Source: Candidatus Nitrospira inopinata (GTDB taxonomy: Bacteria; Nitrospirota; Nitrospiria; Nitrospirales; Nitrospiraceae). From it: a DNA stretch of 32,000 nucleotides. The stretch lies in assembly GCF_001458695.1 (NCBI RefSeq), contig NZ_LN885086.1, positions 540,001 to 572,000 on the forward strand. Direction: 5' to 3'. Below are positions 1 to 32,000 of this stretch, piece by piece (position 1 is the first letter of the stretch; each line of letters starts with the position of its first letter). The position numbers were made by a program, and so were the translations under genes. The notes under the pieces were generated by a model. It made no database searches, was not told where the DNA came from, and worked only from the letters and a program-made list of their open reading frames with translations.

Positions 1-2
1 CG

Positions 3-347
3 GTGGGGATCTGGGGTCCCGTGGCGCTTGTGTCGGCGTTGTACTTGGCGACCTCGCTGCTGACGGAGGCCATGTCGAACAACGCCACCGCCGCACTGCT
101 TGCGCCCATCGCCATCGCCGCGGCTCAATCGATGAACCTCAACCCGCGCCCGTTCCTGATGGCCATTACCTTCGCTGCCTCGGCGAGTTTTATGACTCCC
201 GTCGGCTATCAAACAAATACGCTGATCTATGGACCGGGCCGATACACGTTCGCAGATTTTGTTCGCGTCGGCACGCCGCTGAACATCCTCTTTTGGATCT
301 TGGCCACGTTGCTGATTCCGGTCTTTTGGCCGTTTCAGCCGGCGTGA
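3..347 (+). CDS. C-terminal fragment of an SLC13/DASS-type (CitT/ArsB-fold) anion permease; the 5' end lies outside the window
   Basis: The ORF is open at the window edge and consists of hydrophobic helices. The motif [13 protein letters not shown]...[18 protein letters not shown] is typical of the second re-entrant hairpin of this permease family (recognised from memory). Confidence 0.6.
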
Positions 348-429
348 GCGAAGTCGTCCGCATGGAAAGACATCACGGCCTCTCTGGAAATGGAGAACGC
401 GCCATTTTGCTCAACAACGGGAGAGACAC

Positions 430-1326
430 ATGAATGTTTTGCAGGAACTCTGGGGCTTGATGAAAGGATGGTTCAACGCTCCGCTGTTCGAAATCGGCAC
501 GGCCCCCGTCACCCTATGGACGATCGCTTCCTTGGTCGTACTGTTCATCCTTCTCCTTTGGTCCACCCGGAAGCTCAAAAACTGGATCGTCCTGACGCTC
601 CTCGCCAACAGCAAAATCGACATCGGTGTCCGGCAAGCCACCGGCTCGATCGTCCGCTACACCGTCATCGCCATCGGCTTCGTCGTGATTCTCCAATCGG
701 TCGGCATCGACCTCAGTACGATCACGGTCCTGGCCGGCGCATTGGGGATCGGCGTCGGCTTCGGCCTGCAAACGATCACCAACAATTTGGTCAGCGGCCT
801 GATCCTTCTGTTCGAACGGCCGATCAAGATCGGCGACCGCATCGAGGTGGGACAGATCACGGGAGACGTCGTGGACATCTCGGCCCGCGCCACGACGGTC
901 ATCACCAACGATAACATCGCGATCATCATTCCCAACGCCGAGTTCATCAGCTCCAAAGTGATCAATTGGAGCTATACGACCAGGGACGTGCGATTCAACT
1001 TCCCCGTGCGGGTTTCTTATCGAGAAGATCCGGAACGGATACGCCGCCTCTTACTGGAGGTGGCACACAGTCATCCCGGAGTGCTCAAAGAGAGGAAACC
1101 GGACGTGCTGTTTCAGGAGTTTGGAGAGAGTTCGCTGCAGTTCATCCTCCGCGTGTGGACACGGGACTACACCGACCGTCCCGGCGTGCTCCGAAGCGAG
1201 CTGTATTACGCCATCAGCAAAACATTCCGCGAGCACGGCATCGAGATTCCTTATCCGCAACACGACATCCACATCAAGGACGGCAGTCTGACGGTCATGA
1301 CGCCCGAGCCGCCGACTTCGTCCTAA
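430..1326 (+). CDS. MscS-family small-conductance mechanosensitive channel
   Basis: SD GGAGAG lies 4 nt upstream of ATG 430. N-terminal TM helices are followed by the MscS pore/beta-domain signature LQTITNNLVSGLILLFERPIKIGDRIEVG..GDVVDISARATTVITNDNIAIIIPNAEF. Confidence 0.85.
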   Translation: MNVLQELWGLMKGWFNAPLFEIGTAPVTLWTIASLVVLFILLLWSTRKLKNWIVLTLLANSKIDIGVRQATGSIVRYTVIAIGFVVILQSVGIDLSTITVLAGALGIGVGFGLQTITNNLVSGLILLFERPIKIGDRIEVGQITGDVVDISARATTVITNDNIAIIIPNAEFISSKVINWSYTTRDVRFNFPVRVSYREDPERIRRLLLEVAHSHPGVLKERKPDVLFQEFGESSLQFILRVWTRDYTDRPGVLRSELYYAISKTFREHGIEIPYPQHDIHIKDGSLTVMTPEPPTSS

Positions 1327-1431
1327 GGAGCCGGAGCGCGCAGGGGCGACTCCCCTTTCACTCGCCACGGACGATCGGTGGACAATCGATAGGCGGAAAG
1401 TGCGGGGACCCGATTCCGCCAGGGGAACGGC

Positions 1432-2715
1432 TCAGCGGGCGACGCGCACGGCCCTGACGATCTTGGCGCCCTTGACCTGTTCCAAAAATCGCTCCGTCGG
1501 AACGGACAGATGCATGACCTGCACTTCCTGCCATCCTTCGTTGACCGCCCCTTTGCGGCCGTGCATCTCGTTCACCCACTGGTCAATGTGCTCTTCGGTA
1601 GTGCCTTCGTTGAAATTGACCCAGAAGAGAAACGGCTGGGACATCGCTTGCGCATCGCTCGACGCCGACTGATCATTCGACTGTTGGGCCGTCATGATGG
1701 TTTCCTGCTGCGGCATGGCGCCTTTCGAGACATCGACCTCCGTGGCCTTCAGTCGTTTCATGAGATCCTTGTTCTGCTCGACCAATCCGGCCATTTCTTT
1801 GGACAGCCGCTCATTGGCCACGGTCAAACTGCGGATTTCGGCCTCGAGTTGCTGGTCCATTTGCGTTTGACTGATGAGCAACTCCGCCATCCGCTCGACA
1901 TCACGCCCGCTTTTCTTTTGCCGCTGTTCGATTTCCCGCCTCACCGTCACCATGCCGGATGCGACGGTTTCCTGAGCGGACGACAATCGGGCGATCGCCG
2001 ATTGCAACTCGACCATGCCTCGCTGCTGAGACTGGACGGTGCTCACGGCTTCGGCTTGTACCCTTGCGAGGGTATCGATTCGCTGTTCGAGCTTTGTCGC
2101 TTCGGCCCGCGTGACGGCCAGAGAGGAGCGTTCTCCGTTCATCCAGTCACTGAATCGATCGGCCGCCAACCAAAGAACCACGATCGCCAGCGCGACCTGT
2201 GTCACAATGGCGACGCGGGCTGAAACAGTCGTAGTCTCAAACGGACGGAGGGGCGAGGCTCCGACCATCGCTCTCACGAACCGACGCCATGGATCAGGTG
2301 CGGGATGGTACACGGCGCTCACCGACCCGCCTCGAGCAGTGTTGTGGATAGAGAGCTCGACCGAGTCCCGCCGCAGAGGAACGCGGGCGAACCGAACTCC
2401 CTGCTCAGGCGCCGAAAGTCCTCCAAGGAGGACGCCGTCTTCCGATCGGAGCCCGACGTGATCCACGCGGCCTTGGCAGTGGAACCGAACGACTGCTTCC
2501 GCCTCTTTTCCGCTCAACCATCCGACACGCTGCTCGTTCACAAAGACCTGAATCGGATGGTCCCGCATTTCATCGGATGGGCCGCAGGTTGAACGGAGAG
2601 CCCCTTCCTCCAGCCTCTTGAGCAAGCTCGCCCGATAGTCGTCGAGATCTTGATTCTGTTCCATGGCATCCTCCATGGCCTCCTGACGCACGTTCCTTCC
2701 TTCCCTCCTACGCAT
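1432..2715 (-). CDS. Hypothetical single-pass membrane protein: ~170-aa cytoplasmic N-domain, one TM helix (VAIVTQVALAIVVLWLAA), a long coiled coil and a small C-terminal domain. Likely co-transcribed partner of the upstream sigma-like gene
   Basis: Long ORF starting 12 nt after the stop of the upstream gene on the same strand. Heptad-like Q/E/L/R-rich stretch (LEQRIDTLARVQAEAV...LEAEIRSLTVANERLSKEMAGLVEQNKDLMKRLK). The start is ambiguous: ATG 2715, 2676 or 2664. The last has GGAGG 5 nt upstream. Confidence 0.6.
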   Translation of the reverse strand: MRRREGRNVRQEAMEDAMEQNQDLDDYRASLLKRLEEGALRSTCGPSDEMRDHPIQVFVNEQRVGWLSGKEAEAVVRFHCQGRVDHVGLRSEDGVLLGGLSAPEQGVRFARVPLRRDSVELSIHNTARGGSVSAVYHPAPDPWRRFVRAMVGASPLRPFETTTVSARVAIVTQVALAIVVLWLAADRFSDWMNGERSSLAVTRAEATKLEQRIDTLARVQAEAVSTVQSQQRGMVELQSAIARLSSAQETVASGMVTVRREIEQRQKKSGRDVERMAELLISQTQMDQQLEAEIRSLTVANERLSKEMAGLVEQNKDLMKRLKATEVDVSKGAMPQQETIMTAQQSNDQSASSDAQAMSQPFLFWVNFNEGTTEEHIDQWVNEMHGRKGAVNEGWQEVQVMHLSVPTERFLEQVKGAKIVRAVRVAR

Positions 2716-2727
2716 AAACTTCTCGGC

Positions 2728-3609
2728 TCACGGCCGCACCCGTATGTCCAGCTTCGGCTTTTCGATAGTCAGGGTTTTCGTCCTTCCAAGCCCCCACGCT
2801 ATCTGAATGCAATCGACACACAGTCCCAGATGCCACAGCCGATAGTCGCAGCCGTATCCCTCAGAAAACATGGATTCCCATTCCCTGCGCGAGAGACAGG
2901 GATAGTGATCCGGCTCGCTTTTCCGATAATGGTCTTGAGCTAATCGGATGATTCGCTCGGCCTCGTGGTTCAACTGCTGGCGAGACCGCTCTGCTCTGGC
3001 GATCAGCCCTCCCAACTCATCGTCGGTCATGCCGATTTCTTCCATCGTCCGTCGCCATCCTGATTCCCGCCAGCGGCGGAAGTTTTTGTAAATGCGCTGG
3101 CCTTCCGACTCGGTCAGGCCTGTCACCGAGATAACGTCCCGCGGCCCCATGCCGTAGCAATGGTAGTACAGCGCGATCAGCGCGTCCCGGCTGATCACCG
3201 CCCGCGCCGCAAGCCCGTCAAGAAACCGTCCCAGCACGGTGAGCAGCCCCGTGTGATAGCAAAACGGTTCCGGCCGGCTGTGCTCCTTTGCCACGAACGA
3301 ATCAAGCAAAAACAACGGGCGACAGGGCACCTCGCTGCGTCCATAGACCATGAATCGTTCCAGATATTCCGCGCTCCAGCGGAGCACGAATTTCTCATGG
3401 GCCGTGTCCTCGTTCCACTGGCCGGTTTCCTTGAGAAACCGCCTCGTGTGGTTTCTTGTCCTCTCAAGCAGAATCGGCAGGGCTTGCGAGACAAGCCGAT
3501 CGAACTCCTCCGGAGTTGATACGGCCTCTTCGAGTCGGCCGAAAGCCGCTGTGCGGTCGGACATGGTCTGTTCCCCGCCGTCGATGAACTTTGGGACTAT
3601 GATATTCAT
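2728..3609 (-). CDS. Divergent ECF-sigma-like protein with a C-terminally fused zinc anti-sigma (ZAS, HLxxCxxC) motif
   Basis: GGAGG lies 4 nt upstream of ATG 3609. There is a region-2-like stretch (EEFDRLVSQALPILLERTRNHTRRFL...DTAHEKFVLRWSAEYLERF) and a region-4-like HTH (ALIALYYHCYGMGPRDVISVTGLTESEGQRIYKNFRRWRE). The C-terminal PC-x21-HLGLCVDC occupies codons 2809-2832 and matches the C...HxxxCxxC pattern of RsrA-type anti-sigma domains. The functional call is inference from weak motifs. Confidence 0.5.
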   Translation of the reverse strand: MNIIVPKFIDGGEQTMSDRTAAFGRLEEAVSTPEEFDRLVSQALPILLERTRNHTRRFLKETGQWNEDTAHEKFVLRWSAEYLERFMVYGRSEVPCRPLFLLDSFVAKEHSRPEPFCYHTGLLTVLGRFLDGLAARAVISRDALIALYYHCYGMGPRDVISVTGLTESEGQRIYKNFRRWRESGWRRTMEEIGMTDDELGGLIARAERSRQQLNHEAERIIRLAQDHYRKSEPDHYPCLSRREWESMFSEGYGCDYRLWHLGLCVDCIQIAWGLGRTKTLTIEKPKLDIRVRP

Positions 3610-3637
3610 GACGCCTCCGCTCGGAAAGATGCCGCAT

Positions 3638-3674
3638 TGGACAAATGTTCACGATCCCGGCGGACTTTTGTCCA
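3638..3674. promoter_or_regulatory. Inverted repeat TGGACAAA-N21-TTTGTCCA in the divergent intergenic region; candidate operator
   Basis: Perfect 8-bp arms at 3638-3645 and 3667-3674, read directly from the sequence. It lies between the sigma-like gene (minus strand) and the small peptide gene (plus strand). On the minus strand it overlaps a GTGAAC-N17-TCTTTC element that resembles ECF -35/-10 spacing. Confidence 0.25.
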
Positions 3675-3771
3675 TTGCCCGCTCCGCCGTGTGATCGGTA
3701 AAAGTGACGTCCACATCGTGCCATCGCAGATGGCCATTCATCACTCCTACACCTAACCCATGGAGGGTATC

Positions 3772-3939
3772 ATGAACCGTTCGAGCGGATTCTTGGCGTT
3801 GGCGGCATTTCTTTCATTCAGCCTGATCGCTCCCTTGTCGTTTGCCGGTGAGGAAGAAAAGAAAGAAGAAAAGAAGGGCGGCCACGTGGTGGTGTTGAGC
3901 GACGACAAGCAGGATGAAAAGAAGGAAGGCGGGAAGTAG
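3772..3939 (+). CDS. Small secreted peptide (55 aa): signal peptide followed by a 29-aa Lys/Glu-rich mature part
   Basis: Below the ORF-track cutoff; translated by hand as MNRSSGFLALAAFLSFSLIAPLSFA|GEEEKKEEKKGGHVVVLSDDKQDEKKEGGK. GGAGGG lies 4 nt upstream of ATG 3772. An in-frame ATG at 3760 is also possible. A strong hairpin terminator follows 15 nt after the stop. Confidence 0.45.
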   Translation: MNRSSGFLALAAFLSFSLIAPLSFAGEEEKKEEKKGGHVVVLSDDKQDEKKEGGK

Positions 3940-3953
3940 GTCTTGGCGGACCG

Positions 3954-3985
3954 GAGAGACGCGGCCGACGGCCGCGTCTCTCTTT
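3954..3985. terminator. Intrinsic terminator hairpin between the convergent small peptide gene and hypE
   Basis: GAGAGACGCGGCC (3954-3966), loop GAC, GGCCGCGTCTCTC (3970-3982): a perfect 13-bp GC-rich stem followed by TTT on the plus strand. There is no T-run in the minus direction, so termination of the hyp operon here is less certain. Confidence 0.6.
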
Positions 3986-4011
3986 CACGAAGATGCCACC
4001 ACGGCAAGTCC

Positions 4012-5067
4012 TCAGCAGATTCTCGGTAACTGTTCACCCGACAACAGGTCCAAGATCCGATTCGTCCCGACCACCGTCCGCAGAATCACCGGCGGTGAAC
4101 GGCGATCCGAGACCGAACCAATCAGAGCCGCCTTTCCAGACACCGCATGCCTTCGCATCACAGCCAGTGCCGGCTCAATCTGTGATGCCGGCACCATCGC
4201 GACAAATCGTCCTTCGTTCGCCACGTACAGAGGATCGAGGCCCAACAGTTCACAGGCCCCACGCACCGGGTCAAGGACGGGGATAGCCATTTCGTCAATC
4301 ACAATGCCGACCCCGGCCGCTTCAGCAATTTCATTCAAGGCGGAGGCCAATCCACCGCGCGTCAGGTCCCGCAGACAATGAATCTCGACACCACTGACAA
4401 TTAGATCTTCCACAACCCCATGCAACGGCGCTGAATCACTCTGCACCTCACCGGCAAACGCCAGTCCCTCCCGCACGCTCAACACGGCCACACCATGGGA
4501 ACCCACGTCGCCACTGATCAGGATCGCGTCTCCAGGCTGAACCATTTGGGGTGAGAGACAAACACCGGGCGGCACCACACCGATCCCAGCCGTATTGATG
4601 AAGATGCCGTCGCCCTTCCCCCGATCGACGACCTTCGTATCTCCGGTGATGATCGACACCCCGGCCGCCCGCGCCGCCTCGGCCATCGACGTCACGACCT
4701 GACGAAGGACATCCAGACTCAGACCCTCCTCCAGAATAAATCCTGCGCTCAGGTACAACGGCTTGGCCCCGCACATGGCGAGATCGTTGACCGTGCCATA
4801 AACCGCAAGCCTGCCGATGTCACCGCCTGGAAAGAACAAGGGACGCACCACATAGGAATCAGTCGTGAAGGCCAGCGTGCCCTTCTCCACCGGCCACGTA
4901 GCGCCATCGTGCAAGAGGGAGAGCAGGGGATTATCAAAGGCATGGACGAACACCTCTTGAATCAGATCACGCATCAGGCGGCCTCCGCCGCCATGGGCCA
5001 ATTGAACGGTTTTTTTTTCGATAGCCGGCAAGGGACAGGATGGTTCAAAAGATGTGTCGTTCATCAT
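4012..5067 (-). CDS. hypE: Hydrogenase maturation protein HypE (carbamoyl dehydratase, AIR-synthase fold)
   Basis: Contains N-terminal LAHGGGG and PurM-like repeats. The diagnostic C-terminal PRIC motif ends the protein (..GEQLPRIC*). Confidence 0.95.
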
Positions 5068-5238
5068 GATCGTCTCTCATTGGACGGGTGAGAGGCCCAC
5101 AATTCTGCCCGTGAGCGACAGTTGCCAGCTCCCGGTTGTCAGCTCATCACAATTCAAGGCTCCTCACCCCGTTTAAAGCTCGTCACCATTTGAAACTGAG
5201 AACGTGGAACTGACACCTTCTTGTCTTCTGCTTGCCGC

Positions 5239-6345
5239 TCACCCGGCGCCGCTTTTCCTGTAGCGATAATAGGCGGAGCAGGCCCCTTCGCTCGACACCA
5301 TCGGCGCGCCCAACGGCCTCTCCGGCGTGCACCTCGTGCCGAAGGCGGGACAGTCTGGTGGTTTGAGCAGACCTTGCAACACCAGGCCGCTCTGACACTC
5401 CGGATGTTCTTGCGCGGCCGGCCCATACTGAGCCAGCACGTCGCGAAACCGCACCGTCGCGTCGAATTCCGCATAGGCCGACTTGATGCGGAGCCCGCTT
5501 CGGGGAATCTCACCGATGCCCCGCCAGATACGTGATGACGGCTCAAATACCTCATCCACAACAGCTTGGGCCTGTCGATTCCCCTCACGGCTCACCGAGC
5601 GCACATATTGGTTCTCAACTTCGGCCCGGCCTTCTTCCAACTGGCCGACCACCATCGCGATCCCCTCCAACACATCCACCGGCTCAAACCCCGTCACGAC
5701 GATGGGCACTCGATATCGCGCCGCAATGGCCTCATAGTCTTCGTAGCCCATGACCGTACACACGTGACCGGCAGCCAGAAACCCCTGAATGCGATTCTGC
5801 GGAGAGGACAGGATCGCCTCCATCGCCGGAGGGACCAGCACATGGGCGACCAGCAGGCTGAAATTGGGAAGGCCCATCGTTTTGGCTTGGACCACCGCCA
5901 TCGCCCACGGGGGCGCGGTGGTCTCGAATCCCACCGCAAAACAGACAACCTGCCGATGAGGATTCACGCGAGCCAGTTCCAGTGCATCCAGCGGCGAATA
6001 GATGATCCGCACATCCGCCCCCTCCGCCTTGGCACCGAAAAGGTCGCCCTGTGAACCAGGCACCCGCAACATGTCGCCAAACGAACAGAGAATCACACCC
6101 GGTTGCCGCGCCAGCCGGACCGCGTCATCGATCAAGCTGACCGGCGTGACACAGACCGGACACCCAGGCCCATGGACAAGCGTGAGGTTCTTGGGCAACA
6201 GTTCGTCCAGGCCGAACCGCACGATCGAATGGGTCTGTCCCCCGCAGACCTCCATGATCGTCCAGGGTCGGCTGACCGTCTTCTTGATCCGCTCCGCGAG
6301 CGCCGTTACCACGGCGCGATCGCGAAATTCATCGACGTATTTCAC
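5239..6345 (-). CDS. hypD: Hydrogenase maturation protein HypD (Fe-S scaffold)
   Basis: Starts MKYVDEFRD. Contains the [14 protein letters not shown] and FETTAP motifs and the C-terminal Cys cluster ([22 protein letters not shown]). Confidence 0.95.
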
Positions 6346-6377
6346 CTGGATTTCACACCCCCTCTTCCTGTAGCAGA

Positions 6378-6635
6378 TTACTGCTCTTCCCCTTCCACTC
6401 TGTCTTTCACTTCCATCGCTGCCAGCTCGGCATAGGCCTCCAACGTCCGCCTGGCCTCTTCTTCATTGAGCCTGCTGATCGCGAAGCCGACGTGCACCAT
6501 CACGTAATCGCCGACGGTGGCATCAGGCACGAGCGCCAATGAGACGGTTTTCGTCACGCCGCCGAATGAGACCGTGGCGGTGCGGAGCGGATCATCGGCG
6601 ATCTGCAAGACCTGTCCGGGAACCGCAAGACACAT
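6378..6635 (-). CDS. hypC: Hydrogenase assembly chaperone HypC
   Basis: Has the canonical N-terminus MCLAVPGQV, with the essential Cys directly after Met. ATG 6635 is preferred over the GTG at 6638 used by the ORF track. AAGGGG lies 7 nt upstream. It begins directly after the hypF stop (6639-6641). Confidence 0.9.
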
Positions 6636-6638
6636 CAC

Positions 6639-9020
6639 TTACCCCTTTCGTTCACGATGCCCATCACGAACCTGACAGGCAGCGACCACCGCCTGCCCCA
6701 CCGACAACCCCCCATCGTTGGGCGGCACCAGTCGATGGCGATAGACCGTCAAATCGGCTTTTTCTAACCCCTGTCGGGCCAAGGACAGCAACAGCCCGTT
6801 CTGAAAGCAGCCGCCGGTCAGGACAACACGAGGGAGCCCCGCTGCTCGTGCAACGTGCACCATGGCATCGACCAATCCGCTATGAAATCGAGCCGCAATC
6901 CGTTCGGGACTCACCCCCTGCTGAAGATCCCGTACCACCTCACTCACCATGGGACGCCAATCAACCATTAGGCGGTTCTCGCCCGCATCGGTCTTTACAA
7001 CTTCGAAAGAATAGGCCCCCGTCTCTCCGCATGCTTGCCCCCGTTCCGCCGCATATTCGACCGCCATCGCCGCCTGGCCCTCAAAGGAAGGATGGTGGCA
7101 CAGACCGGTCAGCGAAGCGATGGCATCGAACAGCCGCCCCATACTCGTCGTCCAGGGTGAGACGACATTGGATGTAAGCAGAGCTGCCAGCCGTTCACGC
7201 TCCATAGCCGTCACCTGCCATGAGGGGAGCCGGCGAGCCGGCATCTGTTCACCCATCAGGTCCCACAACAACGAAGCAGCGGATCGTGTCGGCTCCTTCA
7301 CGGCCGCCTCTCCTCCCGGCAGTCGAAAGGGTCGGAGATGAGCAAACCGCTCAAACCTGTCGAGCGTGACGATCAGGAATTCCCCACCCCACACGACCCC
7401 GTCCGTTCCATACCCCGCTCCATCCCAGGCGATGCCCAAGACCGGACCATCCAGTCCGTGCTCCGCCATGCAGGACACCACGTGGGCATGGTGGTGCTGA
7501 ACGGGAACCACCGGCACGGACAGCCGCGACGCCAGCTCACGGGCGAAGATTGACGAGCGATAATCGGGATGGAGATCACAGGCAATGAGTGTGGGAGTGA
7601 CGTCCAGCAACAGTTGAAGATCCTCGACCACTTGCCGGAAGGCATGGTCCGCCTCCAGGGTTGAGAGATCGCCAAGGTGTTGGCTCATCCACAGGCGATC
7701 CTGTTGGAGCAAGGCCACCGTATTTTTGAGATGCCCGCCAAGGGCAAGCACCGTTTCCTTTGTCCGATTGGCTTCCCCCCTTACACGGATGGGCCGCGGC
7801 GCATAGCCTCTGGCTCGGCGAAGGACCATGGTCGCATCGAGTCCGGCTCTTCTCCCTTCCTCAACACCCACCCGCACCACCGAGTCATCGACCGGTCTTG
7901 CGATCGGCCGATCATGGACCAGGAACGCATCGGCAATCCCGCCCAGTCGTCTCACCGCCTCTCGCTCGTCGGTCACGATCGGCTCCTCCGACCGGTTGCC
8001 ACTGGTCGCCACCATCGGTTGTCGGAGTTCCTGCATGAGCAGATGATGCAAGGGCGTCGTCGGCAAGAGGGCACCTATAAAGGGATTGCCCGGTGACACC
8101 GCCGGTGCCAGCTTACTCTCACACCGCCGTCGGACCAGGACGATCGGCGCCTGCGGCGAGAGGAGCAGTGCCTCCTCGTCCGGTGACAGAAGACAATGGT
8201 CCCGTATCCCCTCCAGCGACGGGAACAGCACGGCGAACGGTTTGTCCGGCCTCTGTTTTCTCACCCGCAGTCGCCGCACCGCCTCATCCGATCCGGCGTC
8301 CACCCACAGTTGAAACCCGCCCAGTCCCTTGATCGCGACGATGCGCCCTTCTCGGAGCAAGGCTCCCGCATGACTCAGCGCTTCTTCACCACGCTGGATC
8401 TCACGGCCTTGCTCGTCCCACAACGCCACCTGGGGTCCACAAGCGGGGCAGGCGATCGGCTCGGCATGAAAACGCCGACTCCCGACAGCGTCGTATTCGG
8501 CTTGGCAAGCGAAGCAGAGTGGAAAATCCTTCATCGTCGTGCGGCGCCGGTCATAGGGCATGTCGGTGAGAAGGCTATAGCGGGGACCACACTGGGTGCA
8601 GGTGATAAACGGATAGCGAAACCGGCGATCGGACGGATCGTTGAGTTCACGCAAGCACTCGGCGCAGACGGCCAAATCCGGCGGGATCACGAGAGCTCGG
8701 TGGCCATCCTCTTCGCTGGCATGAATGGAAAAATTCGTTTGATCACAGGGAGACATCTCTCGATAGGTGAGGGTCTCCACCAAGGCCGAAACAGGAGCGT
8801 CGGTCAGAAGGCGATGCCGAAACTGTTCGATAGAAGCCGCAGGTCCTTCCGTCTCTATCACCAGACCGTTCGTCGTATTGCGGACCCACCCCCCCAGATC
8901 CAACTCGCGGGCCAGACGATAGACAAAGGGACGAAACCCCACCCCCTGCACCGTTCCCTCCACCTCAATCCGAATCCGCCGAACCCGCCGCCTCGTCGCC
9001 TTGTTCCTGGCCACGGTCAT
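6639..9020 (-). CDS. hypF: Carbamoyltransferase HypF
   Basis: Contains an acylphosphatase domain (IEVEGTVQGVGFRPFVYRLA), two CxxC...CxxC zinc fingers (CAECLREL..CTQCGPRYS; CFACQAEY..CPACGP), then YrdC-like and Kae1-like domains. ATGA overlap with the hypA stop at 9017-9020. Confidence 0.95.
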   Translation of the reverse strand: MTVARNKATRRRVRRIRIEVEGTVQGVGFRPFVYRLARELDLGGWVRNTTNGLVIETEGPAASIEQFRHRLLTDAPVSALVETLTYREMSPCDQTNFSIHASEEDGHRALVIPPDLAVCAECLRELNDPSDRRFRYPFITCTQCGPRYSLLTDMPYDRRRTTMKDFPLCFACQAEYDAVGSRRFHAEPIACPACGPQVALWDEQGREIQRGEEALSHAGALLREGRIVAIKGLGGFQLWVDAGSDEAVRRLRVRKQRPDKPFAVLFPSLEGIRDHCLLSPDEEALLLSPQAPIVLVRRRCESKLAPAVSPGNPFIGALLPTTPLHHLLMQELRQPMVATSGNRSEEPIVTDEREAVRRLGGIADAFLVHDRPIARPVDDSVVRVGVEEGRRAGLDATMVLRRARGYAPRPIRVRGEANRTKETVLALGGHLKNTVALLQQDRLWMSQHLGDLSTLEADHAFRQVVEDLQLLLDVTPTLIACDLHPDYRSSIFARELASRLSVPVVPVQHHHAHVVSCMAEHGLDGPVLGIAWDGAGYGTDGVVWGGEFLIVTLDRFERFAHLRPFRLPGGEAAVKEPTRSAASLLWDLMGEQMPARRLPSWQVTAMERERLAALLTSNVVSPWTTSMGRLFDAIASLTGLCHHPSFEGQAAMAVEYAAERGQACGETGAYSFEVVKTDAGENRLMVDWRPMVSEVVRDLQQGVSPERIAARFHSGLVDAMVHVARAAGLPRVVLTGGCFQNGLLLSLARQGLEKADLTVYRHRLVPPNDGGLSVGQAVVAACQVRDGHRERKG

Positions 9021-9367
9021 TCCTCAACCACGACCTCGTGCACCACCACCTCCGGAGCCTCCTGCCCCTGGAGCATTGTTCCACCGCAGCGGGGGCAGAG
9101 GGCCGCCCCTTCAAGGGTTCCATCCCAGCGGCAACGAGGGCACCAGCCCTTTCCATCAAATGGCCTTATTTCTACCGTCGCCCCCTCAAGCCTCGTGCCT
9201 CGTGCCGCCAATTCAAACGATGTCTGAATGGTGGAGGGCTCATGTTCCATCATATGGGAACCGAGACGCACCTTGAGCCGCACCGTCAAGGGCTTGGCTC
9301 CAGGGCTACTCGCCAACCCTGCTTCCACGGCCTTCACGACCTGTTTCATGAGGTGGAGCTCGTGCAC
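9017..9367 (-). CDS. hypA: Hydrogenase nickel-insertion protein HypA
   Basis: A GTG start at 9367 gives the canonical MHELHLMKQVV N-terminus, with GAGGAA 5 nt upstream. Zinc site CPRC-x12-CPRC. The 144-aa ORF-track version (to 9451) would add an Arg/Gly-rich extension overlapping the protease gene. Confidence 0.85.
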   Translation of the reverse strand: MHELHLMKQVVKAVEAGLASSPGAKPLTVRLKVRLGSHMMEHEPSTIQTSFELAARGTRLEGATVEIRPFDGKGWCPRCRWDGTLEGAALCPRCGGTMLQGQEAPEVVVHEVVVEE

Positions 9368-9891
9368 TGAGATTCCTCGACTTCTTGTGTGATCCGCGCA
9401 ACTACGTGCCCCACCGCCTCTTCGACCGGTTGCGACAGGGATGGTCCCCATCCTGTCTCGGCCACTTCGATCCCATAGATGATCACCCTCTCGGGCAGCC
9501 GCCCCAAGGTCCTGCCCAACTCAATCGTCTCCGCCACGCCAACACCATGGGTCGATCGACAGGTCAGGTTCCGCGCAATCGGGCCGGTCGAGGCATCCAA
9601 GCGATGGATTGTCCCTGGAGGCTTCCCGCTGGACACCGCGTCGATGAGCAGAACAACCAGCGCGCCGTCCATCAGATCGAGCAGGTCTGTTCCCGCCTGT
9701 TGAGCCTCGATGACCTGAGCCCCTTTGCCGATCTTCTCGCGGAGCCGACGCGCCGCCACAAGGCCTGCGGCATCGTCGCCGCGCCACTCGTTGCCGAGGC
9801 CGATGATGCGTACGCTCGTTCTGTCTGACAGTCGGCAGGAACGCCCGACGTCGTGCGGCATGGCATCATTGCGAAGAGCTTCGGTCATCAT
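9346..9891 (-). CDS. [NiFe]-hydrogenase large-subunit C-terminal endopeptidase (HoxW/HycI family)
   Basis: Core motif VRIIGLGNEWRGDDAAG...DAV...G..H, directly downstream of the large subunit. ATG 9891 (MMTEAL..) has GAGG 8 nt upstream and lies 13 nt after the large-subunit stop. The ORF-track TTG at 9927 and the ATG giving MPHDVG.. are alternative starts. Confidence 0.8.
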   Translation of the reverse strand: MMTEALRNDAMPHDVGRSCRLSDRTSVRIIGLGNEWRGDDAAGLVAARRLREKIGKGAQVIEAQQAGTDLLDLMDGALVVLLIDAVSSGKPPGTIHRLDASTGPIARNLTCRSTHGVGVAETIELGRTLGRLPERVIIYGIEVAETGWGPSLSQPVEEAVGHVVARITQEVEESQCTSSTS

Positions 9892-9904
9892 CCGGCCCGC
9901 CTCA

Positions 9905-11227
9905 TCAGAGATCACGCTGAAGCTCAAGCTTCAAGAAGTGGGTCGCGCAGGAGATACAGGGATCATAGCAACGGATTACCTTCTCGCAGGCCAGAGCGAT
10001 CGCGTCATCCGATTCAGTCAACAGACGAGGGAGGAACAGCCGCAGGTCCTCTTCGATTCTCCCTTGGTTTTGCGACGTGGGGGGAACGATCTTAGCCTCA
10101 CGGATTACACCGTGCTGATCGATTCGATAGCGGTGGCAGAGAATCCCGCGTGGCGCCTCGGTGCAGGCCATCCCCACGCCGGCCTTCACCGTGACCGGCA
10201 ACGAGGAAACTGGCGGTGGCTCATACAAATCGATCAGCCGTAGGGCCTCCTCCAGCGCGTAGAGCATCTCCACGGAACGGGCGACAATTCCTTGAAAGGG
10301 ATTGCGAAGCGGCAACGACAGCCCGACGTCCGCCCATACCTCCATTACCGCTGGAGGCAACCGATCACAATTGAGATTCACGCGGGCCAGGGGGCCGACC
10401 TGATAGGGAGCGCCGTGCAGCCTGCAATGGAGCGCGGTGGAATAGGGCGCCTGCTGTTCTTCACAATGCCGCTCGAACTCGTCGGCGGTAATATCAAGGC
10501 CGTGGGACGAGACGATCCGTCCCTCATTAAACGGATATTCGCGGTCATGACGCAGCGCAACGAAGGTGTAGTCGGGAACAAAATCCGGATACGAAAACGA
10601 GGCGACCCACCGGATCGTGTCGATCGCCGCGTCGCGGGCCCACAACAGCTCGTCTCTGAGCCCTTCCAATTCACGTCGGCTCGGAACACGAGAAAACCCG
10701 CCGACCTTCACCGACACAGGGTGCACGGAGCGGCCGCCCAACAGCGTCATGAGGGCGTTGCCCGCCTTCTTGATCCGCAAGCCCCTCGTCACGGCGGCCG
10801 CGTGATCTTTCGCCATTGCGATGCCGCTCTCATAACCCAGAAAATCCGGCGCGTGTAAAAGATACACGTGCAAGGCGTGGCTTTCGATCCATTCGCCGCA
10901 ATAGAGGAGCCGCCGGAGATCCCGCAGCGGCCCTTCGACGCGCAGGCCGAAGATCCGCTCGATCGCGTGGACGGCGCTCATTTGGTAGGCGACCGGACAG
11001 ATCCCACAGATTCTGGCGACAATGTCCGGCACTTCCTCATAATGCCGGCCTTGCAAAAAGGCCTCGAAGAACCGAGGCGGCTCAAAGATCTTGAGTTCGA
11101 CATCGTGCACGGCACCCTGTTTCACCGTGACCCGGAGCGCTCCTTCCCCTTCGACGCGGGCAATCGTGCCGATGGCGATCGTTCTGGTGCTGTTCGCCGG
11201 CTGGGAAACAGGGCTCTCTTCGCTCAT
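9905..11227 (-). CDS. hyhL: [NiFe]-hydrogenase large (alpha) subunit, cytoplasmic group 3b (sulfhydrogenase/NAD(P)-coupled) type
   Basis: N-terminal Ni-binding motif [11 protein letters not shown] and C-terminal DPCISCATH, followed by a 10-aa extension ([10 protein letters not shown]) that would be removed by the endopeptidase. The short ~440-aa length is typical of group 3. ATGA overlap with the small subunit at 11224-11227. Confidence 0.93.
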
Positions 11228-12066
11228 GACCCCTCACTGTTCGTATGTTCAACCGCCCAGGCTTCGCTCTCGCGTCGGAACGATGCCGCAGCGCCGTTGA
11301 TACCACGAAATCGTCGCACGACTTCGATCGGGATCAGCCCAAGCCGGTCGTGGAACTGTTTGGCCAACGACGAGGTATTGGGCGGGTGACCGGCTCCCTT
11401 CACCATCCCCTCCGCCGGGCCGAAGCAACCGTAACAGTCTCGCCCCATGCTCGGACAGATCGCGCCGCACCCGCCGCTGGTCACCGGTCCCAAACAAGGC
11501 ATCCCCTTGGCCACCACCACGCACACGTTTCCTCGCCGTTTGCACTCGAGACAGACACTGTCCGTCGGGATGCGAGGCCGGACTCCCGCCAACAGATCGG
11601 TGATGACGCGCCGCAACTGGTCTTTATCAATCGGGCAGCCCCTCAGCTCGTAATCGACCTTCACATGATCGGCAATCGGCGTGCTGGTGGCGAGCGTCCG
11701 AACGAAGTCCGGCCTGGGATAAACAACCTGTTTGTACGATTCAATGTCGGCCCAGTTGCGCAGGGCCTGAATGCCCCCAGCCGTGGCGCAGGCGCCGATC
11801 GTCATCAAAACCTTGGCCTGCTCCCGCACGGCCTTGATTCGCTCCCTATCCTCTTCAGTCGTGATCGACCCCTCGACCAGGGCGATGTCGTAGGGACCTG
11901 GGTCCATGCGGCTTGACGCCTCCGGAAAGTAGGCGATATCCAGCGCCTCCCCCAAGAGGAGCAATTCGTCTTCGAGGTTCAAGATGCTTAATTGGCAACC
12001 GTCGCAGGAGGCAAACTTAAAAACCCCCAATTTTGGCTTTTGCTGTCCTTTCATCAGAAGCGCCAT
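11224..12066 (-). CDS. hyhS: [NiFe]-hydrogenase small (delta) subunit, group 3 type, no Tat signal
   Basis: Contains the NuoB-like proximal cluster motif [10 protein letters not shown], further Cys clusters (GACATAGG; [11 protein letters not shown]; [19 protein letters not shown]) and no twin-arginine leader. Confidence 0.9.
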
Positions 12067-12075
12067 CGTCCTGCC

Positions 12076-12909
12076 TCAGACCCCCGGTCGCCCCAACCAC
12101 GATTCGATCCGATCGTATCGCATCACCGGTCCATCCTTGCACACAAAATAGGGCCCCATCTGACAGTGGCCGCAGAGACCGATTCCACATTCCATATGCC
12201 GCTCAAGCGACACATACACGGACGTCGCGGGCAAGCCCCGACGAAGCAGAATCGGCACGCCCACCCGCATCATGATCTCCGGTCCGCACATCAACACGAC
12301 GGTCTGGACAGGATCTAACGACACCATCTCGAACAGCTCCGTCACCACGCCCACGTGGTAGCGCCAGAGTTTCCCTGGCCGGTCGCTCGTCAACAACACC
12401 TCCGTGTCGGGCTGTCGCCCCCACCGTTCGAACCGTTCATGAAAGACCAGATCTTCCGGCGTCTTGACTCCATGGAGGATCTTGACGGCTCCGTACTGAT
12501 TGCGCCTACGGAAAATGTATTCGATGGCGCCCACCACCGGCGCACACCCAAGGCCGCCGGTCACGATGACAAGGTCATGCCCCCGCGCTTCGTCAAGCGG
12601 CCAGCCCCTCCCAAACGGACCGCGAATCCCCAAGACATCGCCGGCCTGCAACCGTGCAACGGCATTCGTCACCCGACCCACGGCCCTGATCGTGTGGTCC
12701 AGATACTCCGGCTCATCCGGGTCCGACACGATGGAAATCGCCACTTCGCCGACCCCGAACAGAGAGACCATGTTGAACTGCCCGGCGGCGAATCGATATT
12801 GCCGCCGCTCGGCTTCATCGTTGATCCGGATCCGATAGGTGTGGATGTCGGCCGTTTCCCGCATCTTCTCCACAATCGTCGCCGCATGAATCAGGTGGGG
12901 ATTGATCAT
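12076..12909 (-). CDS. hyhG: Hydrogenase gamma subunit: PyrK/ferredoxin-NADP-reductase-like FAD/NAD(P)-binding protein with a C-terminal 2Fe-2S site
   Basis: Contains the FAD-binding R-x-Y-S-like stretch (HTIRAVGRVTNA), the NAD(P) site LVIVTGGLGCAP and the C-terminal CGIGLCGHCQ. The start is set at ATG 12909 (MINPHL..), which forms an ATGA overlap with the beta-subunit stop. The ORF-track start at 13026 would overlap hyhB by 120 nt. Confidence 0.88.
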   Translation of the reverse strand: MINPHLIHAATIVEKMRETADIHTYRIRINDEAERRQYRFAAGQFNMVSLFGVGEVAISIVSDPDEPEYLDHTIRAVGRVTNAVARLQAGDVLGIRGPFGRGWPLDEARGHDLVIVTGGLGCAPVVGAIEYIFRRRNQYGAVKILHGVKTPEDLVFHERFERWGRQPDTEVLLTSDRPGKLWRYHVGVVTELFEMVSLDPVQTVVLMCGPEIMMRVGVPILLRRGLPATSVYVSLERHMECGIGLCGHCQMGPYFVCKDGPVMRYDRIESWLGRPGV

Positions 12910-14042
12910 GGGTTGTCGGACCTCCGTGCCGCCGATCGTCCATCGGACGCCAGCAAGGCGGAGAGTTCTTCTCTCACATCGATCCCCACCGGACACCAGG
13001 TGATGCAGCGGCCGCAGCCGACACAACCGGACATGCCAAATTGGTCATGCCAGGCCGCGAACTTGTGGGTGAGCCACATCCGGTACCGGTCCTTGATCAT
13101 CGGACGGATGTTCTTGCCGTGGATATAGCCATGCTCGTGGGTAAAGCAGGAATCCCACAGTCTGGTCCGCTCCGTGTGCTGCCCATCGAGAGTCGGTGCA
13201 TCCTCGATCGTGTGGCAAAAGCAGGTGGGGCAGACCATCGTGCAGTTGGTACAGGCAAGACAACGGGCCGCGACATCATCCCACCGTGGATGGTCATAGG
13301 CGTCGTAGAGCGCCTGTGGCAAGGCTGCCTGCTCTTGAAGGCGCCCTTGGCTTTCGGCGCAGGCGCCAATTCGCTTCGACGCCTCGGCCAACAGAGTTTC
13401 GGAAGCCGGCGACACTGGCAATTCCGTCAGAACCGCCTTGCCGGCTTCGCTGCCCGCTTCGATCAACAGGACGTCATCCAGTTCCGTCAGAGCAAGATCA
13501 AATCCGTTTTGGGCACGCGGTCCCGTCTTCATGGACGAGCAGAAACAGGTCGGAAGGACCCTCGTGCAATTGACCGCAATGACGAAGAGTCCTTCACGCC
13601 GACTGGCGTAAGGGGAGTCCCGATAGGGTCCTCTCAAAAAGATCTGATCTTGGATAGCCAGCCCGGCCACATCACAGGGCCGAGCGCCCAAGAGAGCGAT
13701 CTTTTCCGGCTTGGGAAGCCGAGGATAAATCGACAATCCGCCGTTCGTACGTTCAATCTGAAGCAACGGCTCGCGCGGGGCAAAAGCGAAGGGTTTCAGC
13801 GACTGGGGCCCATGGACGATTCCGAAGATCTCGCCCGTACCGGTCTGCTCCAACCGATACCGCCCCGGTTCCTGGTGGTCTCGCCAACCGATCGGCAGAT
13901 CAGAAACTCGTGCGATGGTGTCCCACACCACCGCTCCGTCACGCAGGGTGGGGCCGACGACGCGGTGCCCTTGGGCACCCAGAAGATCGAGCAAACGTTT
14001 GAGATCGGCCGACGGAAAGGCGCCGTGGTCGCTTGAGGACAT
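12906..14042 (-). CDS. hyhB: Hydrogenase beta subunit: AsrA-like 4Fe-4S dicluster electron-transfer protein
   Basis: Two ferredoxin-type motifs, CLACTNCTMVCPTCFC and CVGCGRCITWCPVG, plus additional Cys clusters. It is the first gene of the beta-gamma-delta-alpha order typical of Pyrococcus-type sulfhydrogenase operons. GGAG lies 9 nt upstream of ATG 14042. Confidence 0.88.
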   Translation of the reverse strand: MSSSDHGAFPSADLKRLLDLLGAQGHRVVGPTLRDGAVVWDTIARVSDLPIGWRDHQEPGRYRLEQTGTGEIFGIVHGPQSLKPFAFAPREPLLQIERTNGGLSIYPRLPKPEKIALLGARPCDVAGLAIQDQIFLRGPYRDSPYASRREGLFVIAVNCTRVLPTCFCSSMKTGPRAQNGFDLALTELDDVLLIEAGSEAGKAVLTELPVSPASETLLAEASKRIGACAESQGRLQEQAALPQALYDAYDHPRWDDVAARCLACTNCTMVCPTCFCHTIEDAPTLDGQHTERTRLWDSCFTHEHGYIHGKNIRPMIKDRYRMWLTHKFAAWHDQFGMSGCVGCGRCITWCPVGIDVREELSALLASDGRSAARRSDNP

Positions 14043-14108
14043 GAGACGTGGCTCCGCTGGACCGGCCGATCAATCGCTTTCAGCATCGTACGGGCTCTGT
14101 CCTCGTCG

Positions 14109-14124
14109 TGCAAGAGCCGACCCA
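14109..14124 (-). promoter_or_regulatory. Candidate sigma54 (-24/-12) promoter for the hydrogenase operon
   Basis: The minus strand reads TGGGTCGGCTCTTGCA, against the consensus TGGCACG-N4-TTGCW. The GG and GC doublets are at exact consensus spacing and only 2 core mismatches occur. It lies about 65 nt upstream of the hyhB ATG. This is a single-site match by eye, not scored. Confidence 0.3.
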
Positions 14125-14313
14125 GCGATTCGCTAGACTTGTCTCCACCCTTTGGGGTTCGAGCCTCAGCCCGCTCACCAGACTCTGCGGTTCAACGACA
14201 AAGACCGTGGTGTGCGAGAGGAAAGAAGAAGCGGCGAGGAATCGATCGCGACTGTTCCAAGCACACGAACTGAGCGACGAGAAGACCGTCTTGATGAGAC
14301 CAGCCTGCGCCGA

Positions 14314-14598
14314 TCACCACTGGTCGTGGTAAAAGAGAAAATACCCGATCGCCACCACAATCGCTTGCAGCAGAATCAACCATCGCATGATGCCCCAGGG
14401 TGTCGTCGGCTGGGTGTCCTTCATGCGAAGGCCCGGCGTGAGGAGGATGTAGGTGGCGATCAGCTCCCGCGCGTCTTCCCGCGGAAGATTGGCTTCTTTT
14501 TGAAGGAGGGCGATCGCTTCCTGACGTTCTCCGCGCAACAGAGCATCGATGACGTTTTCGGGTAAATCGGGTCGTTGTTGCAATTGGGCGGACTTCAT
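14314..14598 (-). CDS. Small membrane protein with an N-terminal L7/L12-C-terminal-like helical motif and a C-terminal TM helix
   Basis: DLPENVIDALLRGERQEAIALLQKEANLPREDARELIATY followed by the TM helix WLILLQAIVVAIGYFLFY. It is a paralogue of the ORF at 29727-30023, with the same architecture and colinear motifs. Confidence 0.6.
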   Translation of the reverse strand: MKSAQLQQRPDLPENVIDALLRGERQEAIALLQKEANLPREDARELIATYILLTPGLRMKDTQPTTPWGIMRWLILLQAIVVAIGYFLFYHDQW

Positions 14599-14654
14599 TT
14601 GTCATCACTCTACCAGAAAAGACGGCCTTTCGTCTCCCCCCGTCCCGCCATTTT

Positions 14655-15503
14655 TTAAGAATGACGGGACTTCGCCCCAAGGAACCGAGGCCGATCCCGC
14701 ACCGAGACCATCTTGACCAGATCCCGAACCGACAGCACGCCGACGATCTTGCCGTTCTCCCTCACGGCCAGGTGGCGCACGCCCCGCTCGGCCATCACGC
14801 GGCTGGCATCACGGATCGTCCGGTTGACGTCGATGCTCAGAAGCGGCGAGCTCATCATCGAGCTGACACGAATTGTTCCTCCATCCCGATTCGAGGCCGC
14901 CCCCTTCCGAATCAAATCGCTCTCGGTGACGATCCCGACCAGCTCTCCCGCCTCGACCGTCAACAAGGAGCCGATGCGTTTGTCTCGCATCTGCCGAGCC
15001 GCTTCAAGCACGGACGCCTCGCTCCCGATCGTCGCCAGGTCGGTGGCCATCAGGACGCTGAGCGGTCGATAGACGCGATCCAGTTCGCTTACGGGACCGC
15101 CCTCCGTGTCCACGAATGATCGGACCAGATCCCGCACGGAGATCAAGCCGGCGACTTCTCCTCCCTCCACCACGCAGAGGTGGCGAATGTGATTGGTCTC
15201 CATCATATGACTGGCGTCCAACATGGTGCGATCGCTCGCGATCGTGATGATGGGGCTATTCATCACCTGATCCACCATCGTGACCGTGGGATCCGTCCCC
15301 GCGGCGATCACCTTCCGCACCACGTCCGTTTCCGTCACGATTCCGATCGGTCCTCGACCCGGCTCGCCGGACTCGACCAAGACGCAACCGACGCGCCGGA
15401 CTCCCATCCGTTCCGCCGCGAACGACACGGTCGTGTCCCGCGGAACGACCTCCAAATAGCGACGCATGAAATCCTTAATGAGTCCGCCTTCCTGTCCACT
15501 CAT
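14655..15503 (-). CDS. Stand-alone protein with four CBS domains (two Bateman modules)
   Basis: Four repeats ending GIVTETDVVRK, GLISVRDLVRS, GIVTESDLIRK and GVLSVRDLVKM. The start is set at ATG 15503 (MSGQEGG..), which has AGGAG 5 nt upstream. The ORF-track ATG 15590 has no SD. Confidence 0.85.
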   Translation of the reverse strand: MSGQEGGLIKDFMRRYLEVVPRDTTVSFAAERMGVRRVGCVLVESGEPGRGPIGIVTETDVVRKVIAAGTDPTVTMVDQVMNSPIITIASDRTMLDASHMMETNHIRHLCVVEGGEVAGLISVRDLVRSFVDTEGGPVSELDRVYRPLSVLMATDLATIGSEASVLEAARQMRDKRIGSLLTVEAGELVGIVTESDLIRKGAASNRDGGTIRVSSMMSSPLLSIDVNRTIRDASRVMAERGVRHLAVRENGKIVGVLSVRDLVKMVSVRDRPRFLGAKSRHS

Positions 15504-15805
15504 CTCCACTCCTCGCTCCCGTTGAATGGCCTCCTCCCGGCGCAAGCCGGGAACGCCTCGGCCTTCTTGCGCCTCGGCCCATTTGCCCATTTTGATGGGC
15601 CGTCACTATACCTGATTATGATGAAACTCGCACCTGAGCCCATCGGGCTATAGCCGGGCCATAGCCAAAAAATCGGCTTCTCGACGAGAAGGCAACGCGG
15701 CGATACGACGCACGTTGCGACCGCGATCGTCCTCCATCGTCCGCTCCGCAGCCGAACCGCCTTTCGGTTGAATCAACGCGGAGTGTTGGTTACTCTCTAG
15801 CGGCA

Positions 15806-18800
15806 ATGAAACCGCTCAAAATTCTCGCCGTCGCCTGCGTCGCGCTCCTGATCATACTGGCAGGCACCGTAGCCGCGATTCGCTTCTTCTTTCCTGCCGA
15901 CCAAATCCGCAAGCAATTGGAGCGCACCTTGTCGGAGCACCTTCAAGGAACCGTGCGCATCGCCGCTTTGGAATGGGAGCTGCTGCATGGCATCCGCCTC
16001 GGTAACATCGAAATAGAAAGAAACGGCGTACCCCTCGCTCGGTTTGATCGCCTGTCGCTGCGCTACCGACTCCTCCCCCTTCTTCATGGAACAGTGGCCG
16101 TCGACGAGCTGGCGCTGATCCAGGCTGACGTCTTTGTTGATCTCGCTCTTTTCCCCGCCCCATCCCAAGCGGAACCACCCCCGCGCCGCGACGAGCCGGT
16201 CGTCCTTCCGACGCTCCCCCTGTCGGTCAACATCGAATCCATCCGCATTGAACACTCTCATGTCACCATGGTCGGTCATGACGACCTCCGTCTCACCTTG
16301 CGCGACGTCACTCTGACGTCCCGCTTGCACGCCGGCCCGAAGACCGCCGACTTGTCAGGGACTCTGGATATCGCCGACATCGAAGCGTTTGTGAACCAAC
16401 ACCGGTGGCGGCTCCCTCTGCACCTCGCCTTTACCCTCTCTGTCGATTTCCCGATGGAACGACTGGTTCTTGAACGGGTGGAGATCCGGTGCGATCCCGT
16501 AATCAGTCTCGCTGCCACCGGCCGGGTCGATCATCTTGTCTCCACCCCGACTGTGACGTTTTCTGTCCAAGAAAGCCAACTCGACTTGGAGGGGCTTGTG
16601 TCATTGGCACAGCCGTTTCTCCCTCCCCCCCTCGCTGGTGCGCGGCTGGCGGGAACGATCTCTCCCTCGCTTACCATCGCCGGCTCCCAAACCGACAGGG
16701 GATTCGACGGGGCGATCCGGCTCGACATCAACGGCCGTGACATTCGCGGATCGGCGCCCTCGTTTGGACTCTCCCTTGAGTCCACGTCTTTTCAGGTGCG
16801 GACCGGCGAGATTCCCGTTCACGCCAACCGTCCCGGTCCCATCCATGCCGACCTCTCGGTCAACATGACCGGCATCACCGCGGGAGCGGCCTCCGTGCGA
16901 GACTTGGCTTTCGGCCTTCAAGCCGACCGGAGCGAGGCGGGGCGACTCGCCGCCCATGTCACCATGAAGGGTCTGGTCTCCGCCGCACTTGAGCCGGCCG
17001 GGCCACGCCTCTCGGAGCCGCTCACGCTCGACGTCGAAACATCCGGAGACGAAACGGCCTTGTCCTTCTCTTTGACCAGGGTGGAAGCGACCGTCGGCGA
17101 CCTCGTGAGTCTCGTTGCGAACGGCACCGTCGGTCCGCTGGGAGAAGCGGGCAAACAAGCACAGGAACAACGCCCCTTTTCCTTGCGCGCCGCTGTCCGA
17201 AGCGACGCCGGTAAACTGTTTCGAGCCCTACCCCCCTCGCTCCGCCAAGGGTTCGGGCTCACGGCTCATGGCGCCCCCCAAACAGCCTCGCTCAACGTAA
17301 CCGGTTCGCTTGATGCCGACTGGCGTCCGCTGCGGGCCGAGGCCACCCTATCCCTCGACGCGGCGGACCTTCACGCCGTTCACGTGGTTTCGGCAGAACA
17401 GCGGCTTGAAGGGACCTTGGACCGGCTGACCCTTGCGCTGCGGACTGCGTATCACGCCAAGAGCGAATCGCTCAAGGGAACGGTTGACGGATTGATCAGG
17501 CTCTCACACCTGCGGCAAGGAACAACCGCAACCGTTGGAACTGTCTCCGTCACGCTCAACGGCGACATCAACGGCCGCGTAGGATCGGATTTTGCCGTCC
17601 GCCGCCTCACGGCCAGCAACCGCTTGACCTCGGAAATCCGCGATGTCCGATACGAAACTCCCACGATGACCGGGACATTCAACCACCTGACCGCCTCAGC
17701 CAAGGCCCACGGAGACCTGATTGACGGCCCCTACGTGCTGAACGAGGCCCGCCTCACCGTCGGACAGTTGCTGGACGGCAGGGTCTCCGGAACATTCAAT
17801 CCTCGAACCCAACGATTTGCCTTCGACATCGCCGTTCCCTCGCTCAACGTGGCTGAAATTCAACACCACATGACAGGACCTGCCGTGGAGTCCCTTGCAG
17901 CGGTCAAACCGTCAGGACAGCTCTCGATGCGAATCGGCGGCTCAGGGACGATCCCCACGCCGGACGACGTGGCCCAACTCACCATTCCCGTCCAGGCTTC
18001 CGCGCAGGTCGCCCTCCAGCACGTGGGAGGCTCGTTCCAAGGTCATGGGATCACAGGAGCAACCGGCACGATCAGTCTATCCGTCGAACCGCCGGAACAG
18101 CAATCGACCAAGCGCCAGGTGATCACAACCTCGTGGAAGCTCAAAACAGACCGATTGGATCTTGGCGGAGACGCCCCCGTTAAACACCTCGAGAACTTGG
18201 CGCTGGCGCTGGACGGGTCGATCGAATCCTTCGACCGGCTCACCCTTGAGCGATTCGTCCTCAGCGCCGACGGGCTCGACGCCTCGATCGACACGGAATT
18301 GTCGGGGATCAAACGGTTTCTGAACAGAAAGGAAGGGGCGCCTTGGCTCGAGGGGCTGGGTCCTCTCTTCGTCAAATCCAATCTCCAGGCTACGCTCGAT
18401 CTCGACCGGTTCGCGGATGCCGTCCGATCGTTCGGCGTGGCCGGGTCCGGGCGAGCCGGGCTCGCCCTGGTCCTCAATAAAAAAGAGCGGGGGCCGCTCG
18501 ACGTGCGGGTGACGGTGCTGCCTCATCGGTTGTCCATAGCCCAAAGAGAACAGCACGTCGAGGACTTGGACGGTGCCATCGAGCTCCGCAAGGTGCTTCA
18601 GTGGATGTCGCCTTCCGACAAACAGGCTCGTGAAGCCGAGTTTCGACCGACCGGCCTCCTTCCCGACCTTCATCTCACCGCGCCGGCGCGACGGGACATT
18701 CGTATCAGATTGGTCAAGGCCGGGCCCATCGAGGTCCGCAATCTGTCAGGACACCTGTTTCTTGACCAGAATCGCCTGGTCGTTCACAACCTGGCCATGA

Positions 18801-19363
18801 ACCTGCTCGGCGGAGGGCTTGGCGGCGAGGTCACGGGCACGGGCGGCAAGGCCTTTCGCGTGGACCTCCGGATGGAAGCAGCGGGACTGGACACGAATCA
18901 CCTGCTGCCGGCGGGCGAGCAGATCCCCGGCGACAGTCTGATCGATGCCACCGTGACTGGAACCCTCGCCTTCGACGACCAACAGGGCCGCCTCGATTTT
19001 GGCAAGAGCGTATTGGACCTATCGCTCACCAGAATCGGGCGTCACACATTGGACCGATTGCTCCGGTTTCTCGACCCGACCGGCGGCAACCCGTCGATCA
19101 TCGGCGCCCGTTCCGCAGTGAAGCTGGCGAATCCAGCTTCCGTCCGCATCACGATGTCCAAGGGGCTGGTCGCCATCCGCATACGATTTCAGGAGGGACT
19201 GCTCTCCCGTTTTGAGATGGACCGAATTCCAGCGGGCCAGATGAAACAGATCCGCGACCTCACGGCGACCATCCCACAATGGAACGATCTTCGTCGTCTC
19301 ATGGCCCTGTTGGGAGCAGAGCGATATGGAGTGGATCAAGCAGGCGGGTTTGTTTTAGAGTGA
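15806..19363 (+). CDS. AsmA-superfamily, YdbH-like intermembrane (inner-to-outer membrane) bridge protein
   Basis: N-terminal membrane anchor MKPLKILAVACVALLIILAGTVAAI followed by ~1150 aa of repetitive beta-rich sequence. The C-terminal part (..VHNLAMNLLGGGLGGEV..NHLLPAG..SVRITMSKGLVAIRIRFQ) resembles the YdbH C-terminal region as I remember it. A DUF1318/YdbL-like gene follows 4 nt downstream, as in the E. coli ydbH-ynbE-ydbL operon. Confidence 0.7.
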   Translation: MKPLKILAVACVALLIILAGTVAAIRFFFPADQIRKQLERTLSEHLQGTVRIAALEWELLHGIRLGNIEIERNGVPLARFDRLSLRYRLLPLLHGTVAVDELALIQADVFVDLALFPAPSQAEPPPRRDEPVVLPTLPLSVNIESIRIEHSHVTMVGHDDLRLTLRDVTLTSRLHAGPKTADLSGTLDIADIEAFVNQHRWRLPLHLAFTLSVDFPMERLVLERVEIRCDPVISLAATGRVDHLVSTPTVTFSVQESQLDLEGLVSLAQPFLPPPLAGARLAGTISPSLTIAGSQTDRGFDGAIRLDINGRDIRGSAPSFGLSLESTSFQVRTGEIPVHANRPGPIHADLSVNMTGITAGAASVRDLAFGLQADRSEAGRLAAHVTMKGLVSAALEPAGPRLSEPLTLDVETSGDETALSFSLTRVEATVGDLVSLVANGTVGPLGEAGKQAQEQRPFSLRAAVRSDAGKLFRALPPSLRQGFGLTAHGAPQTASLNVTGSLDADWRPLRAEATLSLDAADLHAVHVVSAEQRLEGTLDRLTLALRTAYHAKSESLKGTVDGLIRLSHLRQGTTATVGTVSVTLNGDINGRVGSDFAVRRLTASNRLTSEIRDVRYETPTMTGTFNHLTASAKAHGDLIDGPYVLNEARLTVGQLLDGRVSGTFNPRTQRFAFDIAVPSLNVAEIQHHMTGPAVESLAAVKPSGQLSMRIGGSGTIPTPDDVAQLTIPVQASAQVALQHVGGSFQGHGITGATGTISLSVEPPEQQSTKRQVITTSWKLKTDRLDLGGDAPVKHLENLALALDGSIESFDRLTLERFVLSADGLDASIDTELSGIKRFLNRKEGAPWLEGLGPLFVKSNLQATLDLDRFADAVRSFGVAGSGRAGLALVLNKKERGPLDVRVTVLPHRLSIAQREQHVEDLDGAIELRKVLQWMSPSDKQAREAEFRPTGLLPDLHLTAPARRDIRIRLVKAGPIEVRNLSGHLFLDQNRLVVHNLAMNLLGGGLGGEVTGTGGKAFRVDLRMEAAGLDTNHLLPAGEQIPGDSLIDATVTGTLAFDDQQGRLDFGKSVLDLSLTRIGRHTLDRLLRFLDPTGGNPSIIGARSAVKLANPASVRITMSKGLVAIRIRFQEGLLSRFEMDRIPAGQMKQIRDLTATIPQWNDLRRLMALLGAERYGVDQAGGFVLE

Positions 19364-19367
19364 TGGC

Positions 19368-19985
19368 ATGTTCAGAAAAACGACGGGCTACCAGTCGCCG
19401 GAAACAACCACGTCATTGAGCCGGAACCACGGCCTACGGGTGGCCATCGTGACCTACGGGATCACACTCGCCGGCTGTGGCGGGCCGCTCGTTGGTGTGA
19501 CGATCGTCGATGAAAAGACCGCGCTGGAAAATCAGGTCCTGGGCACCTACCAGGAATTGAATCAGGAAGTGCTGCTCGTCGCCTCGGTCCGTTACATTGA
19601 CCCCTCAGGCAAGTTAGTGCCGCAGCCTCCCATCCCACCGAGCAAAGAAGCGGCCATCCGCGCCATGCAACGGTCGGCTTTCAACAGGGACGACATCGAC
19701 CGGCTCAAGGCGGAAGAGATCCTGGGCGAAAATCTGGAGGGGAGACTGAGTATTCTGGCCCTGGAGAAGGTTTCCGCCGATCGCCAGGCCTTCGTCAAAA
19801 ACCTCGTGGAGGAGGAAAACGCCGACCGAGAGACACTCATGCAGCGGGTCTTGACGACCAACGAGACCTTCACGCCACAGGACCTGCCGAAAATACGACG
19901 TACCTTCGCGGCCCTCAACCGAGACCGAGCCCGTTCCGGAGACTGGATTCAACGGGAAGATGGGCAATGGGTCCGCAAACCCTAA
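19368..19985 (+). CDS. Lipoprotein with a C-terminal DUF1318 (YdbL-like) domain and an extra N-terminal segment
   Basis: Lipobox ITLAGC. C-terminal LKAEEILGENLEGRLSIL...EENADRETLMQRV...RARSGDWIQREDGQWVRKP matches the remembered YdbL pattern (GxVGE..GYL ... R.ALY ... G.W.Q...G.WV.K). Confidence 0.65.
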   Translation: MFRKTTGYQSPETTTSLSRNHGLRVAIVTYGITLAGCGGPLVGVTIVDEKTALENQVLGTYQELNQEVLLVASVRYIDPSGKLVPQPPIPPSKEAAIRAMQRSAFNRDDIDRLKAEEILGENLEGRLSILALEKVSADRQAFVKNLVEEENADRETLMQRVLTTNETFTPQDLPKIRRTFAALNRDRARSGDWIQREDGQWVRKP

Positions 19986-19998
19986 TCTGAGATGGTCT

Positions 19999-22900
19999 AT
20001 GAATCCGGCGGCGAAACGGATTTGGCTCTGGGCCTTGCTGACACCGGCGTTGGCGGCAAGCCCAATCCAAGCAGCCGGTGGGGACGGCAATCCCGAACGG
20101 CTGACGAGCCATCCGGCACTGGAGTACGCCGGCTCGCCTTCGGCTGACGGCCGTTTTCTTGCCTTTGTCTCGGAACAGAACGGCAACGCCGACATCTGGC
20201 TCAAATCCTTGACCGCCGGGATCTCCTCACTGCCCCGCCCCTTGACGACCCATCCGGGGAAAGATACGGCCCCGGCCTTGAACGAGAACGGCTCTTCACT
20301 CCTGTACGTGTCCTATCGATCGGACCCCCGCGGGGACATTTATCTGTTGGATGTCCCGACCGGCAAAGAGACCAGGTTAACCGATGAGCGACATGGCGAT
20401 TTGGCTCCGGCGTGGGGTGGAGACAAGGCCATTTATTTCTTGCGGGAACAGGAGAACTCCGGCGACCGAAGTCTCGTCCGCCTCTCACTCAGAACCGGGG
20501 CCATCGAACCGATCATTGAACGGGTGACATCCTACGCCGTGGGGCCGAATGGCACCATCGTTCATTCAGACGGCCGCCGATTATGGGTTCGCCTTCCTTC
20601 CTCATCGTCCGCTCCGCGCCCCCTCACGAGCGGCGACGTCGTGGACACGTCACCGGCGTTTGTGGACGACACCACGGTCGTGTTCACCCGCTATCAAGAT
20701 GACACGAACGGCGATGGGGTCATTGACGCGGACGATGAATCGTCCATTTATCTTGCAAGCTGGGATAAGGCGACTGGAGCACGAACCAGCCTCTACCGCC
20801 TCACCCCGGGGCAGGAGTTTCATGCCTATCCGGCCGCGAGCGGCTCGTATGTGTATTATTCGGACTTGAAGAGAAAAGACATCTATCGGTTGAACCTGAA
20901 GGAGTTTTTCGCGATCTATGCCGATCTGGCGCGCGCTCGCGAATCCGCCGCGATCCTGCTGGATCGGGGCGAGACCGAAACGGCCCTGCTCATCCTCACT
21001 AACATCTCCGCCAATCTCGCTTTGCAACTGCCGGCGGCGGAACGGGCCTCGTTCGACTTGGCACTGGTGGAGCTGTTGCGCGACGCGCGACGGTACGGAG
21101 CCGCCAAGGGTCTCCTGGCCCGCTCTGCGACGGCCGAGCCGAACGTCAGCGGGAACCACATTGGACCGATCGCCCGGGTGACATTGTCGGTCGTCCGCAT
21201 CGAAGAACGGGCCGCTCTTATGAGCCCGCGCGAACTCACACGGGCTGTCGAGGAGACGAGCAAGGAGCTGTCGGCCCTCGCGCGGCAGAGCGGACAGGAT
21301 GACACCCTTCGAGGAACCGTTTTTCTGGAAATCGGCCGCCTCCGTTTGTTGACCGAAGACCCGCTAAGCGCACTCGACGCCCTGACCCAAGTCGACAGCG
21401 TCGCCAATGACGAACTGCGGGCACGGGCCCTCTTCACCAGGGCCTCCCTGTACCGCCGCCTCGGAGAGCGGGACAAACTCCTGCACGTCCTTCTTGACGT
21501 CATCGCTTCATTCGGCGACCGAAGCTTTTGGGGCCGGAGGGCTGCGGCTCAAGCCGTGGCGATTGCCGACGACCAGGAAGACTTCCGAAAAGCCATCGCA
21601 TCCCTCACGACATTGGCCGAGGCCCATCGAACCCTTCCCTACCTGGCTGCCTCCGCCCTCCTACGCGCGGCGGACCGTGCCTACGAACAGGGCGAAGTGC
21701 TGAGGGCTGTCGAACTGTTGGACCGGGTGATTCGGGAATTCCCTGAACAGACCGCCCCGGTCGCCGACGCCTATCGGAAGAAGGGCATGATCCTCACCTC
21801 CGCCCAGCGGTTTGATGAGGCAGCCCATGCTTATGAAGCGCTGGTGAACTTGACCGGTCACAGTCAGGAGGAGCTGGAACGGGCGAAAACCCTGATGGTG
21901 CTTCAGTTGGTGCGGAGCGCACTTCGAAAACGGGAACTCGGGGAGGTCCGGATCGCCGCGAAGGACCTGCGGCAACTCGTCGAAACCTATCCCGATTCGG
22001 TCGAGGCCCATCGCGGCTACATCGAGACGAAAGTCATGCTCAAGGAATGGGACGAGGTGCGACAGTTCTACGAGAGCCTCGTCAAACAGGCCCCCGACAA
22101 CCCGACCTCTCGCTATGGACTCGGTCTGGTCCTGTCCTACGCCCCTCAGCCTAATTTCAATCTGGTCATCAAGACGATCCAGGAAGCGATCCGGCTCAAT
22201 CCCAAGATCTCTTACTTCCATCAAACGTTGGGCTGGGCCCATGAACAGACCGAACGGCTGGGCACACGCCATGCGCTCGAACAGGCGGAAGCGGAATATC
22301 GCCTCGCTCTGGAGCTGAACGACGGCTTTCTCTTTCCCGAGGTCGAGAACAATCTGCTGTTGAATCTCGGCAACATCTACATGAAGCTCGGCAATTTCAC
22401 GGAGGCCTATCGCCATTACGCGCGCCGCAAGGGCGGAGGCGTCGCCGATCGGGATCGCATGCGCGAACTGCTCTATCACAAGAATTACGGCGAGGCCTGT
22501 TTCAAAACGGGGCGGACGGAGGAATCCACTGTCCAGTACGAACGGGCTCTGGCGCTCGTGCCCGATGATCAGCCTCAGCTTCGCGCCGAGCTGTTGGAAC
22601 GACGGGGGCTGTCGCAACAAGAGGCCGGTTTGCACGCGCAAGCCGTCGAGTCCTTTTCGGAAGCCCTGGCGATCAACAATCGCCTGGGCCTTACGGACAA
22701 TCTGGCCCGCTTGAGCAGAAATGTCGGCGTCAATCTCTACAACCTGGGCGCCACGGTCTCCGACGGATCACGGGTCCCCCTTAAACGCGCCCTCAAAAGT
22801 CTGCTGGAGAGCCTGGAGACCGTCGATCGATTCGGTGTTACACAGAAAGTGGCAGGACCGGGGCTGATTCAGATCCAGGTCGGGCTGGGCGGAAACGCCG

Positions 22901-25900
22901 GCGGAGCCGCCGCCGGCTTTGATCGGCGCGGGGAAGAAAAGCTCCTGTTCAGCTTCATCGCCCGTGCGTACGAAGACTTGTCGGAGCCTCAACCGGCCAA
23001 GGAATACTACGAGAAGAAATTGGCTCTGATCCAGCCGGCCGGCGACTCACCGCAGGCGGTCGCGGCCCGCGCCGAGGAAGCGGTGGTGCTCAACCGACTG
23101 GCCGTGCTGAGCCATGCGCTGGGCCAAACCGACGAGAGCATCCGATACCTGGAGCGATCGCTCGCCCGCACGCGCGAGCTGGGGTTGGACTACGGCACAA
23201 CGGTCAATCTCTATAACCTCTCCCGCCTGGCGGCGGAGCGCCGCATGGCTGGTGAGGCCATCACGCCCAACTTGATCGACATTCTCACCGAGGGAGTCCA
23301 GGCCTTACTCCGAGACTCACAGCCAGACCGGTTGACTCTCTTGCTTCTTTCCAACGTGGCCTTTGTGTTGGCAGCGATGGACGAAGGCACGGTACCGGCA
23401 GGCCAGCCATTGGAGCTGGTCGCCCAAACGATCCACCATGTCGCGCGCGCGCGCCAGGATGCAGTCACATTCCTGAAGCGAGCCCTGGACCTCATTGAGC
23501 AGCACAAGGTCCTCTCAGGCGAAGAAGCCGATCGGCTGAAACTGATCCTGGCTCTGAACCTGTGGGATTTGGCAACCCAGGCAGGCCATGCCCCCACGGT
23601 GGAAAAGCTGGATGGCCTCATCACCGCCCTGGCCGCACAACGGCCGTCTCCCTTCGCCTGGCTGCCTCTGTTTCTGAAGGCGGAACGAACCGCCGATCTG
23701 AACCAGCGAACGGCGTTGCTCACGGAAGCGGCAGGTACGCTGCTTCGTGATCCCTCCCACCTGTTCAGCACGGGTGGGCCCGACACTCTGCCGTTGTTGG
23801 ACGGCCTGGCCTCCCTCACGACCGAGGCCTTGATCAACGGCGGCCGTATCGAGACGGCATTCGAGCTCGGCGAGCAACTCGCCATGCGAAAAACGGCCAT
23901 GCTGCTCGCCAAACGGTTCGGGGTTGATTTTCTTCTCTCCCACATCGGCGACTACGAGACAGAGTTCCGCACTATTGTGGAACAGATGCAGGCTGCTGCA
24001 AGCGAGGGGCAGACTCAGGAACTGAACCGCCTCAACGAGCAATTTCGTGAATTGACCTTCGCTCTGTATGAAGACTATCCCTGGGCCGTGTCGTATCTGC
24101 ACGAATATGAGCCGGCGCCTCATGTCCTGTCCGATGTGCTTCGGCCCGATACCCCCTATCTCAAAGTCACACCTGGCGCTCACGGCCTTCACGTCCTTCT
24201 TCACAGCGGCGAGACGGTCCGCCATGTCCATCTGCCACGCTCTTCAAATCAACCGCCGAGCTTCGATGCGGTGGTATCGCTCCTTGAGAAGGCTTCGGCC
24301 ATCTACCTGTCCTTGCCGACACATCTGCGTAACGTCATCCTCCCATGGCTCCCCAAACATGCCACCCTCGTGGAGGTGGCGTCAGTGTATGATGTGGTGA
24401 ACGCCTACCGGCTTCGAACTCTGTTTGCCTCCAGAGTCGCCATCGCCGGCGACGTGCCTTTCACCATGAAGGAAAGAGAGCCGGACAATACCTTCGTTCG
24501 GCTGACCGGCGACAGGACCCACGACAGGCCATTGTTGGAAAACCGGCATATCGTCGTCACCACGGGCCCCTACCACGACAACGGATTCGTCATCGGCTCC
24601 GACCGTGGTGTCCGTGAGCTGGTGCCCATCACAACCTTGGCAGGCAGACATCGCCATACGGCCATTCTGATGAACCATCGTGTCGATCCGGACACGATGC
24701 GGCTCATCCTGGCGCCGGCTCTGATCCGAGCCGGGTTCCCTCATATCCTGGCCACATCGGGAATGGCAGCAGGCGATCGGTCCGTCGCCGCAGACAAGTG
24801 GACACCGGACCACACACAGGCCTTCGTCATCTCCTATCTCCAATCGGTTCAATCCCAGCGAGTTGATCGCGCCGCGGCCGCTGCGCCGCGGGAAGTAACC
24901 AACCAGAAGGCCACACATCCTTCTTTCCGACTCTACGGCTACATCGGCATGACCCAGGAGGAAAAGGCCTCCTTCGCCGAATCCGAATATCAACGCGCCG
25001 TCTCCGACGCCGTGACAGCCTATCAAGCCAAACAGATGGAGATCGCCCTGCGCCGGGCGGAGGATGCCCTCTCCATCCTTCCCTTGACCAAGGCCGGTCA
25101 TGACTTTCCCAAATTGACCGAGTTGGCCGTGGAGGCGGCCTTCAAGATCGGAAACTACCGCGCGGCGGTAACACACCAGTCTCGGCTGGTCGAACAGCTC
25201 ACCACCACGGGAGATCAGGGGACCTTGGCGGAGGCCCGGTACCGTTTGGGCATCCTGTATTCCCGACTCGAAGAATTCCAACCAGCCCTGGTTCACCTTG
25301 AGGCCGCCATCAACGAGTGGCGGACGCGCGATGAACTGGACCGTTTGGCGGAGGGCGTCGCCACGTTGGGAGTGGTCAAGGAGAACATGGGAGCCTACCC
25401 GGAGGCGCTCGACGCCTTCGGACAGTCGTTTGAGCTGTATCAGGAACTGGGCGAGCCGTTGGACGTGGCGGCCCAGCATCGGCGGATCGGCCGCATCCAC
25501 TATCTCCGTCTGGGACGATATGAGCGGGCGCGGCATCACTTTGCCGCCGCGCTTGAGCAATACCGAAAACAGGGAGCGCGTCGTCTGGAGGCGGAAACCC
25601 TGTACGAGATCGGCCTCACTTATGACAAAATCGGTCTCTACGAGGAAGCGGACCGGCAGTACCTCGAAGGCCGCGCCATCGGCACGGAGTTGCAAGACTC
25701 AGCCCTTCTGGCCACCGGTTCGCTCTATCTGGCCAACACGGCCTGGTATCGAGGCCAGTATCAAGCGGCCTTCGACCATCTCGAAGCAGCGACCAAAGAG
25801 GCGGAACGGGCGCAAGACCCTCGACTCCCGATCATGATCGCGAACACGAGGGCGCTCCTGTACTGGACACTCCACGATCTCGACAAGGCCTTGGTCTATG

Positions 25901-27804
25901 CGGAACAGGCGGTTTCTCTCGCGGAACGGGCCGAGATCAAGGAGGAGATCGCGTCCTCCCATAACAATCTCGGCCTCATGTTGCGCGAGCGGGGCAAGCT
26001 CGACATGGCCTTGGACCATTTCGAACGGGCAAGACAGATCGATGAACAGCAACAGAGCCGATGGGGACTGGGCTATGACCACCGGAACATCGGCATCGCC
26101 CTGATGAAACTGGGACGGCTGGCCGACGCGCGAGCCCACTTCGAATCGGCGGAACGACACAGTGCGGCGATCAACAACATCGACAACTGGGTCAAGGCCC
26201 TGCTGGAACTGGGCAATGTCCATCGCGAGACCCAGGACTATGACACCGCGCTCGACTACTACCGCCGCGCCTATGACCTGTCCAAACGGTATCACATGAA
26301 GGACGTGCTCTGGCGAGCGGCGGCCGGGCAGGGGTCGGTGTTTCGGCTGAGCGGGAAGAAGACCGAAGCGGTCGAGCCCTATCGCGAAGCAGTCGAGATC
26401 GTCGAGAGCATGAGGGCCACCCTGACAGTTGAAGAGTTCCGCAACAGCTTCCAGACCAAGACCCAGGACCTCTATCGCGACCTGGTCATCCTGTTGATCG
26501 AACTGGGGCGCACCGACGAATCGTTCAACTATCTGGAACGGTCTCGATCGCGAAGTTTCATCGACCTTCTGGCCAACCAGAAGCTCAACTTCAAGACTCA
26601 AGCCGATCAACACCTGCTCGATCTGGTCGTGGATCTTCAGACGAAGCTCGACGCTCTCTCAAAAGAACAGGCTTCGTTCGAGCAGCCTCCTGTCGATCTT
26701 GTCACCCGCGTCCGACAAGCCAAGACGGCTTATGAGGAAGCATTGGTTCGCCTCAAACGGGCCAGCCCGGAACTGAGCACGTTCGTGGCGGTCGATCCAC
26801 TGACGATCGAACAGGCTCAGAAACTGCTTGAGCCGGGTGTCGGACTTCTCTCCTACAAGGTCACGGACGACCATGTCTATCTGTGGCTGATCACGGCGTC
26901 GGGAACCAGGTTCTATCGGACTCCGACCGCCGCTGGAGAAATCGATCGATTGGTCAGAACCTATCGGGCCAGGGTCCAGAAAATGGAATCGGTCTCCGAA
27001 GAGCTGAGCCGGCTTTCTCACCTGTTGATCGAGCCGGCTGCTCAAGACTCGGAGGGGTTGCGATATCTCGGTATCATCCCCGACGGGCCGTTGCACTTCC
27101 TCTCGTTCGCGGCCCTGCCTCTCAACACCGGCTCGTTGATCGACGCCTATCCCATCTTCTATTCGCCCTCGGCCTCGGTCTTGAAATTCACCTTCGCCAA
27201 ACGTAAGGACACGAAACACGCCAAAATCCTGGCGATCGGCAATCCGGATCTCGGCAATTACAATTATCAACTGCCGATGGCCGAATTGGAGGCGCGTAGT
27301 ATCCGATGGGAATTCCCGAATCTGGACATTCTCACGGGCGCGACGGCCACCAAGGAATGGTTGATCACCAACGTGTCTCGATACGGAGTCATCCATCTGG
27401 CCACTCACGGGGAATTCGACGACGTCAATCCTTTATTATCGTCGCTCTGGCTGGCCTCACCCAACCCGAACAACCGAAGGCTCACGGTGCGGGAGGTATT
27501 CGGCCTGACGCTGAACGCCGACCTCGTCACCTTGAGCGCCTGCCAGACCGGGCTCGGGCGGTTGGAAGCGGGCGAATTGATCGGTTTGAACCGCGCCTTC
27601 ATGTACGCCGGCACCCACACGTTGGTATCGGCGCTCTGGCGCGTGGACGACTTGGCGACCTCCCTGCTCATGAAACACTTCTATCGCAACTACGCGCGCC
27701 TGGACAAAGCCATGAGCCTTCGGCAGGCTCAATTATTGATCAAAAAGGACTTCCCTCATCCGGCCTATTGGTCGGGGCTGGTATTGGTGGGAGATTACCG
27801 GTAA
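19999..27804 (+). CDS. Giant exported multidomain protein: signal peptide, TolB-like PD40 beta-propeller, TPR array, degenerate CHAT-like module, second TPR array, active C-terminal CHAT (caspase-fold) protease
   Basis: Uninterrupted 7.8-kb ORF. The start is set at ATG 19999 (MNPAAKRIWLWALLTPALAASPIQAAG, a classical signal peptide). The ORF-track ATG 19960 overlaps the previous gene. PD40 repeats (SPSADGRFLAFVSEQNGNADIWL; NENGSSLLYVSYRSDPRGDIYLLDV). Dozens of 34-aa-type A/L/Y/G/R helical repeats. CHAT dyad VIHLATHGEF / LVTLSACQTG. Confidence 0.9.
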   Translation: MNPAAKRIWLWALLTPALAASPIQAAGGDGNPERLTSHPALEYAGSPSADGRFLAFVSEQNGNADIWLKSLTAGISSLPRPLTTHPGKDTAPALNENGSSLLYVSYRSDPRGDIYLLDVPTGKETRLTDERHGDLAPAWGGDKAIYFLREQENSGDRSLVRLSLRTGAIEPIIERVTSYAVGPNGTIVHSDGRRLWVRLPSSSSAPRPLTSGDVVDTSPAFVDDTTVVFTRYQDDTNGDGVIDADDESSIYLASWDKATGARTSLYRLTPGQEFHAYPAASGSYVYYSDLKRKDIYRLNLKEFFAIYADLARARESAAILLDRGETETALLILTNISANLALQLPAAERASFDLALVELLRDARRYGAAKGLLARSATAEPNVSGNHIGPIARVTLSVVRIEERAALMSPRELTRAVEETSKELSALARQSGQDDTLRGTVFLEIGRLRLLTEDPLSALDALTQVDSVANDELRARALFTRASLYRRLGERDKLLHVLLDVIASFGDRSFWGRRAAAQAVAIADDQEDFRKAIASLTTLAEAHRTLPYLAASALLRAADRAYEQGEVLRAVELLDRVIREFPEQTAPVADAYRKKGMILTSAQRFDEAAHAYEALVNLTGHSQEELERAKTLMVLQLVRSALRKRELGEVRIAAKDLRQLVETYPDSVEAHRGYIETKVMLKEWDEVRQFYESLVKQAPDNPTSRYGLGLVLSYAPQPNFNLVIKTIQEAIRLNPKISYFHQTLGWAHEQTERLGTRHALEQAEAEYRLALELNDGFLFPEVENNLLLNLGNIYMKLGNFTEAYRHYARRKGGGVADRDRMRELLYHKNYGEACFKTGRTEESTVQYERALALVPDDQPQLRAELLERRGLSQQEAGLHAQAVESFSEALAINNRLGLTDNLARLSRNVGVNLYNLGATVSDGSRVPLKRALKSLLESLETVDRFGVTQKVAGPGLIQIQVGLGGNAGGAAAGFDRRGEEKLLFSFIARAYEDLSEPQPAKEYYEKKLALIQPAGDSPQAVAARAEEAVVLNRLAVLSHALGQTDESIRYLERSLARTRELGLDYGTTVNLYNLSRLAAERRMAGEAITPNLIDILTEGVQALLRDSQPDRLTLLLLSNVAFVLAAMDEGTVPAGQPLELVAQTIHHVARARQDAVTFLKRALDLIEQHKVLSGEEADRLKLILALNLWDLATQAGHAPTVEKLDGLITALAAQRPSPFAWLPLFLKAERTADLNQRTALLTEAAGTLLRDPSHLFSTGGPDTLPLLDGLASLTTEALINGGRIETAFELGEQLAMRKTAMLLAKRFGVDFLLSHIGDYETEFRTIVEQMQAAASEGQTQELNRLNEQFRELTFALYEDYPWAVSYLHEYEPAPHVLSDVLRPDTPYLKVTPGAHGLHVLLHSGETVRHVHLPRSSNQPPSFDAVVSLLEKASAIYLSLPTHLRNVILPWLPKHATLVEVASVYDVVNAYRLRTLFASRVAIAGDVPFTMKEREPDNTFVRLTGDRTHDRPLLENRHIVVTTGPYHDNGFVIGSDRGVRELVPITTLAGRHRHTAILMNHRVDPDTMRLILAPALIRAGFPHILATSGMAAGDRSVAADKWTPDHTQAFVISYLQSVQSQRVDRAAAAAPREVTNQKATHPSFRLYGYIGMTQEEKASFAESEYQRAVSDAVTAYQAKQMEIALRRAEDALSILPLTKAGHDFPKLTELAVEAAFKIGNYRAAVTHQSRLVEQLTTTGDQGTLAEARYRLGILYSRLEEFQPALVHLEAAINEWRTRDELDRLAEGVATLGVVKENMGAYPEALDAFGQSFELYQELGEPLDVAAQHRRIGRIHYLRLGRYERARHHFAAALEQYRKQGARRLEAETLYEIGLTYDKIGLYEEADRQYLEGRAIGTELQDSALLATGSLYLANTAWYRGQYQAAFDHLEAATKEAERAQDPRLPIMIANTRALLYWTLHDLDKALVYAEQAVSLAERAEIKEEIASSHNNLGLMLRERGKLDMALDHFERARQIDEQQQSRWGLGYDHRNIGIALMKLGRLADARAHFESAERHSAAINNIDNWVKALLELGNVHRETQDYDTALDYYRRAYDLSKRYHMKDVLWRAAAGQGSVFRLSGKKTEAVEPYREAVEIVESMRATLTVEEFRNSFQTKTQDLYRDLVILLIELGRTDESFNYLERSRSRSFIDLLANQKLNFKTQADQHLLDLVVDLQTKLDALSKEQASFEQPPVDLVTRVRQAKTAYEEALVRLKRASPELSTFVAVDPLTIEQAQKLLEPGVGLLSYKVTDDHVYLWLITASGTRFYRTPTAAGEIDRLVRTYRARVQKMESVSEELSRLSHLLIEPAAQDSEGLRYLGIIPDGPLHFLSFAALPLNTGSLIDAYPIFYSPSASVLKFTFAKRKDTKHAKILAIGNPDLGNYNYQLPMAELEARSIRWEFPNLDILTGATATKEWLITNVSRYGVIHLATHGEFDDVNPLLSSLWLASPNPNNRRLTVREVFGLTLNADLVTLSACQTGLGRLEAGELIGLNRAFMYAGTHTLVSALWRVDDLATSLLMKHFYRNYARLDKAMSLRQAQLLIKKDFPHPAYWSGLVLVGDYR
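20101..20900 (+). other. TolB-like PD40 beta-propeller domain of the giant protein
   Basis: Repeated pattern [S/N]xDG..[LI]xFxS.R.G..D[IL][WY]..: DGRFLAFVSEQNGNADIWL, GSSLLYVSYRSDPRGDIYLL, GDKAIYFLRE, GTIVHSDGRRLWV, DDTTVVFTRYQDD..., GSYVYYSDLKRKDIYRL. Confidence 0.7.
26815..27801 (+). other. Catalytically intact CHAT domain of the giant protein
   Basis: GLLSYKVTDDHVYLWLITASG ... YLGIIPDGPLHFLSFAAL ... YSPSASVL ... ILAIGNPD ... HLATHGEF (His codon 27406-27408) ... LSACQTG (Cys codon 27541-27543) ... LNRAFMYAGTHTLVSALWRVDD ... HPAYWSGLVLVGD: the complete ordered CHAT motif series. Confidence 0.88.
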
Positions 27805-27826
27805 AGTACGAAAGGCGAGAGAGGCG

Positions 27827-28351
27827 ATGATGCGTGACCGACGTGTGTGTCTGGCGATGGTGACCTTGGGAACGGCCCTGGCGCTGGTTCCCTCTCTTCT
27901 GTTCGCTCAGACCATGTACGTGAGCCGGGATGAGGTCAAGCTGACAGAGGAAAAATCTCCCACCTCCAAGATCGTGGAGACGCTCCGTCGAGGAGCCCAG
28001 GTTCGGGTCATCGAGAAGAGCGACCGCCATTTCAAAGTGCAAGCCCCCTCCGGAAAAACCGGCTGGGTCTTTAAGTTTACGCTGAGCGATCAACAGGTCG
28101 GCGGAGGAAGCGGCGGGAATCTCCTCTCCGCGGTGACGGGCGACACCCGCATCGCGGCCCGCGAAGCCGGCACCGGCGGCAGCATCAGAGGATTGAAAGA
28201 AACCTCGGAACGGTACGCGACGACCAAACGAGTCGATCAGGCAAGCAAAGACGCAGTGCAGAGGATGGAAGACCGCATCATCCCGCGGGAAGAGCTGCTC
28301 AAGTTCCAGCGGGAAGGATCGGTCGGAGAATTTTCGGGGGAGACGCCATGA
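27827..28351 (+). CDS. Secreted bacterial SH3 (SH3b) domain protein with a Gly-rich linker and a charged helical tail
   Basis: Signal peptide MMRDRRVCLAMVTLGTALALVPSLLFA|Q. SH3b pattern MYVSRDEVKLTEEKSPTSKIVETLRRGAQVRVIEKSDRHFKVQAPSGKTGWVFKFTL. Its stop overlaps the start of the M48 gene (ATGA at 28348-28351). Confidence 0.7.
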   Translation: MMRDRRVCLAMVTLGTALALVPSLLFAQTMYVSRDEVKLTEEKSPTSKIVETLRRGAQVRVIEKSDRHFKVQAPSGKTGWVFKFTLSDQQVGGGSGGNLLSAVTGDTRIAAREAGTGGSIRGLKETSERYATTKRVDQASKDAVQRMEDRIIPREELLKFQREGSVGEFSGETP

Positions 28352-29322
28352 ACGGAACCATGAAGCGGATCATGAAGAGAACATGGATGGTCACGTTTGT
28401 GTCTCTCGCGTTGGTGAGCGGGACCGTGGACCAATCATGGGGGATTTTGGACCAACTGCTCTCGCCTCCCGCCGAAAAGAAACCAAGCCAACCAAAAGGC
28501 CAACCCCAACCCTCCGAGCAAAAGGGTCTGGTTGACGGGATCGGCGGATTGCTGGGAGCCAAGGAGAAAGACATCGGCCTCATCAAGAAGGGACTTAAGG
28601 CCGCCCAGGCCCTTCAGCCGATTGGGCTTGAAGAAGAGATTGCCATCGGCCAAGCCGTGGCCATTGAAGCGTTCGCCCGATTCGGGGGCGAATACAAGGA
28701 CGAAGCGCTCACGACCTATGTCAACTTGGTGGGAAGGACCGTCGCGGAGGTCTCGGATCGGCCAGAACTGACCTACCGGTTCGCGATTTTGAACAGCCGC
28801 GAGCAGAACGCCTTCGCGGCGCCGGGCGGCTATATCTTCGTCACGATCGGCCTGCTCAAGACACTCAAGAACGAGGCCGAGCTGGCCGGCGTGTTGGCGC
28901 ACGAGGTCGCGCACGTCACGCAAAAACACATGCTGAAGACGCTCCAGCGAAGCGCGATCCTGGCCAACGTGTCCGAATTCAGCTTGAGCGCGATGAACAA
29001 GGATCCCAAATTGTTCTCGAATGTCATCGATGCGGCGACCGACATGCTGTTCGAAAAGGGGCTCGACAAGGAGATGGAGTTCGAGGCCGATACCGTTGGA
29101 ATGGAATACACCTACCGAGCCGGCTACCATCCGAACGGTTTGAGAGATTACCTGGCCACGCTCAAGGCACAGGAGGGAACGGCCGACTCGCGATTCTTCT
29201 CAACCCATCCCTCGACCGGAGAACGATTGAGGCGGGCAACGGACACGGCGAGCCGTTACACGGGAGCAAGCAAGTACCCCTATCTGACTGAACGGTTTCG
29301 CTCGCGCATGGGCCCGGCATAG
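28348..29322 (+). CDS. Secreted M48-family zinc metalloprotease (LoiP/BepA-like catalytic domain, no TPR domain)
   Basis: Signal peptide, then NAFAAPGGYIFVTIGLL, the HExxH site LAHEVAHVTQKH, a downstream Glu (EFEAD) and the conserved FSTHPSTGERL tail. Confidence 0.9.
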   Translation: MNGTMKRIMKRTWMVTFVSLALVSGTVDQSWGILDQLLSPPAEKKPSQPKGQPQPSEQKGLVDGIGGLLGAKEKDIGLIKKGLKAAQALQPIGLEEEIAIGQAVAIEAFARFGGEYKDEALTTYVNLVGRTVAEVSDRPELTYRFAILNSREQNAFAAPGGYIFVTIGLLKTLKNEAELAGVLAHEVAHVTQKHMLKTLQRSAILANVSEFSLSAMNKDPKLFSNVIDAATDMLFEKGLDKEMEFEADTVGMEYTYRAGYHPNGLRDYLATLKAQEGTADSRFFSTHPSTGERLRRATDTASRYTGASKYPYLTERFRSRMGPA

Positions 29323-29439
29323 ATTGACTCCCTATCGGCTCGGACGCACGGACACCGAGGCGGGCGAATCTTTTTTGATGCCCGGGACTCCTACCAAGAG
29401 GGAAGCCCTTGTATAATGAAACGTAAAAGGAGGTGAGCA

Positions 29440-29601
29440 ATGACACAGGGTCTTGTTGAGGGAGCCCTCGCGATCAGCGCCGTGGCGTCGCTGCTGACGA
29501 TCTTTGTGATCTCCTTGGGAATCATGAAGGTCGGGACGCCGGAGAGGGTTGCCATTCCAGCAGAGAGCCGGCGTTCTCGTCGGAGAAGCGTTCGGGAATA
29601 G
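29440..29601 (+). CDS. Small single-TM protein (53 aa), hypothetical
   Basis: Below the ORF-track cutoff; translated by hand as MTQGLVEGALAISAVASLLTIFVISLGIMKVGTPERVAIPAESRRSRRRSVRE. A strong SD AAAGGAGGTGA ends 5 nt before the ATG. A perfect TATAAT at 29412-29417 lies 22 nt upstream, with no convincing -35. Confidence 0.4.
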   Translation: MTQGLVEGALAISAVASLLTIFVISLGIMKVGTPERVAIPAESRRSRRRSVRE

Positions 29602-29612
29602 CCCGCCTACCC

Positions 29613-29658
29613 CGGAGGCCGCAGTCTCCACACTGAGGTTCTCGGAACTCGGCCTCCG
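29613..29658. terminator. Hairpin between convergent small genes; possible terminator
   Basis: CGGAGGCCG (29613-29621) pairs perfectly with CGGCCTCCG (29650-29658), a 9-bp stem. The loop is a long 28 nt with a small inner CTC/GAG pairing. The downstream tract is T-rich but not a clean U-tract. Confidence 0.3.
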
Positions 29659-29726
29659 TCGGTGTCTCTGTCTTTCTCTTCCTGCCGCTTTCGAATCCCG
29701 CAACGGTCGGATTTCCCGTTTCCTCC

Positions 29727-30023
29727 TCAGCCGGGCGGGGTCGAGAGTTTCCACGCCACGATCAGCGCGATACCGGCAGCGATGATCGCAAGCCCGATCA
29801 TCCATCGGGTAAATTTCCGTTGCGCGTCGGCCACCACCTTCTCCATTTTCTTCTTGAGGGCCGGTTGGGAAGCCACATAGGTCTCGACCAATTCCTTGGC
29901 TTCCTTGAAACCGATCTGCCGCTCTCGGCGCACGGCCGTGATCGCTCCGATCAGATCGCCGCGTCGAAGCGCTTCGAGCGCCGCTTTGGGAAGATCGACT
30001 GAACGTCGGGTTATATTGGCCAT
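29727..30023 (-). CDS. Small membrane protein with an L7/L12-C-terminal-like motif plus a C-terminal TM helix; paralogue of 14314-14598
   Basis: DLPKAALEALRRGDLIGAITAVRRERQIGFKEAKELVETY closely resembles the AIK.VR...GLGLKEAK.LVE helix pair of the ribosomal L7/L12 CTD. It is followed by the TM helix WMIGLAIIAAGIALIVAW. The start is set at ATG 30023 (MANITRR..) by analogy with the paralogue. The ORF is open up to 30125. Confidence 0.6.
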   Translation of the reverse strand: MANITRRSVDLPKAALEALRRGDLIGAITAVRRERQIGFKEAKELVETYVASQPALKKKMEKVVADAQRKFTRWMIGLAIIAAGIALIVAWKLSTPPG

Positions 30024-30235
30024 GAGGAATTGCGATGCCCCCAGAGAGAGAACGTTATCCAGACCCGTGAACGGGCCGGGAAATCCTATCTCGATCGGAG
30101 ACGGATTGCCAAGCCTTTGGGTCATGAACGTCCACGAATCTTGCGTTATGATTCAATGGCGTCCCGTCACACGTCGGGATCTCGGCGGACCGGCATGACG
30201 AAGCGCGTCAATCGATACCAAGACGAGACGAGTGA

Positions 30236-31108
30236 ATGAACGGCCTCTCTTTCCGGCTGCACTGGATGCTGCCCGCACTTTTTCCGCTCGCCCTCACGGC
30301 CTGTTCGTCGGCGGCATTCACCGTCGCCAATCTCCCCACGTACTTTGAAGAGATCACGGTCGTGCGGGACCAGATGTACGGACCGGACCCATCGCATCTG
30401 CTGGACATCTACACGTCGGCTCATGCGTCGAATCAGCTTCGGGAAGTGATCGTCTTTTTCTACGGAGGCCGTTGGACGGAAGGGACCAAGAATGATTACC
30501 GGTTCATTGGCGCAACCTTGGTCAGTCGCGGCTATATCGTCGTCATCCCCGACTACCGAAAGTATCCGGATGTCCGCTTTCCGACGTTCGTCGAAGACGG
30601 AGCCAAGGCGCTCGCGTGGGTTCATGACCATATCGCCGAATGGCAAGGCGATCCTCAACGCATCCACGTCGTGGGGCATTCGGCCGGAGCTCACATCGGC
30701 GCGCTGCTTGCCGCCGATGCTCATTATTTAGCCGACGCGGGAAAAGATCGATCCATCATCCGTGATGTCGTCGGGCTGGCCGGCCCCTACTCGTTCACCC
30801 CAAGCGATCCCGACTTGCAAGACCTGTTCGGCCCTCCGGCCAATTACCCGAACATGCAGGTGACCACGTTCATCGACGGCGCCCAGCCGCCGATGCTGTT
30901 ACTGCACGGCGAGGCCGATACGAGGGTGAAGCCGTACAATCTGGAAAAGCTCCGACAACGCATCACCGAACAGGGCGGTTGCGTGCGGGCGATCGTCTAT
31001 CCGGACGTCGGACACAGCGGCATCCTCGCCGCCTTGTCTTGGCTCAACCCCAGTTCGGCACCCGTCGTCGAGGATATCGTGCGGTTCTTTCACTCCTGCG
31101 AATCGTGA
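30236..31108 (+). CDS. Lipoprotein alpha/beta-fold hydrolase (esterase/lipase-like)
   Basis: Lipobox LALTAC. Oxyanion-region FFYGGRW, nucleophile elbow VVGHSAGAH, acid LLLHGEADTRV and His in YPDVGHSG. Confidence 0.85.
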   Translation: MNGLSFRLHWMLPALFPLALTACSSAAFTVANLPTYFEEITVVRDQMYGPDPSHLLDIYTSAHASNQLREVIVFFYGGRWTEGTKNDYRFIGATLVSRGYIVVIPDYRKYPDVRFPTFVEDGAKALAWVHDHIAEWQGDPQRIHVVGHSAGAHIGALLAADAHYLADAGKDRSIIRDVVGLAGPYSFTPSDPDLQDLFGPPANYPNMQVTTFIDGAQPPMLLLHGEADTRVKPYNLEKLRQRITEQGGCVRAIVYPDVGHSGILAALSWLNPSSAPVVEDIVRFFHSCES

Positions 31109-31305
31109 CGCTCGAGATGGCACTCTCGCCTCTCCTGTTTCCGATTCCGCAAGCCTCATTTTCTTGGCCGCCATGCCGTGGCTTGTTTCCATGCGTGAAT
31201 ATTGGGGCAAGAGGTGGGATCGGAGCAGCGAAGTAGATCAAACCCCCATGTGCCACTGTAAGTTCCCCGTACCTTGAGCCAGTCCTAATTAGGCGGCGCC
31301 GCAAG

Positions 31306-32000
31306 ATGTCCTCGCAAAAAGCTGGAAGACCTGCTGAACGGCGGGAGATCGTCAGTCAGATGGTCATGGTGAACGGGCTTCCGGTGCAGCGGGCCTGTCA
31401 GGGCGTGGAGCGGGGTCGCGCACCCTCCTATCGGCCTCTTGTTGCGGGGGCCCAGCGGGATGCGCCGGTGCTCGTCGCGCTCACGGCAGTCGTGACCACC
31501 TCCCCTCGCTGGGGGCTGGCAGTGTGAGCGGCGACTCCGGCTCGAGGGGCGTCCGTGGAACGCAAACCGCGTCGGGCTGGTCTATTGCCGGCCGCGCTTC
31601 AATCGAAGCGCCTGGGGGTATTCCATCCGACTGGTCAATCCTTCGGCATAGTACGGCTGCGGACTGGTTTCGATAAGGCCCCTTGCAGTTCAATGACCCC
31701 GAACAAACTTGGCGGCGGGGAAAATTCCGCAAGCGTCGCGTACCGCCTGGCTCGATGACGAACGCATAGAGCCGGCATTCCAGATCCCCCCTTGAAGAGG
31801 GGAAAGGTGTTTCGATGGGACGTGGCCGATGGGCTTCGGTCGAGAGGGAGTCTCTCCGAATAATAATGGGTGTCGGTTGCGCCGCTACGGTGTCTTGGCG
31901 CAACGGAAGCCGTAGCCGAAATGGCGATTTGCCGGCTGAGCGTTGAATCGGTGGGCCGACCGTAGGAAGTCCGCCACATAAAGCCATGACCCCCCGCGCA
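31306..32000 (+). pseudogene. Degenerate, frameshifted IS3-family (IS407-group-like) transposase OrfB relic, 5'-truncated and running off the window
   Basis: Colinear islands of OrfB-like sequence occur in three different frames. Frame 0: PAERREIV..GLPVQRACQ..SYRP..RDAPVLVAL..SPRWG, then a stop at 31525-31527. Frame +1 from about 31526: ERRLRLEGRPWNANRVGLVY (EG-x3-N-x2-RV-x3-Y as in ..REGW.VNHKRVYRLY). Frame +2 at 31698: PEQTW..GKFR (compare PNQVW...GRRFR), then LDDERIE. No intact orfA or recognisable terminal inverted repeats. The consensus is recalled from memory. Confidence 0.5.

Follow-up and report, generated by a model that had tools for sequence, protein, structure and literature searches.

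Two adjacent genes of Candidatus Nitrospira inopinata, here called genes A and B, adjoin a strongly conserved inverted repeat, which makes them look, as judged from sequence, like a new gene-control module of nitrite-oxidising Nitrospira and not like a sigma factor. Our preferred reading, to which we assign a probability of about 0.45, makes A a regulator that binds zinc and recognizes the repeat as its DNA site, and B the membrane-bound sensor or tether of A; the two would form a lineage-specific Nitrospira signalling module. In soils, waters and wastewater plants, nitrite is oxidised mainly by Nitrospira, a group that includes the complete ammonia oxidisers. To our knowledge, almost nothing is known about gene regulation in these bacteria. 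The A/B module is conserved genus-wide in the sampled genomes, and it offers a ready DNA target for tests and a handful of candidate target genes.

Genes A and B and their neighbours

The features described here lie in a stretch of 32,000 nucleotides (the window) and are collected in Table 1. The product of gene A is annotated as a "hypothetical protein" in the databases. An earlier first-pass annotation of the window had described it as an open reading frame of 293 residues ending in C-x21-HLGLCVDC, and both were confirmed at their positions.

Table 1. Features of the gene A/B region, in window coordinates
Feature	Position	Strand	Description and basis
Gene B	1432..2664	minus	410-aa single-pass membrane protein, WP_158023157.1; longest ORF (427 aa) starts at 2715
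Gene B C-terminal domain, ~65 aa	1435..1638	minus	conserved PxxFWV... block, here PFLFWV...GWQEV...
Gene B periplasmic coiled-coil region, ~130 aa	1726..2124	minus	weak matches, all to coiled-coil proteins: SMC, GCN4 chimeras, Beclin, bZIP
Gene B transmembrane helix, residues ~164-187 of the 427-aa ORF	2155..2226	minus	sole Kyte-Doolittle peak >1.4
Gene B N-terminal domain, ~146 aa	2227..2664	minus	conserved YRxxLL, NxxRxG and GGLxAPExG motifs (alignments)
Gene A	2728..3609	minus	293-aa ORF; cytoplasmic, all-alpha; no hydrophobic segment; exact database match CUQ65553.1 / WP_062482979.1
Putative zinc (CHCC) site of A, C238-x21-H260-x3-C264-x2-C267	2809..2898	minus	conservation in homologues; presumed metal binding
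Candidate helix-turn-helix of A, residues 141-192	3034..3189	minus	helices 141-152, 156-163 and 167-192 (model); invariant columns
Inverted repeat, CAATGGACAAAA-N19-ATTTGTCCAATGC (minus-strand reading)	3634..3677	.	between gene A and the divergent small gene
Candidate sigma-70-like promoter of the small gene, TTGCCC-N18-TAAAAG	3675..3704	plus	consensus match; abuts half-site TTTTGTCC (3666-3673)
Divergent small gene	3760..3939	plus	signal peptide and charged (D/E)KK...GGHVVV repeat

An HMM search of 1.84 billion proteins returned a gene A family of 43 representatives and tied it to no other family. The family occurs in 199 species genomes and, among those listed, nearly all are Nitrospira. Searches of Pfam, NCBIfam, PDB, PHROGs and PADLOC assigned protein A to no family, and a literature search found no paper that mentions the accession numbers or locus tags. 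A phage or defence origin was considered and rejected (no PHROGs match; coiled-coil noise only in PADLOC). Across the genus, protein A sequences are 63-94% identical, with the identity spread over the full length. A simple repressor would not usually be conserved to this extent along its length, which suggests several partners of A. Translation of gene A may start at M6 or M16 in other clades. It is doubtful that GGAGGCACAATG serves merely as a ribosome-binding site with a start codon: 23 loci retain CACAATA without the ATG, some of them with stops or frameshifts before M16.

Gene B was found directly downstream of gene A at 83 of 83 loci, and the genes flanking the two vary from locus to locus, so that the pair itself is the conserved unit. 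The coupling of A to a membrane coiled-coil gene, which the first-pass annotation had pointed out, is thus strict at these loci; beside some divergent A homologues (loci L085, L086 and L088) gene B is missing. The 12-nt gap reported between the genes applies to the longest open reading frame only. The start common to the B orthologues is M18 (window position 2664), which has a GGAGG ribosome-binding site and gives the same 410-residue product as RefSeq, and from this start the gap is 63 nt.

The domain layout originally proposed for B, a cytoplasmic domain, one transmembrane helix, a coiled coil and a small C-terminal domain, was retained, with a coiled coil of about 130 residues instead of about 170. 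We tentatively place the N-terminal domain in the cytoplasm, since a signal peptide is lacking and an Arg-rich flank precedes the transmembrane helix. By sequence, this domain looks beta-rich. A profile search for its homologues outside Nitrospira found none, only fragments from Nitrospira-type sequences, and neither the N-terminal 141 residues nor the family profile of B matched Pfam or PDB entries, including the RskA, zf-HC2 and RseA_N anti-sigma domains. Apart from coiled-coil noise, no family match was obtained for gene B, and none for the C-terminal domain, which is missing in a few orthologues of 341-370 residues (for example at locus L001).

The divergent small gene is a possible member of the regulon. 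Its orthologues carry one to three repeats and were present at 30 of 80 assessable loci according to an ORF filter and at 27 of 83 according to tblastn, and we therefore rejected the peptide as an obligatory third component. The gene is absent from other lineages and has no family match.

Conserved Cys/His motif and predicted fold of protein A

The HLGLCVDC segment (2809-2832) corresponds to residues 260-267 of protein A, and the codon of C238 lies at 2896-2898. Judged by composition, about 0.005 HxxxCxxC motifs would be expected by chance in a protein of this size. The first-pass annotation had made its interpretation depend also on conservation of the Cys and His residues, and they are conserved: across 39 close and 12 divergent homologues, H260, C264 and C267 never vary, and C238 is invariant in the close ones and replaced once among the divergent ones, by His (P0142). 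This single Cys-to-His exchange preserves a ligand. Protein A thus possesses an upstream Cys/His ligand and an H-x3-C-x2-C signature of the zinc anti-sigma (ZAS) type, and the sequence conservation makes it probable that the motif is a metal site.

An AlphaFold model based on 39 sequences with at least 64% identity was unusable (pLDDT 41). After the addition of divergent representatives, the model reached a pLDDT of 86.7 and a pTM of 0.82, with 15 helices. In this model, C238 precedes helix 241-250, H260 is at the end of helix 254-262, and the CxxC opens helix 265-271. Only 26 residues follow C267; they contribute this one helix of 7 residues and then an extended tail. With the whole model as query, Foldseek found no match in PDB or BFVD (best PDB hit E=1.4, TM<=0.2, among 350,542 PDB chains).

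Residues 141-192 form a candidate DNA-binding motif. Family-invariant positions in this segment are R141, D142, A143, H150, Y152, K175, N176, R179, W180 and W185. The model distributes the invariant residues over three consecutive helices, and K175, N176, R179 and W180 among them would count in favour of DNA binding. Profile searches with protein A gave no match to a helix-turn-helix or other DNA-binding family, and Foldseek gave no DNA-binding relative.

An inverted repeat that accompanies the gene A family

The repeat upstream of gene A, read as GGACAAA-N21-TTTGTCC, is matched exactly once in the window, where chance would give 0.01 matches, and GGACAAA-N20/21-TTTGTCC is present upstream of gene A at 80 of 81 assessable loci. 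Its GACA/TGTC core is invariant. The half-site occurs 95 times adjoining gene A, compared with 5 times elsewhere in 647 kb. At about 52 loci, a second copy is located 3' of gene B, ahead of a gene for a GT4 glycosyltransferase.

The repeat is also found with distant members of the family. A homologue of only 25% identity (L084) has AGACAAA-N21-TTTGTCC 75 nt upstream, and at L088 both arms are changed symmetrically (CGACAAA / ATGTCGA) and a second site precedes the next gene. At L085 a site is likewise located ahead of the next gene, and at L090 gene A is followed by the repeat and then by the GT4 gene; at L086, where a divergent homologue stands without gene B, no repeat was seen. The symmetric, conserved and operator-like repeat beside gene A thus varies together with the protein, which would most likely bind it.

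This distribution bears on the possibility that protein A does not contact DNA and instead serves the envelope protein B as a zinc-binding adaptor, chaperone or enzyme-like partner, with another regulator binding to the repeat and so controlling this set of envelope-related genes. The absence of any DNA-binding family or fold match for A would be in line with such a role, as would the strong conservation of the whole protein and the envelope-related nature of the conserved neighbours (secreted peptide, membrane coiled-coil protein and GT4 glycosyltransferase). Nevertheless, the repeat stays with A homologues at loci that lack B, the peptide gene and the GT4 gene (L084, L085 and L088), the arms at L088 change jointly, and the module contains no further conserved regulator gene, which leaves an adaptor function unlikely, though worth keeping in mind.

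Comparison of protein A with sigma and anti-sigma factors

The first-pass annotation had interpreted A as an ECF-sigma-like protein that carries a ZAS motif of its own, on the grounds of its C-terminal motif and of stretches resembling sigma regions 2 and 4. Every profile or structure comparison failed to support these resemblances. Searches of Pfam and NCBIfam with the full protein and three fragments gave no match to Sigma70_r2 (PF04542), Sigma70_r4/r4_2 or zf-HC2 at E<=10; at the same threshold, fragment 24-116 did not match Sigma70_r2 and the C-terminal fragment of 67 residues did not match zf-HC2. The same search with 43 homologues also returned no sigma or zf-HC2 match; for Sigma70_r2, 39 close and 5 divergent homologues were covered. 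The first-pass annotation had itself made its interpretation depend on such matches.

More sensitive comparisons were also negative. Alignment of the A family with the RpoE, SigW and SigR profiles by hhalign gave probabilities of 0.1-0.4%, whereas the ECF profiles, which are 30-37% identical to each other, detected one another at 99.4-99.6%. Scores for individual domains equalled those of reversed-sequence controls, both for residues 25-115 against the sigma-2 domains of RpoE, SigW and SigR (10.4 versus 9.2 for the control) and for residues 125-195 against sigma-4 (10.6 versus 11.5). Single-sequence and profile searches of PDB sequences with A retrieved no sigma or anti-sigma factor, and no sigma factor was among the best 50 PDB hits listed by Foldseek with the whole model as query. 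The model also departs from the four-helix anti-sigma domain, in which helices III and IV follow the CxxC. No ECF sigma gene was found in the window or across the 83 loci. An HxxxCxxC motif and visually sigma-like patterns are insufficient to call a protein a sigma or anti-sigma factor.

Candidate promoters next to the half-sites

A hexamer of the -10-like form TAnAAT is found 25 nt past TTTGTCC in all three contexts (gene A, the divergent gene and the GT4 gene), and in two of the three a TTGnnn immediately follows the half-site. The arrangement of half-site, TTGnnn, 18 nt and TAnAA is kept across loci. A stricter sigma-70 promoter scan of positions 1300-4050 reported no promoter. The promoter check that had been proposed for the sigma interpretation thus pointed to a symmetric inverted repeat abutting candidate sigma-70-like promoters and not to an ECF-type pair, in which a GGAAC-like -35 and a CGT-like -10 element would be distinct.

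This evidence, together with the profile searches, allows the sigma interpretation to be weighed in its most permissive form, in which A would be a sigma-70/ECF-type factor of extreme divergence, with a C-terminal CHCC module that folds back as a built-in anti-sigma element, B would be the membrane input and TTTGTCCRWTG a bidirectional -35-type element. The order of helices in A (four at about 33-110, four at about 125-192, then an extension) fits a sigma-2, sigma-4 and extension layout, the protein is conserved over its full length, and the element has the same orientation and distance to the -10-like hexamer before all three genes; ECF factors typically regulate themselves in such a way, some ECF groups (ECF48/52/53 and ECF238; PMC8999054) do carry a fused zinc-finger or Cys-rich extension, and a STAS-domain gene upstream of one divergent A homologue could be added to this side. 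However, the conserved element covers about -45 to -34, the -10 hexamers look like the sigma-70 type and not like the ECF type, and the symmetry of the repeat is retained even where the leftward gene is missing. With the uniformly negative profile, hhalign and Foldseek comparisons, and an HMM search that connects A to nothing else, we consider a sigma factor quite improbable.

We give even less credence to the idea that the repeat works as a hairpin in RNA or DNA, such as a leader structure or attenuator, instead of as a protein-binding site: the arms could pair as a stem of about 10-11 bp near the ribosome-binding site of gene A, but in about 50 loci the second copy combines a left arm GGACATA with an unchanged right arm TTTGTCC, an uncompensated change that argues for half-sites read by a protein, the spacer keeps its length of 20/21 nt but not its sequence, the same element precedes promoters in both orientations, and Rfam gave no credible match for the window region and three related loci (the sole match with E<=1 was a sub-threshold sX6, E=0.1, 17.7 versus 40 bits).

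Proposed mechanism

The reading that we prefer, a DNA-binding regulator A with a membrane partner B, takes the computed conservation, linkage, co-occurrence of repeat and family, and lack of sigma or ZAS homology as given, and adds what we infer, namely DNA binding, zinc binding, interaction between A and B, and the sign of the regulation. It has to contend with the lack of a DNA-binding profile or fold match for A, with the divergent homologues that have no gene B, one of which has no repeat either, with the full-length conservation of A, and with the option that another regulator occupies the repeat. The cytoplasmic, all-alpha and probably zinc-binding protein A would most likely bind GGACAAA-N20/21-TTTGTCC. 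The half-sites are about 32 bp apart, or three helical turns, and would therefore both be presented on one face of the DNA, each abutting the -35 position of a presumed sigma-70-type promoter. From there, A could control its own operon and the divergent gene for the secreted GGH-repeat peptide and, in other Nitrospira, the neighbouring GT4 glycosyltransferase gene. Protein B, with a cytoplasmic N-terminus, one transmembrane helix and a periplasmic coiled coil with small C-terminal domain, may sense a condition of the envelope or periplasm and may act on A via the cytoplasmic domain of B, either sequestering A or setting it free. For the CHCC site of A we envisage a structural role or that of an additional input, which would answer to metal or redox state.

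A bolder version, which we regard as possible but rather doubtful, is that A founds a hitherto unrecognised regulator family that binds zinc and DNA and whose fold lacks a solved relative, and that A and B together constitute a Nitrospira-specific trans-envelope pathway with an unusually wide operator and cell-envelope targets. More radically still, A may be a new promoter-specificity factor that acts at the -35 region and is unrelated in sequence to sigma-70. The secreted GGH-repeat peptide might bind copper or nickel. If A does bind the repeat, the module would provide a first Nitrospira-specific regulatory circuit amenable to experiment, possibly with a new DNA-binding fold.

Relation to known systems

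Protein A has the CHCC ligand set and the H-x3-C-x2-C signature in common with ZAS factors such as RsrA (with SigR of S. coelicolor), ChrR and RslA. Among ZAS proteins, too, the first ligand can be Cys or His, and ChrR uses His. The structural setting predicted by the model is also similar to that of RsrA, with the first ligand at the start of one helix, the His at the end of the next and the CxxC right after it (PMC4960319). In RsrA, the ligands are C11, H37, C41 and C44, and further helices are present at 51-60 and 71-84 (PMC4960319). The spacing, which had been described as RsrA-type, differs (x25 between C11 and H37 of RsrA, x21 in A), as do the single short helix after the CxxC of A in place of helices III and IV, and the lack of a zf-HC2 match. 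Moreover, the motif is C-terminal in the 293-residue protein A, to which no sigma gene is adjacent, and N-terminal in ZAS factors, which are separate anti-sigma proteins.

ECF factors with C-terminal extensions include ECF48/52/53 with a zinc finger and transmembrane helices (for example SCO4117), ECF238 with a Cys-rich domain (CorE/CorE2), and OrbS (PMC8999054, PMC5826349, PMC4937300, PMC9023288). The layout proposed for A is similar in having an on-board Cys/His module that possibly senses metal or redox state. In contrast to A, which lacks both by Pfam, NCBIfam, hhalign, PDB profile search and Foldseek, these factors have clear Sigma70_r2 and Sigma70_r4 regions. Protein B resembles membrane anti-sigma factors of the RseA/RsiW type, and other membrane proteins by which a transcription factor is held, in its topology (N-terminus inside, one transmembrane helix, periplasmic sensor part) and in being encoded directly downstream of its presumed partner; it differs in a cytoplasmic domain that matches no anti-sigma domain and in a periplasmic part made of a long coiled coil and a 65-residue domain of no known family.

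The DNA site may be compared with those of dimeric transcription factors that abut or overlap the -35 element, the geometry of class II activators; common to both are a symmetric operator beside the regulator's own gene and, in the repeat, a proximal half-site directly upstream of TTGnnn-N18-TAnAAT. Typical dimer operators are much narrower than the repeat, and no known DNA-binding family was detected in A. A centre-to-centre distance of about 32 bp between the half-sites would imply that the repeat is bound by an elongated dimer, a tetramer or two monomers.

Genomic setting of the gene pair

An exact-sequence look-up identified the product of gene A as CUQ65553.1 / WP_062482979.1, a hypothetical protein of Candidatus Nitrospira inopinata, and that of gene B as WP_158023157.1, a hypothetical protein with an annotated length of 410 aa. 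No mention of them was found in the literature searched. Upstream of gene A, on the same strand, lie hypE, hypD, hypF, a maturation protease gene and the genes for four subunits of a [NiFe] hydrogenase, which resembles the group 3b enzyme reported for comammox Nitrospira. A convergent MscS channel gene flanks the pair downstream. Both flanks differ in other Nitrospira.

The coupling of gene A to a membrane coiled-coil gene, claimed in the first-pass annotation, was borne out: gene B lay directly 3' of gene A at every one of the 83 loci, mostly after 40-80 nt. In the window the adjacency stands, but the 12-nt gap described earlier does not, since the gene B start common to the orthologues is M18 (with a GGAGG site), 63 nt past the gene A stop. 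The layout proposed for protein B, with one TM helix, a coiled coil and a small C-terminal domain, agrees with its single hydrophobic segment (residues ~164-187), followed by a region matching coiled-coil proteins only, a variable linker and a conserved ~65-aa block.

Features of the window (positions in nt)
Feature	Position	Strand	Remarks
Gene A	2728-3609	minus	293 aa
HLGLCVDC of protein A	2809-2832		residues 260-267
Gene B, longest reading frame	1432-2715	minus	427 aa
Gene B start M18	2664		
Box GGAGGCACAATG	3607-3620		upstream of gene A
Inverted repeat	3634-3677		upstream of gene A
Divergent small gene	3760-3939	plus	signal peptide and charged repeat(s)
hypE, hypD, hypF, HycI-like protease, four-subunit cytoplasmic [NiFe] hydrogenase	4012-14042	minus	large, small, FAD/NAD and Fe-S subunits
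Four-CBS-domain protein	14655-15590		
AsmA/YhdP-like protein	15806-19363		1185 aa; ahead of the giant protein
DUF1318 protein	19368-19985		ahead of the giant protein
Giant protein	19960-27804	plus	2614 aa; WD40-like PD40 repeats, many TPR repeats, C-terminal CHAT protease-like domain

Distribution of the family

A word-indexed search yielded 332 proteins. The best 120 were annotated as unnamed or "hypothetical", and every organism named among them belonged to Nitrospira, Nitrospiraceae or Nitrospirota. When 1.84 billion representatives were searched exhaustively by HMM, only 43 matched, about nine of them full length. With one genome per species, 199 stretches encoded a relative; labels of the best 80 were nearly all Nitrospira, Nitrospiraceae or Nitrospirota and included N. 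moscoviensis, in which NITMOv2_2497 is the gene A orthologue. N. inopinata and N. moscoviensis share 63% identity in A and 42% in B. No relatives of gene B or of its N-terminal domain were found outside this group.

A conserved four-ligand site in protein A

The previously noted C-x21-HLGLCVDC motif was confirmed, with 21 residues between C238 and H260. C238, H260, C264 and C267 are all invariant among 39 close homologues, and the last three are also invariant in 12 sequences with identity down to 25%. At C238 these divergent sequences show a single exchange, to His, itself a metal-ligand residue; C254 is not conserved. The chance expectation for such a motif in a protein of the same composition is ~0.005. 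The conserved four-ligand site is therefore real, and it probably binds a metal.

Protein A has a second Cys/His set (C96, C117, H119, H150, C151) that is invariant or nearly so across the genus, with only H150 invariant in divergent homologues. These residues may form a second site, for metal or redox, that is specific to the genus.

Sigma and anti-sigma likeness of protein A

The first-pass annotation had seen stretches resembling sigma regions 2 and 4 and an anti-sigma zinc (ZAS) motif in protein A. Pfam and NCBIfam searches at E<=10 with protein A, three fragments, 39 close and five divergent homologues gave no match to Sigma70_r2, Sigma70_r4 or zf-HC2, and no sigma or anti-sigma factor was retrieved from the full set of PDB sequences, whether the query was a single sequence or a profile. 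Real RpoE, SigW and SigR, each with PF04542 and PF08281, served as controls. In profile-profile comparison, the gene A family matched them with a probability of 0.1-0.4%, whereas these three ECF groups, with a mutual identity of only 30-37%, matched each other at 99.4-99.6%. Residues 25-115, 125-195, 195-293 and 230-293 scored no better against sigma-2 and sigma-4 than reversed-sequence controls.

With a shallow alignment, AlphaFold produced a model too poor to use (pLDDT 41). With divergent members added, structure prediction gave a confident all-alpha model of 15 helices (pLDDT 86.7, pTM 0.82), for which no Foldseek match in PDB or BFVD surpassed E=1.4 (TM<=0.24), with no sigma factor among the matches listed. 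As in RsrA, the first ligand precedes one helix, the His closes the following one and CxxC comes immediately after it, but the ligand spacing is x25 in RsrA and x21 in protein A (PMC4960319). Only 26 residues follow CxxC, and therefore the two further helices of the anti-sigma domain are missing. The sigma/anti-sigma label for gene A is not supported. ECF sigma factors fused to a ZAS-like zinc finger have already been described in ECF48/52/53 (PMC8999054).

An inverted repeat accompanies gene A

Aligned DNA 5' of gene A shows CAAYGGACAAAA-N17/18-ATTTGTCCAATGC. GGACAAA-N-TTTGTCC was present in 80 of 81 loci with available upstream DNA (three further rows, L057, L067 and L082, are artefacts reflecting the second site), with a non-conserved spacer of mostly 21 nt, and 20 nt in 17 loci. 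The window contains one exact match (0.01 expected). Over 647 kb from related loci, 95 copies of the 11-mer half-site adjoined gene A and 5 lay elsewhere.

In ~52 loci a second copy, TGGACATATT-N17-TTTTGTCCGTTGAG, lies just 3' of gene B (for example L060:6347-6381). A conserved GT4 glycosyltransferase gene (MRIAQVAPLWESVPPKLYGGTERIV...), likely a co-regulated target, follows this copy at a distance of 200-300 nt. The second copy is absent from the window. Its two arms differ, and the difference is uncompensated, which speaks against a hairpin.

The repeat accompanies the gene A family out to its most distant members. At 25% identity and 40% G+C, L084 has AGACAAA-N21-TTTGTCC 75 nt upstream of the gene A homologue; L087 carries an upstream variant and a B-like gene. 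L088 shows symmetrical changes in both arms (CGACAAA / ATGTCGA) and has, ahead of the next gene (a GerE-type regulator), a second perfect repeat. L085 also carries a copy ahead of the next gene, and in L090 genes B and A are followed by the repeat and then the GT4 gene. Among the divergent loci examined (L084-L088, L090), no repeat was seen only in L086, whose gene A homologue P0125 (41% identical) also lacks gene B. Just upstream of P0125 (5001-5933), L086 encodes a STAS-domain protein (4175-4600), STAS being the anti-sigma-antagonist fold, together with several PAS histidine kinases and response regulators.

The divergent small gene was present in 30 of 80 loci by ORF filter and 27 of 83 by tblastn. 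It is therefore an optional neighbour rather than a core part of the module, and a possible target. In the window, its signal peptide is followed by EEKKEEKK-GGHVVVL; orthologues have 1-3 repeats of (D/E)DKK(D/E)EKK-GGHVVVF(G/S)D, in which the repeated Gly-Gly-His recalls the copper/nickel-binding GGH tripeptide.

Promoter geometry and the gene A start

The search for a conserved promoter motif, suggested for orthologues and the small gene, yielded a symmetric repeat abutting candidate sigma-70-like promoters. A -10-like hexamer lies 25 nt past TTTGTCC in three contexts: leftward from the first repeat (TAnAA), rightward to gene A (CACAAT) and, again rightward, between the second repeat and the GT4 gene (TAGCAT). 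TTGnnn directly follows the half-site in the first and third contexts, where 18 nt separate it from the -10; the second copy continues as TTGAGC-N18-TAGCAT. Judged by consensus match, they resemble promoters of the sigma-70 type in which the half-site abuts the -35 position, a common location for activator sites. A stricter built-in scan found no promoter.

The box GGAGGCACAATG, also written GGAGGCACAAT(G/A), occupies the equivalent position in 80 loci and has two possible readings, a ribosome-binding site with start codon and a -10 element. It is kept despite loss of the ATG: 23 loci have CACAATA (ATA), several with stops before M16. The gene A start codon therefore differs from clade to clade, being M1, M6 or M16, and a second role for the box is probable: it may serve as a -10 element in addition to, or in place of, its translational role. 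In the N. inopinata clade, M1 is intact, with a GGAGG site.

A candidate regulator and membrane sensor

The most economical reading is that A regulates through the repeat, with B as membrane sensor. Protein A would be a regulator that binds both zinc and DNA, with the inverted repeat as its site; protein B would sense something in the envelope and control A via its cytoplasmic domain. The A-B operon, the gene for the secreted peptide and the GT4 gene would be the targets. That protein and repeat occur and vary together supports DNA binding by A, as do three consecutive helices of the model with invariant K175, N176, R179 and W180. In a less probable alternative, A would be an adaptor and another protein would bind the repeat. 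The fixed orientation and distance of the element to the -10-like hexamers, the conservation of protein A along its whole length and a helix order compatible with sigma-2 plus sigma-4 would suit a sigma factor; however, every homology and fold test was negative and the site is symmetric, leaving that explanation a small probability.

The motif and the gene pair are real and strongly conserved, and A-B, so far uncharacterised, is a two-gene module restricted to Nitrospira that comes with a conserved cis-element of its own. As a regulator paired with a membrane sensor, it would be a variation on a familiar theme.

What the first reader, a model, noticed from the sequence alone, without database searches (positions are those of the whole stretch)
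4012..14042. Compact cytoplasmic group-3b-type [NiFe]-hydrogenase operon with its own maturation set, but no hypB
Seen: ten minus-strand genes in the order beta, gamma, small, large, endopeptidase, hypA, hypF, hypC, hypD, hypE. There are three ATGA overlaps (12906-12909, 11224-11227, 9017-9020) and a 22-nt overlap between the endopeptidase and hypA. The small subunit lacks a Tat leader. The large subunit has RICGIC...DPCISCATH plus a 10-aa cleavable tail. Established: the beta-gamma-delta-alpha order with an AsrA-like and a PyrK-like subunit defines the Pyrococcus sulfhydrogenase-type, NAD(P)-linked group 3b enzymes, which are also reported in comammox-type Nitrospira. HypA normally works with the GTPase HypB for Ni insertion. 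I saw no ORF with a HypB-type P-loop or His-rich N-terminus anywhere in the window.
Basis: partly seen in the sequence, partly recalled or inferred. Interest (0 to 1): 0.5.

Follow-up and report, generated by a model that had tools for sequence, protein, structure and literature searches.

The report
Known Nitrospira hydrogenase operon lacking hypB
This is the already published cytoplasmic NAD(P)-type (group 3b) nickel-iron hydrogenase operon of the complete nitrifier Candidatus Nitrospira inopinata; its lack of the nickel GTPase gene hypB is real, but it is typical of this widespread operon type and has been noted before in related organisms.

Summary
Ten intact minus-strand genes lie at 14042-4012: hydB, hydG, hydD, hydA, endopeptidase, hypA, hypF, hypC, hypD, hypE. 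The three ATGA overlaps and the 22-nt overlap are there.

The window is Ca. Nitrospira inopinata (large subunit 100% identical). All four structural subunits match Pyrococcus furiosus sulfhydrogenase I best among solved structures. This agrees with the published group 3b assignment.

No HypB, UreG, SlyD or any P-loop NTPase is encoded in the window or within about 10 kb on either side. hypA's stop overlaps hypF's start, so there is no room for a lost hypB.

In 80 related loci from many phyla, 23 of the 25 with hypF directly after the protease also lack hypB. All ten genes are under purifying selection.

The 4+6 operon was described for Nitrospina gracilis in 2013. The hypB absence in this arrangement was discussed for Nitrosococcus oceani AFC132 in 2020, with UreG proposed as a substitute. 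Comammox gene tables list no hypB.

I could not scan the whole N. inopinata genome.

Verdict: correct reading, already known, low interest. The one open point is how nickel is inserted without a linked HypB.

The parts
12906..14042 (-). hydB, beta subunit (378 aa): AsrA-like Fe-S protein with two CxxCxxCxxxCP motifs plus extra cysteines
   Evidence: Pfam Fer4_22 1.6e-34; best NCBIfam sulfhyd_HydB; best PDB match 9nez_B, sulfhydrogenase 1 beta, 148 bits
12076..12909 (-). hydG, gamma subunit (277 aa): FAD- and NAD(P)-binding, with a C-terminal 2Fe-2S site (CGIGLCGHCQ...C); its start overlaps the hydB stop (ATGA)
   Evidence: Pfam FAD_binding_6, NAD_binding_1, DHODB_Fe-S_bind; 9nez_C 162 bits; ATGA verified
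11224..12066 (-). hydD, delta/small subunit (280 aa), no Tat signal
   Evidence: Pfam Oxidored_q6; best NCBIfam sulfhyd_ShyD/HydD; 9e15_A/9nez_A 157 bits; N-terminus read
9905..11227 (-). hydA, alpha/large [NiFe] subunit (440 aa): RICGIC and DPCISCATH motifs, 10-aa C-terminal extension
   Evidence: 100% identical to the NCBI Ni/Fe hydrogenase subunit alpha of Ca. N. inopinata; 5yxy_A 250 bits, 9nez_D 247 bits
9346..9891 (-). Hydrogenase maturation endopeptidase (181 aa from ATG 9891; an upstream TTG at 9927 is possible)
   Evidence: Pfam HycI; TIGR00072 120 bits; start options
9017..9367 (-). hypA (116 aa, GTG start): N-terminal MHE nickel motif and CPRC...CPRC zinc site; 22-nt overlap with the protease gene, ATGA overlap with hypF
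   Evidence: Pfam HypA 1-112 of 116 residues; identical to the 116-aa GenBank HypA; alignment
6639..9020 (-). hypF carbamoyltransferase (793 aa), all domains present
   Evidence: TIGR00143 787 bits; Pfam Acylphosphatase, zf-HYPF x2, Sua5_yciO_yrdC, HypF_C, HypF_C_2
6378..6635 (-). hypC (85 aa), starts MCLAVPG (essential Cys2)
   Evidence: Pfam HupF_HypC 3.6e-29; start
5239..6345 (-). hypD (368 aa), with [13 protein letters not shown] and FETT motifs
   Evidence: TIGR00075 508 bits; sequence
4012..5067 (-). hypE (351 aa), LAHGGGG near the N-terminus, C-terminal PRIC
   Evidence: TIGR02124 452 bits, residues 21-351; sequence
3954..3982 (-). 13-bp perfect G+C-rich hairpin just after the hypE stop, between hypE and a convergent small + strand ORF; probable end of the transcription unit (no U-tract)
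   Evidence: strand folding -37.5 kcal/mol, z = -3.9, 0 of 200 shuffles as stable

Best explanation
Shown: the region is the single [NiFe] hydrogenase locus of Ca. Nitrospira inopinata. It is a compact ten-gene unit that encodes a soluble heterotetrameric group 3b (sulfhydrogenase-type) enzyme, its C-terminal endopeptidase, and HypA, HypF, HypC, HypD and HypE.

Inferred from the characterised homologues: H2 is split or formed at the NiFe(CN)2CO site in HydA. Electrons pass through the Fe-S clusters of HydD and HydB to the 2Fe-2S cluster and FAD of HydG, and then to NAD(P)+. The reaction is reversible. HypF and HypE make the cyanide ligands. HypC and HypD assemble and deliver Fe(CN)2CO. HypA, through its Met-His-Glu site, delivers nickel. 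The protease then removes the 10-residue tail.

Shown: no HypB, UreG, SlyD or other P-loop protein is encoded in the operon or within about 10 kb of either end of the window. The same hypB-less layout is conserved across Nitrospira and in many other phyla.

Inferred: nickel insertion in this module does not depend on a co-encoded HypB. HypA most likely acts alone when nickel is sufficient, or draws on an unlinked G3E GTPase. N. inopinata has UreG but no UreE.

This is the published locus and a known operon type, not a new system.
For: Identity and classification:
- 100% identity of HydA and HypA to N. inopinata proteins on the 3,295,117-bp contig.
- Family assignments for all ten genes.
- Best solved relatives for all four subunits are P. 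furiosus SHI and T. kodakarensis Hyh.

Absence of hypB:
- No HypB, UreG, SlyD or Walker A motif in the window or flanks, with positive controls elsewhere.
- No PF02492 gene within 10 kb beyond either end of the window.
- The same order without hypB in other Nitrospira loci.
- Of 25 loci from many phyla with hypF directly after the protease, 23 have no hypB in the locus.

Functional state:
- dN/dS of 0.09-0.37 for all ten genes against the closest relative.

Literature:
- N. gracilis has four subunits plus six accessory genes in one operon, classified type 3b (PMC3578206).
- hypB absence in this arrangement, with a UreG proposal (PMC7285500).
- N. inopinata has UreABCDFG and one group 3b hydrogenase (PMC7522533).
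- hypB mutants are rescued by high nickel (PMC12134894).
- 3b genes are transcribed in comammox MAGs from wastewater plants (PMC7078480).
Against: - The whole N. inopinata genome could not be scanned, so an unlinked hypB is not excluded. Rhodothermus marinus has this arrangement together with a distant hypB.
- No activity data for any Nitrospira 3b enzyme were found. A 2023 paper states that its function is uncharacterised.
- The NCBIfam sulfhydrogenase equivalog cut-offs are not reached (281 bits against 700). The enzyme is therefore a group 3b relative, not an orthologue of the Pyrococcus enzymes, and substrate and cofactor preference cannot be transferred.
Confidence: 0.8

Rival explanations
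1. A canonical hypB exists elsewhere in the N. inopinata chromosome, and maturation follows the standard HypA/HypB GTPase pathway. The operon merely lacks linkage.
For: hyp genes are often dispersed. Rhodothermus marinus carries this arrangement with a distant hypB. Many 3b loci in the survey carry no hyp genes at all, so they must use unlinked ones. I could not scan the genome.
Against: - This is the only hydrogenase reported in the genome, so an orphan hypB would be odd.
- Gene tables for comammox MAGs list hypA, hypC, hypD, hypE, hypF and the protease, but no hypB.
- The N. oceani paper reports genome-wide absence in most organisms with this arrangement.
- In my survey hypB was only ever found next to a hypA.
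Confidence: 0.2
2. The urease GTPase UreG, or another G3E/COG0523 GTPase, supplies nickel to HypA. This would be the reverse of the Helicobacter cross-talk, in which HypA/HypB feed urease.
For: N. inopinata has ureABCDFG but no ureE. The same idea was proposed for N. oceani AFC132. HypA-urease cross-talk has been proposed for Nitrospira.
Against: There is no direct evidence. Several organisms with the hypB-less module were not checked for urease. In many of them HypA has lost its zinc domain, or is absent altogether, which argues for a simpler route that needs little or no chaperone.
Confidence: 0.25
3. The operon is a decaying or silent remnant, and the missing hypB reflects loss of function.
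For: No physiological H2 metabolism has been demonstrated for comammox Nitrospira.
Against: - All ten ORFs are intact and keep their catalytic and ligand motifs.
- dN/dS is 0.09-0.37.
- The operon is conserved over 57-90% protein identity across many lineages.
- It is transcribed in situ in related MAGs.
Confidence: 0.03

Closest known systems
Pyrococcus furiosus sulfhydrogenase I (hydBGDA; PDB 9nez, 9e15) and Thermococcus kodakarensis Hyh (5yxy)
   Same: Same beta-gamma-delta-alpha gene order and the same four subunit types. These are the best solved relatives of every subunit. The enzyme is cytoplasmic, has RxCGxC and DPCxxCxxH motifs, and its C-terminal tail is removed by a protease.
   Different: The scores fall well below the NCBIfam equivalog cut-offs, so the relationship is distant. 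In Thermococcales, nickel insertion uses HypA together with an ATP-type (Mrp/MinD) HypB. No such gene is linked here. NAD versus NADP preference and sulfur reduction are untested.
Nitrospina gracilis 3/211 group 3b operon (Lucker et al. 2013, PMC3578206)
   Same: A single operon with four structural and six accessory genes, cytoplasmic, classified type 3b. Nitrospina and Nitrospinota loci in my survey have the same order and no hypB (L060, L071).
   Different: Their HypA is an ~87-aa form that lacks the whole zinc-finger insert. The N. inopinata HypA is full length, with both CxxC pairs.
Nitrosococcus oceani AFC132-type 3b cluster (PMC7285500)
   Same: A group 3b enzyme with hypAFCDE and no hypB. 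The absence is discussed explicitly, with UreG proposed as a substitute.
   Different: A gammaproteobacterial host. The paper describes the hyp genes and structural genes in a different relative orientation. It does not treat comammox Nitrospira.
Group 3b loci of other comammox and canonical Nitrospira
   Same: 75-90% identical HydA, identical gene order, 117-aa HypA, and a hypA/hypF overlap.
   Different: In several relatives, toxin-antitoxin or mobile genes separate hypC from hypD-hypE. One has pntAB inserted between hydB and hydG. The N. inopinata copy is uninterrupted.

Membership tests
Group 3b [NiFe] hydrogenase (bidirectional NAD(P)-linked / sulfhydrogenase type) | Large subunit with N-terminal RxCGxC and C-terminal DPCxxCxxH nickel-iron ligand motifs | tested here: met
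   RICGIC at residues 72-77 and DPCISCATH at 422-430; both are invariant in 10 relatives
Group 3b [NiFe] hydrogenase (bidirectional NAD(P)-linked / sulfhydrogenase type) | Four subunits: alpha, delta (small), an AsrA-like Fe-S beta, and an FAD/NAD(P)/2Fe-2S gamma, encoded in the order beta-gamma-delta-alpha | tested here: met
   Pfam and NCBIfam assignments; each subunit's best PDB hit is the matching chain of 9nez
Group 3b [NiFe] hydrogenase (bidirectional NAD(P)-linked / sulfhydrogenase type) | Large subunit closer to characterised 3b enzymes than to groups 3a, 3c and 3d | tested here: met
   247-250 bits to 3b structures, against 173 (MvhA), 151 (HoxH) and 136 (Frh). No formal phylogeny or HydDB run was possible. 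The literature classifies it as 3b.
Group 3b [NiFe] hydrogenase (bidirectional NAD(P)-linked / sulfhydrogenase type) | Cytoplasmic location (no Tat signal on the small subunit) | tested here: met
   The N-terminus [18 protein letters not shown] has no RRxF motif
Group 3b [NiFe] hydrogenase (bidirectional NAD(P)-linked / sulfhydrogenase type) | Reversible H2:NAD(P)+ oxidoreductase activity, with or without sulfur/polysulfide reduction | not testable with these tools
   No biochemical data found for any Nitrospira enzyme
Orthologue (NCBIfam equivalog) of Pyrococcus SHI or SHII subunits | Score above the curated equivalog cut-off | tested here: not met
   Alpha 281.6 against 700; beta 158.9 against 750; gamma 170.6 against 600; delta 178.3 against 460
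Complete canonical Hyp maturation set (HypABCDEF plus endopeptidase) | HypA, C, D, E, F and the protease present with their functional motifs | tested here: met
   Motifs: HypA MHE plus 4 Cys; HypC Cys2; Hyp[18 protein letters not shown]; HypE PRIC
Complete canonical Hyp maturation set (HypABCDEF plus endopeptidase) | HypB nickel GTPase (or archaeal ATP-type HypB) encoded with the set | tested here: not met
   No Walker A motif in any real ORF. No phmmer or HMM hit in the window or in about 10 kb on either side.
Complete canonical Hyp maturation set (HypABCDEF plus endopeptidase) | HypB encoded anywhere in the genome | not testable with these tools
   The N. inopinata chromosome was not retrievable.

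The most novel reading that the evidence does not exclude
The hypB-less 'protease-hypA-hypF-hypC-hypD-hypE' module attached to group 3b hydrogenases marks a HypB-independent route of nickel insertion that is widespread in bacteria. Across phyla it shows a reduction series: full-length HypA without HypB (Nitrospira, including this window); an ~87-aa HypA that keeps the Met-His-Glu nickel site but has lost the entire zinc-finger domain; and no HypA at all. If N. inopinata truly has no hypB anywhere, its only hydrogenase matures with HypA alone or with UreG. It would then be a culturable model for that route.
Probability: 0.35. Interest if true: 0.45.

Novelty: already known. Interest (0 to 1): 0.2.

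Why it matters
The physiological role of the 3b hydrogenase in complete nitrifiers is still open: H2 as an extra electron donor, redox balancing, or sulfur reduction. How an aerobe matures it without HypB (and without a HypX in this window) is a small unanswered question in nickel trafficking. This window adds no new object. It is the published N. inopinata locus, and hypB-less versions of this operon have been described. The practical value is a clean, fully motif-checked gene model, plus the comparative context showing that the missing hypB is a conserved design feature rather than an assembly error.

Tried and rejected
- **Whole-genome search for hypB in N. inopinata: not possible.** Protein searches cannot be restricted by organism.
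- **Reaching a Nitrospira HypB through HypA homologues:** every HypA homologue examined came from the same hypB-less 3b operon, so no Nitrospira HypB was obtained. I ran no further search on it.
- **A sigma-54 promoter upstream of hydB:** there is one 2-mismatch match at 14110-14124. However, matches in the window are no more frequent than in shuffles. A regex scan of the upstream regions of relatives also found nothing, but that regex was mis-spaced by one base and did not recover the window's own 14110-14124 site, so conservation was not really tested. No claim is made.
- **The sigma-70/terminator scan** gave nothing above the shuffle expectation.
- **The two ORFs without Pfam hits downstream of hypE (2728-3609, 1432-2715) as hidden maturation factors:** they have no P-loop, and they are separated from hypE by a strong hairpin and a convergent small ORF. 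I rejected them as part of the operon.
- **Rfam and tRNA scans** of the window found nothing.
- **Literature search for a zinc-less HypA:** nothing relevant found.
- **Daims et al. 2015** is not held in the library.
Full report
**Source and identity.** The large-subunit ORF at 9905-11227 (minus strand) is 100% identical over its full length to the NCBI protein 'Ni/Fe hydrogenase subunit alpha [Candidatus Nitrospira inopinata]'. That protein is carried on a contig of 3,295,117 bp, which is the published genome size of that organism (PMC7522533). The 116-aa HypA from GTG 9367 is likewise identical to the GenBank HypA. The window's G+C content is about 0.58-0.64, consistent with the published 59%.

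**Check of the observation.** The ORF listing and my own coordinate check give ten consecutive minus-strand genes. Pfam and NCBIfam identify them without ambiguity:
- hydB 14042-12906
- hydG 12909-12076
- hydD 12066-11224
- hydA 11227-9905
- protease 9891-9346
- hypA 9367-9017
- hypF 9020-6639
- hypC 6635-6378
- hypD 6345-5239
- hypE 5067-4012

ATGA start/stop overlaps are present at exactly the three places named. The protease/hypA overlap is 22 nt. The remaining gaps are 9, 13, 3, 32 and 171 nt.

Further points from the sequence:
- The small subunit has no twin-arginine leader.
- The large subunit has RICGIC and DPCISCATH, followed by ten residues.
- HypA begins (f)Met-His-Glu and has CPRC...CPRC.
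- HypC begins MCLAVPG.
- HypD has [13 protein letters not shown] and FETT.
- HypE ends PRIC.
- A 13-bp perfect G+C hairpin (3954-3982; z = -3.9) follows hypE and faces a convergent small ORF. The unit therefore probably ends there.

**Is hypB really missing?** Four tests agree.
- In six frames, the only G-x4-GK[ST] matches lie inside the 1185-aa AsmA-like protein or in ORFs interrupted by stops. No His-rich stretch was found.
- The other plausible genes of the window carry unrelated Pfam domains or none: transporter, MscS, CBS, AsmA/YhdP-like, DUF1318, a 2614-aa PD40-TPR-CHAT protein, SH3, M48 peptidase and an esterase.
- phmmer with E. coli and H. pylori HypB against all stop-to-stop ORFs of 50 aa or more gave no hit in the window. 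It also gave none in the loci that extend about 10 kb beyond each end of the window. The same queries scored 218-278 bits on HypB genes in six unrelated loci, which validates them. An HMM built from those six found nothing more. UreG and SlyD queries were also negative, even at E = 10.
- The hypA stop overlaps the hypF start. This junction is the same in independent assemblies and in other Nitrospira. A misassembly that removed hypB is therefore excluded.

**Classification.**
- Against all PDB sequences, each subunit's best match is the corresponding chain of P. furiosus sulfhydrogenase I: alpha 247 bits, beta 148, gamma 162, delta 157. For alpha, T. kodakarensis Hyh scores 250.
- The next large-subunit groups score 173 (MvhA, 3c), 151 (HoxH, 3d) and 136 (Frh, 3a).
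- The best NCBIfam models are the sulfhydrogenase ones, but far below their equivalog cut-offs. I therefore file the enzyme as a group 3b member, not as an orthologue of the Pyrococcus enzymes.
- The literature independently assigns comammox hydrogenases, and N. inopinata's single hydrogenase, to group 3b (PMC6311188; PMC10284858; PMC7522533).

**Comparative context.** The top 120 protein relatives are 75-100% identical, and every one that carries a source name is from Nitrospira. Four Nitrospira loci examined on long contigs have the same order with a 117-aa HypA and no PF02492 gene within 10 kb. In three of the four, toxin-antitoxin or mobile genes separate hypC from hypD-hypE; the fourth, L009, is uninterrupted like this window.

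A scan of species-representative genomes returned 80 loci from many phyla (57-90% identity). Almost all have hydB-hydG-hydD-hydA-protease. Twenty-five have hypF directly after the protease. They break down as follows:

| Loci | HypA | HypB in locus | Lineages / loci |
|---|---|---|---|
| 9 | Full length | No | Nitrospira/Nitrospirales |
| 8 | ~87 aa; keeps MHE but lacks the whole zinc-finger insert | No | Nitrospina, Enhydrobacter, Desulfobacca, a gammaproteobacterium and others |
| 6 | None between protease and hypF | No | Bryobacterales, Ignavibacteria and others |
| 2 | hypA-hypB pair elsewhere in the locus | Yes | L038, L080 |

HypB was only ever seen next to a hypA; where the CxxC pairs were checked (five of the six loci) that hypA was full length, with both. 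The hypB-less layout is thus a conserved design.

All ten genes are under purifying selection against the closest relative (dN/dS 0.09-0.37). The protease and HypA evolve fastest.

**What was already published.**
- Lucker et al. 2013 described, for Nitrospina gracilis, one operon with four subunits and six accessory proteins, classified type 3b.
- The N. oceani AFC132 paper states that not all genomes with this arrangement carry hypB. It lists N. gracilis, Marinobacter, Sorangium and Luminiphilus among them, notes rescue of hypB mutants by nickel, and proposes UreG as a substitute.
- Gene tables for comammox MAGs list the protease, hypA, hypC, hypD, hypE and hypF, but no hypB. The text nevertheless calls the maturation set complete.
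- N. inopinata has ureABCDFG and no ureE.
- A 2025 review confirms that hypB mutants are phenotypically complemented by high nickel, and that HypA is the partner that docks on the large subunit.

**Mechanism.**
- Shown: gene content, motifs, conservation and absence of a linked HypB.
- Inferred from the homologous enzymes: the electron path NiFe site, then delta and beta Fe-S clusters, then gamma 2Fe-2S/FAD, then NAD(P). Also inferred: CN synthesis by HypF/HypE, Fe(CN)2CO assembly on HypC/HypD, nickel delivery by HypA, and tail removal by the protease.
- The nickel step without HypB is the only unusual element. I think it most likely that HypA works without a dedicated GTPase, alone at adequate nickel or with UreG. 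An unlinked hypB remains possible (about 0.2), because I could not search the whole chromosome.

**Verdict.** The object is a published locus of a known operon type, and the hypB absence has precedent in print. Interest is low. The residual question is how nickel gets in, together with the zinc-less HypA forms seen in other phyla.

Noticed in passing
L029, L032, L042, L043, L054, L060, L071, L074, L077, L083 (e.g. L060:11843-12109, L071:4992-5261): In many non-Nitrospira bacteria the same hypB-less 3b module encodes an ~87-aa HypA. It keeps the N-terminal Met-His-Glu nickel motif, but the entire zinc-finger insert (both CxxC pairs, about 27 alignment columns) is deleted. Pfam HypA matches only profile positions 1-65. 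I found no mention of such a form in the literature searched.
   Followed up: partly
L046, L048, L061, L085, L031, L072: In these loci (Bryobacterales, Ignavibacteria and others) the protease gene abuts hypF with no hypA between them and no hypB in the locus. The module is protease-hypF-hypC-hypD-hypE only.
   Followed up: partly
This hints at a functional link between this hydrogenase and NADH/NADPH balance.
   Followed up: no
window 9349-9367 and 4975-5067: One public assembly (GCA_001458755.1) calls hypA from ATG 9349 (110 aa), which cuts off the Met-His-Glu nickel motif. It calls hypE as 320 aa, which cuts off the conserved LAHGGGG segment. The GTG 9367 start (116 aa, as in GenBank and in other Nitrospira) and the 351-aa hypE fit the family profiles.
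   Followed up: yes
L007:14990-21317, L008:14919-17088, L010:13161-19580 and L013, L017: In other Nitrospira the operon is split between hypC and hypD-hypE by toxin-antitoxin, HNH, transposase and other small mobile genes. The N. inopinata copy is uninterrupted.
   Followed up: no
window 19960-27804 (+), with 27827-28351 and 28348-29322: A 2614-aa protein with N-terminal PD40/Tricorn-like repeats, long TPR arrays and a C-terminal CHAT (caspase-like) domain. It is followed by an SH3-domain protein and an M48 peptidase.
   Followed up: no
window 15806-19363 and 19368-19985 (+): An AsmA/YhdP-like 1185-aa protein followed by a DUF1318 protein. From memory this resembles the E. coli ydbH/ydbL pairing.
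   Followed up: no
window 3772-3939 (+), 2728-3609 (-), 1432-2715 (-): A 55-aa Lys/Glu-rich ORF with a signal-peptide-like N-terminus, convergent with hypE. Also two conserved ORFs (293 aa and about 410-427 aa) with no Pfam match; the longer one has a hydrophobic segment and a long region that looks like a coiled coil.
   Followed up: partly
window 4012-14042 and flanks: No HypX homologue (the aerobic CO-ligand synthesis factor) appeared in the family scans of this aerobe's only hydrogenase locus. It was not searched for specifically.
   Followed up: no
window 14655-15590 (-) and 14314-14598 (-): Directly upstream of the operon, on the same strand, lie a protein with four CBS domains and a 94-aa ORF without a Pfam hit. 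This neighbourhood is not conserved in other Nitrospira loci.
   Followed up: no

Follow-up and report, generated by a model that had tools for sequence, protein, structure and literature searches.

A conserved five-gene set of diderm bacteria encoding an AsmA-like protein, a lipoprotein with a YdbL domain and a giant predicted TPR-CHAT protease in Candidatus Nitrospira inopinata

The window analyzed here is a stretch of 32,000 nucleotides of the Candidatus Nitrospira inopinata contig NZ_LN885086.1, and all positions refer to it. Its open reading frame list contains five same-strand ORFs between 15806 and 29322 (plus strand) in the order g1-g2-g3-g4-g5. The genes, their predicted domains and the boundaries of the cluster are as follows.

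14655-15590, minus strand: CBS-domain gene, divergent from g1, left boundary of the cluster
15591-15805, no strand: 215-bp divergent intergenic region separating g1 from the CBS-domain gene, where the cluster promoter is presumed to lie
15806-19363, plus strand: g1, 1185 aa, AsmA-like (repeating beta-groove) protein, from sub-threshold Pfam matches, a family profile and an AF2 model
19368-19985, plus strand: g2, 205 aa, predicted lipoprotein, from a lipobox and DUF1318
19999-27804, plus strand: g3, 2601 aa, predicted exported giant, from Pfam, NCBIfam and a homologue alignment
20086-20928, plus strand: g3, PD40 (TolB/Tricorn_N-like) beta-propeller, about residues 30-310, Pfam PD40 at 55 bits
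24136-24948, plus strand: g3, middle alpha/beta domain, about residues 1380-1650, from hhalign and AF2
24949-26418, plus strand: g3, second TPR array of about 12 TPR pairs, from Pfam TPR_12, TPR_1 and TPR_2 and AF2 (pLDDT 80-96)
27001-27795, plus strand: g3, CHAT caspase-fold protease domain, Pfam CHAT PF12770, E 7.8e-57
27827-28351, plus strand: g4, 174 aa, predicted exported SH3b protein, Pfam SH3_3 PF08239, marginal at 30.8 bits against a cut-off of 27
28348-29322, plus strand: g5, 324 aa, predicted exported M48 zinc metalloprotease, Pfam Peptidase_M48 PF01435, E 4.4e-32
29332-29805, minus strand: convergent ORF, right boundary of the cluster

The junctions were read directly, and the spacing given in the original prediction (4, 13 and 22 nt and one ATGA overlap) was found in full. 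g1 and g2 are separated by 4 nt (19364-19367), g2 and g3 by 13 nt when g3 starts at its second ATG (19999), and g3 and g4 by 22 nt (27805-27826), while g4 and g5 overlap through ATGA at 28348-28351. The longest alternative ORF for g3 starts at 19960 and overlaps g2 by 26 nt. Read from 19999, the protein matches RefSeq WP_062483032.1 of the same organism with 100% identity across 2601 aa. A consensus scan found no sigma-70-like site in the presumed promoter region 15591-15805. The same scan gave a single plus-strand promoter-like site, which lies within g3 (27236-27264), only weak terminator-like hairpins in the cluster and no terminator-like site at any of its junctions. Transcription of the five genes as one unit is plausible from this layout. 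Export was called from the N-termini by hydrophobicity and motif heuristics, which gave a membrane anchor for g1, a lipobox for g2 and signal-peptide-like sequences for g3, g4 and g5, in agreement with the earlier calls. All five products look extracytoplasmic.

g1 has a single transmembrane helix (residues 2-28), and the rest of its sequence is without a transmembrane-like segment. Pfam matches on residues 2-170 are to YhdP (E 2.4e-10), AsmA (1.6e-6) and DUF748 (9.7e-6), all under their gathering cut-offs, and a profile built from 15 g1 orthologues pulls out proteins annotated as AsmA or TamB. The AF2 model, of medium confidence (mean pLDDT 70, pTM 0.42), consists of the helix followed by about 60 long strands. 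Its best Foldseek matches, ApoB100, LPD-3/BLTP1, LptD and TamB, are beta-sheet proteins that handle lipids, and their TM-scores are low, at about 0.1. An N-terminal inner-membrane anchor and AsmA/YhdP/TamB-type homology at the N-terminus, which mark the AsmA/RBG group, are present. On this profile and model evidence, g1 is an AsmA-like, probably beta-groove protein with a predicted anchor in the inner membrane. It evolves fast, with 16-29% identity between phyla. Among NCBIfam models, g1 comes closest to that of Leptospira GspN, scoring 48.8 bits where the cut-off is 50, with a match confined to the N-terminus. The original prediction had called g1 a YdbH-like membrane bridge, and the AsmA-like part of this description holds. 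A specifically YdbH-like identity is not supported, as PF11739, the YdbH-type C-terminal domain, gave no match at E<=0.01 and hhalign of the 15 orthologues against E. coli YdbH gave a probability of 0.1%, that is, no similarity.

g2 carries the lipobox LAGC, whose Cys37 (codon at 19476) is invariant in 14 homologues. The N-terminal half is conserved, with the motif ERTALENQVLGTY, and the C-terminal half is a YdbL/DUF1318 domain (residues 109-204; Pfam 42 bits against a cut-off of 27). Comparison with E. coli YdbL by hhalign gave 95% probability (E 2.5e-8), and g2 also matches the YdbL structure PDB 28oj (E 0.006). Likeness to YnbE in the N-terminal half is limited to the lipobox (hhalign probability 6%), and no ynbE gene lies between g1 and g2, where the spacer is just 4 nt. 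Sequence analysis indicates that g2 is a two-part lipoprotein and not a plain YdbL. The YdbL/lipid-bridge module proposed earlier is thus borne out in its DUF1318 domain, but YnbE is absent and g2 is a lipidated two-part protein.

The E. coli ydbH-ynbE-ydbL operon encodes an AsmA-like intermembrane bridge (PMC11126948, bioRxiv 10.64898/2026.03.16.712125). As in that system, only a few bases lie between an inner-membrane AsmA-like gene and a downstream gene with a DUF1318/YdbL domain, a lipoprotein is the partner, and the products are all extracytoplasmic. In contrast, YnbE is absent here, and the YdbL domain of g2 is itself lipidated and has an additional conserved N-terminal half of about 70 aa. 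g1 is also longer than YdbH (1185 against 879 aa) and lacks PF11739 or any detectable YdbH similarity. Three further genes, for the giant CHAT protease, the SH3b protein and the M48 protease, are present here.

g3 is laid out as a signal peptide, a PD40 propeller, a first TPR array, a family-specific middle (residues 900-1700), a second TPR array and a CHAT protease domain. Residues 44-182 match the NCBIfam TolB propeller, homologues of g3 have precomputed Tricorn_N matches, and parts of the first TPR array resemble the NCBIfam YbgF model. TolB and CpoB/YbgF are periplasmic envelope scaffolds, and the scores against their models are far below the cut-offs. Unlike in Tol-Pal, the domains are fused into one protease giant, and tol/pal genes are not adjacent. 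The middle alpha/beta domain shows weak hhalign similarity to the CHAT domain (E 0.014) and alternating strands and helices in AF2 at low pLDDT (40-68); it may be a degenerate CHAT-like domain.

The C-terminal CHAT domain scores 193 bits against a PF12770 cut-off of 24. Its predicted catalytic pair is formed by His2470 (HLATHG, 27406-27408) and Cys2515 (LSACQTG, 27541-27543), both invariant in 19 diverse giants down to 22% identity to g3. The AF2 model of residues 1402-2601 (pLDDT 72) places a TPR superhelix ahead of CHAT in a separase/craspase-like fold. Foldseek with the C-terminal 1200 aa returned separase (9hn0_B, E 1e-11) and DdvA (8rw5, E 2e-11), together with craspase (8d9g_A, TMt 0.52) and a further DdvA entry (8rot_A). 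These findings suggest that g3 carries a TPR-CHAT cysteine protease of the separase/DdvA type, whose His-Cys pair is intact and whose activity is predicted. The order of a TPR superhelix and then a CHAT caspase fold with a His-Cys pair is shared with separase, Csx29/craspase and DdvA, whereas the N-terminal PD40 propeller, the second TPR array and the family-specific middle are additions of the giant. The partners also differ: the giant's gene is accompanied by AsmA-like and YdbL-like genes, while the TPR-CHAT relatives are partnered with CRISPR, securin or sigma factors. DdvA, an anti-sigma factor of M. xanthus, was proposed from its structure to be a signal-activated periplasmic TPR-CHAT protease (PMC11506125), and it is a structural precedent for such a module in the periplasm. 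The giant differs from DdvA in having no transmembrane helix or anti-sigma domain, and at 2.6 kaa it would be soluble or lipid-anchored. About 60 full-length relatives were found, of uniform length (2.5-2.97 kaa), with identities of 95% down to 44% within Nitrospirales and 24-38% in other phyla. Nitrospirales homologues start with a signal peptide, most of those of delta- and Myxococcota-type origin have a lipobox, and a lipobox is found in about 8-10 of 14 distant giants.

The SH3b domain of g4 is kept in an alignment of 17 orthologues, and the C-terminal half is conserved, with an invariant SIRGL motif (28181-28195). g5 scores 111.9 bits against a PF01435 cut-off of 20.3. It contains HEVAH at 28900-28914 and a distal Glu within EFEAD, and H185, E186, H189 and E244 are invariant in 18 orthologues. 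The 4-nt overlap of g4 and g5 recurs in 16 of 25 loci. Judged by these motifs and overlaps, g4 and g5 are a translationally coupled pair, and the HExxH...E site of g5 is intact. g5 has this zinc site in common with BepA, LoiP and YcaL, as well as an export signal and a place in the envelope, and BepA is its best NCBIfam match (E 2e-29). Equivalog status was not reached for BepA (102.7 against 570 bits) or LoiP (47.5 against 365 bits), and no TPR was found in g5, unlike in the BepA C-terminus. Unlike these three proteases, g5 is always paired with a dedicated SH3b gene, which it usually overlaps. Profile-HMM searches thereby recovered every one of the domains DUF1318, PD40, TPR, CHAT, SH3_3 and Peptidase_M48 named in the original prediction.

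Gene neighborhoods were compared across genomes. The g2 gene lies directly upstream of the giant gene at 25 of 29 assessable giants, and the two often overlap. This pair occurs in Nitrospirota, Desulfobacterota-type lineages, Sumerlaeota, KSB1, Magnetococcales and a Nitrotoga-like contig, and metagenomes add 30 more loci. g1 is usually upstream of g2, and g4-g5 are often downstream of the giant. In total, cluster genes are co-located at more than 50 independent loci in several phyla, with start/stop overlaps conserved among loci. The complete five-gene order is found in Nitrospirales (L001, L008, L026), in a Thermodesulfobacteriota locus (L003), in Geomonas oryzae S43 (L012) and Geobacter sp. 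OR-1 (L014), in other Geobacterales-type MAGs (L016, L017, L019) and in the Nitrotoga-like contig (L168). Two Sumerlaeota loci (L004, L084) have the permuted order g4-g5-g1-g2-g3, which speaks for selection on co-location and not on an inherited order. The flanks vary by lineage, and the module therefore ends at these five genes. At about 55 ordinary TPR-CHAT loci, g1, g2 and g4 are never present. Besides MAGs, carriers include the isolates Geomonas oryzae S43, Geobacter sp. OR-1, Ca. Nitrospira inopinata and Ca. Nitrotoga sp. BS.

The set is not invariant. g1 is missing beside the g2-giant pair in six loci (L015, L092, L103, L142, L146, L157), and of the loci whose sequence extends far enough past the giant, about eight lack g4-g5. 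In three loci (L021, L022, L170), g1-g2 are replaced by a gene directly upstream of the giant for a chemoreceptor of 861-862 aa (HAMP/MCP) with a large periplasmic part. A Nitrospinota MAG (L010) holds a lone giant gene with none of g1, g2, g4 or g5 nearby, and g2-like genes without a giant occur in one FabF-linked marine lineage. A gene for a FecR-domain protein precedes g1 in Magnetococcales (L002), and in L170 a gene for a caspase (Peptidase_C14) is found close to that of the giant. The tightest association is that of g2 with the giant, and the full set of five genes does not behave as an invariant unit. The comparison shows that the five genes form a chromosomal set conserved in diderm bacteria.

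Chance or historical juxtaposition of unrelated envelope genes is thereby effectively refuted. Each family does also occur alone, for example as the FabF-linked g2-like genes or as generic M48 and SH3b proteins, but the number and phylogenetic spread of the co-located loci, the permuted order, the unrelated flanks and the conserved start/stop overlaps argue against it. Co-occurrence beyond this lineage had been left by the original prediction as a point to check, and it is now established.

No published description of the five-gene set was found, in line with the earlier statement that no described system of such composition is known; the only paper found with both "CHAT domain" and "AsmA" had them through an author's name. 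The odds approach even that the set is a chromosomal envelope machine in which an AsmA/YdbL-type module is coupled to regulated periplasmic proteolysis. On this reading, g1 and g2 would be a variant of the inner-to-outer-membrane module YdbH/YnbE/YdbL, with lipidated g2 taking the outer-membrane end. E. coli YdbL is degraded by DegP unless it is bound to YnbE (bioRxiv 10.64898/2026.03.16.712125). g2, whose gene nearly always directly precedes that of the giant and often overlaps it, may tether or chaperone the giant protease at this module. The propeller and TPR arrays of g3 would bind an envelope ligand or client protein, and binding would license the CHAT domain to cleave the giant that carries it, g2, g4 or some other protein of the envelope. 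The SH3b/M48 proteins would serve as an accessory, second step of proteolysis. Overall, proteolysis in the periplasm would be regulated and linked to the homeostasis of outer-membrane lipids or lipoproteins. In a more far-reaching reading, to which a probability of roughly 0.35 is assigned, an undescribed trans-envelope machine, phylogenetically wide but rare, would couple AsmA-like g1 and lipidated YdbL-like g2, physically and functionally, to the giant separase-like periplasmic protease, with the dedicated SH3b/M48 pair as a second stage. Through such coupling, a protease might gate how an intermembrane lipid bridge is put together or taken apart, or a private AsmA-type route might place a protease complex of 290 kDa at the outer membrane.

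A somewhat improbable alternative is a delivery or anchoring route, in which g1 is not a phospholipid bridge but a GspN-like "slide" shielding acyl chains, those of g2 and, in the many lineages with a lipoprotein giant, also those of the giant. g1-g2 would then bring the oversized protease complex to the outer membrane or the cell surface, or keep it there, with the proteases as payload. The AsmA-like GspN/PulN of type II secretion is, as predicted for g1, a beta-groove protein encoded beside its lipoprotein clients, and it is needed for surface localization of lipoproteins (PMC12802150). The near-threshold GspN match of g1, the invariant lipobox Cys of g2, the lipobox in most of the distant giants and the fast divergence of g1, as expected for a partner-specific accessory protein, are consistent with such a route. 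However, the Nitrospirales giants, including g3, have an ordinary signal peptide without a lipobox, and g1 is missing from the six g2-giant loci. g1 is also about four times as long as the 280-position GspN model and matches just its first 94 positions, which is the generic AsmA N-terminus, and secretin/T2SS genes are absent in and beside the cluster at the loci examined. It is unlikely that the giant is instead a DdvA-like, signal-activated TPR-CHAT protease whose cleavage is relayed across the inner membrane by a neighboring membrane protein, g1 here and the chemoreceptor in other lineages. The Foldseek placement of its C-terminal part beside DdvA and separase, the HAMP/MCP gene upstream of the giant in three loci and the FecR-domain gene before g1 in Magnetococcales fit a sensor of this kind, but the MCP context is a minority variant, possibly of a single lineage, and the cluster has no conserved association with a sigma or anti-sigma factor, a kinase or a transcription factor. 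To our knowledge, AsmA-like proteins have no signaling output, which also counts against this relay.

The original prediction had left open a choice between an envelope surveillance or remodeling machine and a suicide or conflict module, and the former is favored. In favor of the latter, conflict systems often contain CHAT and TPR domains. In a module of that type, detection of an invader or of damage to the envelope would fall to the TPR arrays and propeller, and the proteases would then destroy envelope components, as in abortive infection. The fast divergence of g1 and the caspase gene near the giant in L170 could be read in the same way. Conflict systems of the CHAT/TPR sort have been discussed (PMC8195603, PMC10907252). 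PADLOC, however, gives only a generic TPR model on g3 and no match for the other four proteins, and 72,556 plasmids hold no homologue of g2 or of the giant's first 1000 aa. The flanks are housekeeping genes (hydrogenase and hyp genes, leuA, fabF, aroA and others), giant length is uniform, identity roughly follows taxonomy, and no toxin, nuclease or NTPase partner is present. A mobile defense or suicide module is unsupported by this evidence and is considered very unlikely.

The assembly, regulation and partners of AsmA-like bridges outside E. coli are an open question in outer-membrane biogenesis, and CHAT proteases outside the cytoplasm are almost unexplored, DdvA being the sole structural example found. 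A gene set that joins the AsmA-like and CHAT families would give both fields a concrete test system. If true, the trans-envelope machine would be the first link of RBG/AsmA-type proteins to regulated proteolysis by a caspase-fold enzyme. The cluster is also a candidate envelope function common to nitrite oxidizers of unrelated phyla, Nitrospira and Nitrotoga, with the lone giant in a Nitrospinota MAG.

The g1-g5 genes of Candidatus Nitrospira inopinata, a comammox organism, are all on the + strand (window positions):
15806-19363, + strand: g1, ORF for an AsmA-like protein
19368-19985, + strand: g2, ORF for a lipidated YdbL-domain protein
19999-27804, + strand: g3, ORF for the giant PD40-TPR-CHAT protein, with the frame open from 19960
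24136-24948, + strand: middle alpha/beta domain of g3 (residues ~1380-1650), family-specific, between two TPR arrays
27827-28351, + strand: g4, ORF for an SH3b protein
28348-29322, + strand: g5, ORF for an M48 protease

The original prediction of five same-strand ORFs with short junctions agrees with a direct reading of the sequence, which gives spacers of 4, 13 and 22 nt followed by an ATGA overlap. From the 19999 start, the 2601-residue g3 product matches WP_062483032.1 / CUQ65570.1 of this organism with 100% identity over that length, a protein that RefSeq names 'CHAT domain-containing protein' and nothing further. The block is bordered on one side by a divergent CBS-domain gene and on the other by a convergent ORF 9 nt past the g5 stop. 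A consensus scan returned a single + strand promoter-like site (27236-27264, within g3), only weak hairpins, all intragenic, and no terminator-like site at the g1-g5 junctions. Judged from the sequence, a putative single transcription unit is plausible.

About 60 full-length relatives of g3 are found. Giant contexts were gathered by exact look-up and by scanning a single genome for each species, and were annotated with HMMs built from g1-g5 orthologues. Among the matches listed, g2 lies directly upstream in 25 of the 29 giants with assessable upstream sequence, and g1 precedes g2 in nearly all of these 25 loci. Two exceptions are contigs that end before g1 (L009 and L027; L-numbers denote loci from other genomes or metagenomes), and one locus is without g1 (L015). 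g4-g5 are present at at least 18 giant loci, and there is often an overlap between g2 and the beginning of the giant gene. The genes are adjacent beyond this lineage too: the cluster clearly recurs across phyla, contrary to the refuting case named at the outset, in which its homologues would never be adjacent elsewhere.

The five-gene order of the window is found in the Nitrospirales Ca. Nitronereus thalassa (L001), Nitrospira sp. T9 (L008) and L026, in Thermodesulfobacteriota (L003), Geomonas oryzae S43 (L012) and Geobacter sp. OR-1 (L014), in several Geobacterales- and Desulfuromonadaceae-type MAGs, and in a Nitrotoga-like contig (L168) that is related to Nitrotoga sp. BS P0046 and represents Nitrotoga here. 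A permuted order, g4-g5-g1-g2-g3, occurs in Sumerlaeota (L004) and an unclassified MAG (L084), and g1-g2-g3 alone in Magnetococcales, KSB1 and others. The flanks differ at every locus, which indicates that the module ends at the g1-g5 genes. None of about 55 ordinary TPR-CHAT loci (0.8-1.3 kaa) among the matches listed has g1, g2 or g4; the HMM score separates the classes, with ordinary TPR-CHAT proteins below 620 and giants above 850. The giant family is rare: 1.84 billion representatives searched with the family-specific middle region gave 16 clusters at E<=1e-30, roughly 30 giants overall.

Some loci carry local peculiarities. Between g1 and g2 of Nitrospira sp. T9 lies an insert of 1.2 kb (L008 7996-9200), probably a selfish element within the cluster. 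It holds repeated sequence and a small ORF with a GIY-YIG-type motif, judged by eye only (YYVYIM...GTLYTGVTNDL...YEH). In Geobacter sp. OR-1, g1 is present as two ORFs of 333 aa and 846 aa (L014 5617-9226); a frameshift, an error in the assembly or a pseudogene could account for the split. In Magnetococcales, the gene directly before g1, in the same orientation, encodes a 473-aa FecR-domain protein (L002 4148-5569).

A reverse test started from g2-like genes in metagenomes and looked for a giant next door. All had been expected to have one; among the matches listed, a giant follows 30 of 58 assessable genes, redundant loci included (L089 with L090, and L120 with L123). The remaining 28 belong to a single marine lineage with a FabF-like ketoacyl synthase before g2 and no giant nearby. 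In this lineage (L116-L165, e.g. L135 8716-10555), the g2-like lipoprotein is 43-53% identical to g2, g1 is not nearby either, and the FabF-like beta-ketoacyl synthases share 72-100% identity. An unrelated TPR protein comes next at some of these loci, and apparent giants at L118 and L163 turned out to be generic TPR proteins. Adjacent g1 is absent at six g2-giant loci in total, namely five from metagenomes (L092, L103, L142, L146 and L157) and L015 from the forward set. An 861-862-aa HAMP/MCP chemoreceptor directly before the giant takes the place of g1-g2 in three loci of delta or Myxococcota type (L021 7258-9843; L022 7242-9830; L170 4406-6994), and the Nitrospinota giant (L010) stands alone, with no cluster genes nearby. 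A Peptidase_C14 caspase gene lies near the giant in L170. The core is thus g2 plus the giant; g1 joins them very frequently as a third member, and g4-g5 frequently as an accessory pair.

g1 encodes a 1185-aa protein with one TM helix, at its N-terminus. YhdP, AsmA, DUF748 and the Leptospira GspN model match residues 2-170 below threshold, and a profile from 15 orthologues picks up proteins annotated AsmA or TamB. In the AF2 model (15-sequence alignment, pLDDT 70, medium confidence), about 60 long beta strands come after the TM helix, and its best PDB matches by Foldseek, with low TM-scores, are ApoB100, the BLTP1 homologue LPD-3, LptD and TamB. On its N-terminus and overall architecture, together with these profile, model and structural neighbours, g1 is AsmA-like. 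The YdbH-like bridge originally proposed did not hold up: g1 has no PF11739 match and no similarity to E. coli YdbH by hhalign, so its identification as YdbH was rejected and a YdbH-like character is not demonstrable from sequence.

The 205-aa g2 protein carries a lipobox whose cysteine is invariant, and its N-terminal half is conserved (ERTALENQVLGTY...). A YdbL/DUF1318 domain (Pfam 42 bits; 95% probability against YdbL by hhalign) makes up the C-terminal half; it matches the YdbL crystal structure and ends in GQWVRKP, compared with GKWVRKF in YdbL. The g1-g5 cluster contains no ynbE ORF. A YnbE-YdbL fusion was dropped as a sequence-based claim, since the hhalign match of the g2 family to YnbE is limited to the lipobox; at the structural level, such a fusion is a possibility.

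The 2601-aa g3 product consists of a signal peptide, a TolB/Tricorn_N-like PD40 propeller, a TPR array, the family-specific middle, a second array of about 12 TPRs, and the CHAT domain (E 8e-57). The catalytic pair His2470 and Cys2515 is invariant across 19 giants with identity to g3 down to 22%. Residues 1402-2601 were modelled with AF2 (pLDDT 72, medium confidence), and the top structural neighbours of the model are human separase, DdvA (a periplasmic anti-sigma factor) and craspase TPR-CHAT. The middle domain shows a weak, in-register alignment to the second half of CHAT, at its C-terminal side (hhalign E 0.014), without catalytic residues; with AF2 confidence of 40-68 there, a second, dead CHAT domain is not claimed, and the region may be a pseudo-protease domain like that of separase. 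Nitrospirales giants carry an ordinary signal peptide and most delta- and Myxococcota-type giants a lipobox, and this lineage pattern independently supports export.

g4 encodes an exported SH3b protein (by heuristic) whose linker is Gly-rich and whose C-terminal half is conserved. A SIRGL motif (28181-28195, residues 119-123) is invariant in 17 orthologues from several phyla, where the linker and C-terminal region are otherwise variable, which makes it a candidate protease cleavage or docking site. g5 encodes an M48 protease, also exported by heuristic, with invariant HExxH and distal Glu. It has no TPR domain and scores far under the BepA and LoiP equivalog cut-offs, failing both tests. The 4-nt g4/g5 overlap is found again in 16 of 25 loci. 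The CHAT (g3), SH3b (g4) and M48 (g5) assignments made at the outset were confirmed by membership tests, and both proteases retain their catalytic residues. All five products are extracytoplasmic, with signal peptides in these and their homologues called by heuristics.

Upstream of g1-g5, on the opposite strand, lies a hydrogenase cluster:
4012-14042, - strand: [NiFe]-hydrogenase and maturation cluster
4012-5067, - strand: hypE-like gene
5239-6345, - strand: hypD
6639-9020, - strand: hypF
9346-9927, - strand: HycI-type protease
9905-11227, - strand: large subunit
11224-12066, - strand: small subunit
12076-13026, - strand: FAD/NAD and Fe-S subunit
12906-14042, - strand: 4Fe-4S subunit

Its layout looks like that of a group 3b (sulfhydrogenase-type) enzyme, and it is unrelated to g1-g5. 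N. inopinata (430-1326) and Ca. Nitronereus thalassa (L001 21067-21894) each have a gene for an MscS-type mechanosensitive channel no more than ~15 kb from the cluster, on different sides, which is probably coincidence.

In the YdbH/YnbE/YdbL system, an outer-membrane lipoprotein caps the bridge, and YdbL binds this lipoprotein and is degraded by DegP when unbound (PMC11126948; bioRxiv 10.64898/2026.03.16.712125). Regulated cleavage has been proposed from structure for DdvA, a periplasmic TPR-CHAT protein (PMC11506125). By analogy with the YdbH/YnbE/YdbL system, an inner-to-outer-membrane module would be made up of g1 and lipidated g2, and g2 would tether or chaperone the giant. A ligand or client would be bound by the propeller and TPR arrays, the CHAT domain would perform regulated cleavage, and SH3b/M48 would act as a second stage. 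We give this whole mechanism a probability of about 45%.

Another reading, by analogy with PMC12802150, is that g1 acts as a GspN-like acyl-chain slide delivering lipidated g2 or the giant, which is unlikely. The MCP-linked loci hint at coupling of the giant to chemotaxis-type signalling, and a sensor-protease device, which they suggest, is less likely again. The suicide or conflict module once envisaged fares worse: PADLOC returns only a generic TPR match, the plasmid search gave no homologues, the flanks are housekeeping genes and identity roughly tracks taxonomy. This defence reading was rejected as improbable. Chance juxtaposition, for genes co-inherited across phyla, has a negligible likelihood.

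The cluster is built from known families, part by part: AsmA-like, DUF1318/YdbL, PD40, TPR-CHAT, SH3b and M48. It differs from the YdbH subfamily, whose membership test failed, in having no YdbH domain in g1 and no YnbE. As first supposed, no described system with this combination was found in the searchable literature, where nothing relevant joins CHAT with AsmA, DUF1318 or Nitrospira; an apparent mention of AsmA came from an author's surname, Otero-Asman. A truly new trans-envelope machine is a tentative proposal, rather more doubtful than probable. We class the cluster as an envelope module of the AsmA/YdbL type to which a giant separase-like protease is attached.

Follow-up and report, generated by a model that had tools for sequence, protein, structure and literature searches.

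An open reading frame at 19999-27804 (+) of Candidatus Nitrospira inopinata, within the 32,000-nucleotide stretch of DNA analysed here (the window), encodes a protein of 2601 residues and ~287 kDa, hereafter the giant. Judged from sequence and from analogy with better known envelope systems, we favor, with some reserve, a view of the giant as a periplasmic protein that forms a dedicated part of a conserved cassette of five envelope genes, in which it would serve envelope proteolysis associated with an intermembrane bridge. From its N-terminus the protein consists of a predicted signal peptide, a propeller, about 450 residues of TPR-like helices and two modules that each combine a TPR array with a CHAT domain.

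Reading frame and protease modules

The frame is open without interruption from 19960 to 27804 on the + strand, as expected from the earlier note on this DNA, which had reported an unbroken 7.8-kb ORF, and the N-terminal sequence quoted there is identical to the translation from ATG 19999, MNPAAKRIWLWALLTPALAASPIQAAG. As there are approximately 70 full-length homologues (2500-2970 residues, with identity down to 27%), a frameshift or pseudogene is unlikely, and the gene is real and intact. ATG 19999 is the probable start codon from sequence: the same start methionine is found in the homologue P0001 (2601 residues, 95% identical), and the other candidate, ATG 19960, adds 13 residues and runs into the upstream gene. 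The N-terminus is signal-like with either start. The homologue search of genome contigs with the giant alignment was anchored on the generic CHAT motifs LSACQTG and FPHPxYW, with at least two relevant loci. Literature searches on CHAT together with periplasm or signal peptide, Nitrospira, DUF1318, and outer membrane plus TPR returned nothing on the family of the giant.

The C-terminal CHAT domain, proposed previously from the letters of the sequence, is recovered by Pfam with a wide margin (PF12770, E 7.7e-57, 193.4 bits versus a cut-off of 24, covering profile positions 3-289 of 289). This module comprises residues 2234-2601 (26698..27801, +), with the Pfam core at residues 2335-2599 (nt 27001-27795). 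Its His/Cys dyad is intact in the motifs HLATH2470G and SAC2515QTG, and the codons originally assigned to the pair, 27406-27408 for His2470 and 27541-27543 for Cys2515, are correct. The histidine is kept in 73 of 73 full-length homologues and the cysteine in 72 of 73, the remaining one having a gap, and no other region of the protein is as conserved as the CHAT core (71% identity, versus 28-54% elsewhere, among homologues P0017-P0057). Considering this retention of the dyad and the identity of the core, we predict the C-terminal CHAT domain to be an active protease. Searched by sequence against the PDB, the active module gave no match at E <= 0.01.

A further domain, at residues about 1338-1650 (24010..24948, +), has no Pfam match and was unseen by the earlier note. 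Alignment with the C-terminal CHAT module by hhalign nevertheless connects the two (probability 91.5%, E 8.6e-7, 286 columns), and the AF2 model (pLDDT 90, pTM 0.91) has as its top Foldseek matches in the PDB the Craspase TPR-CHAT protein 8d9h_E, SAVED-CHAT 8tl0, Csx29 8eex_B and human and yeast separase, at E 4e-6 to 3e-4 with TM scores of only 0.29-0.47, the separase matches lying at E 5e-5 to 1e-2. The position of the catalytic cysteine is occupied by Ile, Leu or Val across the family, the family alignment has no conserved histidine at the His-aligned position, and neither of the two cysteines of the giant falls within the domain. From sequence and model, the middle domain is a caspase/CHAT fold devoid of the catalytic dyad, that is, a pseudo-protease. 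It is 28% identical among P0017-P0057, and out of 1.84 billion cluster representatives its profile matched no more than 47; about half of these have ~2000 residues or more and align at the equivalent place, the others being shorter proteins.

The relation between the two halves extends beyond the CHAT folds. Residues 757-1635 align with residues 1677-2583 over 810 columns (hhalign, probability 99.8%, E 6e-28), and by this sequence evidence the giant is a tandem duplication of a ~900-residue module of TPR array and CHAT domain. This duplication was likewise absent from the earlier note. The TPR array of module A covers residues 757-1337 (22267..24009, +; hhalign, with Pfam TPRs at 787-857 and 1028-1090), and that of module B residues 1677-2233 (25027..26697, +; Pfam TPR_12, TPR_1, TPR_2 and others at 1700-2140, and the duplication alignment). 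Ahead of both lies a first helical region, residues 300-756 (20896..22266, +; Pfam TPR_6, TPR_19 and YfiO), within which residues 525-671 show TPR similarity to YbgF (CpoB) and BamD (NCBIfam tol_pal_ybgF E 5.6e-11; both below cut-off). The claim of more than 1500 residues of TPR is consequently roughly right as to length, with ~1600 residues of helical repeat in total (300-1337 and 1677-2233), but not as to continuity, as a ~300-residue non-TPR domain sits in the middle of the solenoid; TPRs called by Pfam are confined to about 490-860, 1028-1090 and 1700-2140.

With ~60% of the giant being repeat scaffold (propeller and ~1600 residues of TPR-like helices), one CHAT copy already non-catalytic and a separate M48 protease encoded in the operon, it is conceivable that the protein is mainly structural and that its CHAT domain acts in self-processing (autocleavage or maturation) or in binding, cutting no other protein. 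The near-invariant dyad and the 71% identity of the CHAT core are nonetheless the pattern expected of selection on catalysis, and we hold this alternative to be unlikely as a whole; autoprocessing alone is possible, and is here indistinguishable from cleavage of a client.

The propeller occupies residues 28-299 (20080..20895, +), a six-bladed, TolB-like PD40 fold detected by Pfam (55-67 bits for the N-terminal repeats), AF2 (pLDDT 93.6, 24 strands) and Foldseek, congruent with the TolB-like PD40 propeller proposed earlier. The top 17 PDB matches are all TolB (E 4e-13 to 2e-11, TM 0.63-0.66; ~20% identity for the best match, E ~4e-13, TM ~0.64), and the region is 46% identical among P0017-P0057. 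Orthology to TolB does not follow, the NCBIfam model TIGR02800 giving 49.7 bits versus a cut-off of 343 with only profile positions 226-359 matched. TolB is a periplasmic protein, and its propeller is a protein-docking domain that binds the outer-membrane lipoprotein Pal. The likeness to the Tol-Pal system (TolB, PDB 2w8b and 2hqs) extends to the YbgF/CpoB-like TPR stretch near the propeller; on the other hand, the giant is without the N-terminal alpha/beta domain of TolB and is not encoded in a tol-pal operon.

These data bear on the function previously suggested for the propeller, namely that the giant is a periplasmic caspase-like protease with substrate access gated, as in tricorn or prolyl oligopeptidase, by the propeller and the TPR solenoids. 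Homologues of the giant do have precomputed Pfam matches to Tricorn_N and Tricorn_2nd, and Foldseek lists S9-peptidase propellers and tricorn 1k32_A among the weaker matches (E 1e-10 to 5e-9). In tricorn and S9 peptidases, however, the propeller is packed directly on the catalytic domain, whereas in the giant ~2000 residues, including a whole extra module of TPR array and pseudo-CHAT, separate a propeller that structurally resembles a docking domain from the active site. Tricorn C1, PDZ and C2 domains and an S9 domain are absent from the giant by Pfam and NCBIfam. We therefore do not support gating and regard it as improbable.

Probable export and the five-gene envelope cassette

Residues 1-25 (19999..20073, +) read as a Sec-type signal peptide, with an n-region containing K6 and R7, the h-region IWLWALLTPALAA and a c-region of IQA followed, after the cut, by AG. 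The rule applied comprises a positive n-region, an h-region of 7-15 residues and small residues at -3/-1, and the cleavage site, with I-Q-A before the cut, is a rule-based prediction only. In the homologues the N-terminal region is merely 12% identical, and nearly all of them have a hydrophobic N-terminus or a lipobox just ahead of the conserved T-x-HP start of the propeller, with lipoboxes carried by distant members. No 19-residue segment of the giant reaches a Kyte-Doolittle mean of 1.6, leaving it without a TM-grade segment, and the copy in Nitrotoga is annotated as 'conserved exported hypothetical protein'.

The cysteine content is congruent with export. The giant has two cysteines, C834 and C2515, in 2601 residues (0.08%; the remaining ORFs of the window have 1.66%; binomial P ~1e-16), and its homologues typically have 1-5. 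The four operon neighbors are all Cys-poor as well, and each has a signal peptide, a lipobox or a membrane anchor. Since the signal peptide is kept as a property rather than as a sequence, and in view of the lipoboxes, the cysteine depletion, the envelope neighbors and the lack of TM segments, the giant is very probably exported, and probably periplasmic, as far as sequence can tell, and the export proposed in the earlier note finds agreement in each of these features. Accommodation of a cysteine protease in the oxidizing periplasm had been regarded as unusual, a remark that we do not share: extracytoplasmic activity is known from other clan-CD cysteine proteases, such as the gingipains and clostripain. 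Export of the soluble ~287-kDa protein would run through the Sec pathway, with the periplasm of a Nitrospira-type diderm as its destination, and the scarcity of non-catalytic cysteines may be read as an adaptation keeping the catalytic thiol free in the oxidizing compartment.

By its arrangement in the sequence, the gene of the giant is the third of a tight five-gene operon with intergenic spacings of 4, 13, 22 and -4 nt. A scan for promoters and terminators revealed nothing above shuffled expectation that would define the transcript. The operon, which is conserved, was missed by the earlier note, and it is the best clue to function.

Gene 1 (15806..19363, +; 1185 residues) encodes an AsmA-like protein of the repeating beta-groove type with the N-terminal membrane anchor MKPLKILAVACVALLIILAGTVAAI; its N-terminus matches Pfam YhdP, AsmA and DUF748, all below gathering scores, and weakly the TamB N-terminus of NCBIfam. 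Gene 2 (19368..19985, +; 205 residues) encodes a lipoprotein; its lipobox reads TLAG-C37, its N-terminal module is conserved, and its C-terminal part (residues 109-204) is a YdbL-like DUF1318 domain (Pfam, 42 bits versus a cut-off of 27). G36-C37 is invariant in 7 of 7 orthologues, and similarity to YdbL is found both with E. coli YdbL (BLASTP, E 1.3e-6) and with the PDB entry 28oj_A (E 0.039). Downstream of the giant, gene 4 (27827..28351, +; 174 residues) encodes an exported protein with a signal peptide and a Pfam SH3_3 domain, which also matches NCBIfam TIGR04211 below cut-off. It overlaps by 4 nt with gene 5 (28348..29322, +; 324 residues), an exported, BepA-like M48 zinc metalloprotease (Pfam Peptidase_M48, E 4e-32) with a signal peptide, in which HEVAH is intact at residue 185 and a TPR domain is lacking. 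The NCBIfam BepA model matches gene 5 at E 2e-29, with 103 bits versus an equivalog cut-off of 570.

The arrangement is maintained across phyla. In all eight genome loci, which include Nitrospirales, Magnetococcales, Thermodesulfobacteriota and Sumerlaeota, the giant is immediately preceded by a DUF1318 gene, and a long AsmA-like gene is found ahead of this pair by gene calls or tblastn. The orthologues of gene 1 upstream of the giant are of 1200-1480 residues with AsmA, DUF748 or TamB_N matches, tblastn recovering gene 1 in six of the eight (none at E <= 1e-3 in L003 and L005), and in L006 the position is taken by a 1276-residue gene without a Pfam match. Orthologues of gene 4 are detected by tblastn in four of the eight (L001, L003, L004 and L007), in L006 the gene call has an SH3-domain gene in that place, and gene 5 has the same distribution over the loci as gene 4; the SH3 and M48 pair was not found beside the giant in the other three (L002, L005 and L008, the downstream flank of L008 possibly being short). 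Among the 38 closest metagenome loci, collected with the DUF1318 alignment as query, the giant is directly downstream of DUF1318 in 27 of 27 with enough flank, SH3 and M48 genes follow it in 8 of 8 with enough flank, and an AsmA-like gene is upstream in 18 of 20. The association is one-way, as remoter long-DUF1318 lipoproteins occur without the giant, adjoining a beta-ketoacyl synthase. In its wider surroundings, the giant is accompanied by envelope or hydrogenase genes.

The same synteny weighs on the question of where the giant resides. A signal peptide, great size and many repeats are shared by many surface proteins, and the distant homologues are lipoproteins, which can be surface-exposed in some phyla, so the giant might be displayed or secreted and directed at external targets (biofilm matrix, a competitor or a host) rather than at envelope biogenesis. 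Against this, Pfam and NCBIfam identified no autotransporter, TPS, T1SS or T9SS-type domain, the gene keeps strict synteny with periplasmic or inner-membrane-anchored AsmA-like, YdbL-like and BepA-like M48 proteins, and the propeller resembles that of the periplasmic TolB. We see little prospect for a surface or secreted location and retain the periplasm as the probable location.

Relation to known systems

In Csx29 and in separase, a non-catalytic caspase-like unit is paired with an active one, and the giant resembles both. Separase is a eukaryotic protein of the cytoplasm and nucleus that cleaves cohesin. As in separase (human 7nj0/9hms, yeast 5u1s), a huge helical-repeat protein combines a pseudo-protease with an active caspase-fold protease; in separase, however, the two domains are adjacent, and neither a propeller nor an export signal is present. 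With Csx29/Craspase (PDB 8d9h, 8eex; PMC10028731) and SAVED-CHAT (8tl0), the giant shares a TPR array followed by a C-terminal CHAT domain with His/Cys dyad, and it is their structures that its middle domain matches best. The known TPR-CHAT enzymes are, on the other hand, cytoplasmic proteins of 470-750 residues that are switched on by the RNA or cyclic-nucleotide sensors which defense systems use, whereas the giant has ~2600 residues, a predicted signal peptide, a TolB-like propeller and two complete modules with the dead and live CHAT domains ~600 residues apart, and is encoded in an envelope operon without defense genes.

The PADLOC defense profiles yielded a generic TPR model as the sole match for the giant and no match for its four neighbors, and an assignment as a defense system was rejected. 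That the giant is a cytoplasmic conflict or defense effector of the Csx29/Craspase or SAVED-CHAT type with an incidental hydrophobic N-terminus, as its TPR-CHAT architecture and the Foldseek matches of the middle domain might suggest, is very improbable given the lack of CRISPR, CBASS or STAND genes nearby, the single generic PADLOC match, a place in an envelope operon that stays fixed from phylum to phylum, unlike the variable context of defense islands, the conserved signal peptides and lipoboxes, and the extreme depletion of cysteine.

Among known systems, the cassette comes close to an operon of E. coli, where ydbH-ynbE-ydbL encode an AsmA-like intermembrane bridge, an outer-membrane lipoprotein and a periplasmic chaperone, which form and regulate the bridge, and where the periplasmic protease DegP degrades free YdbL (PMC11126948; bioRxiv 10.64898/2026.03.16.712125). 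In both operons an AsmA-family gene is followed by a DUF1318/YdbL-domain gene and every product is an envelope protein, and the control of YdbL by DegP is a precedent for periplasmic proteolysis. The E. coli operon is nevertheless without CHAT, SH3 and M48 genes, and the DUF1318 protein of the window differs from E. coli YdbL in being ~200 residues long, lipidated and equipped with an extra conserved N-terminal module. We were also unable to find a YnbE homologue in the cassette, with no small ORF in the 4-nt gap between the genes and no Pfam match. A fusion of YnbE to gene 2 in the form of this N-terminal module was considered and found no support, there being no Pfam match at E <= 10, an insignificant BLASTP result and an hhalign probability of 0.04%, although with a single YnbE sequence the test is a weak one. 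Similarly, gene 1 was not accepted as YdbH specifically (BLASTP versus E. coli YdbH, E > 1): its only matches are the generic AsmA, YhdP, DUF748 and TamB ones of the N-terminus, and no preference for YdbH over the other paralogues can be detected in it.

Gene 5 shares with BepA the protease domain, the intact HExxH and the signal peptide. BepA is a periplasmic M48 protease with a TPR domain that acts on the BAM/LptD pathway. Gene 5 differs in its 324 residues without TPR; in the cassette, the TPRs sit on the giant instead.

Proposed role and significance

As the giant always follows the AsmA-like and YdbL-like genes, an undescribed proteolytic partner of the outer-membrane biogenesis machinery is suggested. 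What it cuts, what it docks on and what its pseudo-CHAT does we infer from synteny and analogy only. The propeller and the TPR solenoids would serve as docking or scaffold surfaces, in the manner in which the TolB propeller binds Pal, and would hold the giant at the AsmA-like/YdbL-like intermembrane machinery or recruit clients from there. The C-terminal CHAT domain would then cut an envelope client site-specifically, for which the YdbL-like lipoprotein, the bridge protein and the partner of the latter in the outer membrane are candidates, while the dead CHAT domain would regulate the live one or bind substrate as its partner, as seen for separase and Csx29, and the M48 protease may act alongside. 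Taken to its most specific form, the model has the CHAT protease dock on an AsmA-like lipid bridge and its YdbL-like chaperone, cleave a component or a stalled intermediate and so control the assembly or turnover of the bridge, aided by the M48 protease and with the dead CHAT domain acting allosterically as in separase; this we put forward as a speculative scheme, less likely than not.

The route of phospholipids to the outer membrane is an open question, as are the assembly and control of AsmA-like bridges such as YhdP, TamB and YdbH, and to our knowledge YnbE and YdbL of E. coli are the only accessory factors of such bridges that have been characterized so far. A multi-phylum cassette in which an AsmA-like/YdbL-like pair is tied to exported caspase-like and BepA-like proteases offers testable candidates for proteolytic control of a bridge. 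If true, the specific scheme would give an AsmA-like lipid bridge a dedicated regulatory protease for the first time and would be the first case of a CHAT enzyme with a role in the periplasm, with caspase-fold proteolysis built into outer-membrane biogenesis. For the CHAT field, it would shift TPR-CHAT enzymes from cytoplasmic immunity to envelope housekeeping, and the giant is a natural tandem of pseudo-protease and active protease for studies of regulation. For the biology of nitrifiers, finally, the analysis flags a large, conserved and uncharacterized envelope protein in many Nitrospirales genomes.

Architecture of the giant protein

The giant protein is encoded at 19999-27804 (+), in a single frame that is open without interruption from 19960 to 27804. 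Translation from the ATG at 19999 yields 2601 residues with the N-terminus MNPAAKRIWLWALLTPALAASPIQAAG, congruent with the N-terminal sequence and the unbroken frame reported in the earlier note, and a homologue of the very same length, with 95% identity, also starts at this methionine. Translation may instead begin at an ATG at 19960, giving 13 more residues and an overlap with the upstream gene, with the N-terminus still signal-like. As about 70 full-length homologues exist (2500-2970 aa, identity down to 27%), we consider the frame a real, intact gene, neither a chance frame nor a pseudogene, and the frameshift-split ORF that the earlier note had contemplated is not borne out.

At the N-terminus Pfam recognizes PD40 repeats, in line with the earlier note, and it also detects many TPR families. 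An AF2 model of residues 28-330 (pLDDT 93.6, pTM 0.91) folds residues 28-299 into 24 strands, forming six four-stranded blades. The top 17 PDB matches of this propeller in Foldseek are all TolB (E 4e-13 to 2e-11, TM 0.63-0.66, about 20% identity), with S9-peptidase propellers and tricorn ranking below; as far as the fold is concerned, the propeller is thus rightly called TolB-like. The protein is not a TolB orthologue, since its TIGR02800 score of 49.7 bits falls short of the cut-off, which is 343. The propeller is followed by approximately 450 aa of TPR-like helices. Among curated families, residues 525-671 (within 20896-22266) are most like YbgF/CpoB (E 5.6e-11) and BamD, neither of which reaches its cut-off, and the N-terminal ~700 aa look like two fused Tol-Pal-type periplasmic modules, a resemblance at the domain level only.

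The C-terminal CHAT domain of the earlier note is readily recovered by Pfam over its full length; the match spans residues 2335-2599 and scores 193 bits, where 24 would suffice (E 7.7e-57). The catalytic codons, His2470 at 27406-27408 and Cys2515 at 27541-27543, are located exactly as previously assigned, and with this profile score and the His/Cys dyad the protein belongs to the CHAT family. Within a MAFFT alignment of full-length homologues, His2470 is retained in 73 of 73 and Cys2515 in 72 of 73, the remaining one being gapped. Among homologues 43-52% identical overall, identity amounts to 12% in the predicted signal peptide, 28% in the pseudo-CHAT domain described below, 46% in the propeller, 54% in TPR-B and 71% in the Pfam CHAT core; selection on the protein is strongest in the presumably active protease domain. 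It is possible that the protein is a pure scaffold, or that CHAT serves autoprocessing only; catalysis is however favored, because the dyad is invariant and the CHAT core 71% identical.

The middle of the protein harbors a further domain. Residues 1301-1700 gave no match whatever in a Pfam search, and the family alignment of this region aligns with the C-terminal CHAT module in a profile-profile comparison (probability 91.5%, E 8.6e-7, 286 columns). The AF2 model of residues 1300-1690 (pLDDT 90, pTM 0.91) has as its closest PDB structures in Foldseek the Craspase TPR-CHAT 8d9h_E (E 4e-6), the SAVED-CHAT 8tl0, Csx29 8eex_B, and human and yeast separase, with low TM scores (0.29-0.47). Since the only two cysteines of the entire protein are C834 and C2515, the domain has none; Ile, Leu or Val stands opposite the catalytic Cys family-wide, and no conserved His is present at the His-aligned position of the family alignment. 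Thus, CHAT-like in profile and structure matches yet devoid of Cys and of a conserved His at the catalytic position, it represents a pseudo-CHAT domain, and the first of the two CHAT modules is predicted to be catalytically dead.

Comparison of the two halves using hhalign aligned residues 757-1635 with 1677-2583 (810 columns, probability 99.8%, E 6e-28). The protein is thus composed of a predicted signal peptide, the propeller, TPR-like helices and two tandem modules, each a TPR array with a CHAT domain; the earlier domain picture of propeller, TPR and C-terminal CHAT stands, while the internal duplication and the pseudo-CHAT domain had been overlooked. A pseudo-CHAT profile searched against 1.84 billion proteins retrieved only 47 cluster representatives: the matches of at least ~2000 aa, roughly half, align at the corresponding position, and the rest are shorter proteins. 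The family appears to be small, with a fixed architecture.

Export and localization

The N-terminus displays a basic n-region (K6, R7), a 13-residue h-region broken by a proline, and the residues I-Q-A ahead of the predicted cut. The Kyte-Doolittle mean stays below 1.6 in every 19-residue window, so that neither a transmembrane helix nor a signal anchor is expected, and the mature protein has a mass of ~287 kDa. A hydrophobic stretch, itself variable in sequence, is found at a fixed distance upstream of the conserved T-x-HP motif with which the propeller begins in nearly all full-length homologues, and is replaced by lipoboxes in the distant homologues P0062, P0069, P0071-P0073, P0075 and P0077. 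The few homologues without a hydrophobic N-terminus are truncated gene calls. The copy from Candidatus Nitrotoga sp. BS has lost its signal peptide through a truncated RefSeq start; a longer gene call has a clear one, and the depositors annotated a 'conserved exported hypothetical protein'.

The Nitrotoga copy (P0046/P0089, on a 41.5-kb contig of this betaproteobacterial nitrite oxidizer) deserves mention in itself. It is ~45% identical to that of Nitrospira, being as near to it as many Nitrospirales copies are, which suggests horizontal transfer between co-occurring nitrite oxidizers, or a binning error.

Cysteine is strongly depleted, at 2 of 2601 residues (0.08%) as compared to an average of 1.66% for the other ORFs of the window (binomial P about 1e-16). 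Homologues of the Nitrospirales type have a median of three, some keeping the catalytic one alone, and the four operon partners are all Cys-poor, each with a membrane anchor, lipobox or signal peptide. Aggregated, the homologue N-termini, the lipoboxes, the Cys depletion and the envelope neighbors back the export claimed in the earlier note: the protein is very likely exported, and likely resides in the periplasm rather than being surface-exposed. A surface or secreted protein is improbable, considering that no secretion-system domain was found in it and that its partners are of periplasmic types. The remark in the earlier note that it is unusual for a cysteine protease to work in the oxidizing periplasm was overstated: other clan-CD enzymes, such as gingipains and clostripain, act extracellularly.

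A conserved envelope cassette

The giant gene is the third of a five-gene unit on the forward strand, with intergenic spacings of 4, 13, 22 and -4 nt. The first gene (15806-19363) encodes an AsmA-like protein of 1185 aa with an N-terminal anchor and N-terminal matches to YhdP, AsmA, DUF748 and TamB, all below the curated cut-offs, and the second (19368-19985) a 205-aa lipoprotein, with a DUF1318 domain of the YdbL type as its C-terminal half (42 bits in Pfam, cut-off 27). BLASTP aligns it with YdbL of E. coli at E 1.3e-6, and the crystal structure of YdbL, 28oj_A, is matched weakly. Downstream of the giant gene follow an exported SH3_3 protein (27827-28351) and an exported M48 metalloprotease (28348-29322), the protease domain of which is BepA-like and has its HEVAH motif intact.

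The DUF1318 lipoprotein is conserved along its full length (37-61% identity), with an invariant lipobox Gly-Cys. Directly after the lipobox, the alignment of its relatives (A4) displays a conserved N-terminal module of ~40 aa (residues 38-110; 19368-19700) with the consensus VxVxVVDERTALENQVLGTYxxLxQDxLLVASVRGVD. No Pfam model covers this module, nor is similarity to YnbE detectable; it could contact the AsmA-like protein.

Genome loci were retrieved for six distant homologues of the giant protein, from Nitronereus, Magnetococcales, Thermodesulfobacteriota, Sumerlaeota, one JGI metagenome contig and one further assembly. All six have a 1200-1480-aa gene upstream, with AsmA, DUF748 or TamB_N matches in five and no Pfam match in the sixth (L006), and all six have a DUF1318 gene of 190-200 aa between this gene and the giant gene, directly upstream of the latter. 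SH3 and M48 genes are located downstream in three loci; in Sumerlaeota they immediately precede the cassette, and the other two loci lack them. Two additional loci, from Nitrospira sp. T9 and a second Magnetococcales genome, agree. The AsmA-like and DUF1318 genes, abutting in the window and the other loci, are ~1.2 kb apart in Nitrospira sp. T9 (L007, 4158-5385), and the gap may hold an extra gene or an insertion.

We then reversed the test, scanning metagenomes with the DUF1318 profile, which recovered 419 relatives, and the 38 closest loci were analyzed. Wherever the flank extends to at least 1.2 kb (27 loci), the giant gene is directly downstream of DUF1318; where it extends to at least 9.6 kb (eight loci), SH3 and M48 always come next. 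Upstream, 18 of 20 loci have an AsmA-like gene. A more distant lipidated DUF1318 group (L048-L084; ~195 aa, 44-53% identical to the protein of the window) mostly occurs without the giant gene. Thus, the dependence is one-way, as the giant is always accompanied by AsmA-like and DUF1318 genes, while distant DUF1318 genes mostly lack it. The two loci of this group that were examined, L051 (8635-10558) and L052 (8595-10540), have DUF1318 directly after a beta-ketoacyl-ACP synthase gene, another link of this DUF1318 type to lipid metabolism.

Elsewhere in the window, the reverse strand carries, at 9905-14042 and 4012-9451, a four-subunit group-3b-like [NiFe] hydrogenase (Fer4, FAD/NAD, small Oxidored_q6 and large NiFeSe_Hases subunits), then hypA, hypF, hypD and a hypE-like AIRS gene. 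This cluster is Cys-rich and cytoplasmic, bears no relation to the envelope cassette and fits a Nitrospira-type genome; CBS and alpha/beta-hydrolase genes are likewise unrelated to the cassette. ORFs of 427, 293 and 157 aa at 1432-3609 (-) and 29332-29805 (-) had no Pfam match at the thresholds used.

Proposed role and relation to known systems

In E. coli, a bridge between the two membranes, implicated in phospholipid transport, is built from the inner membrane-anchored AsmA-like YdbH and the outer membrane lipoprotein YnbE, the multimerization of which is controlled by the periplasmic DUF1318 protein YdbL (PMC11126948). Unless YnbE protects it, free YdbL is broken down by DegP, a periplasmic protease (bioRxiv 10.64898/2026.03.16.712125). 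The cassette shares the AsmA-like and DUF1318 pair with ydbH-ynbE-ydbL; however, its DUF1318 protein is lipidated and longer, its AsmA-like protein shows no particular likeness to YdbH, Pfam and hhalign reveal no homologue of YnbE in it, and the E. coli site lacks CHAT, SH3 and M48 genes. The propeller of TolB binds the lipoprotein Pal (titles of PDB 2hqs and 2w8b), and Csx29 and separase are TPR or helical-repeat CHAT-type proteases with allosterically controlled activity (PMC10028731; PDB titles).

The giant is very likely an exported, soluble 287-kDa protein, co-inherited with AsmA-like and lipidated YdbL-like proteins. Drawing on sequence, predicted structure and synteny, we propose a bridge-associated scaffold-protease, the propeller and TPRs of which would dock it to the AsmA-like/YdbL-like machinery, or recruit clients from there, with the C-terminal CHAT domain cutting an envelope client at specific sites. 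The pseudo-CHAT domain may act as regulator or substrate presenter, the BepA-like M48 protease may cooperate, and Cys depletion would spare the single catalytic thiol from mixed disulfides. We regard it as probable that the giant is an exported, active protease with a functional link to this cassette, and cleavage of a bridge component itself is a tentative and rather doubtful extension. The gating of substrate access by the propeller, as put forward in the earlier note, is not supported: the propeller is nearest to TolB, ~2000 residues from the active site, and Pfam and NCBIfam detect no tricorn or S9 catalytic domain. A cytoplasmic defense effector is contradicted by the export signals, the Cys depletion and the fixed envelope synteny, and a PADLOC defense-profile scan was negative for the protein apart from a generic TPR model.

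The scaffold-protease that we propose shares domains or folds with TolB, tricorn/S9, Csx29/Craspase and defense families, and belongs to none of them. It passes no NCBIfam model, databases label its family just 'CHAT domain-containing' or 'tetratricopeptide repeat protein', and a literature search on the family found nothing. It is a very likely exported, duplicated TPR-CHAT protein with a TolB-like propeller inside a conserved envelope cassette. Its main interest resides, above the reasons originally given for singling it out, in the conserved tie to AsmA-like and YdbL-like genes and in the tandem of pseudo and presumably active CHAT domains.

Follow-up and report, generated by a model that had tools for sequence, protein, structure and literature searches.

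The question raised by this locus is whether a giant protein of Candidatus Nitrospira inopinata, encoded in a window of 32,000 nucleotides (contig NZ_LN885086.1, positions 540,001 to 572,000, forward strand), carries a second and inactive CHAT module besides its C-terminal one, and what such a module could do there. The first-pass annotation, made from the sequence alone, had placed an internal, catalytically dead CHAT-like module at 24139-24777 and had described the protein as a tandem TPR-CHAT duplication containing a pseudo-protease. Both descriptions were supported by the analysis, with corrections to the limits of the module and to the residue that replaces the catalytic cysteine.

Architecture of the giant protein and its gene neighbourhood

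The features of the giant open reading frame are the following:

19960..27804, + strand: giant ORF, 2614 aa (ORF list and translation)
19999..20073, + strand: Sec-type signal peptide MNPAAKRIWLWALLTPALAASPIQA, predicted by eye from the sequence
20089..20949, + strand: PD40/TolB-like (Tricorn_N-type) beta-propeller (Pfam PD40, E 5e-15; NCBIfam TolB propeller, E 3e-13)
20950..23829, + strand: first helical/TPR array (Pfam TPR_6, TPR_11, TPR_17, TPR_19, TPR_7 and YfiO-like, residues 506-870)
23830..24138, + strand: linker-1, helical, pre-CHAT, homologous to linker-2 (internal-only profile matching C-terminal linkers)
24139..24954, + strand: degenerate CHAT (pseudo-CHAT), predicted dead, residues 1394-1665 (HHalign, AlphaFold2, Foldseek)
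24673..24678, + strand: N1572-H1573, at or beside the residue equivalent to the missing catalytic Cys (three-way alignment, strand counting, clade column)
24955..26493, + strand: second TPR array (Pfam TPR_12, TPR_1, TPR_2, TPR_10 and TPR_MalT, residues 1722-2154)
26494..26844, + strand: linker-2, helical, pre-CHAT, of the putatively live unit
26845..27801, + strand: putatively live C-terminal CHAT module, residues 2296-2614 (Pfam CHAT, E 7.8e-57, residues 2348-2612)
27406-27408 and 27541-27543, + strand: putative catalytic dyad of the C-terminal CHAT, H2483 and C2528

An alternative start codon (ATG at 19999, M14) is possibly the true one, and the closest orthologue (P0001, 2601 aa, 95% identity) begins at the equivalent position. 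Similar hydrophobic N-termini are also present in orthologues, and a signal peptide was found in most of those checked. Because of this Sec-type signal peptide, the giant protein is predicted to be exported to the periplasm. The family PF26549 (Tricorn_N) is listed for orthologues in precomputed Pfam data. PF26549 and PF26550 were considered as families of the internal module and rejected, since they correspond to the N-terminal propeller families Tricorn_N and Tricorn_2nd. The first array is helical outside residues 506-870, where no Pfam match was obtained, and the second one also matches NCBIfam TPR models of the MamA/AfsR type. Pfam and NCBIfam TPR matches thus precede both CHAT-like units, as had been proposed.

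The genes flanking the giant ORF are the following:

15806-19363, + strand: AsmA/YhdP-like protein, upstream (Pfam)
19368-19985, + strand: DUF1318 lipoprotein, upstream (Pfam; lipobox/signal sequences among the upstream pair)
27827-28351, + strand: SH3_3 protein, downstream (Pfam; signal peptides in the downstream pair)
28348-29322, + strand: M48 metallopeptidase, downstream (Pfam; signal peptides in the downstream pair)

The upstream and downstream gene order was matched in two other loci (L002 and L003), which defines a conserved cluster, and no CRISPR genes were found among the neighbouring genes scanned in this locus and in those of relatives. About 80 proteins, 2500-2950 aa long, make up the family, which spans Nitrospirota, Nitrospinota, Desulfobacterota and other groups. 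A word-indexed protein search with residues 1201-1700 gave no match, which was a false negative of its candidate filter. The search with the full-length protein retrieved 89 relatives, in which phmmer finds the internal segment with E-values down to 1e-222, and the internal module was kept at the same place, with similar length and in frame, in the approximately 75 full-length relatives examined, which belong to several phyla. When residues 1290-1650 were compared by phmmer with 1.84 billion representative sequences, only 21 proteins were obtained, all of them giant orthologues or fragments, and no other CHAT protein was reached from this single internal sequence.

Extent of the internal module and its homology to CHAT

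The translation of 24139-24777 (+ strand) is identical to the peptide quoted in the first-pass annotation and corresponds to residues 1394-1606 of ORF 19960-27804. The hand alignment had given the internal and C-terminal modules the same order of motifs, and all eight motif blocks were located in both modules as described. A three-way profile alignment, which included the internal module of the window, the internal CHAT of P0033 and the C-terminal CHAT of the window, recovered the order and register of blocks b-h; block a, a beta-hairpin, was also recovered, yet shifted by about 6 residues. The segment originally delimited corresponds to the first 213 residues of a module of about 272 residues (1394-1665, 24139-24954). 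As the module extends to about residue 1665 (24954), with the conserved strand FRLYGYIGM as the last one, the end first proposed falls about 60 residues short.

Direct comparison by BLASTP of the internal and C-terminal modules produced a sole match, out of register (E 0.017), and the clade internal profile showed no significant match to the C-terminal CHAT profile (E 0.063 to 0.22). The Pfam CHAT family (PF12770; gathering score 24 bits) was not detected in residues 1394-1606, 1281-1680 or 1380-1680, even with E-values up to 1-10, and the internal segment gave nothing significant against NCBIfam and PDB sequences. The orthologous internal modules of P0072, P0073, P0033, P0036 and P0038 scored 113.8, 65.7, 62.2, 39.3 and 29 Pfam CHAT bits, respectively. 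An HMM constructed from C-terminal CHATs detected, at the equivalent position, a full-length second CHAT (>200 bits) in P0033-39, P0072, P0075, P0073 and P0054, and P0033 is annotated as CHAT-TPR-CHAT in precomputed Pfam data.

The HMM-HMM comparison upheld the CHAT assignment. The clade internal profile aligned with the internal CHAT of the distant orthologues over 217 columns (HHalign probability 97.2%, E 3.6e-11), while E-values of 0.04-0.66 were obtained with ten column-shuffled controls and 0.44 with the reversed profile. The internal sequence of the window alone matched the distant internal CHAT with 91.4% probability (E 8.9e-7), and the latter matched the C-terminal CHAT with 100% probability (E 1e-43). 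A third clade (P0040-71) bridges all three groups, with matches to the internal CHAT (97.8%, E 8e-13), the C-terminal CHAT (89.1%, E 2.3e-6) and the window clade (96.2%, E 2.6e-9). At the level of sequence profiles, the internal module was confirmed as a homologue of the CHAT domain, recognised via the better-preserved copies of distant orthologues, and its own sequence has drifted beyond the reach of family HMMs.

The region preceding each module was also compared. A profile built solely from internal segments matched, in register, the pre-CHAT linkers of the C-terminal units (domain E of about 1e-6 among 90 sequences), with cross-matches in P0038 (8.8e-7), P0051 (8.1e-7) and, more weakly, dozens of other proteins, all in register. 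Within the clade, HHalign of the two linkers alone was weak (E 0.011, in register), and the linkers are called homologous on the strength of the HMM cross-matches, not of this comparison. The homology ahead of each module covers the helical linker and the first hairpin. Since both elements ahead of the dead CHAT match those of the live CHAT, two TPR-linker-CHAT units can be recognised. The tandem architecture is supported by the homologous linkers, the TPR arrays and the presence in distant orthologues of two Pfam CHAT matches with TPRs between them. The sequences of the two units are compatible with a duplication within the gene as well as with the fusion of two paralogues.

Predicted fold of the internal module

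The AlphaFold2 model of the internal module (pLDDT 87.5, pTM 0.88) contains 13 strands, and the order of its helices and strands is approximately that of the live CHAT model. Recognisable CHAT sequences made up 11 of the 34 rows in the input alignment, which may have steered the fold. The best Foldseek matches of the internal model were Csx29 (8eex_B, E 1.6e-5), SAVED-CHAT (E 1.9e-5) and separase (E 3e-5 to 7e-4, TM 0.44-0.54), followed by caspase-4 and caspase-7, and unrelated folds appeared only at E > 0.02. The model thus has the caspase/hemoglobinase fold with CHAT-type topology. As a control, a model of the live CHAT (residues 2320-2614, without the first hairpin) was analysed in the same way and matched the same families, with Csx29 (7y9x_B) at E 6e-11 and TM 0.66-0.71. 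The TM values of the internal module are moderate (0.36-0.54 versus 0.62-0.71 for the live control with Csx29/TPR-CHAT chains).

One Foldseek match of the internal model at E < 0.02, 7n6g_1N, carries no CHAT, separase or caspase name, and it is also matched by the live CHAT control.

Loss of the catalytic site

In the three-way alignment neither His nor Cys is present at the aligned dyad positions of the internal module and both catalytic loops are shortened, in agreement with the earlier remark that the His motif was not conserved. The His and Cys columns are substituted in every internal copy aligned, including those recognised by Pfam, and the internal module lacks any cysteine in 31 of the 32 clade members. 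As the dyad is also missing in the Pfam-positive internal copies of distant orthologues, the internal copy is predicted to have been non-catalytic already in the ancestor from which the sampled proteins descend.

The proposal that Asn (codon 24673-24675) occupies the position of the catalytic Cys was correct as to the loss of the Cys, and less so as to the residue. The profile alignment deletes the Cys loop and leaves N1572 at position -1, while a count that starts where the matching predicted strand ends in both models makes H1573 the equivalent of the Cys, so the choice between N1572 and H1573 varies with the placement of gaps. Nor is the Asn kept in homologues, this column containing N (14), D (7), G (4), H (3), K (2), Q (1) and L (1) in the 32 clade members. 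Because of this one-residue ambiguity and the variability of the Asn, 'Cys to Asn' is an imprecise description. The THGEF and SACQTG motifs of the C-terminal CHAT are near-invariant in the clade, and judging from these alignments only the C-terminal unit can be a cysteine protease, with the putative dyad H2483/C2528. Profile homology, the AlphaFold2/Foldseek results and the missing dyad agree in describing an internal, catalytically dead CHAT-like module.

Conservation and possible role of the dead unit

The mean pairwise identity in the clade is 38% for the internal module versus 74% for the live CHAT, and no other part of the protein evolves as fast as the internal module. At least 90% conservation in the clade was found in 31 of its columns, which include K1402, H1411, H1415, D1478, R1486, D1522, R1552, H1566, R1590, H1595 and D1636. 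The preferred reading, with a probability of about 0.85, is that of a dead, degenerate CHAT in a two-unit exported protein, with most likely a structural or binding role beside the live protease. Such a non-catalytic module would position, regulate or feed substrates to the C-terminal protease, and what would have maintained it is its fold, together with a few conserved residues on the surface, rather than chemistry.

A merely tolerated relic would show the same fast evolution. The internal module could accordingly do no more than separate the two TPR arrays as a folded spacer, neither binding nor regulating anything in particular, and the deleted catalytic loops and the stepwise fall in recognisability over the clades, from 114 Pfam bits to none, are consistent with this. 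However, its retention in frame and with similar length in the relatives examined across several phyla, the confident fold prediction and the 31 conserved columns, many of them charged or His, argue against it, and a relic is considered possible, with the odds clearly against it.

The first-pass annotation had also suggested that the dead CHAT packs on the live one as a caspase-like intramolecular pseudo-dimer, by analogy with the pseudo-protease domain of separase. Caspase-fold proteases often require a partner sheet, and the curvature of TPR solenoids could bring the two modules together across the approximately 630 residues between them. Periplasmic TPR-CHAT units are able to pair in DdvA (PMC11506125). 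However, the protease region of Csx29 consists of a pseudo-caspase CHAT1 and an active-caspase CHAT2 resembling separases (PMC10028731), and the live profile matches the active core of Csx29 (588-723) with its second half only (positions 137-265). The live unit spans both halves; its first half would then equal CHAT1 and provide a ready-made partner. A CHAT unit that comes with a pseudo-caspase half of its own has less need of the distant dead unit in this role, which weakens the pseudo-dimer. The approximately twofold faster evolution of the dead unit is also not what a tight, conserved interface would lead one to expect, and such a pairing appears unlikely.

An enzymatic activity of the internal module based on non-canonical His, Asp or Ser residues is very improbable: H1411, H1415, H1566, H1595, S1451, D1478, D1522 and D1636 are conserved, but they do not occupy canonical active-site positions, the two catalytic loops are shortened and no caspase-fold enzyme is known to work without Cys. 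A chance resemblance of an unrelated alpha/beta domain to the CHAT motifs, which could be suspected since Pfam found nothing and direct comparison with the C-terminal CHAT, pairwise or by profile, was not significant, was tested and can practically be dismissed, given the profile-profile E of 3.6e-11 against at least 0.04 in the shuffled controls, the Pfam-positive CHAT domains at the orthologous position, and Foldseek matches at E < 0.02 confined to the CHAT, separase and caspase families besides 7n6g_1N.

Comparison with known systems

Separase, Csx29 and animal caspases are known to have pseudo-protease partners. The pseudo-caspases of the cFLIP type have a caspase fold without the catalytic Cys and regulate live caspases; unlike the internal module, cFLIP is a separate animal polypeptide that heterodimerises with a caspase, without TPR context or detectable sequence relationship.

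Csx29, the TPR-CHAT protein of type III-E CRISPR (Craspase), also has a TPR array followed by a CHAT protease and was the best Foldseek match of the dead and live modules alike. In contrast to the giant protein, it is cytoplasmic, has about 750 aa and a single TPR-CHAT unit, and is controlled by Cas7-11. The giant protein has a second whole TPR-linker-CHAT unit with a dead site, a length of 2614 aa, predicted export and an N-terminal PD40 propeller. In separase, helical repeats likewise lie ahead of a caspase-fold protease, which is accompanied by a caspase-like domain without catalytic activity, and separase protease domains (5fby, 5fc2, 5fc3 and 9hn5, TM 0.51-0.54) are among the best structural matches of the dead module. 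However, the pseudo-domain of separase adjoins the active domain, whereas here about 630 residues (TPR and linker) lie between a complete dead CHAT and the live one. The prokaryotic parallel to separase, put forward in the first-pass annotation, is already published for Csx29 (PMC10028731).

The best PDB sequence match of the live-module profile was DdvA (8rot_B, E 1.3e-7), and Csx29 was matched too. DdvA, an anti-sigma factor from Myxococcus xanthus, is a periplasmic TPR-CHAT protein that carries a His-Cys dyad (PMC11506125). This protein of about 1000 aa is anchored in the membrane, has a zinc-binding anti-sigma domain on the cytoplasmic side and forms a homodimer in which the CHAT units of the two chains, both with the dyad, pair, whereas the giant protein has two CHAT units on one chain, one of them dead. 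The literature searches brought up no case of a second, entire TPR-CHAT unit with a dead site on the same chain, conserved from Nitrospirota to Desulfobacterota.

Significance

A further reading, considered improbable, is that the dead unit acts as a dedicated sensor or allosteric partner gating the periplasmic C-terminal CHAT, through intramolecular pairing or the binding of a ligand or substrate. If this were true, the giant protein would serve as the regulated protease in a conserved module for envelope maintenance that would also include the AsmA-like lipid-transport protein, the DUF1318 lipoprotein, the SH3 protein and the M48 metalloprotease, and it would represent a bacterial single-chain counterpart of caspase/pseudo-caspase regulation.

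With regard to the family, the genome annotation of these giant proteins recognises one CHAT only and leaves about 270 residues unexplained. The orthologues form a natural series of progressive domain erosion, useful to calibrate the detection of remote homology and pseudoenzymes. The finding also draws attention to an uncharacterised giant protein, predicted to be an exported cysteine protease, that is encoded beside an AsmA-like protein in a conserved envelope cluster.

Giant protein with two TPR-CHAT units

The presence of an internal, catalytically dead CHAT-like module in the giant protein, as proposed in the first-pass annotation, was confirmed by profile homology, by the predicted fold and by the absence of the catalytic dyad. 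The protein is encoded by a 2614-codon ORF located on the + strand at 19960-27804, and the translation of 24139-24777 corresponds to residues 1394-1606 of this ORF, identical to the peptide originally read. The start of the ORF is ambiguous; ATG 19960 overlaps the DUF1318 gene by 26 nt, and the closest orthologue (P0001, 95% identical) begins at the equivalent of M14, ATG 19999, directly before the signal peptide. Long minus-strand ORFs of up to 437 aa with TTG/GTG starts cover 20650-27408, for instance 24382-25695 (-), and they were taken for shadow ORFs of the kind usual in GC-rich coding sequence.

Domain layout of the giant protein (Pfam and NCBIfam)
N-terminal, +: PD40/TolB-like propeller
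Residues 506 to 870, +: first array of TPR matches
Between the TPR arrays, +: long helical stretch with zero Pfam or NCBIfam matches
Residues 1722-2154, +: second, denser TPR array
Residues 2348-2612, +: the one CHAT domain annotated (Pfam, E 7.8e-57)

A Sec-type signal peptide is present in the giant protein and in most orthologues checked, and four same-strand neighbours also carry signal or lipobox sequences. The cluster comprises five genes.

Gene cluster
15806-29322, +: AsmA/YhdP-like protein (about 1190 aa), DUF1318 lipoprotein, giant PD40-TPR-CHAT protein, SH3_3 protein and M48 metallopeptidase, in this order

The same five-gene order is found at the locus of a 47%-identical orthologue (L002, 3733-17341) and at that of P0042, from a much more distant clade (L003, 2750-17052), whilst L001 and L004, which are loci of the Nitrospina type, do not have it. 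The AsmA/YhdP-like and DUF1318 genes resemble the ydbH/ydbL pairing of E. coli. On the basis of the signal peptides and of the conserved cluster of exported proteins, the live CHAT is probably a periplasmic protease in an envelope context.

Homology of the internal module to CHAT domains

The internal segment gave zero matches in Pfam, even at E up to 10, and zero in NCBIfam, and a search of the internal region against PDB sequences found nothing. The sole BLASTP match between the internal and C-terminal regions was out of register (E 0.017), and the profile of internal segments from close orthologues matched the C-terminal CHAT profile with a non-significant E of 0.063, the last 59 columns being aligned in register. 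Judged by direct sequence comparison, the resemblance would thus be no more than chance.

The full-length search with the giant protein retrieved 89 homologues, about 80 of them with 2500-2950 aa and the same architecture, from Nitrospira, Nitrospirales, Nitrospina/Nitrospinae, Desulfobulbaceae, Desulfosalsimonadaceae, Desulfuromonadales and "Pseudomonadota" MAGs. An HMM built from C-terminal CHATs only revealed a second full-length CHAT (>200 bits) in the distant orthologues P0033-P0039, P0054, P0072, P0073 and P0075, at the place corresponding to 24139-24777. This second domain is confirmed as a true CHAT, because internal modules of these orthologues pass the Pfam gathering score of 24 (113.8, 65.7, 62.2, 39.3 and 29 bits), the precomputed Pfam order of P0033 is CHAT - TPR - CHAT, and their internal profile matches the C-terminal CHAT of the family with 100% probability (E 1e-43). 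In the Nitrospina orthologue P0038 the internal CHAT barely passes Pfam, with 29 bits and a match confined to its N-terminal half, and shows an intermediate stage of erosion. The C-terminal CHAT of this orthologue (L001, 6001-13833) carries the live-site motif LSGCQTG instead of LSACQTG, with the Cys kept.

An HMM-HMM comparison, which the first-pass annotation had suggested as a check, aligned the internal profile of the window clade (the window protein and P0001-P0031, residues 1380-1680) to the internal CHAT of the distant orthologues over 217 columns, with 97.2% probability and an E of 3.6e-11, compared with 0.04-0.66 for ten column-shuffled targets and 0.44 for the reversed target. The window sequence alone reached 91.4% (E 8.9e-7). 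In a third clade (P0040-P0071 and others), the internal region is likewise unrecognisable, and it matched the internal CHAT (97.8%, E 8e-13), the C-terminal CHAT (89.1%, E 2.3e-6) and the window clade (96.2%, E 2.6e-9), thereby linking all three sets.

The motifs quoted in the first-pass annotation were all found at their places in both segments. A chained alignment was obtained from the window internal module to that of P0033 (HHalign) and from the latter to the window C-terminal CHAT (hmmalign). Blocks b-h of the hand alignment kept the same order and register, and block a (the first beta-hairpin) was shifted by about 6 residues. The segment 24139-24777 lies inside the CHAT module, and its end at residue 1606 is too early; beyond it come the elements with which a CHAT typically ends, namely two helices and a final strand, FRLYGYIGM at 1656-1664, and the true boundaries are therefore about 1394-1665 (24139-24954). 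The original interpretation of identity and history was largely right.

Each CHAT unit is preceded by its own TPR array, as had been noted, with Pfam/NCBIfam TPR matches ahead of both. A profile of internal segments only (equivalent to residues 1291-1650) matched, in register, the linker helices and first hairpin just upstream of the C-terminal CHAT, with domain E values, relative to the 90-sequence set, of 8.8e-7 in P0038, 8.1e-7 in P0051 and 4.8e-5 in P0041 (about 21 bits); dozens of weaker matches were every one in register. Therefore, the repeated unit includes the linker in addition to the CHAT, and the two units derive from either an intragenic duplication or a fusion of two paralogous TPR-CHAT genes.

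Predicted fold of the internal module

The AlphaFold2 model of residues 1380-1680 (mean pLDDT 87.5, pTM 0.88) was built from a 34-sequence alignment in which 11 rows are Pfam-recognisable CHAT, and so it depends partly on the homology argument.

Foldseek matches of the internal model in the PDB (E; query-normalised TM)
Csx29 8eex_B: 1.6e-5; 0.45
SAVED-CHAT 8tl0: 1.9e-5; 0.36-0.37
Separase protease domains 5fby, 5fc2, 5fc3, 9hn5, 9hvy, 7nj0: 3e-5 to 7e-4; 0.44-0.54
Caspase-4, procaspase-7: 4e-3 to 2e-2; 0.26-0.31

Unrelated folds appeared only at E >0.02 and with low probability. The control model of the live C-terminal CHAT (residues 2320-2614, pLDDT 86.8) matched the same families more strongly, with Csx29 and TPR-CHAT chains at E 6e-11 to 1e-8 (TM 0.62-0.71), followed by DdvA, separase, gingipain, MALT1 and caspases. 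The helix/strand order is near-identical in both models from the YLS/YLG strand onward, and one helix that follows the fifth strand is missing from the internal copy. Chain 1N of 7n6g (2179 residues, ciliary central-pair C1 structure) was matched by the dead module (E 3.4e-4) as well as by the live one (E 2.6e-4), which suggests a CHAT/separase-like domain in this chain.

Catalytic residues

The dyad of the live module consists of H2483 in THGEF and C2528 in SACQTG, both motifs being near-invariant in the clade. Both catalytic columns are substituted in every internal copy alignable by HMM, with the His-Gly pair replaced by, for example, R-T, P-V, K-T, R-F or T-A, and the Cys by V, A, G, F or T. 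Both catalytic loops of the internal module are shortened in the window protein, and the module is cysteine-free in 31 of the 32 clade members. The Asn that had been assigned to the place of the Cys, N1572 (codon 24673-24675), is right within one residue and its exact match is doubtful: HHalign places it opposite the Ala just before the Cys, and H1573 is the equivalent when residues are counted from where the matching predicted strand ends. A conserved Cys-to-Asn substitution was not borne out, the column being variable among the 32 clade members (N14, D7, G4, H3, K2, Q1, L1). The catalytic site is simply gone.

Possible pairing of the dead and live modules

The protease region of Csx29 has been described as consisting of CHAT1, a pseudo-caspase, and CHAT2, an active caspase, with a resemblance to separases (PMC10028731). 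In DdvA the periplasmic CHAT comprises about 290 residues and forms one 14-stranded sheet (PMC11506125). The live-module profile matched the active core of Csx29 (residues 588-723) only with its second half, positions 137-265, and therefore one Pfam-defined CHAT unit most likely already combines a pseudo half with an active half. A partner sheet for the live site would then be present within its own unit, leaving less need for it to pair in the manner of caspases with the distant dead unit, and we regard such an intramolecular pseudo-dimer as unlikely. For the same reason, a prokaryotic counterpart of separase is already established, and the proposed parallel is less novel than initially thought. 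Searches of the full-text literature turned up neither CHAT domains described as tandem, second, inactive or pseudo nor the giant PD40-TPR-CHAT family.

Constraint and possible role of the dead module

The pseudo-CHAT is the fastest-evolving region in the clade, and it is in frame and of similar length in all of the about 75 full-length relatives examined.

Conservation in the window clade (mean pairwise identity; columns at least 90% conserved)
Pseudo-CHAT: 38%; 11%
Live CHAT: 74%; 58%
TPR array 2: 64%; 40%

In 31 columns the pseudo-CHAT stays strongly conserved, and many of these are polar. Its conserved His, Asp and Arg residues (24190-24745) are H1411, H1415, D1478, R1486, D1522, R1552, H1566, R1590 and H1595, the last two within the motif RAGFPH, and none of them is at a canonical catalytic position. 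Such a pattern is that of a pseudoenzyme domain, with relaxed but real constraint. The reading with the best support takes the segment for a CHAT unit, dead and eroded, that is kept as a non-catalytic module, with scaffolding, substrate or ligand binding, or autoinhibition as candidate roles.

Follow-up and report, generated by a model that had tools for sequence, protein, structure and literature searches.

M48 metalloproteases such as BepA, HtpX, Oma1 and Ste24 are key enzymes of envelope and membrane quality control. BepA (YfgC), which acts in the BAM pathway of Escherichia coli, is an exported soluble enzyme that combines the M48 fold with a C-terminal TPR domain. LoiP (YggG) and YcaL of E. 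coli are TPR-less periplasmic M48 lipoproteins, and we know of no SH3 partner described for either. The closest solved relative of the enzyme considered here, PDB 3C37 (putative zinc peptidase Q74D82, which we take to be a Geobacter sulfurreducens protein from structural genomics), is a TPR-less soluble protein of about 250 aa. Outside the M48 family, the E. coli operon ydbH-ynbE-ydbL encodes an AsmA-like lipid bridge, an outer-membrane lipoprotein and a DUF1318 chaperone-like protein (PMC11126948; bioRxiv 10.64898/2026.03.16.712125). TPR-CHAT proteases such as Csx29 of type III-E CRISPR systems and the HetF-type proteins form a third point of comparison, and receptor cyclases with a CHASE2 domain form a fourth. 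In Sinorhizobium meliloti, the CHASE2 cyclases CyaK and CyaD1/D2 transduce a protease-sensitive signal that requires an outer-membrane protein (PMC7529298, PMC13001267). The literature that we found describes no protease in this S. meliloti system. To our knowledge, no ligand of the CHASE2 domain is known.

In soils and water treatment plants, Nitrospira are the main nitrite oxidisers. The window (the whole 32,000-nt stretch of Nitrospira DNA that was analysed) encodes an M48 zinc metalloprotease and a small SH3b-domain protein as the last two genes of a five-gene block (Table 1). The original prediction described this pair as translationally coupled, exported and directly downstream of a TPR-rich CHAT giant. 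The gene order and the overlap hold, and the coupling is putative. The stop codon of the SH3 gene and the start codon of the M48 gene do overlap in an ATGA, and a GGAG lies 5 nt before this start. For the alternative in-frame ATG, at 28372, the Shine-Dalgarno sequence is poorer, and the overlapping start is the sole start available to M48 in a close homologue (P0004). The giant, which has a PD40-TPR-CHAT architecture by Pfam, ends 22 nt before the SH3 gene. Both products of the pair have signal-peptide-like N-termini when judged by eye.

Table 1. Positions of the block genes and of features within the SH3-M48 pair, numbered from the first letter of the window
Feature	Position (nt)	Strand	Remarks
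AsmA/YhdP/TamB-like protein, first block gene	15806-19363	+	1185 aa; N-terminal membrane anchor
DUF1318 (YdbL-like) lipoprotein	19368-19985	+	205 aa; lipobox LAGC; starts 4 nt past the AsmA-like gene
PD40/Tricorn_N-TPR-CHAT giant, exported	19999-27804	+	2,600 aa; longest ORF from 19960; CHAT at about 27001-27795
SH3b partner gene	27827-28351	+	174 aa; stop TGA 28349-28351
SH3b domain	27947-28075	+	within the SH3b partner ORF (27827-28351)
RGL motif	28187-28195	+	within the SH3b partner ORF (27827-28351)
ATGA stop/start overlap, SH3 partner/M48	28348-28351	+	4 nt; sequence read directly
M48 zinc metalloprotease gene, exported, TPR-less	28348-29322	+	324 aa; ATG at 28348
HEVAH	28900-28914	+	M48 zinc motif

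The M48 product has the intact motifs of this family. It matches Peptidase_M48 (Pfam PF01435; E = 4.4e-32, 111.9 bits versus a gathering score of 20.3) over aa 122-299, with 25 aa remaining after the domain, and Pfam detects no TPR or any further domain, as originally described. The catalytic motifs are also complete as claimed. Residues H185, E186, H189, E244 (the ExxAD glutamate), D248 and those of the C-terminal motif H287-P288...R293 are invariant among 13 orthologues with 57-85% identity to the window protein, and its catalytic residues align with those of 3C37. HExxH is intact in every stand-alone relative. The N-terminus reads by eye as KRIMKR, a hydrophobic run and SWG/ILDQ with no lipobox Cys, and the mature N-terminus is conserved as (I/F)LDxLLxPP followed by a low-complexity Pro/Gln stretch.

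The enzyme nevertheless fits none of the named M48 families that we tried. It shares with BepA an exported soluble M48 fold, HExxH, the ExxAD glutamate and the C-terminal HP...R, and the BepA structures 6SAR and 6AIT match it at about 2e-17 (BepA, 1.8e-17), whereas the best PDB match, 3C37, reaches 5.3e-31 over aa 90-300. Unlike BepA, it lacks a TPR, is paired with an SH3b protein that has its own gene and stands in other gene surroundings, and it scores only 102.7 bits against the BepA equivalog cutoff of 570 (NCBIfam NF052400). It resembles LoiP and YcaL as a small TPR-less envelope enzyme (LoiP match, 1.6e-12), but its score of 47.5 bits is below the cutoff of 365 for the LoiP/YcaL-type lipoproteins (NF052399), and there is no Cys in its N-terminal 40 aa. 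The best HtpX model gives 38.3 bits versus 369, and the protein has a single N-terminal hydrophobic segment, which is unlike a membrane M48 of the HtpX type. The original prediction took the missing TPR domain as a sign of docking in trans. This feature has no diagnostic value. Many soluble M48 enzymes are without a TPR domain, and 3C37, LoiP and YcaL show that its lack is ordinary.

The partner protein consists of a signal peptide (by eye MMRDRR, a hydrophobic run and LFA/QT), an SH3b domain, a Gly-rich linker, an RGL motif and C-terminal helices. The domain matches SH3_3 (Pfam PF08239; E = 3.2e-7, 30.8 bits versus a gathering score of 27) at aa 41-83. The residues R121, G122 and L123 are 96-100% conserved among 71 sequences, a level equal to that of the GW motif of the SH3 domain. 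We found 46 close homologues, and a family profile matches the SH3b structures 2KRS and 2KT8; the profile search of the PDB gave no relative for the C-terminal part. Assignment to the YgiM-type SH3_and_anchor family (TIGR04211) was rejected, as the score is 32.5 bits versus 65, the match covers the SH3 part only, and the C-terminus is hydrophilic with no anchor.

The comparative analysis defines a recurrent SH3-partner/M48 module. Our sample was 80 species-representative loci holding the closest M48 relatives of the window protein, and a full-length SH3 partner lies directly upstream of M48 in 72 of these. Where the partner is a separate ORF (72 species loci), its stop overlaps the M48 start by 4 nt (32 loci), 16 nt (12 loci) or 1 nt (9 loci), which exceeds chance, and 4-nt or 1-nt overlaps are also given by independent gene callers. 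We define the module as a full-length partner (SH3b, Gly linker, RGL and helices) directly upstream of M48 with an overlapping or near-overlapping stop and start. The window pair has each of these elements: the partner matches positions 9-167 of 183 in a family HMM (built from sequences of less than 260 aa, which keeps SH3-M48 fusions out), the gap to M48 is -4, and RGL is found at aa 121-123. The pair has a broad distribution over the bacterial phyla, with loci in Nitrospirota, Nitrospinota, Beta- and Gammaproteobacteria, Desulfobacterota and Gemmatimonadota. The literature searched does not describe it: the searches returned no M48 enzyme whose own SH3b partner is encoded by a second gene, and no relevant paper that joins CHASE2 with M48, with a CHAT domain or with a periplasmic protease.

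The gene neighbourhoods largely refute the proposal that the pair is tied to CHAT or TPR neighbours. Outside the Nitrospirales clade, a CHAT neighbour occurs in one of 71 species loci and in none of the other 70, and clustering of the neighbours found no recurrent TPR protein beside the pair. A cluster from the Blast comparison of neighbours (cluster 2) consists of antisense ORFs overlapping M48 and was discarded, as was an apparent second SH3 ORF (L080:8698-9204) that aligned poorly. The constant companion of M48 is the SH3 protein and not the TPR protein originally put forward. Outside the clade, 47 of the 71 loci have a CHASE2 adenylate/guanylate cyclase no more than 1 kb away, often with overlapping start and stop codons. 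There is no CHASE2 gene in the window.

Natural fusions suggest that the two proteins associate physically. Pfam places SH3_3 and M48 in one chain in a family of about 400-418 aa that comprises at least 23 clusters with 47-93% identity. These fusions lack HExxH and carry REVAR, REVVH or REIAK instead. With the zinc motif lost, the fusions indicate that the two parts associate, but it does not follow that the active enzyme needs its partner. An AF2 model of a natural fusion (pLDDT 84.7, pTM 0.72; partner-derived helices about 96) and one of an artificial chimera of the window SH3 and M48 proteins (pLDDT 81.2, pTM 0.68; partner helices 138-163 about 95) were judged by pLDDT and pTM alone, and the high values of the helices could be intrinsic rather than the sign of an interface. 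The Gly-rich stretch that ends in RGL is disordered in both models. A related fusion model superimposes on BepA with a Foldseek TM of about 0.42.

In the Nitrospirales clade, the pair closes a conserved block with the order AsmA-like protein, DUF1318 lipoprotein, CHAT giant, SH3 protein and M48. Every locus of the clade whose upstream DNA is long enough has this block, and the genes after it differ between loci. The giant accompanies the pair in the window and in L001/2, L004/9, L005/6, L008, L011-13, L018, L091-93 and L094-95 (it is partial, at a contig edge, in L007 and L010), and M48 identity drops to 56-60% among the loci that keep both. The DUF1318 gene is kept in all loci of the clade with enough upstream DNA, and an AsmA-like gene likewise lies upstream in L001, L004, L005, L092 and L093. 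In the window, the four intergenic distances are 4, about 13, 22 and -4 nt, and all five products start with an anchor, a lipobox or a signal-peptide-like N-terminus. The five genes are probably co-transcribed. In a scan of 15300-30300, promoter-like sites did not exceed the shuffle expectation, and neither the junctions within the block nor the DNA after M48 showed a convincing terminator; a hairpin following the M48 stop codon is no better than shuffles (z = -0.78). These scans are uninformative, so the operon structure is judged from spacing and conservation only. As this is block order within one order-level clade, it could partly be inherited synteny. The original prediction overlooked that the unit is this putative five-gene operon, which opens with the AsmA-like and DUF1318 genes.

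The first two genes of the block recall ydbH-ynbE-ydbL, where an AsmA-like gene and a DUF1318 gene also occur together; in the window, the first is followed directly by the second. The AsmA-like protein (N-terminus MKPLKILAVACVALLIILAG) matches Pfam YhdP (2.4e-10, 39.4 bits versus 46) and AsmA (1.6e-6, 27.7 bits versus 29.8) at its N-terminus only and below the gathering scores; NCBIfam TamB matches at 3.4e-5. The DUF1318 match is better (Pfam, 1.3e-10, 42 bits versus 27, aa 109-204), and the N-terminal 111 aa of this protein have no Pfam match, YnbE-like included, even at an E value of 1. The window differs from E. coli in that there is no separate YnbE gene and the DUF1318 protein is itself a lipoprotein. 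Protease genes are part of the window block and are absent from the E. coli operon.

The giant begins with a signal peptide (MNPAAKRIWLWALLTPALAASPIQA) at an ATG that comes after the DUF1318 stop codon (19999), and is composed of a PD40/Tricorn_N beta-propeller, two TPR regions and a C-terminal CHAT domain. Pfam detects CHAT (PF12770; 7.8e-57, 193.4 bits versus 24), TPR_12 (7.1e-55) and PD40 (5.4e-15), and the caspase-like His (HLATHG) and Cys (LSACQTG) are invariant among 10 sequences. TPR arrays, a CHAT domain and an intact His/Cys dyad are features that it shares with Csx29 and the HetF-type proteases, but the giant is exported, carries a propeller, is 2,600 aa long and has no CRISPR or NTPase context. 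An anti-phage defence reading of the operon was rejected, since PADLOC gave a generic TPR match on the giant only and nothing for the other four proteins.

A second association of CHAT with this protein family occurs in Betaproteobacteria. Clusters there contain two SH3 genes, M48, an OMP-like gene, TPR-CHAT, an SH3-M48 fusion, a CHASE2 cyclase and a phosphodiesterase. TPR-CHAT stands directly before the fusion with a spacing of 0-2 nt, and its CHAT domain shares 38-39% identity with that of the window. This CHAT-adjacent fusion is a pseudoprotease, so that it cannot supply an M48 cleavage step. The conserved five-gene block and the betaproteobacterial TPR-CHAT gene that precedes an SH3-M48 fusion together make a link between the pair and the CHAT protein plausible in Nitrospirales. 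The originally proposed link thus stands in part: the genes stay next to each other across the whole Nitrospirales-type clade, but giant-type CHAT relatives also occur without the pair (L096 and L101), and the pair mostly occurs without CHAT. These clusters also resemble the S. meliloti system, in that relatives of the pair adjoin CHASE2 cyclases and the OMP-like gene parallels the gene for NsrA, the outer-membrane protein of that system.

We favour the explanation that the pair is a self-contained two-part periplasmic protease module that was taken into an envelope operon in Nitrospirales, and we give this an even chance of being correct. The pair would be one functional unit, in which a secreted zinc endopeptidase of family M48 has a small partner of its own. 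The two would be made together from overlapping cistrons and probably act as a complex in the periplasm. The C-terminal helices of the partner may hold M48 while the SH3b domain provides targeting or regulation, and a role for the invariant RGL is likewise presumed. The module appears to be old and resides beside a CHASE2 cyclase in most lineages, where it plausibly acts on a protein or peptide signal of the periplasm by making, trimming or removing it. In Nitrospirales, the module would have become the final two cistrons of the five-gene envelope operon, and it most likely works in the envelope pathway of the CHAT protease by processing CHAT, by being controlled by it or by sharing its substrates. 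The complex, its periplasmic location and any proteolytic relation to CHAT or CHASE2 are inferred.

The pair could instead be a generic periplasmic quality-control protease, comparable to YcaL, LoiP or BepA, whose adjacency to CHAT is an inherited order with no functional meaning. Broad phyletic spread and the retention of catalytic residues in all stand-alone enzymes are compatible with this role, and in the sister clade Nitrospinota (dxs, leuS) and in some Burkholderiales (nth, rnfB-like, pyrD) the pair sits among unrelated housekeeping genes, and therefore a fixed pathway partner is not required. We nevertheless consider it unlikely, given that the neighbours are non-random (CHASE2 cyclases adjoin in 35 of the 47 fully flanked loci outside the Nitrospirales clade), the five-gene block is retained while its flanks change, and a second CHAT/SH3-M48 junction with almost no spacing exists in Betaproteobacteria.

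It is quite unlikely that M48 is a split BepA that docks in trans on the TPRs of the giant in a two-protease activation cascade, with one enzyme cleaving the other. The M48 fold does match the protease domain of BepA, the CHAT proteins of both CHAT-linked lineages bear TPRs, and the giant, SH3 and M48 genes are adjacent in all informative loci of the Nitrospirales clade. Against such a cascade stand the general lack of CHAT and of recurrent TPR neighbours outside this clade, the normality of TPR-less soluble M48 enzymes, the inactive state of the betaproteobacterial CHAT-adjacent copy and the related giants that have no pair.

Our preferred reading of the pair as a two-part protease module can be extended to a more daring and rather improbable form. 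SH3-M48 might be an overlooked, widespread periplasmic signal-processing protease that acts as the missing upstream component of CHASE2 receptors by making or destroying their proteinaceous ligand, and that in Nitrospirales was rewired to the CHAT giant encoded with the AsmA-like lipid bridge. If this were true, Nitrospirales would possess a periplasmic two-protease circuit that reports on or repairs the outer membrane. A separate, wholly inferential and very improbable alternative makes the SH3 protein not a subunit but a substrate or pro-signal that M48 cuts at or near RGL, with the C-terminal peptide sensed by CHASE2 or by PD40/TPR of the giant in Nitrospirales; the conserved RGL at the end of a disordered stretch, the lack of a CHASE2 ligand known to us, the protease-sensitive S. 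meliloti signal with its outer-membrane protein requirement (PMC7529298, PMC13001267) and the betaproteobacterial OMP-like gene would suit it, but a substrate fused to a dead protease is hard to account for, and tandem duplicated partners and the 1:1 gene order suit a subunit equally well.

The module of M48 with an SH3b partner, as defined by these comparative data through its invariant RGL, overlapping cistrons and natural fusions, has two recurring companions, namely CHASE2 receptor cyclases and exported TPR-CHAT proteases. Culturable Thiobacillus and Methylotenera, along with Nitrospira, offer testable entry points into the signal that feeds CHASE2 receptors. The block also raises the question of what role a 2,600-aa periplasmic caspase-like protein plays beside an AsmA-like lipid bridge in Nitrospira. 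For annotation, the pair should not be named BepA, and the five genes are best handled as a single unit. Acidobacteriota M48 relatives lack the SH3 partner and still have CHASE2 nearby; those of 376-393 aa were considered as SH3-M48 fusions and rejected, as their M48 domain is N-terminal and is followed by a C-terminal extension instead.

An M48 zinc metalloprotease is encoded in the window together with a dedicated SH3b/RGL partner, a pair for which no description was found in the literature searched. The feature is real, although the original interpretation of it is only partly supported. The SH3 and M48 ORFs overlap at the tetranucleotide ATGA (28348-28351), as had been claimed, and the M48 start has a GGAG 5 nt upstream; the equivalent start is the sole possible one in the close homologue P0004. 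The partner matches Pfam SH3_3 at residues 41-83 (E = 3.2e-7, over the gathering score), and Peptidase_M48 (residues 122-299, E = 4.4e-32) is the only Pfam domain of the protease, in agreement with the claim that it has no TPR. The full set of catalytic motifs is likewise present. HEVAH lies at 28900-28914, and H185, E186, H189, E244 (the ExxAD glutamate), D248, H287, P288, and R293 are invariant in 13 orthologues that are 57-85% identical to the window protein, so the enzyme looks catalytically competent. Both N-termini, judged by eye, resemble Sec signal peptides (positive start, hydrophobic run, small-residue cleavage site), and that of M48 has no lipobox cysteine. The predicted mature M48 N-terminus (residues 33-61; 28444-28530) opens with a conserved (I/F)LDxLLxPPxxK motif, in which P40 is invariant and K44 nearly so, followed by a low-complexity Pro/Gln/Lys stretch. 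This segment could be a ligand of the partner's SH3 domain.

Features of the proposed envelope operon and its flanks
Feature	Position	Strand	Description
HypF	6639-9020	-	
NiFe hydrogenase large subunit	9905-11227	-	
NiFe hydrogenase small subunit	11224-12066	-	
FAD/NAD and Fe-S subunit	12076-13026	-	
4Fe-4S subunit	12906-14042	-	
CBS protein	14655-15590	-	four CBS domains
AsmA/YhdP/TamB-like protein	15806-19363	+	N-terminal anchor
DUF1318 (YdbL-like) protein	19368-19985	+	lipobox LAGC
CHAT giant	19999 (longest ORF 19960)-27804	+	2,600 aa; signal peptide, PD40/Tricorn_N propeller, two TPR regions, C-terminal CHAT
SH3 partner	27827-28351	+	174 aa
M48 protease	28348-29322	+	324 aa
Small ORF	29440-29601	+	53 aa; one hydrophobic segment
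L7/L12 C-terminal-like protein (weak match)	29727-30125	-	132 aa; C-terminal hydrophobic segment
BD-FAE/alpha-beta hydrolase	30236-31108	+	exported; E = 4.9e-30

The solved structure closest to M48 is the peptidase 3C37 (5.3e-31), with BepA second (about 2e-17). Scores far under the cutoffs of the curated BepA, LoiP, and HtpX models rule out all three identities. Because 3C37 also lacks TPRs, their absence is not the meaningful trait it was taken to be. What consistently accompanies this M48 clade is the SH3 partner rather than any TPR protein.

A scan with the M48 alignment, using one genome per GTDB species, gave at least 600 pattern matches. The 80 closest loci belong to Nitrospirota, Nitrospinota, Elusimicrobiota, Beta- and Gammaproteobacteria, Desulfobacterota, Acidobacteriota, and Gemmatimonadota. 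With longest-ORF gene calls and home-made HMMs, including one for the partner, a separate full-length partner ORF is found directly upstream of M48 in 72 of the 80, a proportion that, like those below, holds for this sample only. The two genes overlap by 4 nt in 32 loci, 16 nt in 12, and 1 nt in 9. A protein family of its own, the partner consists of the SH3b domain, a linker rich in Gly, an RGL motif that is 96-100% conserved in 71 sequences (on par with the SH3 GW motif), and a short helical C-terminus that has no relative in the PDB.

Outside the Nitrospirales clade, whose sister group in a neighbour-joining tree is Nitrospinota, a CHAT gene is nearby in only 1/71 loci. The commonest neighbour there is a CHASE2 adenylate/guanylate cyclase (within 1 kb in 47/71 loci, and in 35 of the 47 fully flanked ones), which either lies just ahead of the partner or shares an overlap with the M48 stop. 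Elsewhere the pair sits amid unrelated housekeeping genes, such as dxs and leuS in Nitrospinota or nth, rnfB-like, and pyrD in some Burkholderiales. The pair is therefore widespread with neither CHAT nor TPR neighbours, which is largely the outcome named beforehand as refuting the original interpretation, and it is far older and wider than its CHAT link. A context-free housekeeping protease would suit the last of these settings and would leave the frequent CHASE2 neighbour unexplained; we consider it unlikely. In three Acidobacteriota relatives (L049:9929-11059, L072:9941-11089, and L076:4223-5404), M48 has no SH3 partner and carries a ~130-aa C-terminal extension instead. The L049 and L072 genes adjoin one to three CHASE2 proteins. 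An MscS-type channel gene comes after M48 in L072 and L076, and in L072 it also encodes a cyclic-nucleotide-binding domain.

In the window, the pair closes a run of five closely spaced, co-directional genes separated in order by 4, about 13, 22, and -4 nt; the run is presumably co-transcribed, and the overlapping SH3 and M48 genes are presumably coupled in translation. Homologues are named Nitrospira or Nitrospirales. The same gene order occurs on contigs whose M48 is 85%, 62%, 60%, 60%, 59%, and 58% identical, except in L091, where no Pfam hit is recorded for the gene preceding DUF1318; the genes downstream vary. In the genome scan, the block recurs in each of the nine species loci of the Nitrospirales clade with upstream DNA; in two the CHAT gene is partial where the contig ends, and one, with only 674 nt upstream, is uninformative. 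Three metagenome locus pairs are duplicates (L001/L002, L004/L009, and L005/L006), and some MAGs may be mislabelled at NCBI; L010, for example, is labelled Nitrospinota and is placed within the Nitrospirales clade. The CHAT His/Cys dyad of the giant is invariant. The first two genes (15806-19985, + strand) recall E. coli ydbH-ynbE-ydbL (PMC11126948; bioRxiv 10.64898/2026.03.16.712125), although the run has no separate YnbE gene. The 205-aa DUF1318 product, with its own lipobox and a ~100-aa N-terminal extension that has no Pfam match, could represent a lipoprotein form or a fusion protein. An uncultured Nitrospira contig (L021:618-4210) encodes a CHASE2 cyclase, an SH3 partner, and an M48 that is 49% identical to that of the window, so the lineage may possess paralogous pairs of two kinds, one tied to CHASE2 and the other to CHAT.

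A second CHAT association is conserved in Thiobacillus- and Gallionella-like Betaproteobacteria (L087:2425-12308, L089, L090, L084:8650-18502, and L165). The eight genes start with a pair of SH3 partners and an active M48, followed by a 413-aa protein that has a signal peptide and a C-terminus resembling an outer-membrane barrel. Next come an exported TPR-CHAT protein (~765 aa) and a fusion of SH3 and M48 (~410 aa), and the cluster is completed by a CHASE2 cyclase and an MBL protein that resembles class-II phosphodiesterases; divergent MlaE/MlaD genes adjoin it. The CHAT domain is 38-39% identical to that of the window with its dyad intact, and the fusion follows at 0-2 nt spacing. The fusion family comprises at least 23 clusters, and its degenerate HExxH (REVAR, REVVH, or REIAK) makes it a pseudoprotease.

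In a reciprocal scan of metagenomes with the CHAT domain, five loci (L094, L095, L098, L099, and L102) have SH3-M48 after a giant-type gene (at least 47% identity). No SH3-M48 follows the giant-type gene in L096, L097, and L101, and none neighbours the ordinary TPR-CHAT proteins, of which there are ~65 with lengths near 800 aa. The association is thus recurrent, yet obligatory in neither direction. At L138:126-4350, a CHASE2 gene comes directly after the one for an 825-aa CHAT protein and neither SH3 nor M48 intervenes, which links CHAT and CHASE2 independently of the pair. CHAT adjoins the pair in the Nitrospirales block and the betaproteobacterial cluster and is absent from nearly all other loci of the wider family; a functional link to it is plausible. 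Docking of M48 on TPRs and a two-protease cascade, as originally proposed, would draw on those two arrangements and are unlikely given the TPR-less 3C37 and the many loci that lack CHAT.

The explanation that we favour, with about an even chance of being right, is a partner-M48 module that shares an envelope pathway with the CHAT giant; we rate the module itself as likelier than its specific CHAT tie. Partner and protease would form a periplasmic complex in which the RGL/helix part binds M48 and SH3b targets or regulates it. Beside CHASE2 receptors, the module might process a proteinaceous signal. In S. meliloti, CHASE2 cyclases depend on a protein of the outer membrane, and the signal that they answer to is sensitive to protease (PMC7529298). 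In Nitrospirales it would serve the pathway of the giant, encoded with the AsmA-like protein and the DUF1318 lipoprotein.

Single chains were folded as proxies for the complex. The model of a natural fusion, P0176 (pLDDT 84.7, pTM 0.72), has an SH3 barrel, a disordered linker, and two helices from the partner part with pLDDT about 96; its M48 fold matches those of 3C37 and BepA. An artificial chimera of the window partner and mature M48 (pLDDT 81.2, pTM 0.68) places partner helices 138-163 at pLDDT about 95, with the linker ahead of RGL and the Pro-rich M48 N-terminus disordered. Both models are compatible with a partner-protease complex. If the conserved RGL were instead a cleavage site, then the partner would be a substrate or pro-signal, which we find improbable. 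A defence-system reading of the operon was rejected.

The small ORF begins 118 nt past the M48 stop with a strong Shine-Dalgarno (AAAGGAGGTGAGCA ahead of ATG). It is called at the matching place in L001-L003 and in none of the more distant loci, and could add to the run a sixth cistron, for a small membrane protein. The two genes farther downstream are not conserved along with the operon. Upstream, a group-3-type soluble NiFe hydrogenase cluster with HypF and the CBS protein (6639-15590) diverges from the envelope operon on the opposite strand.
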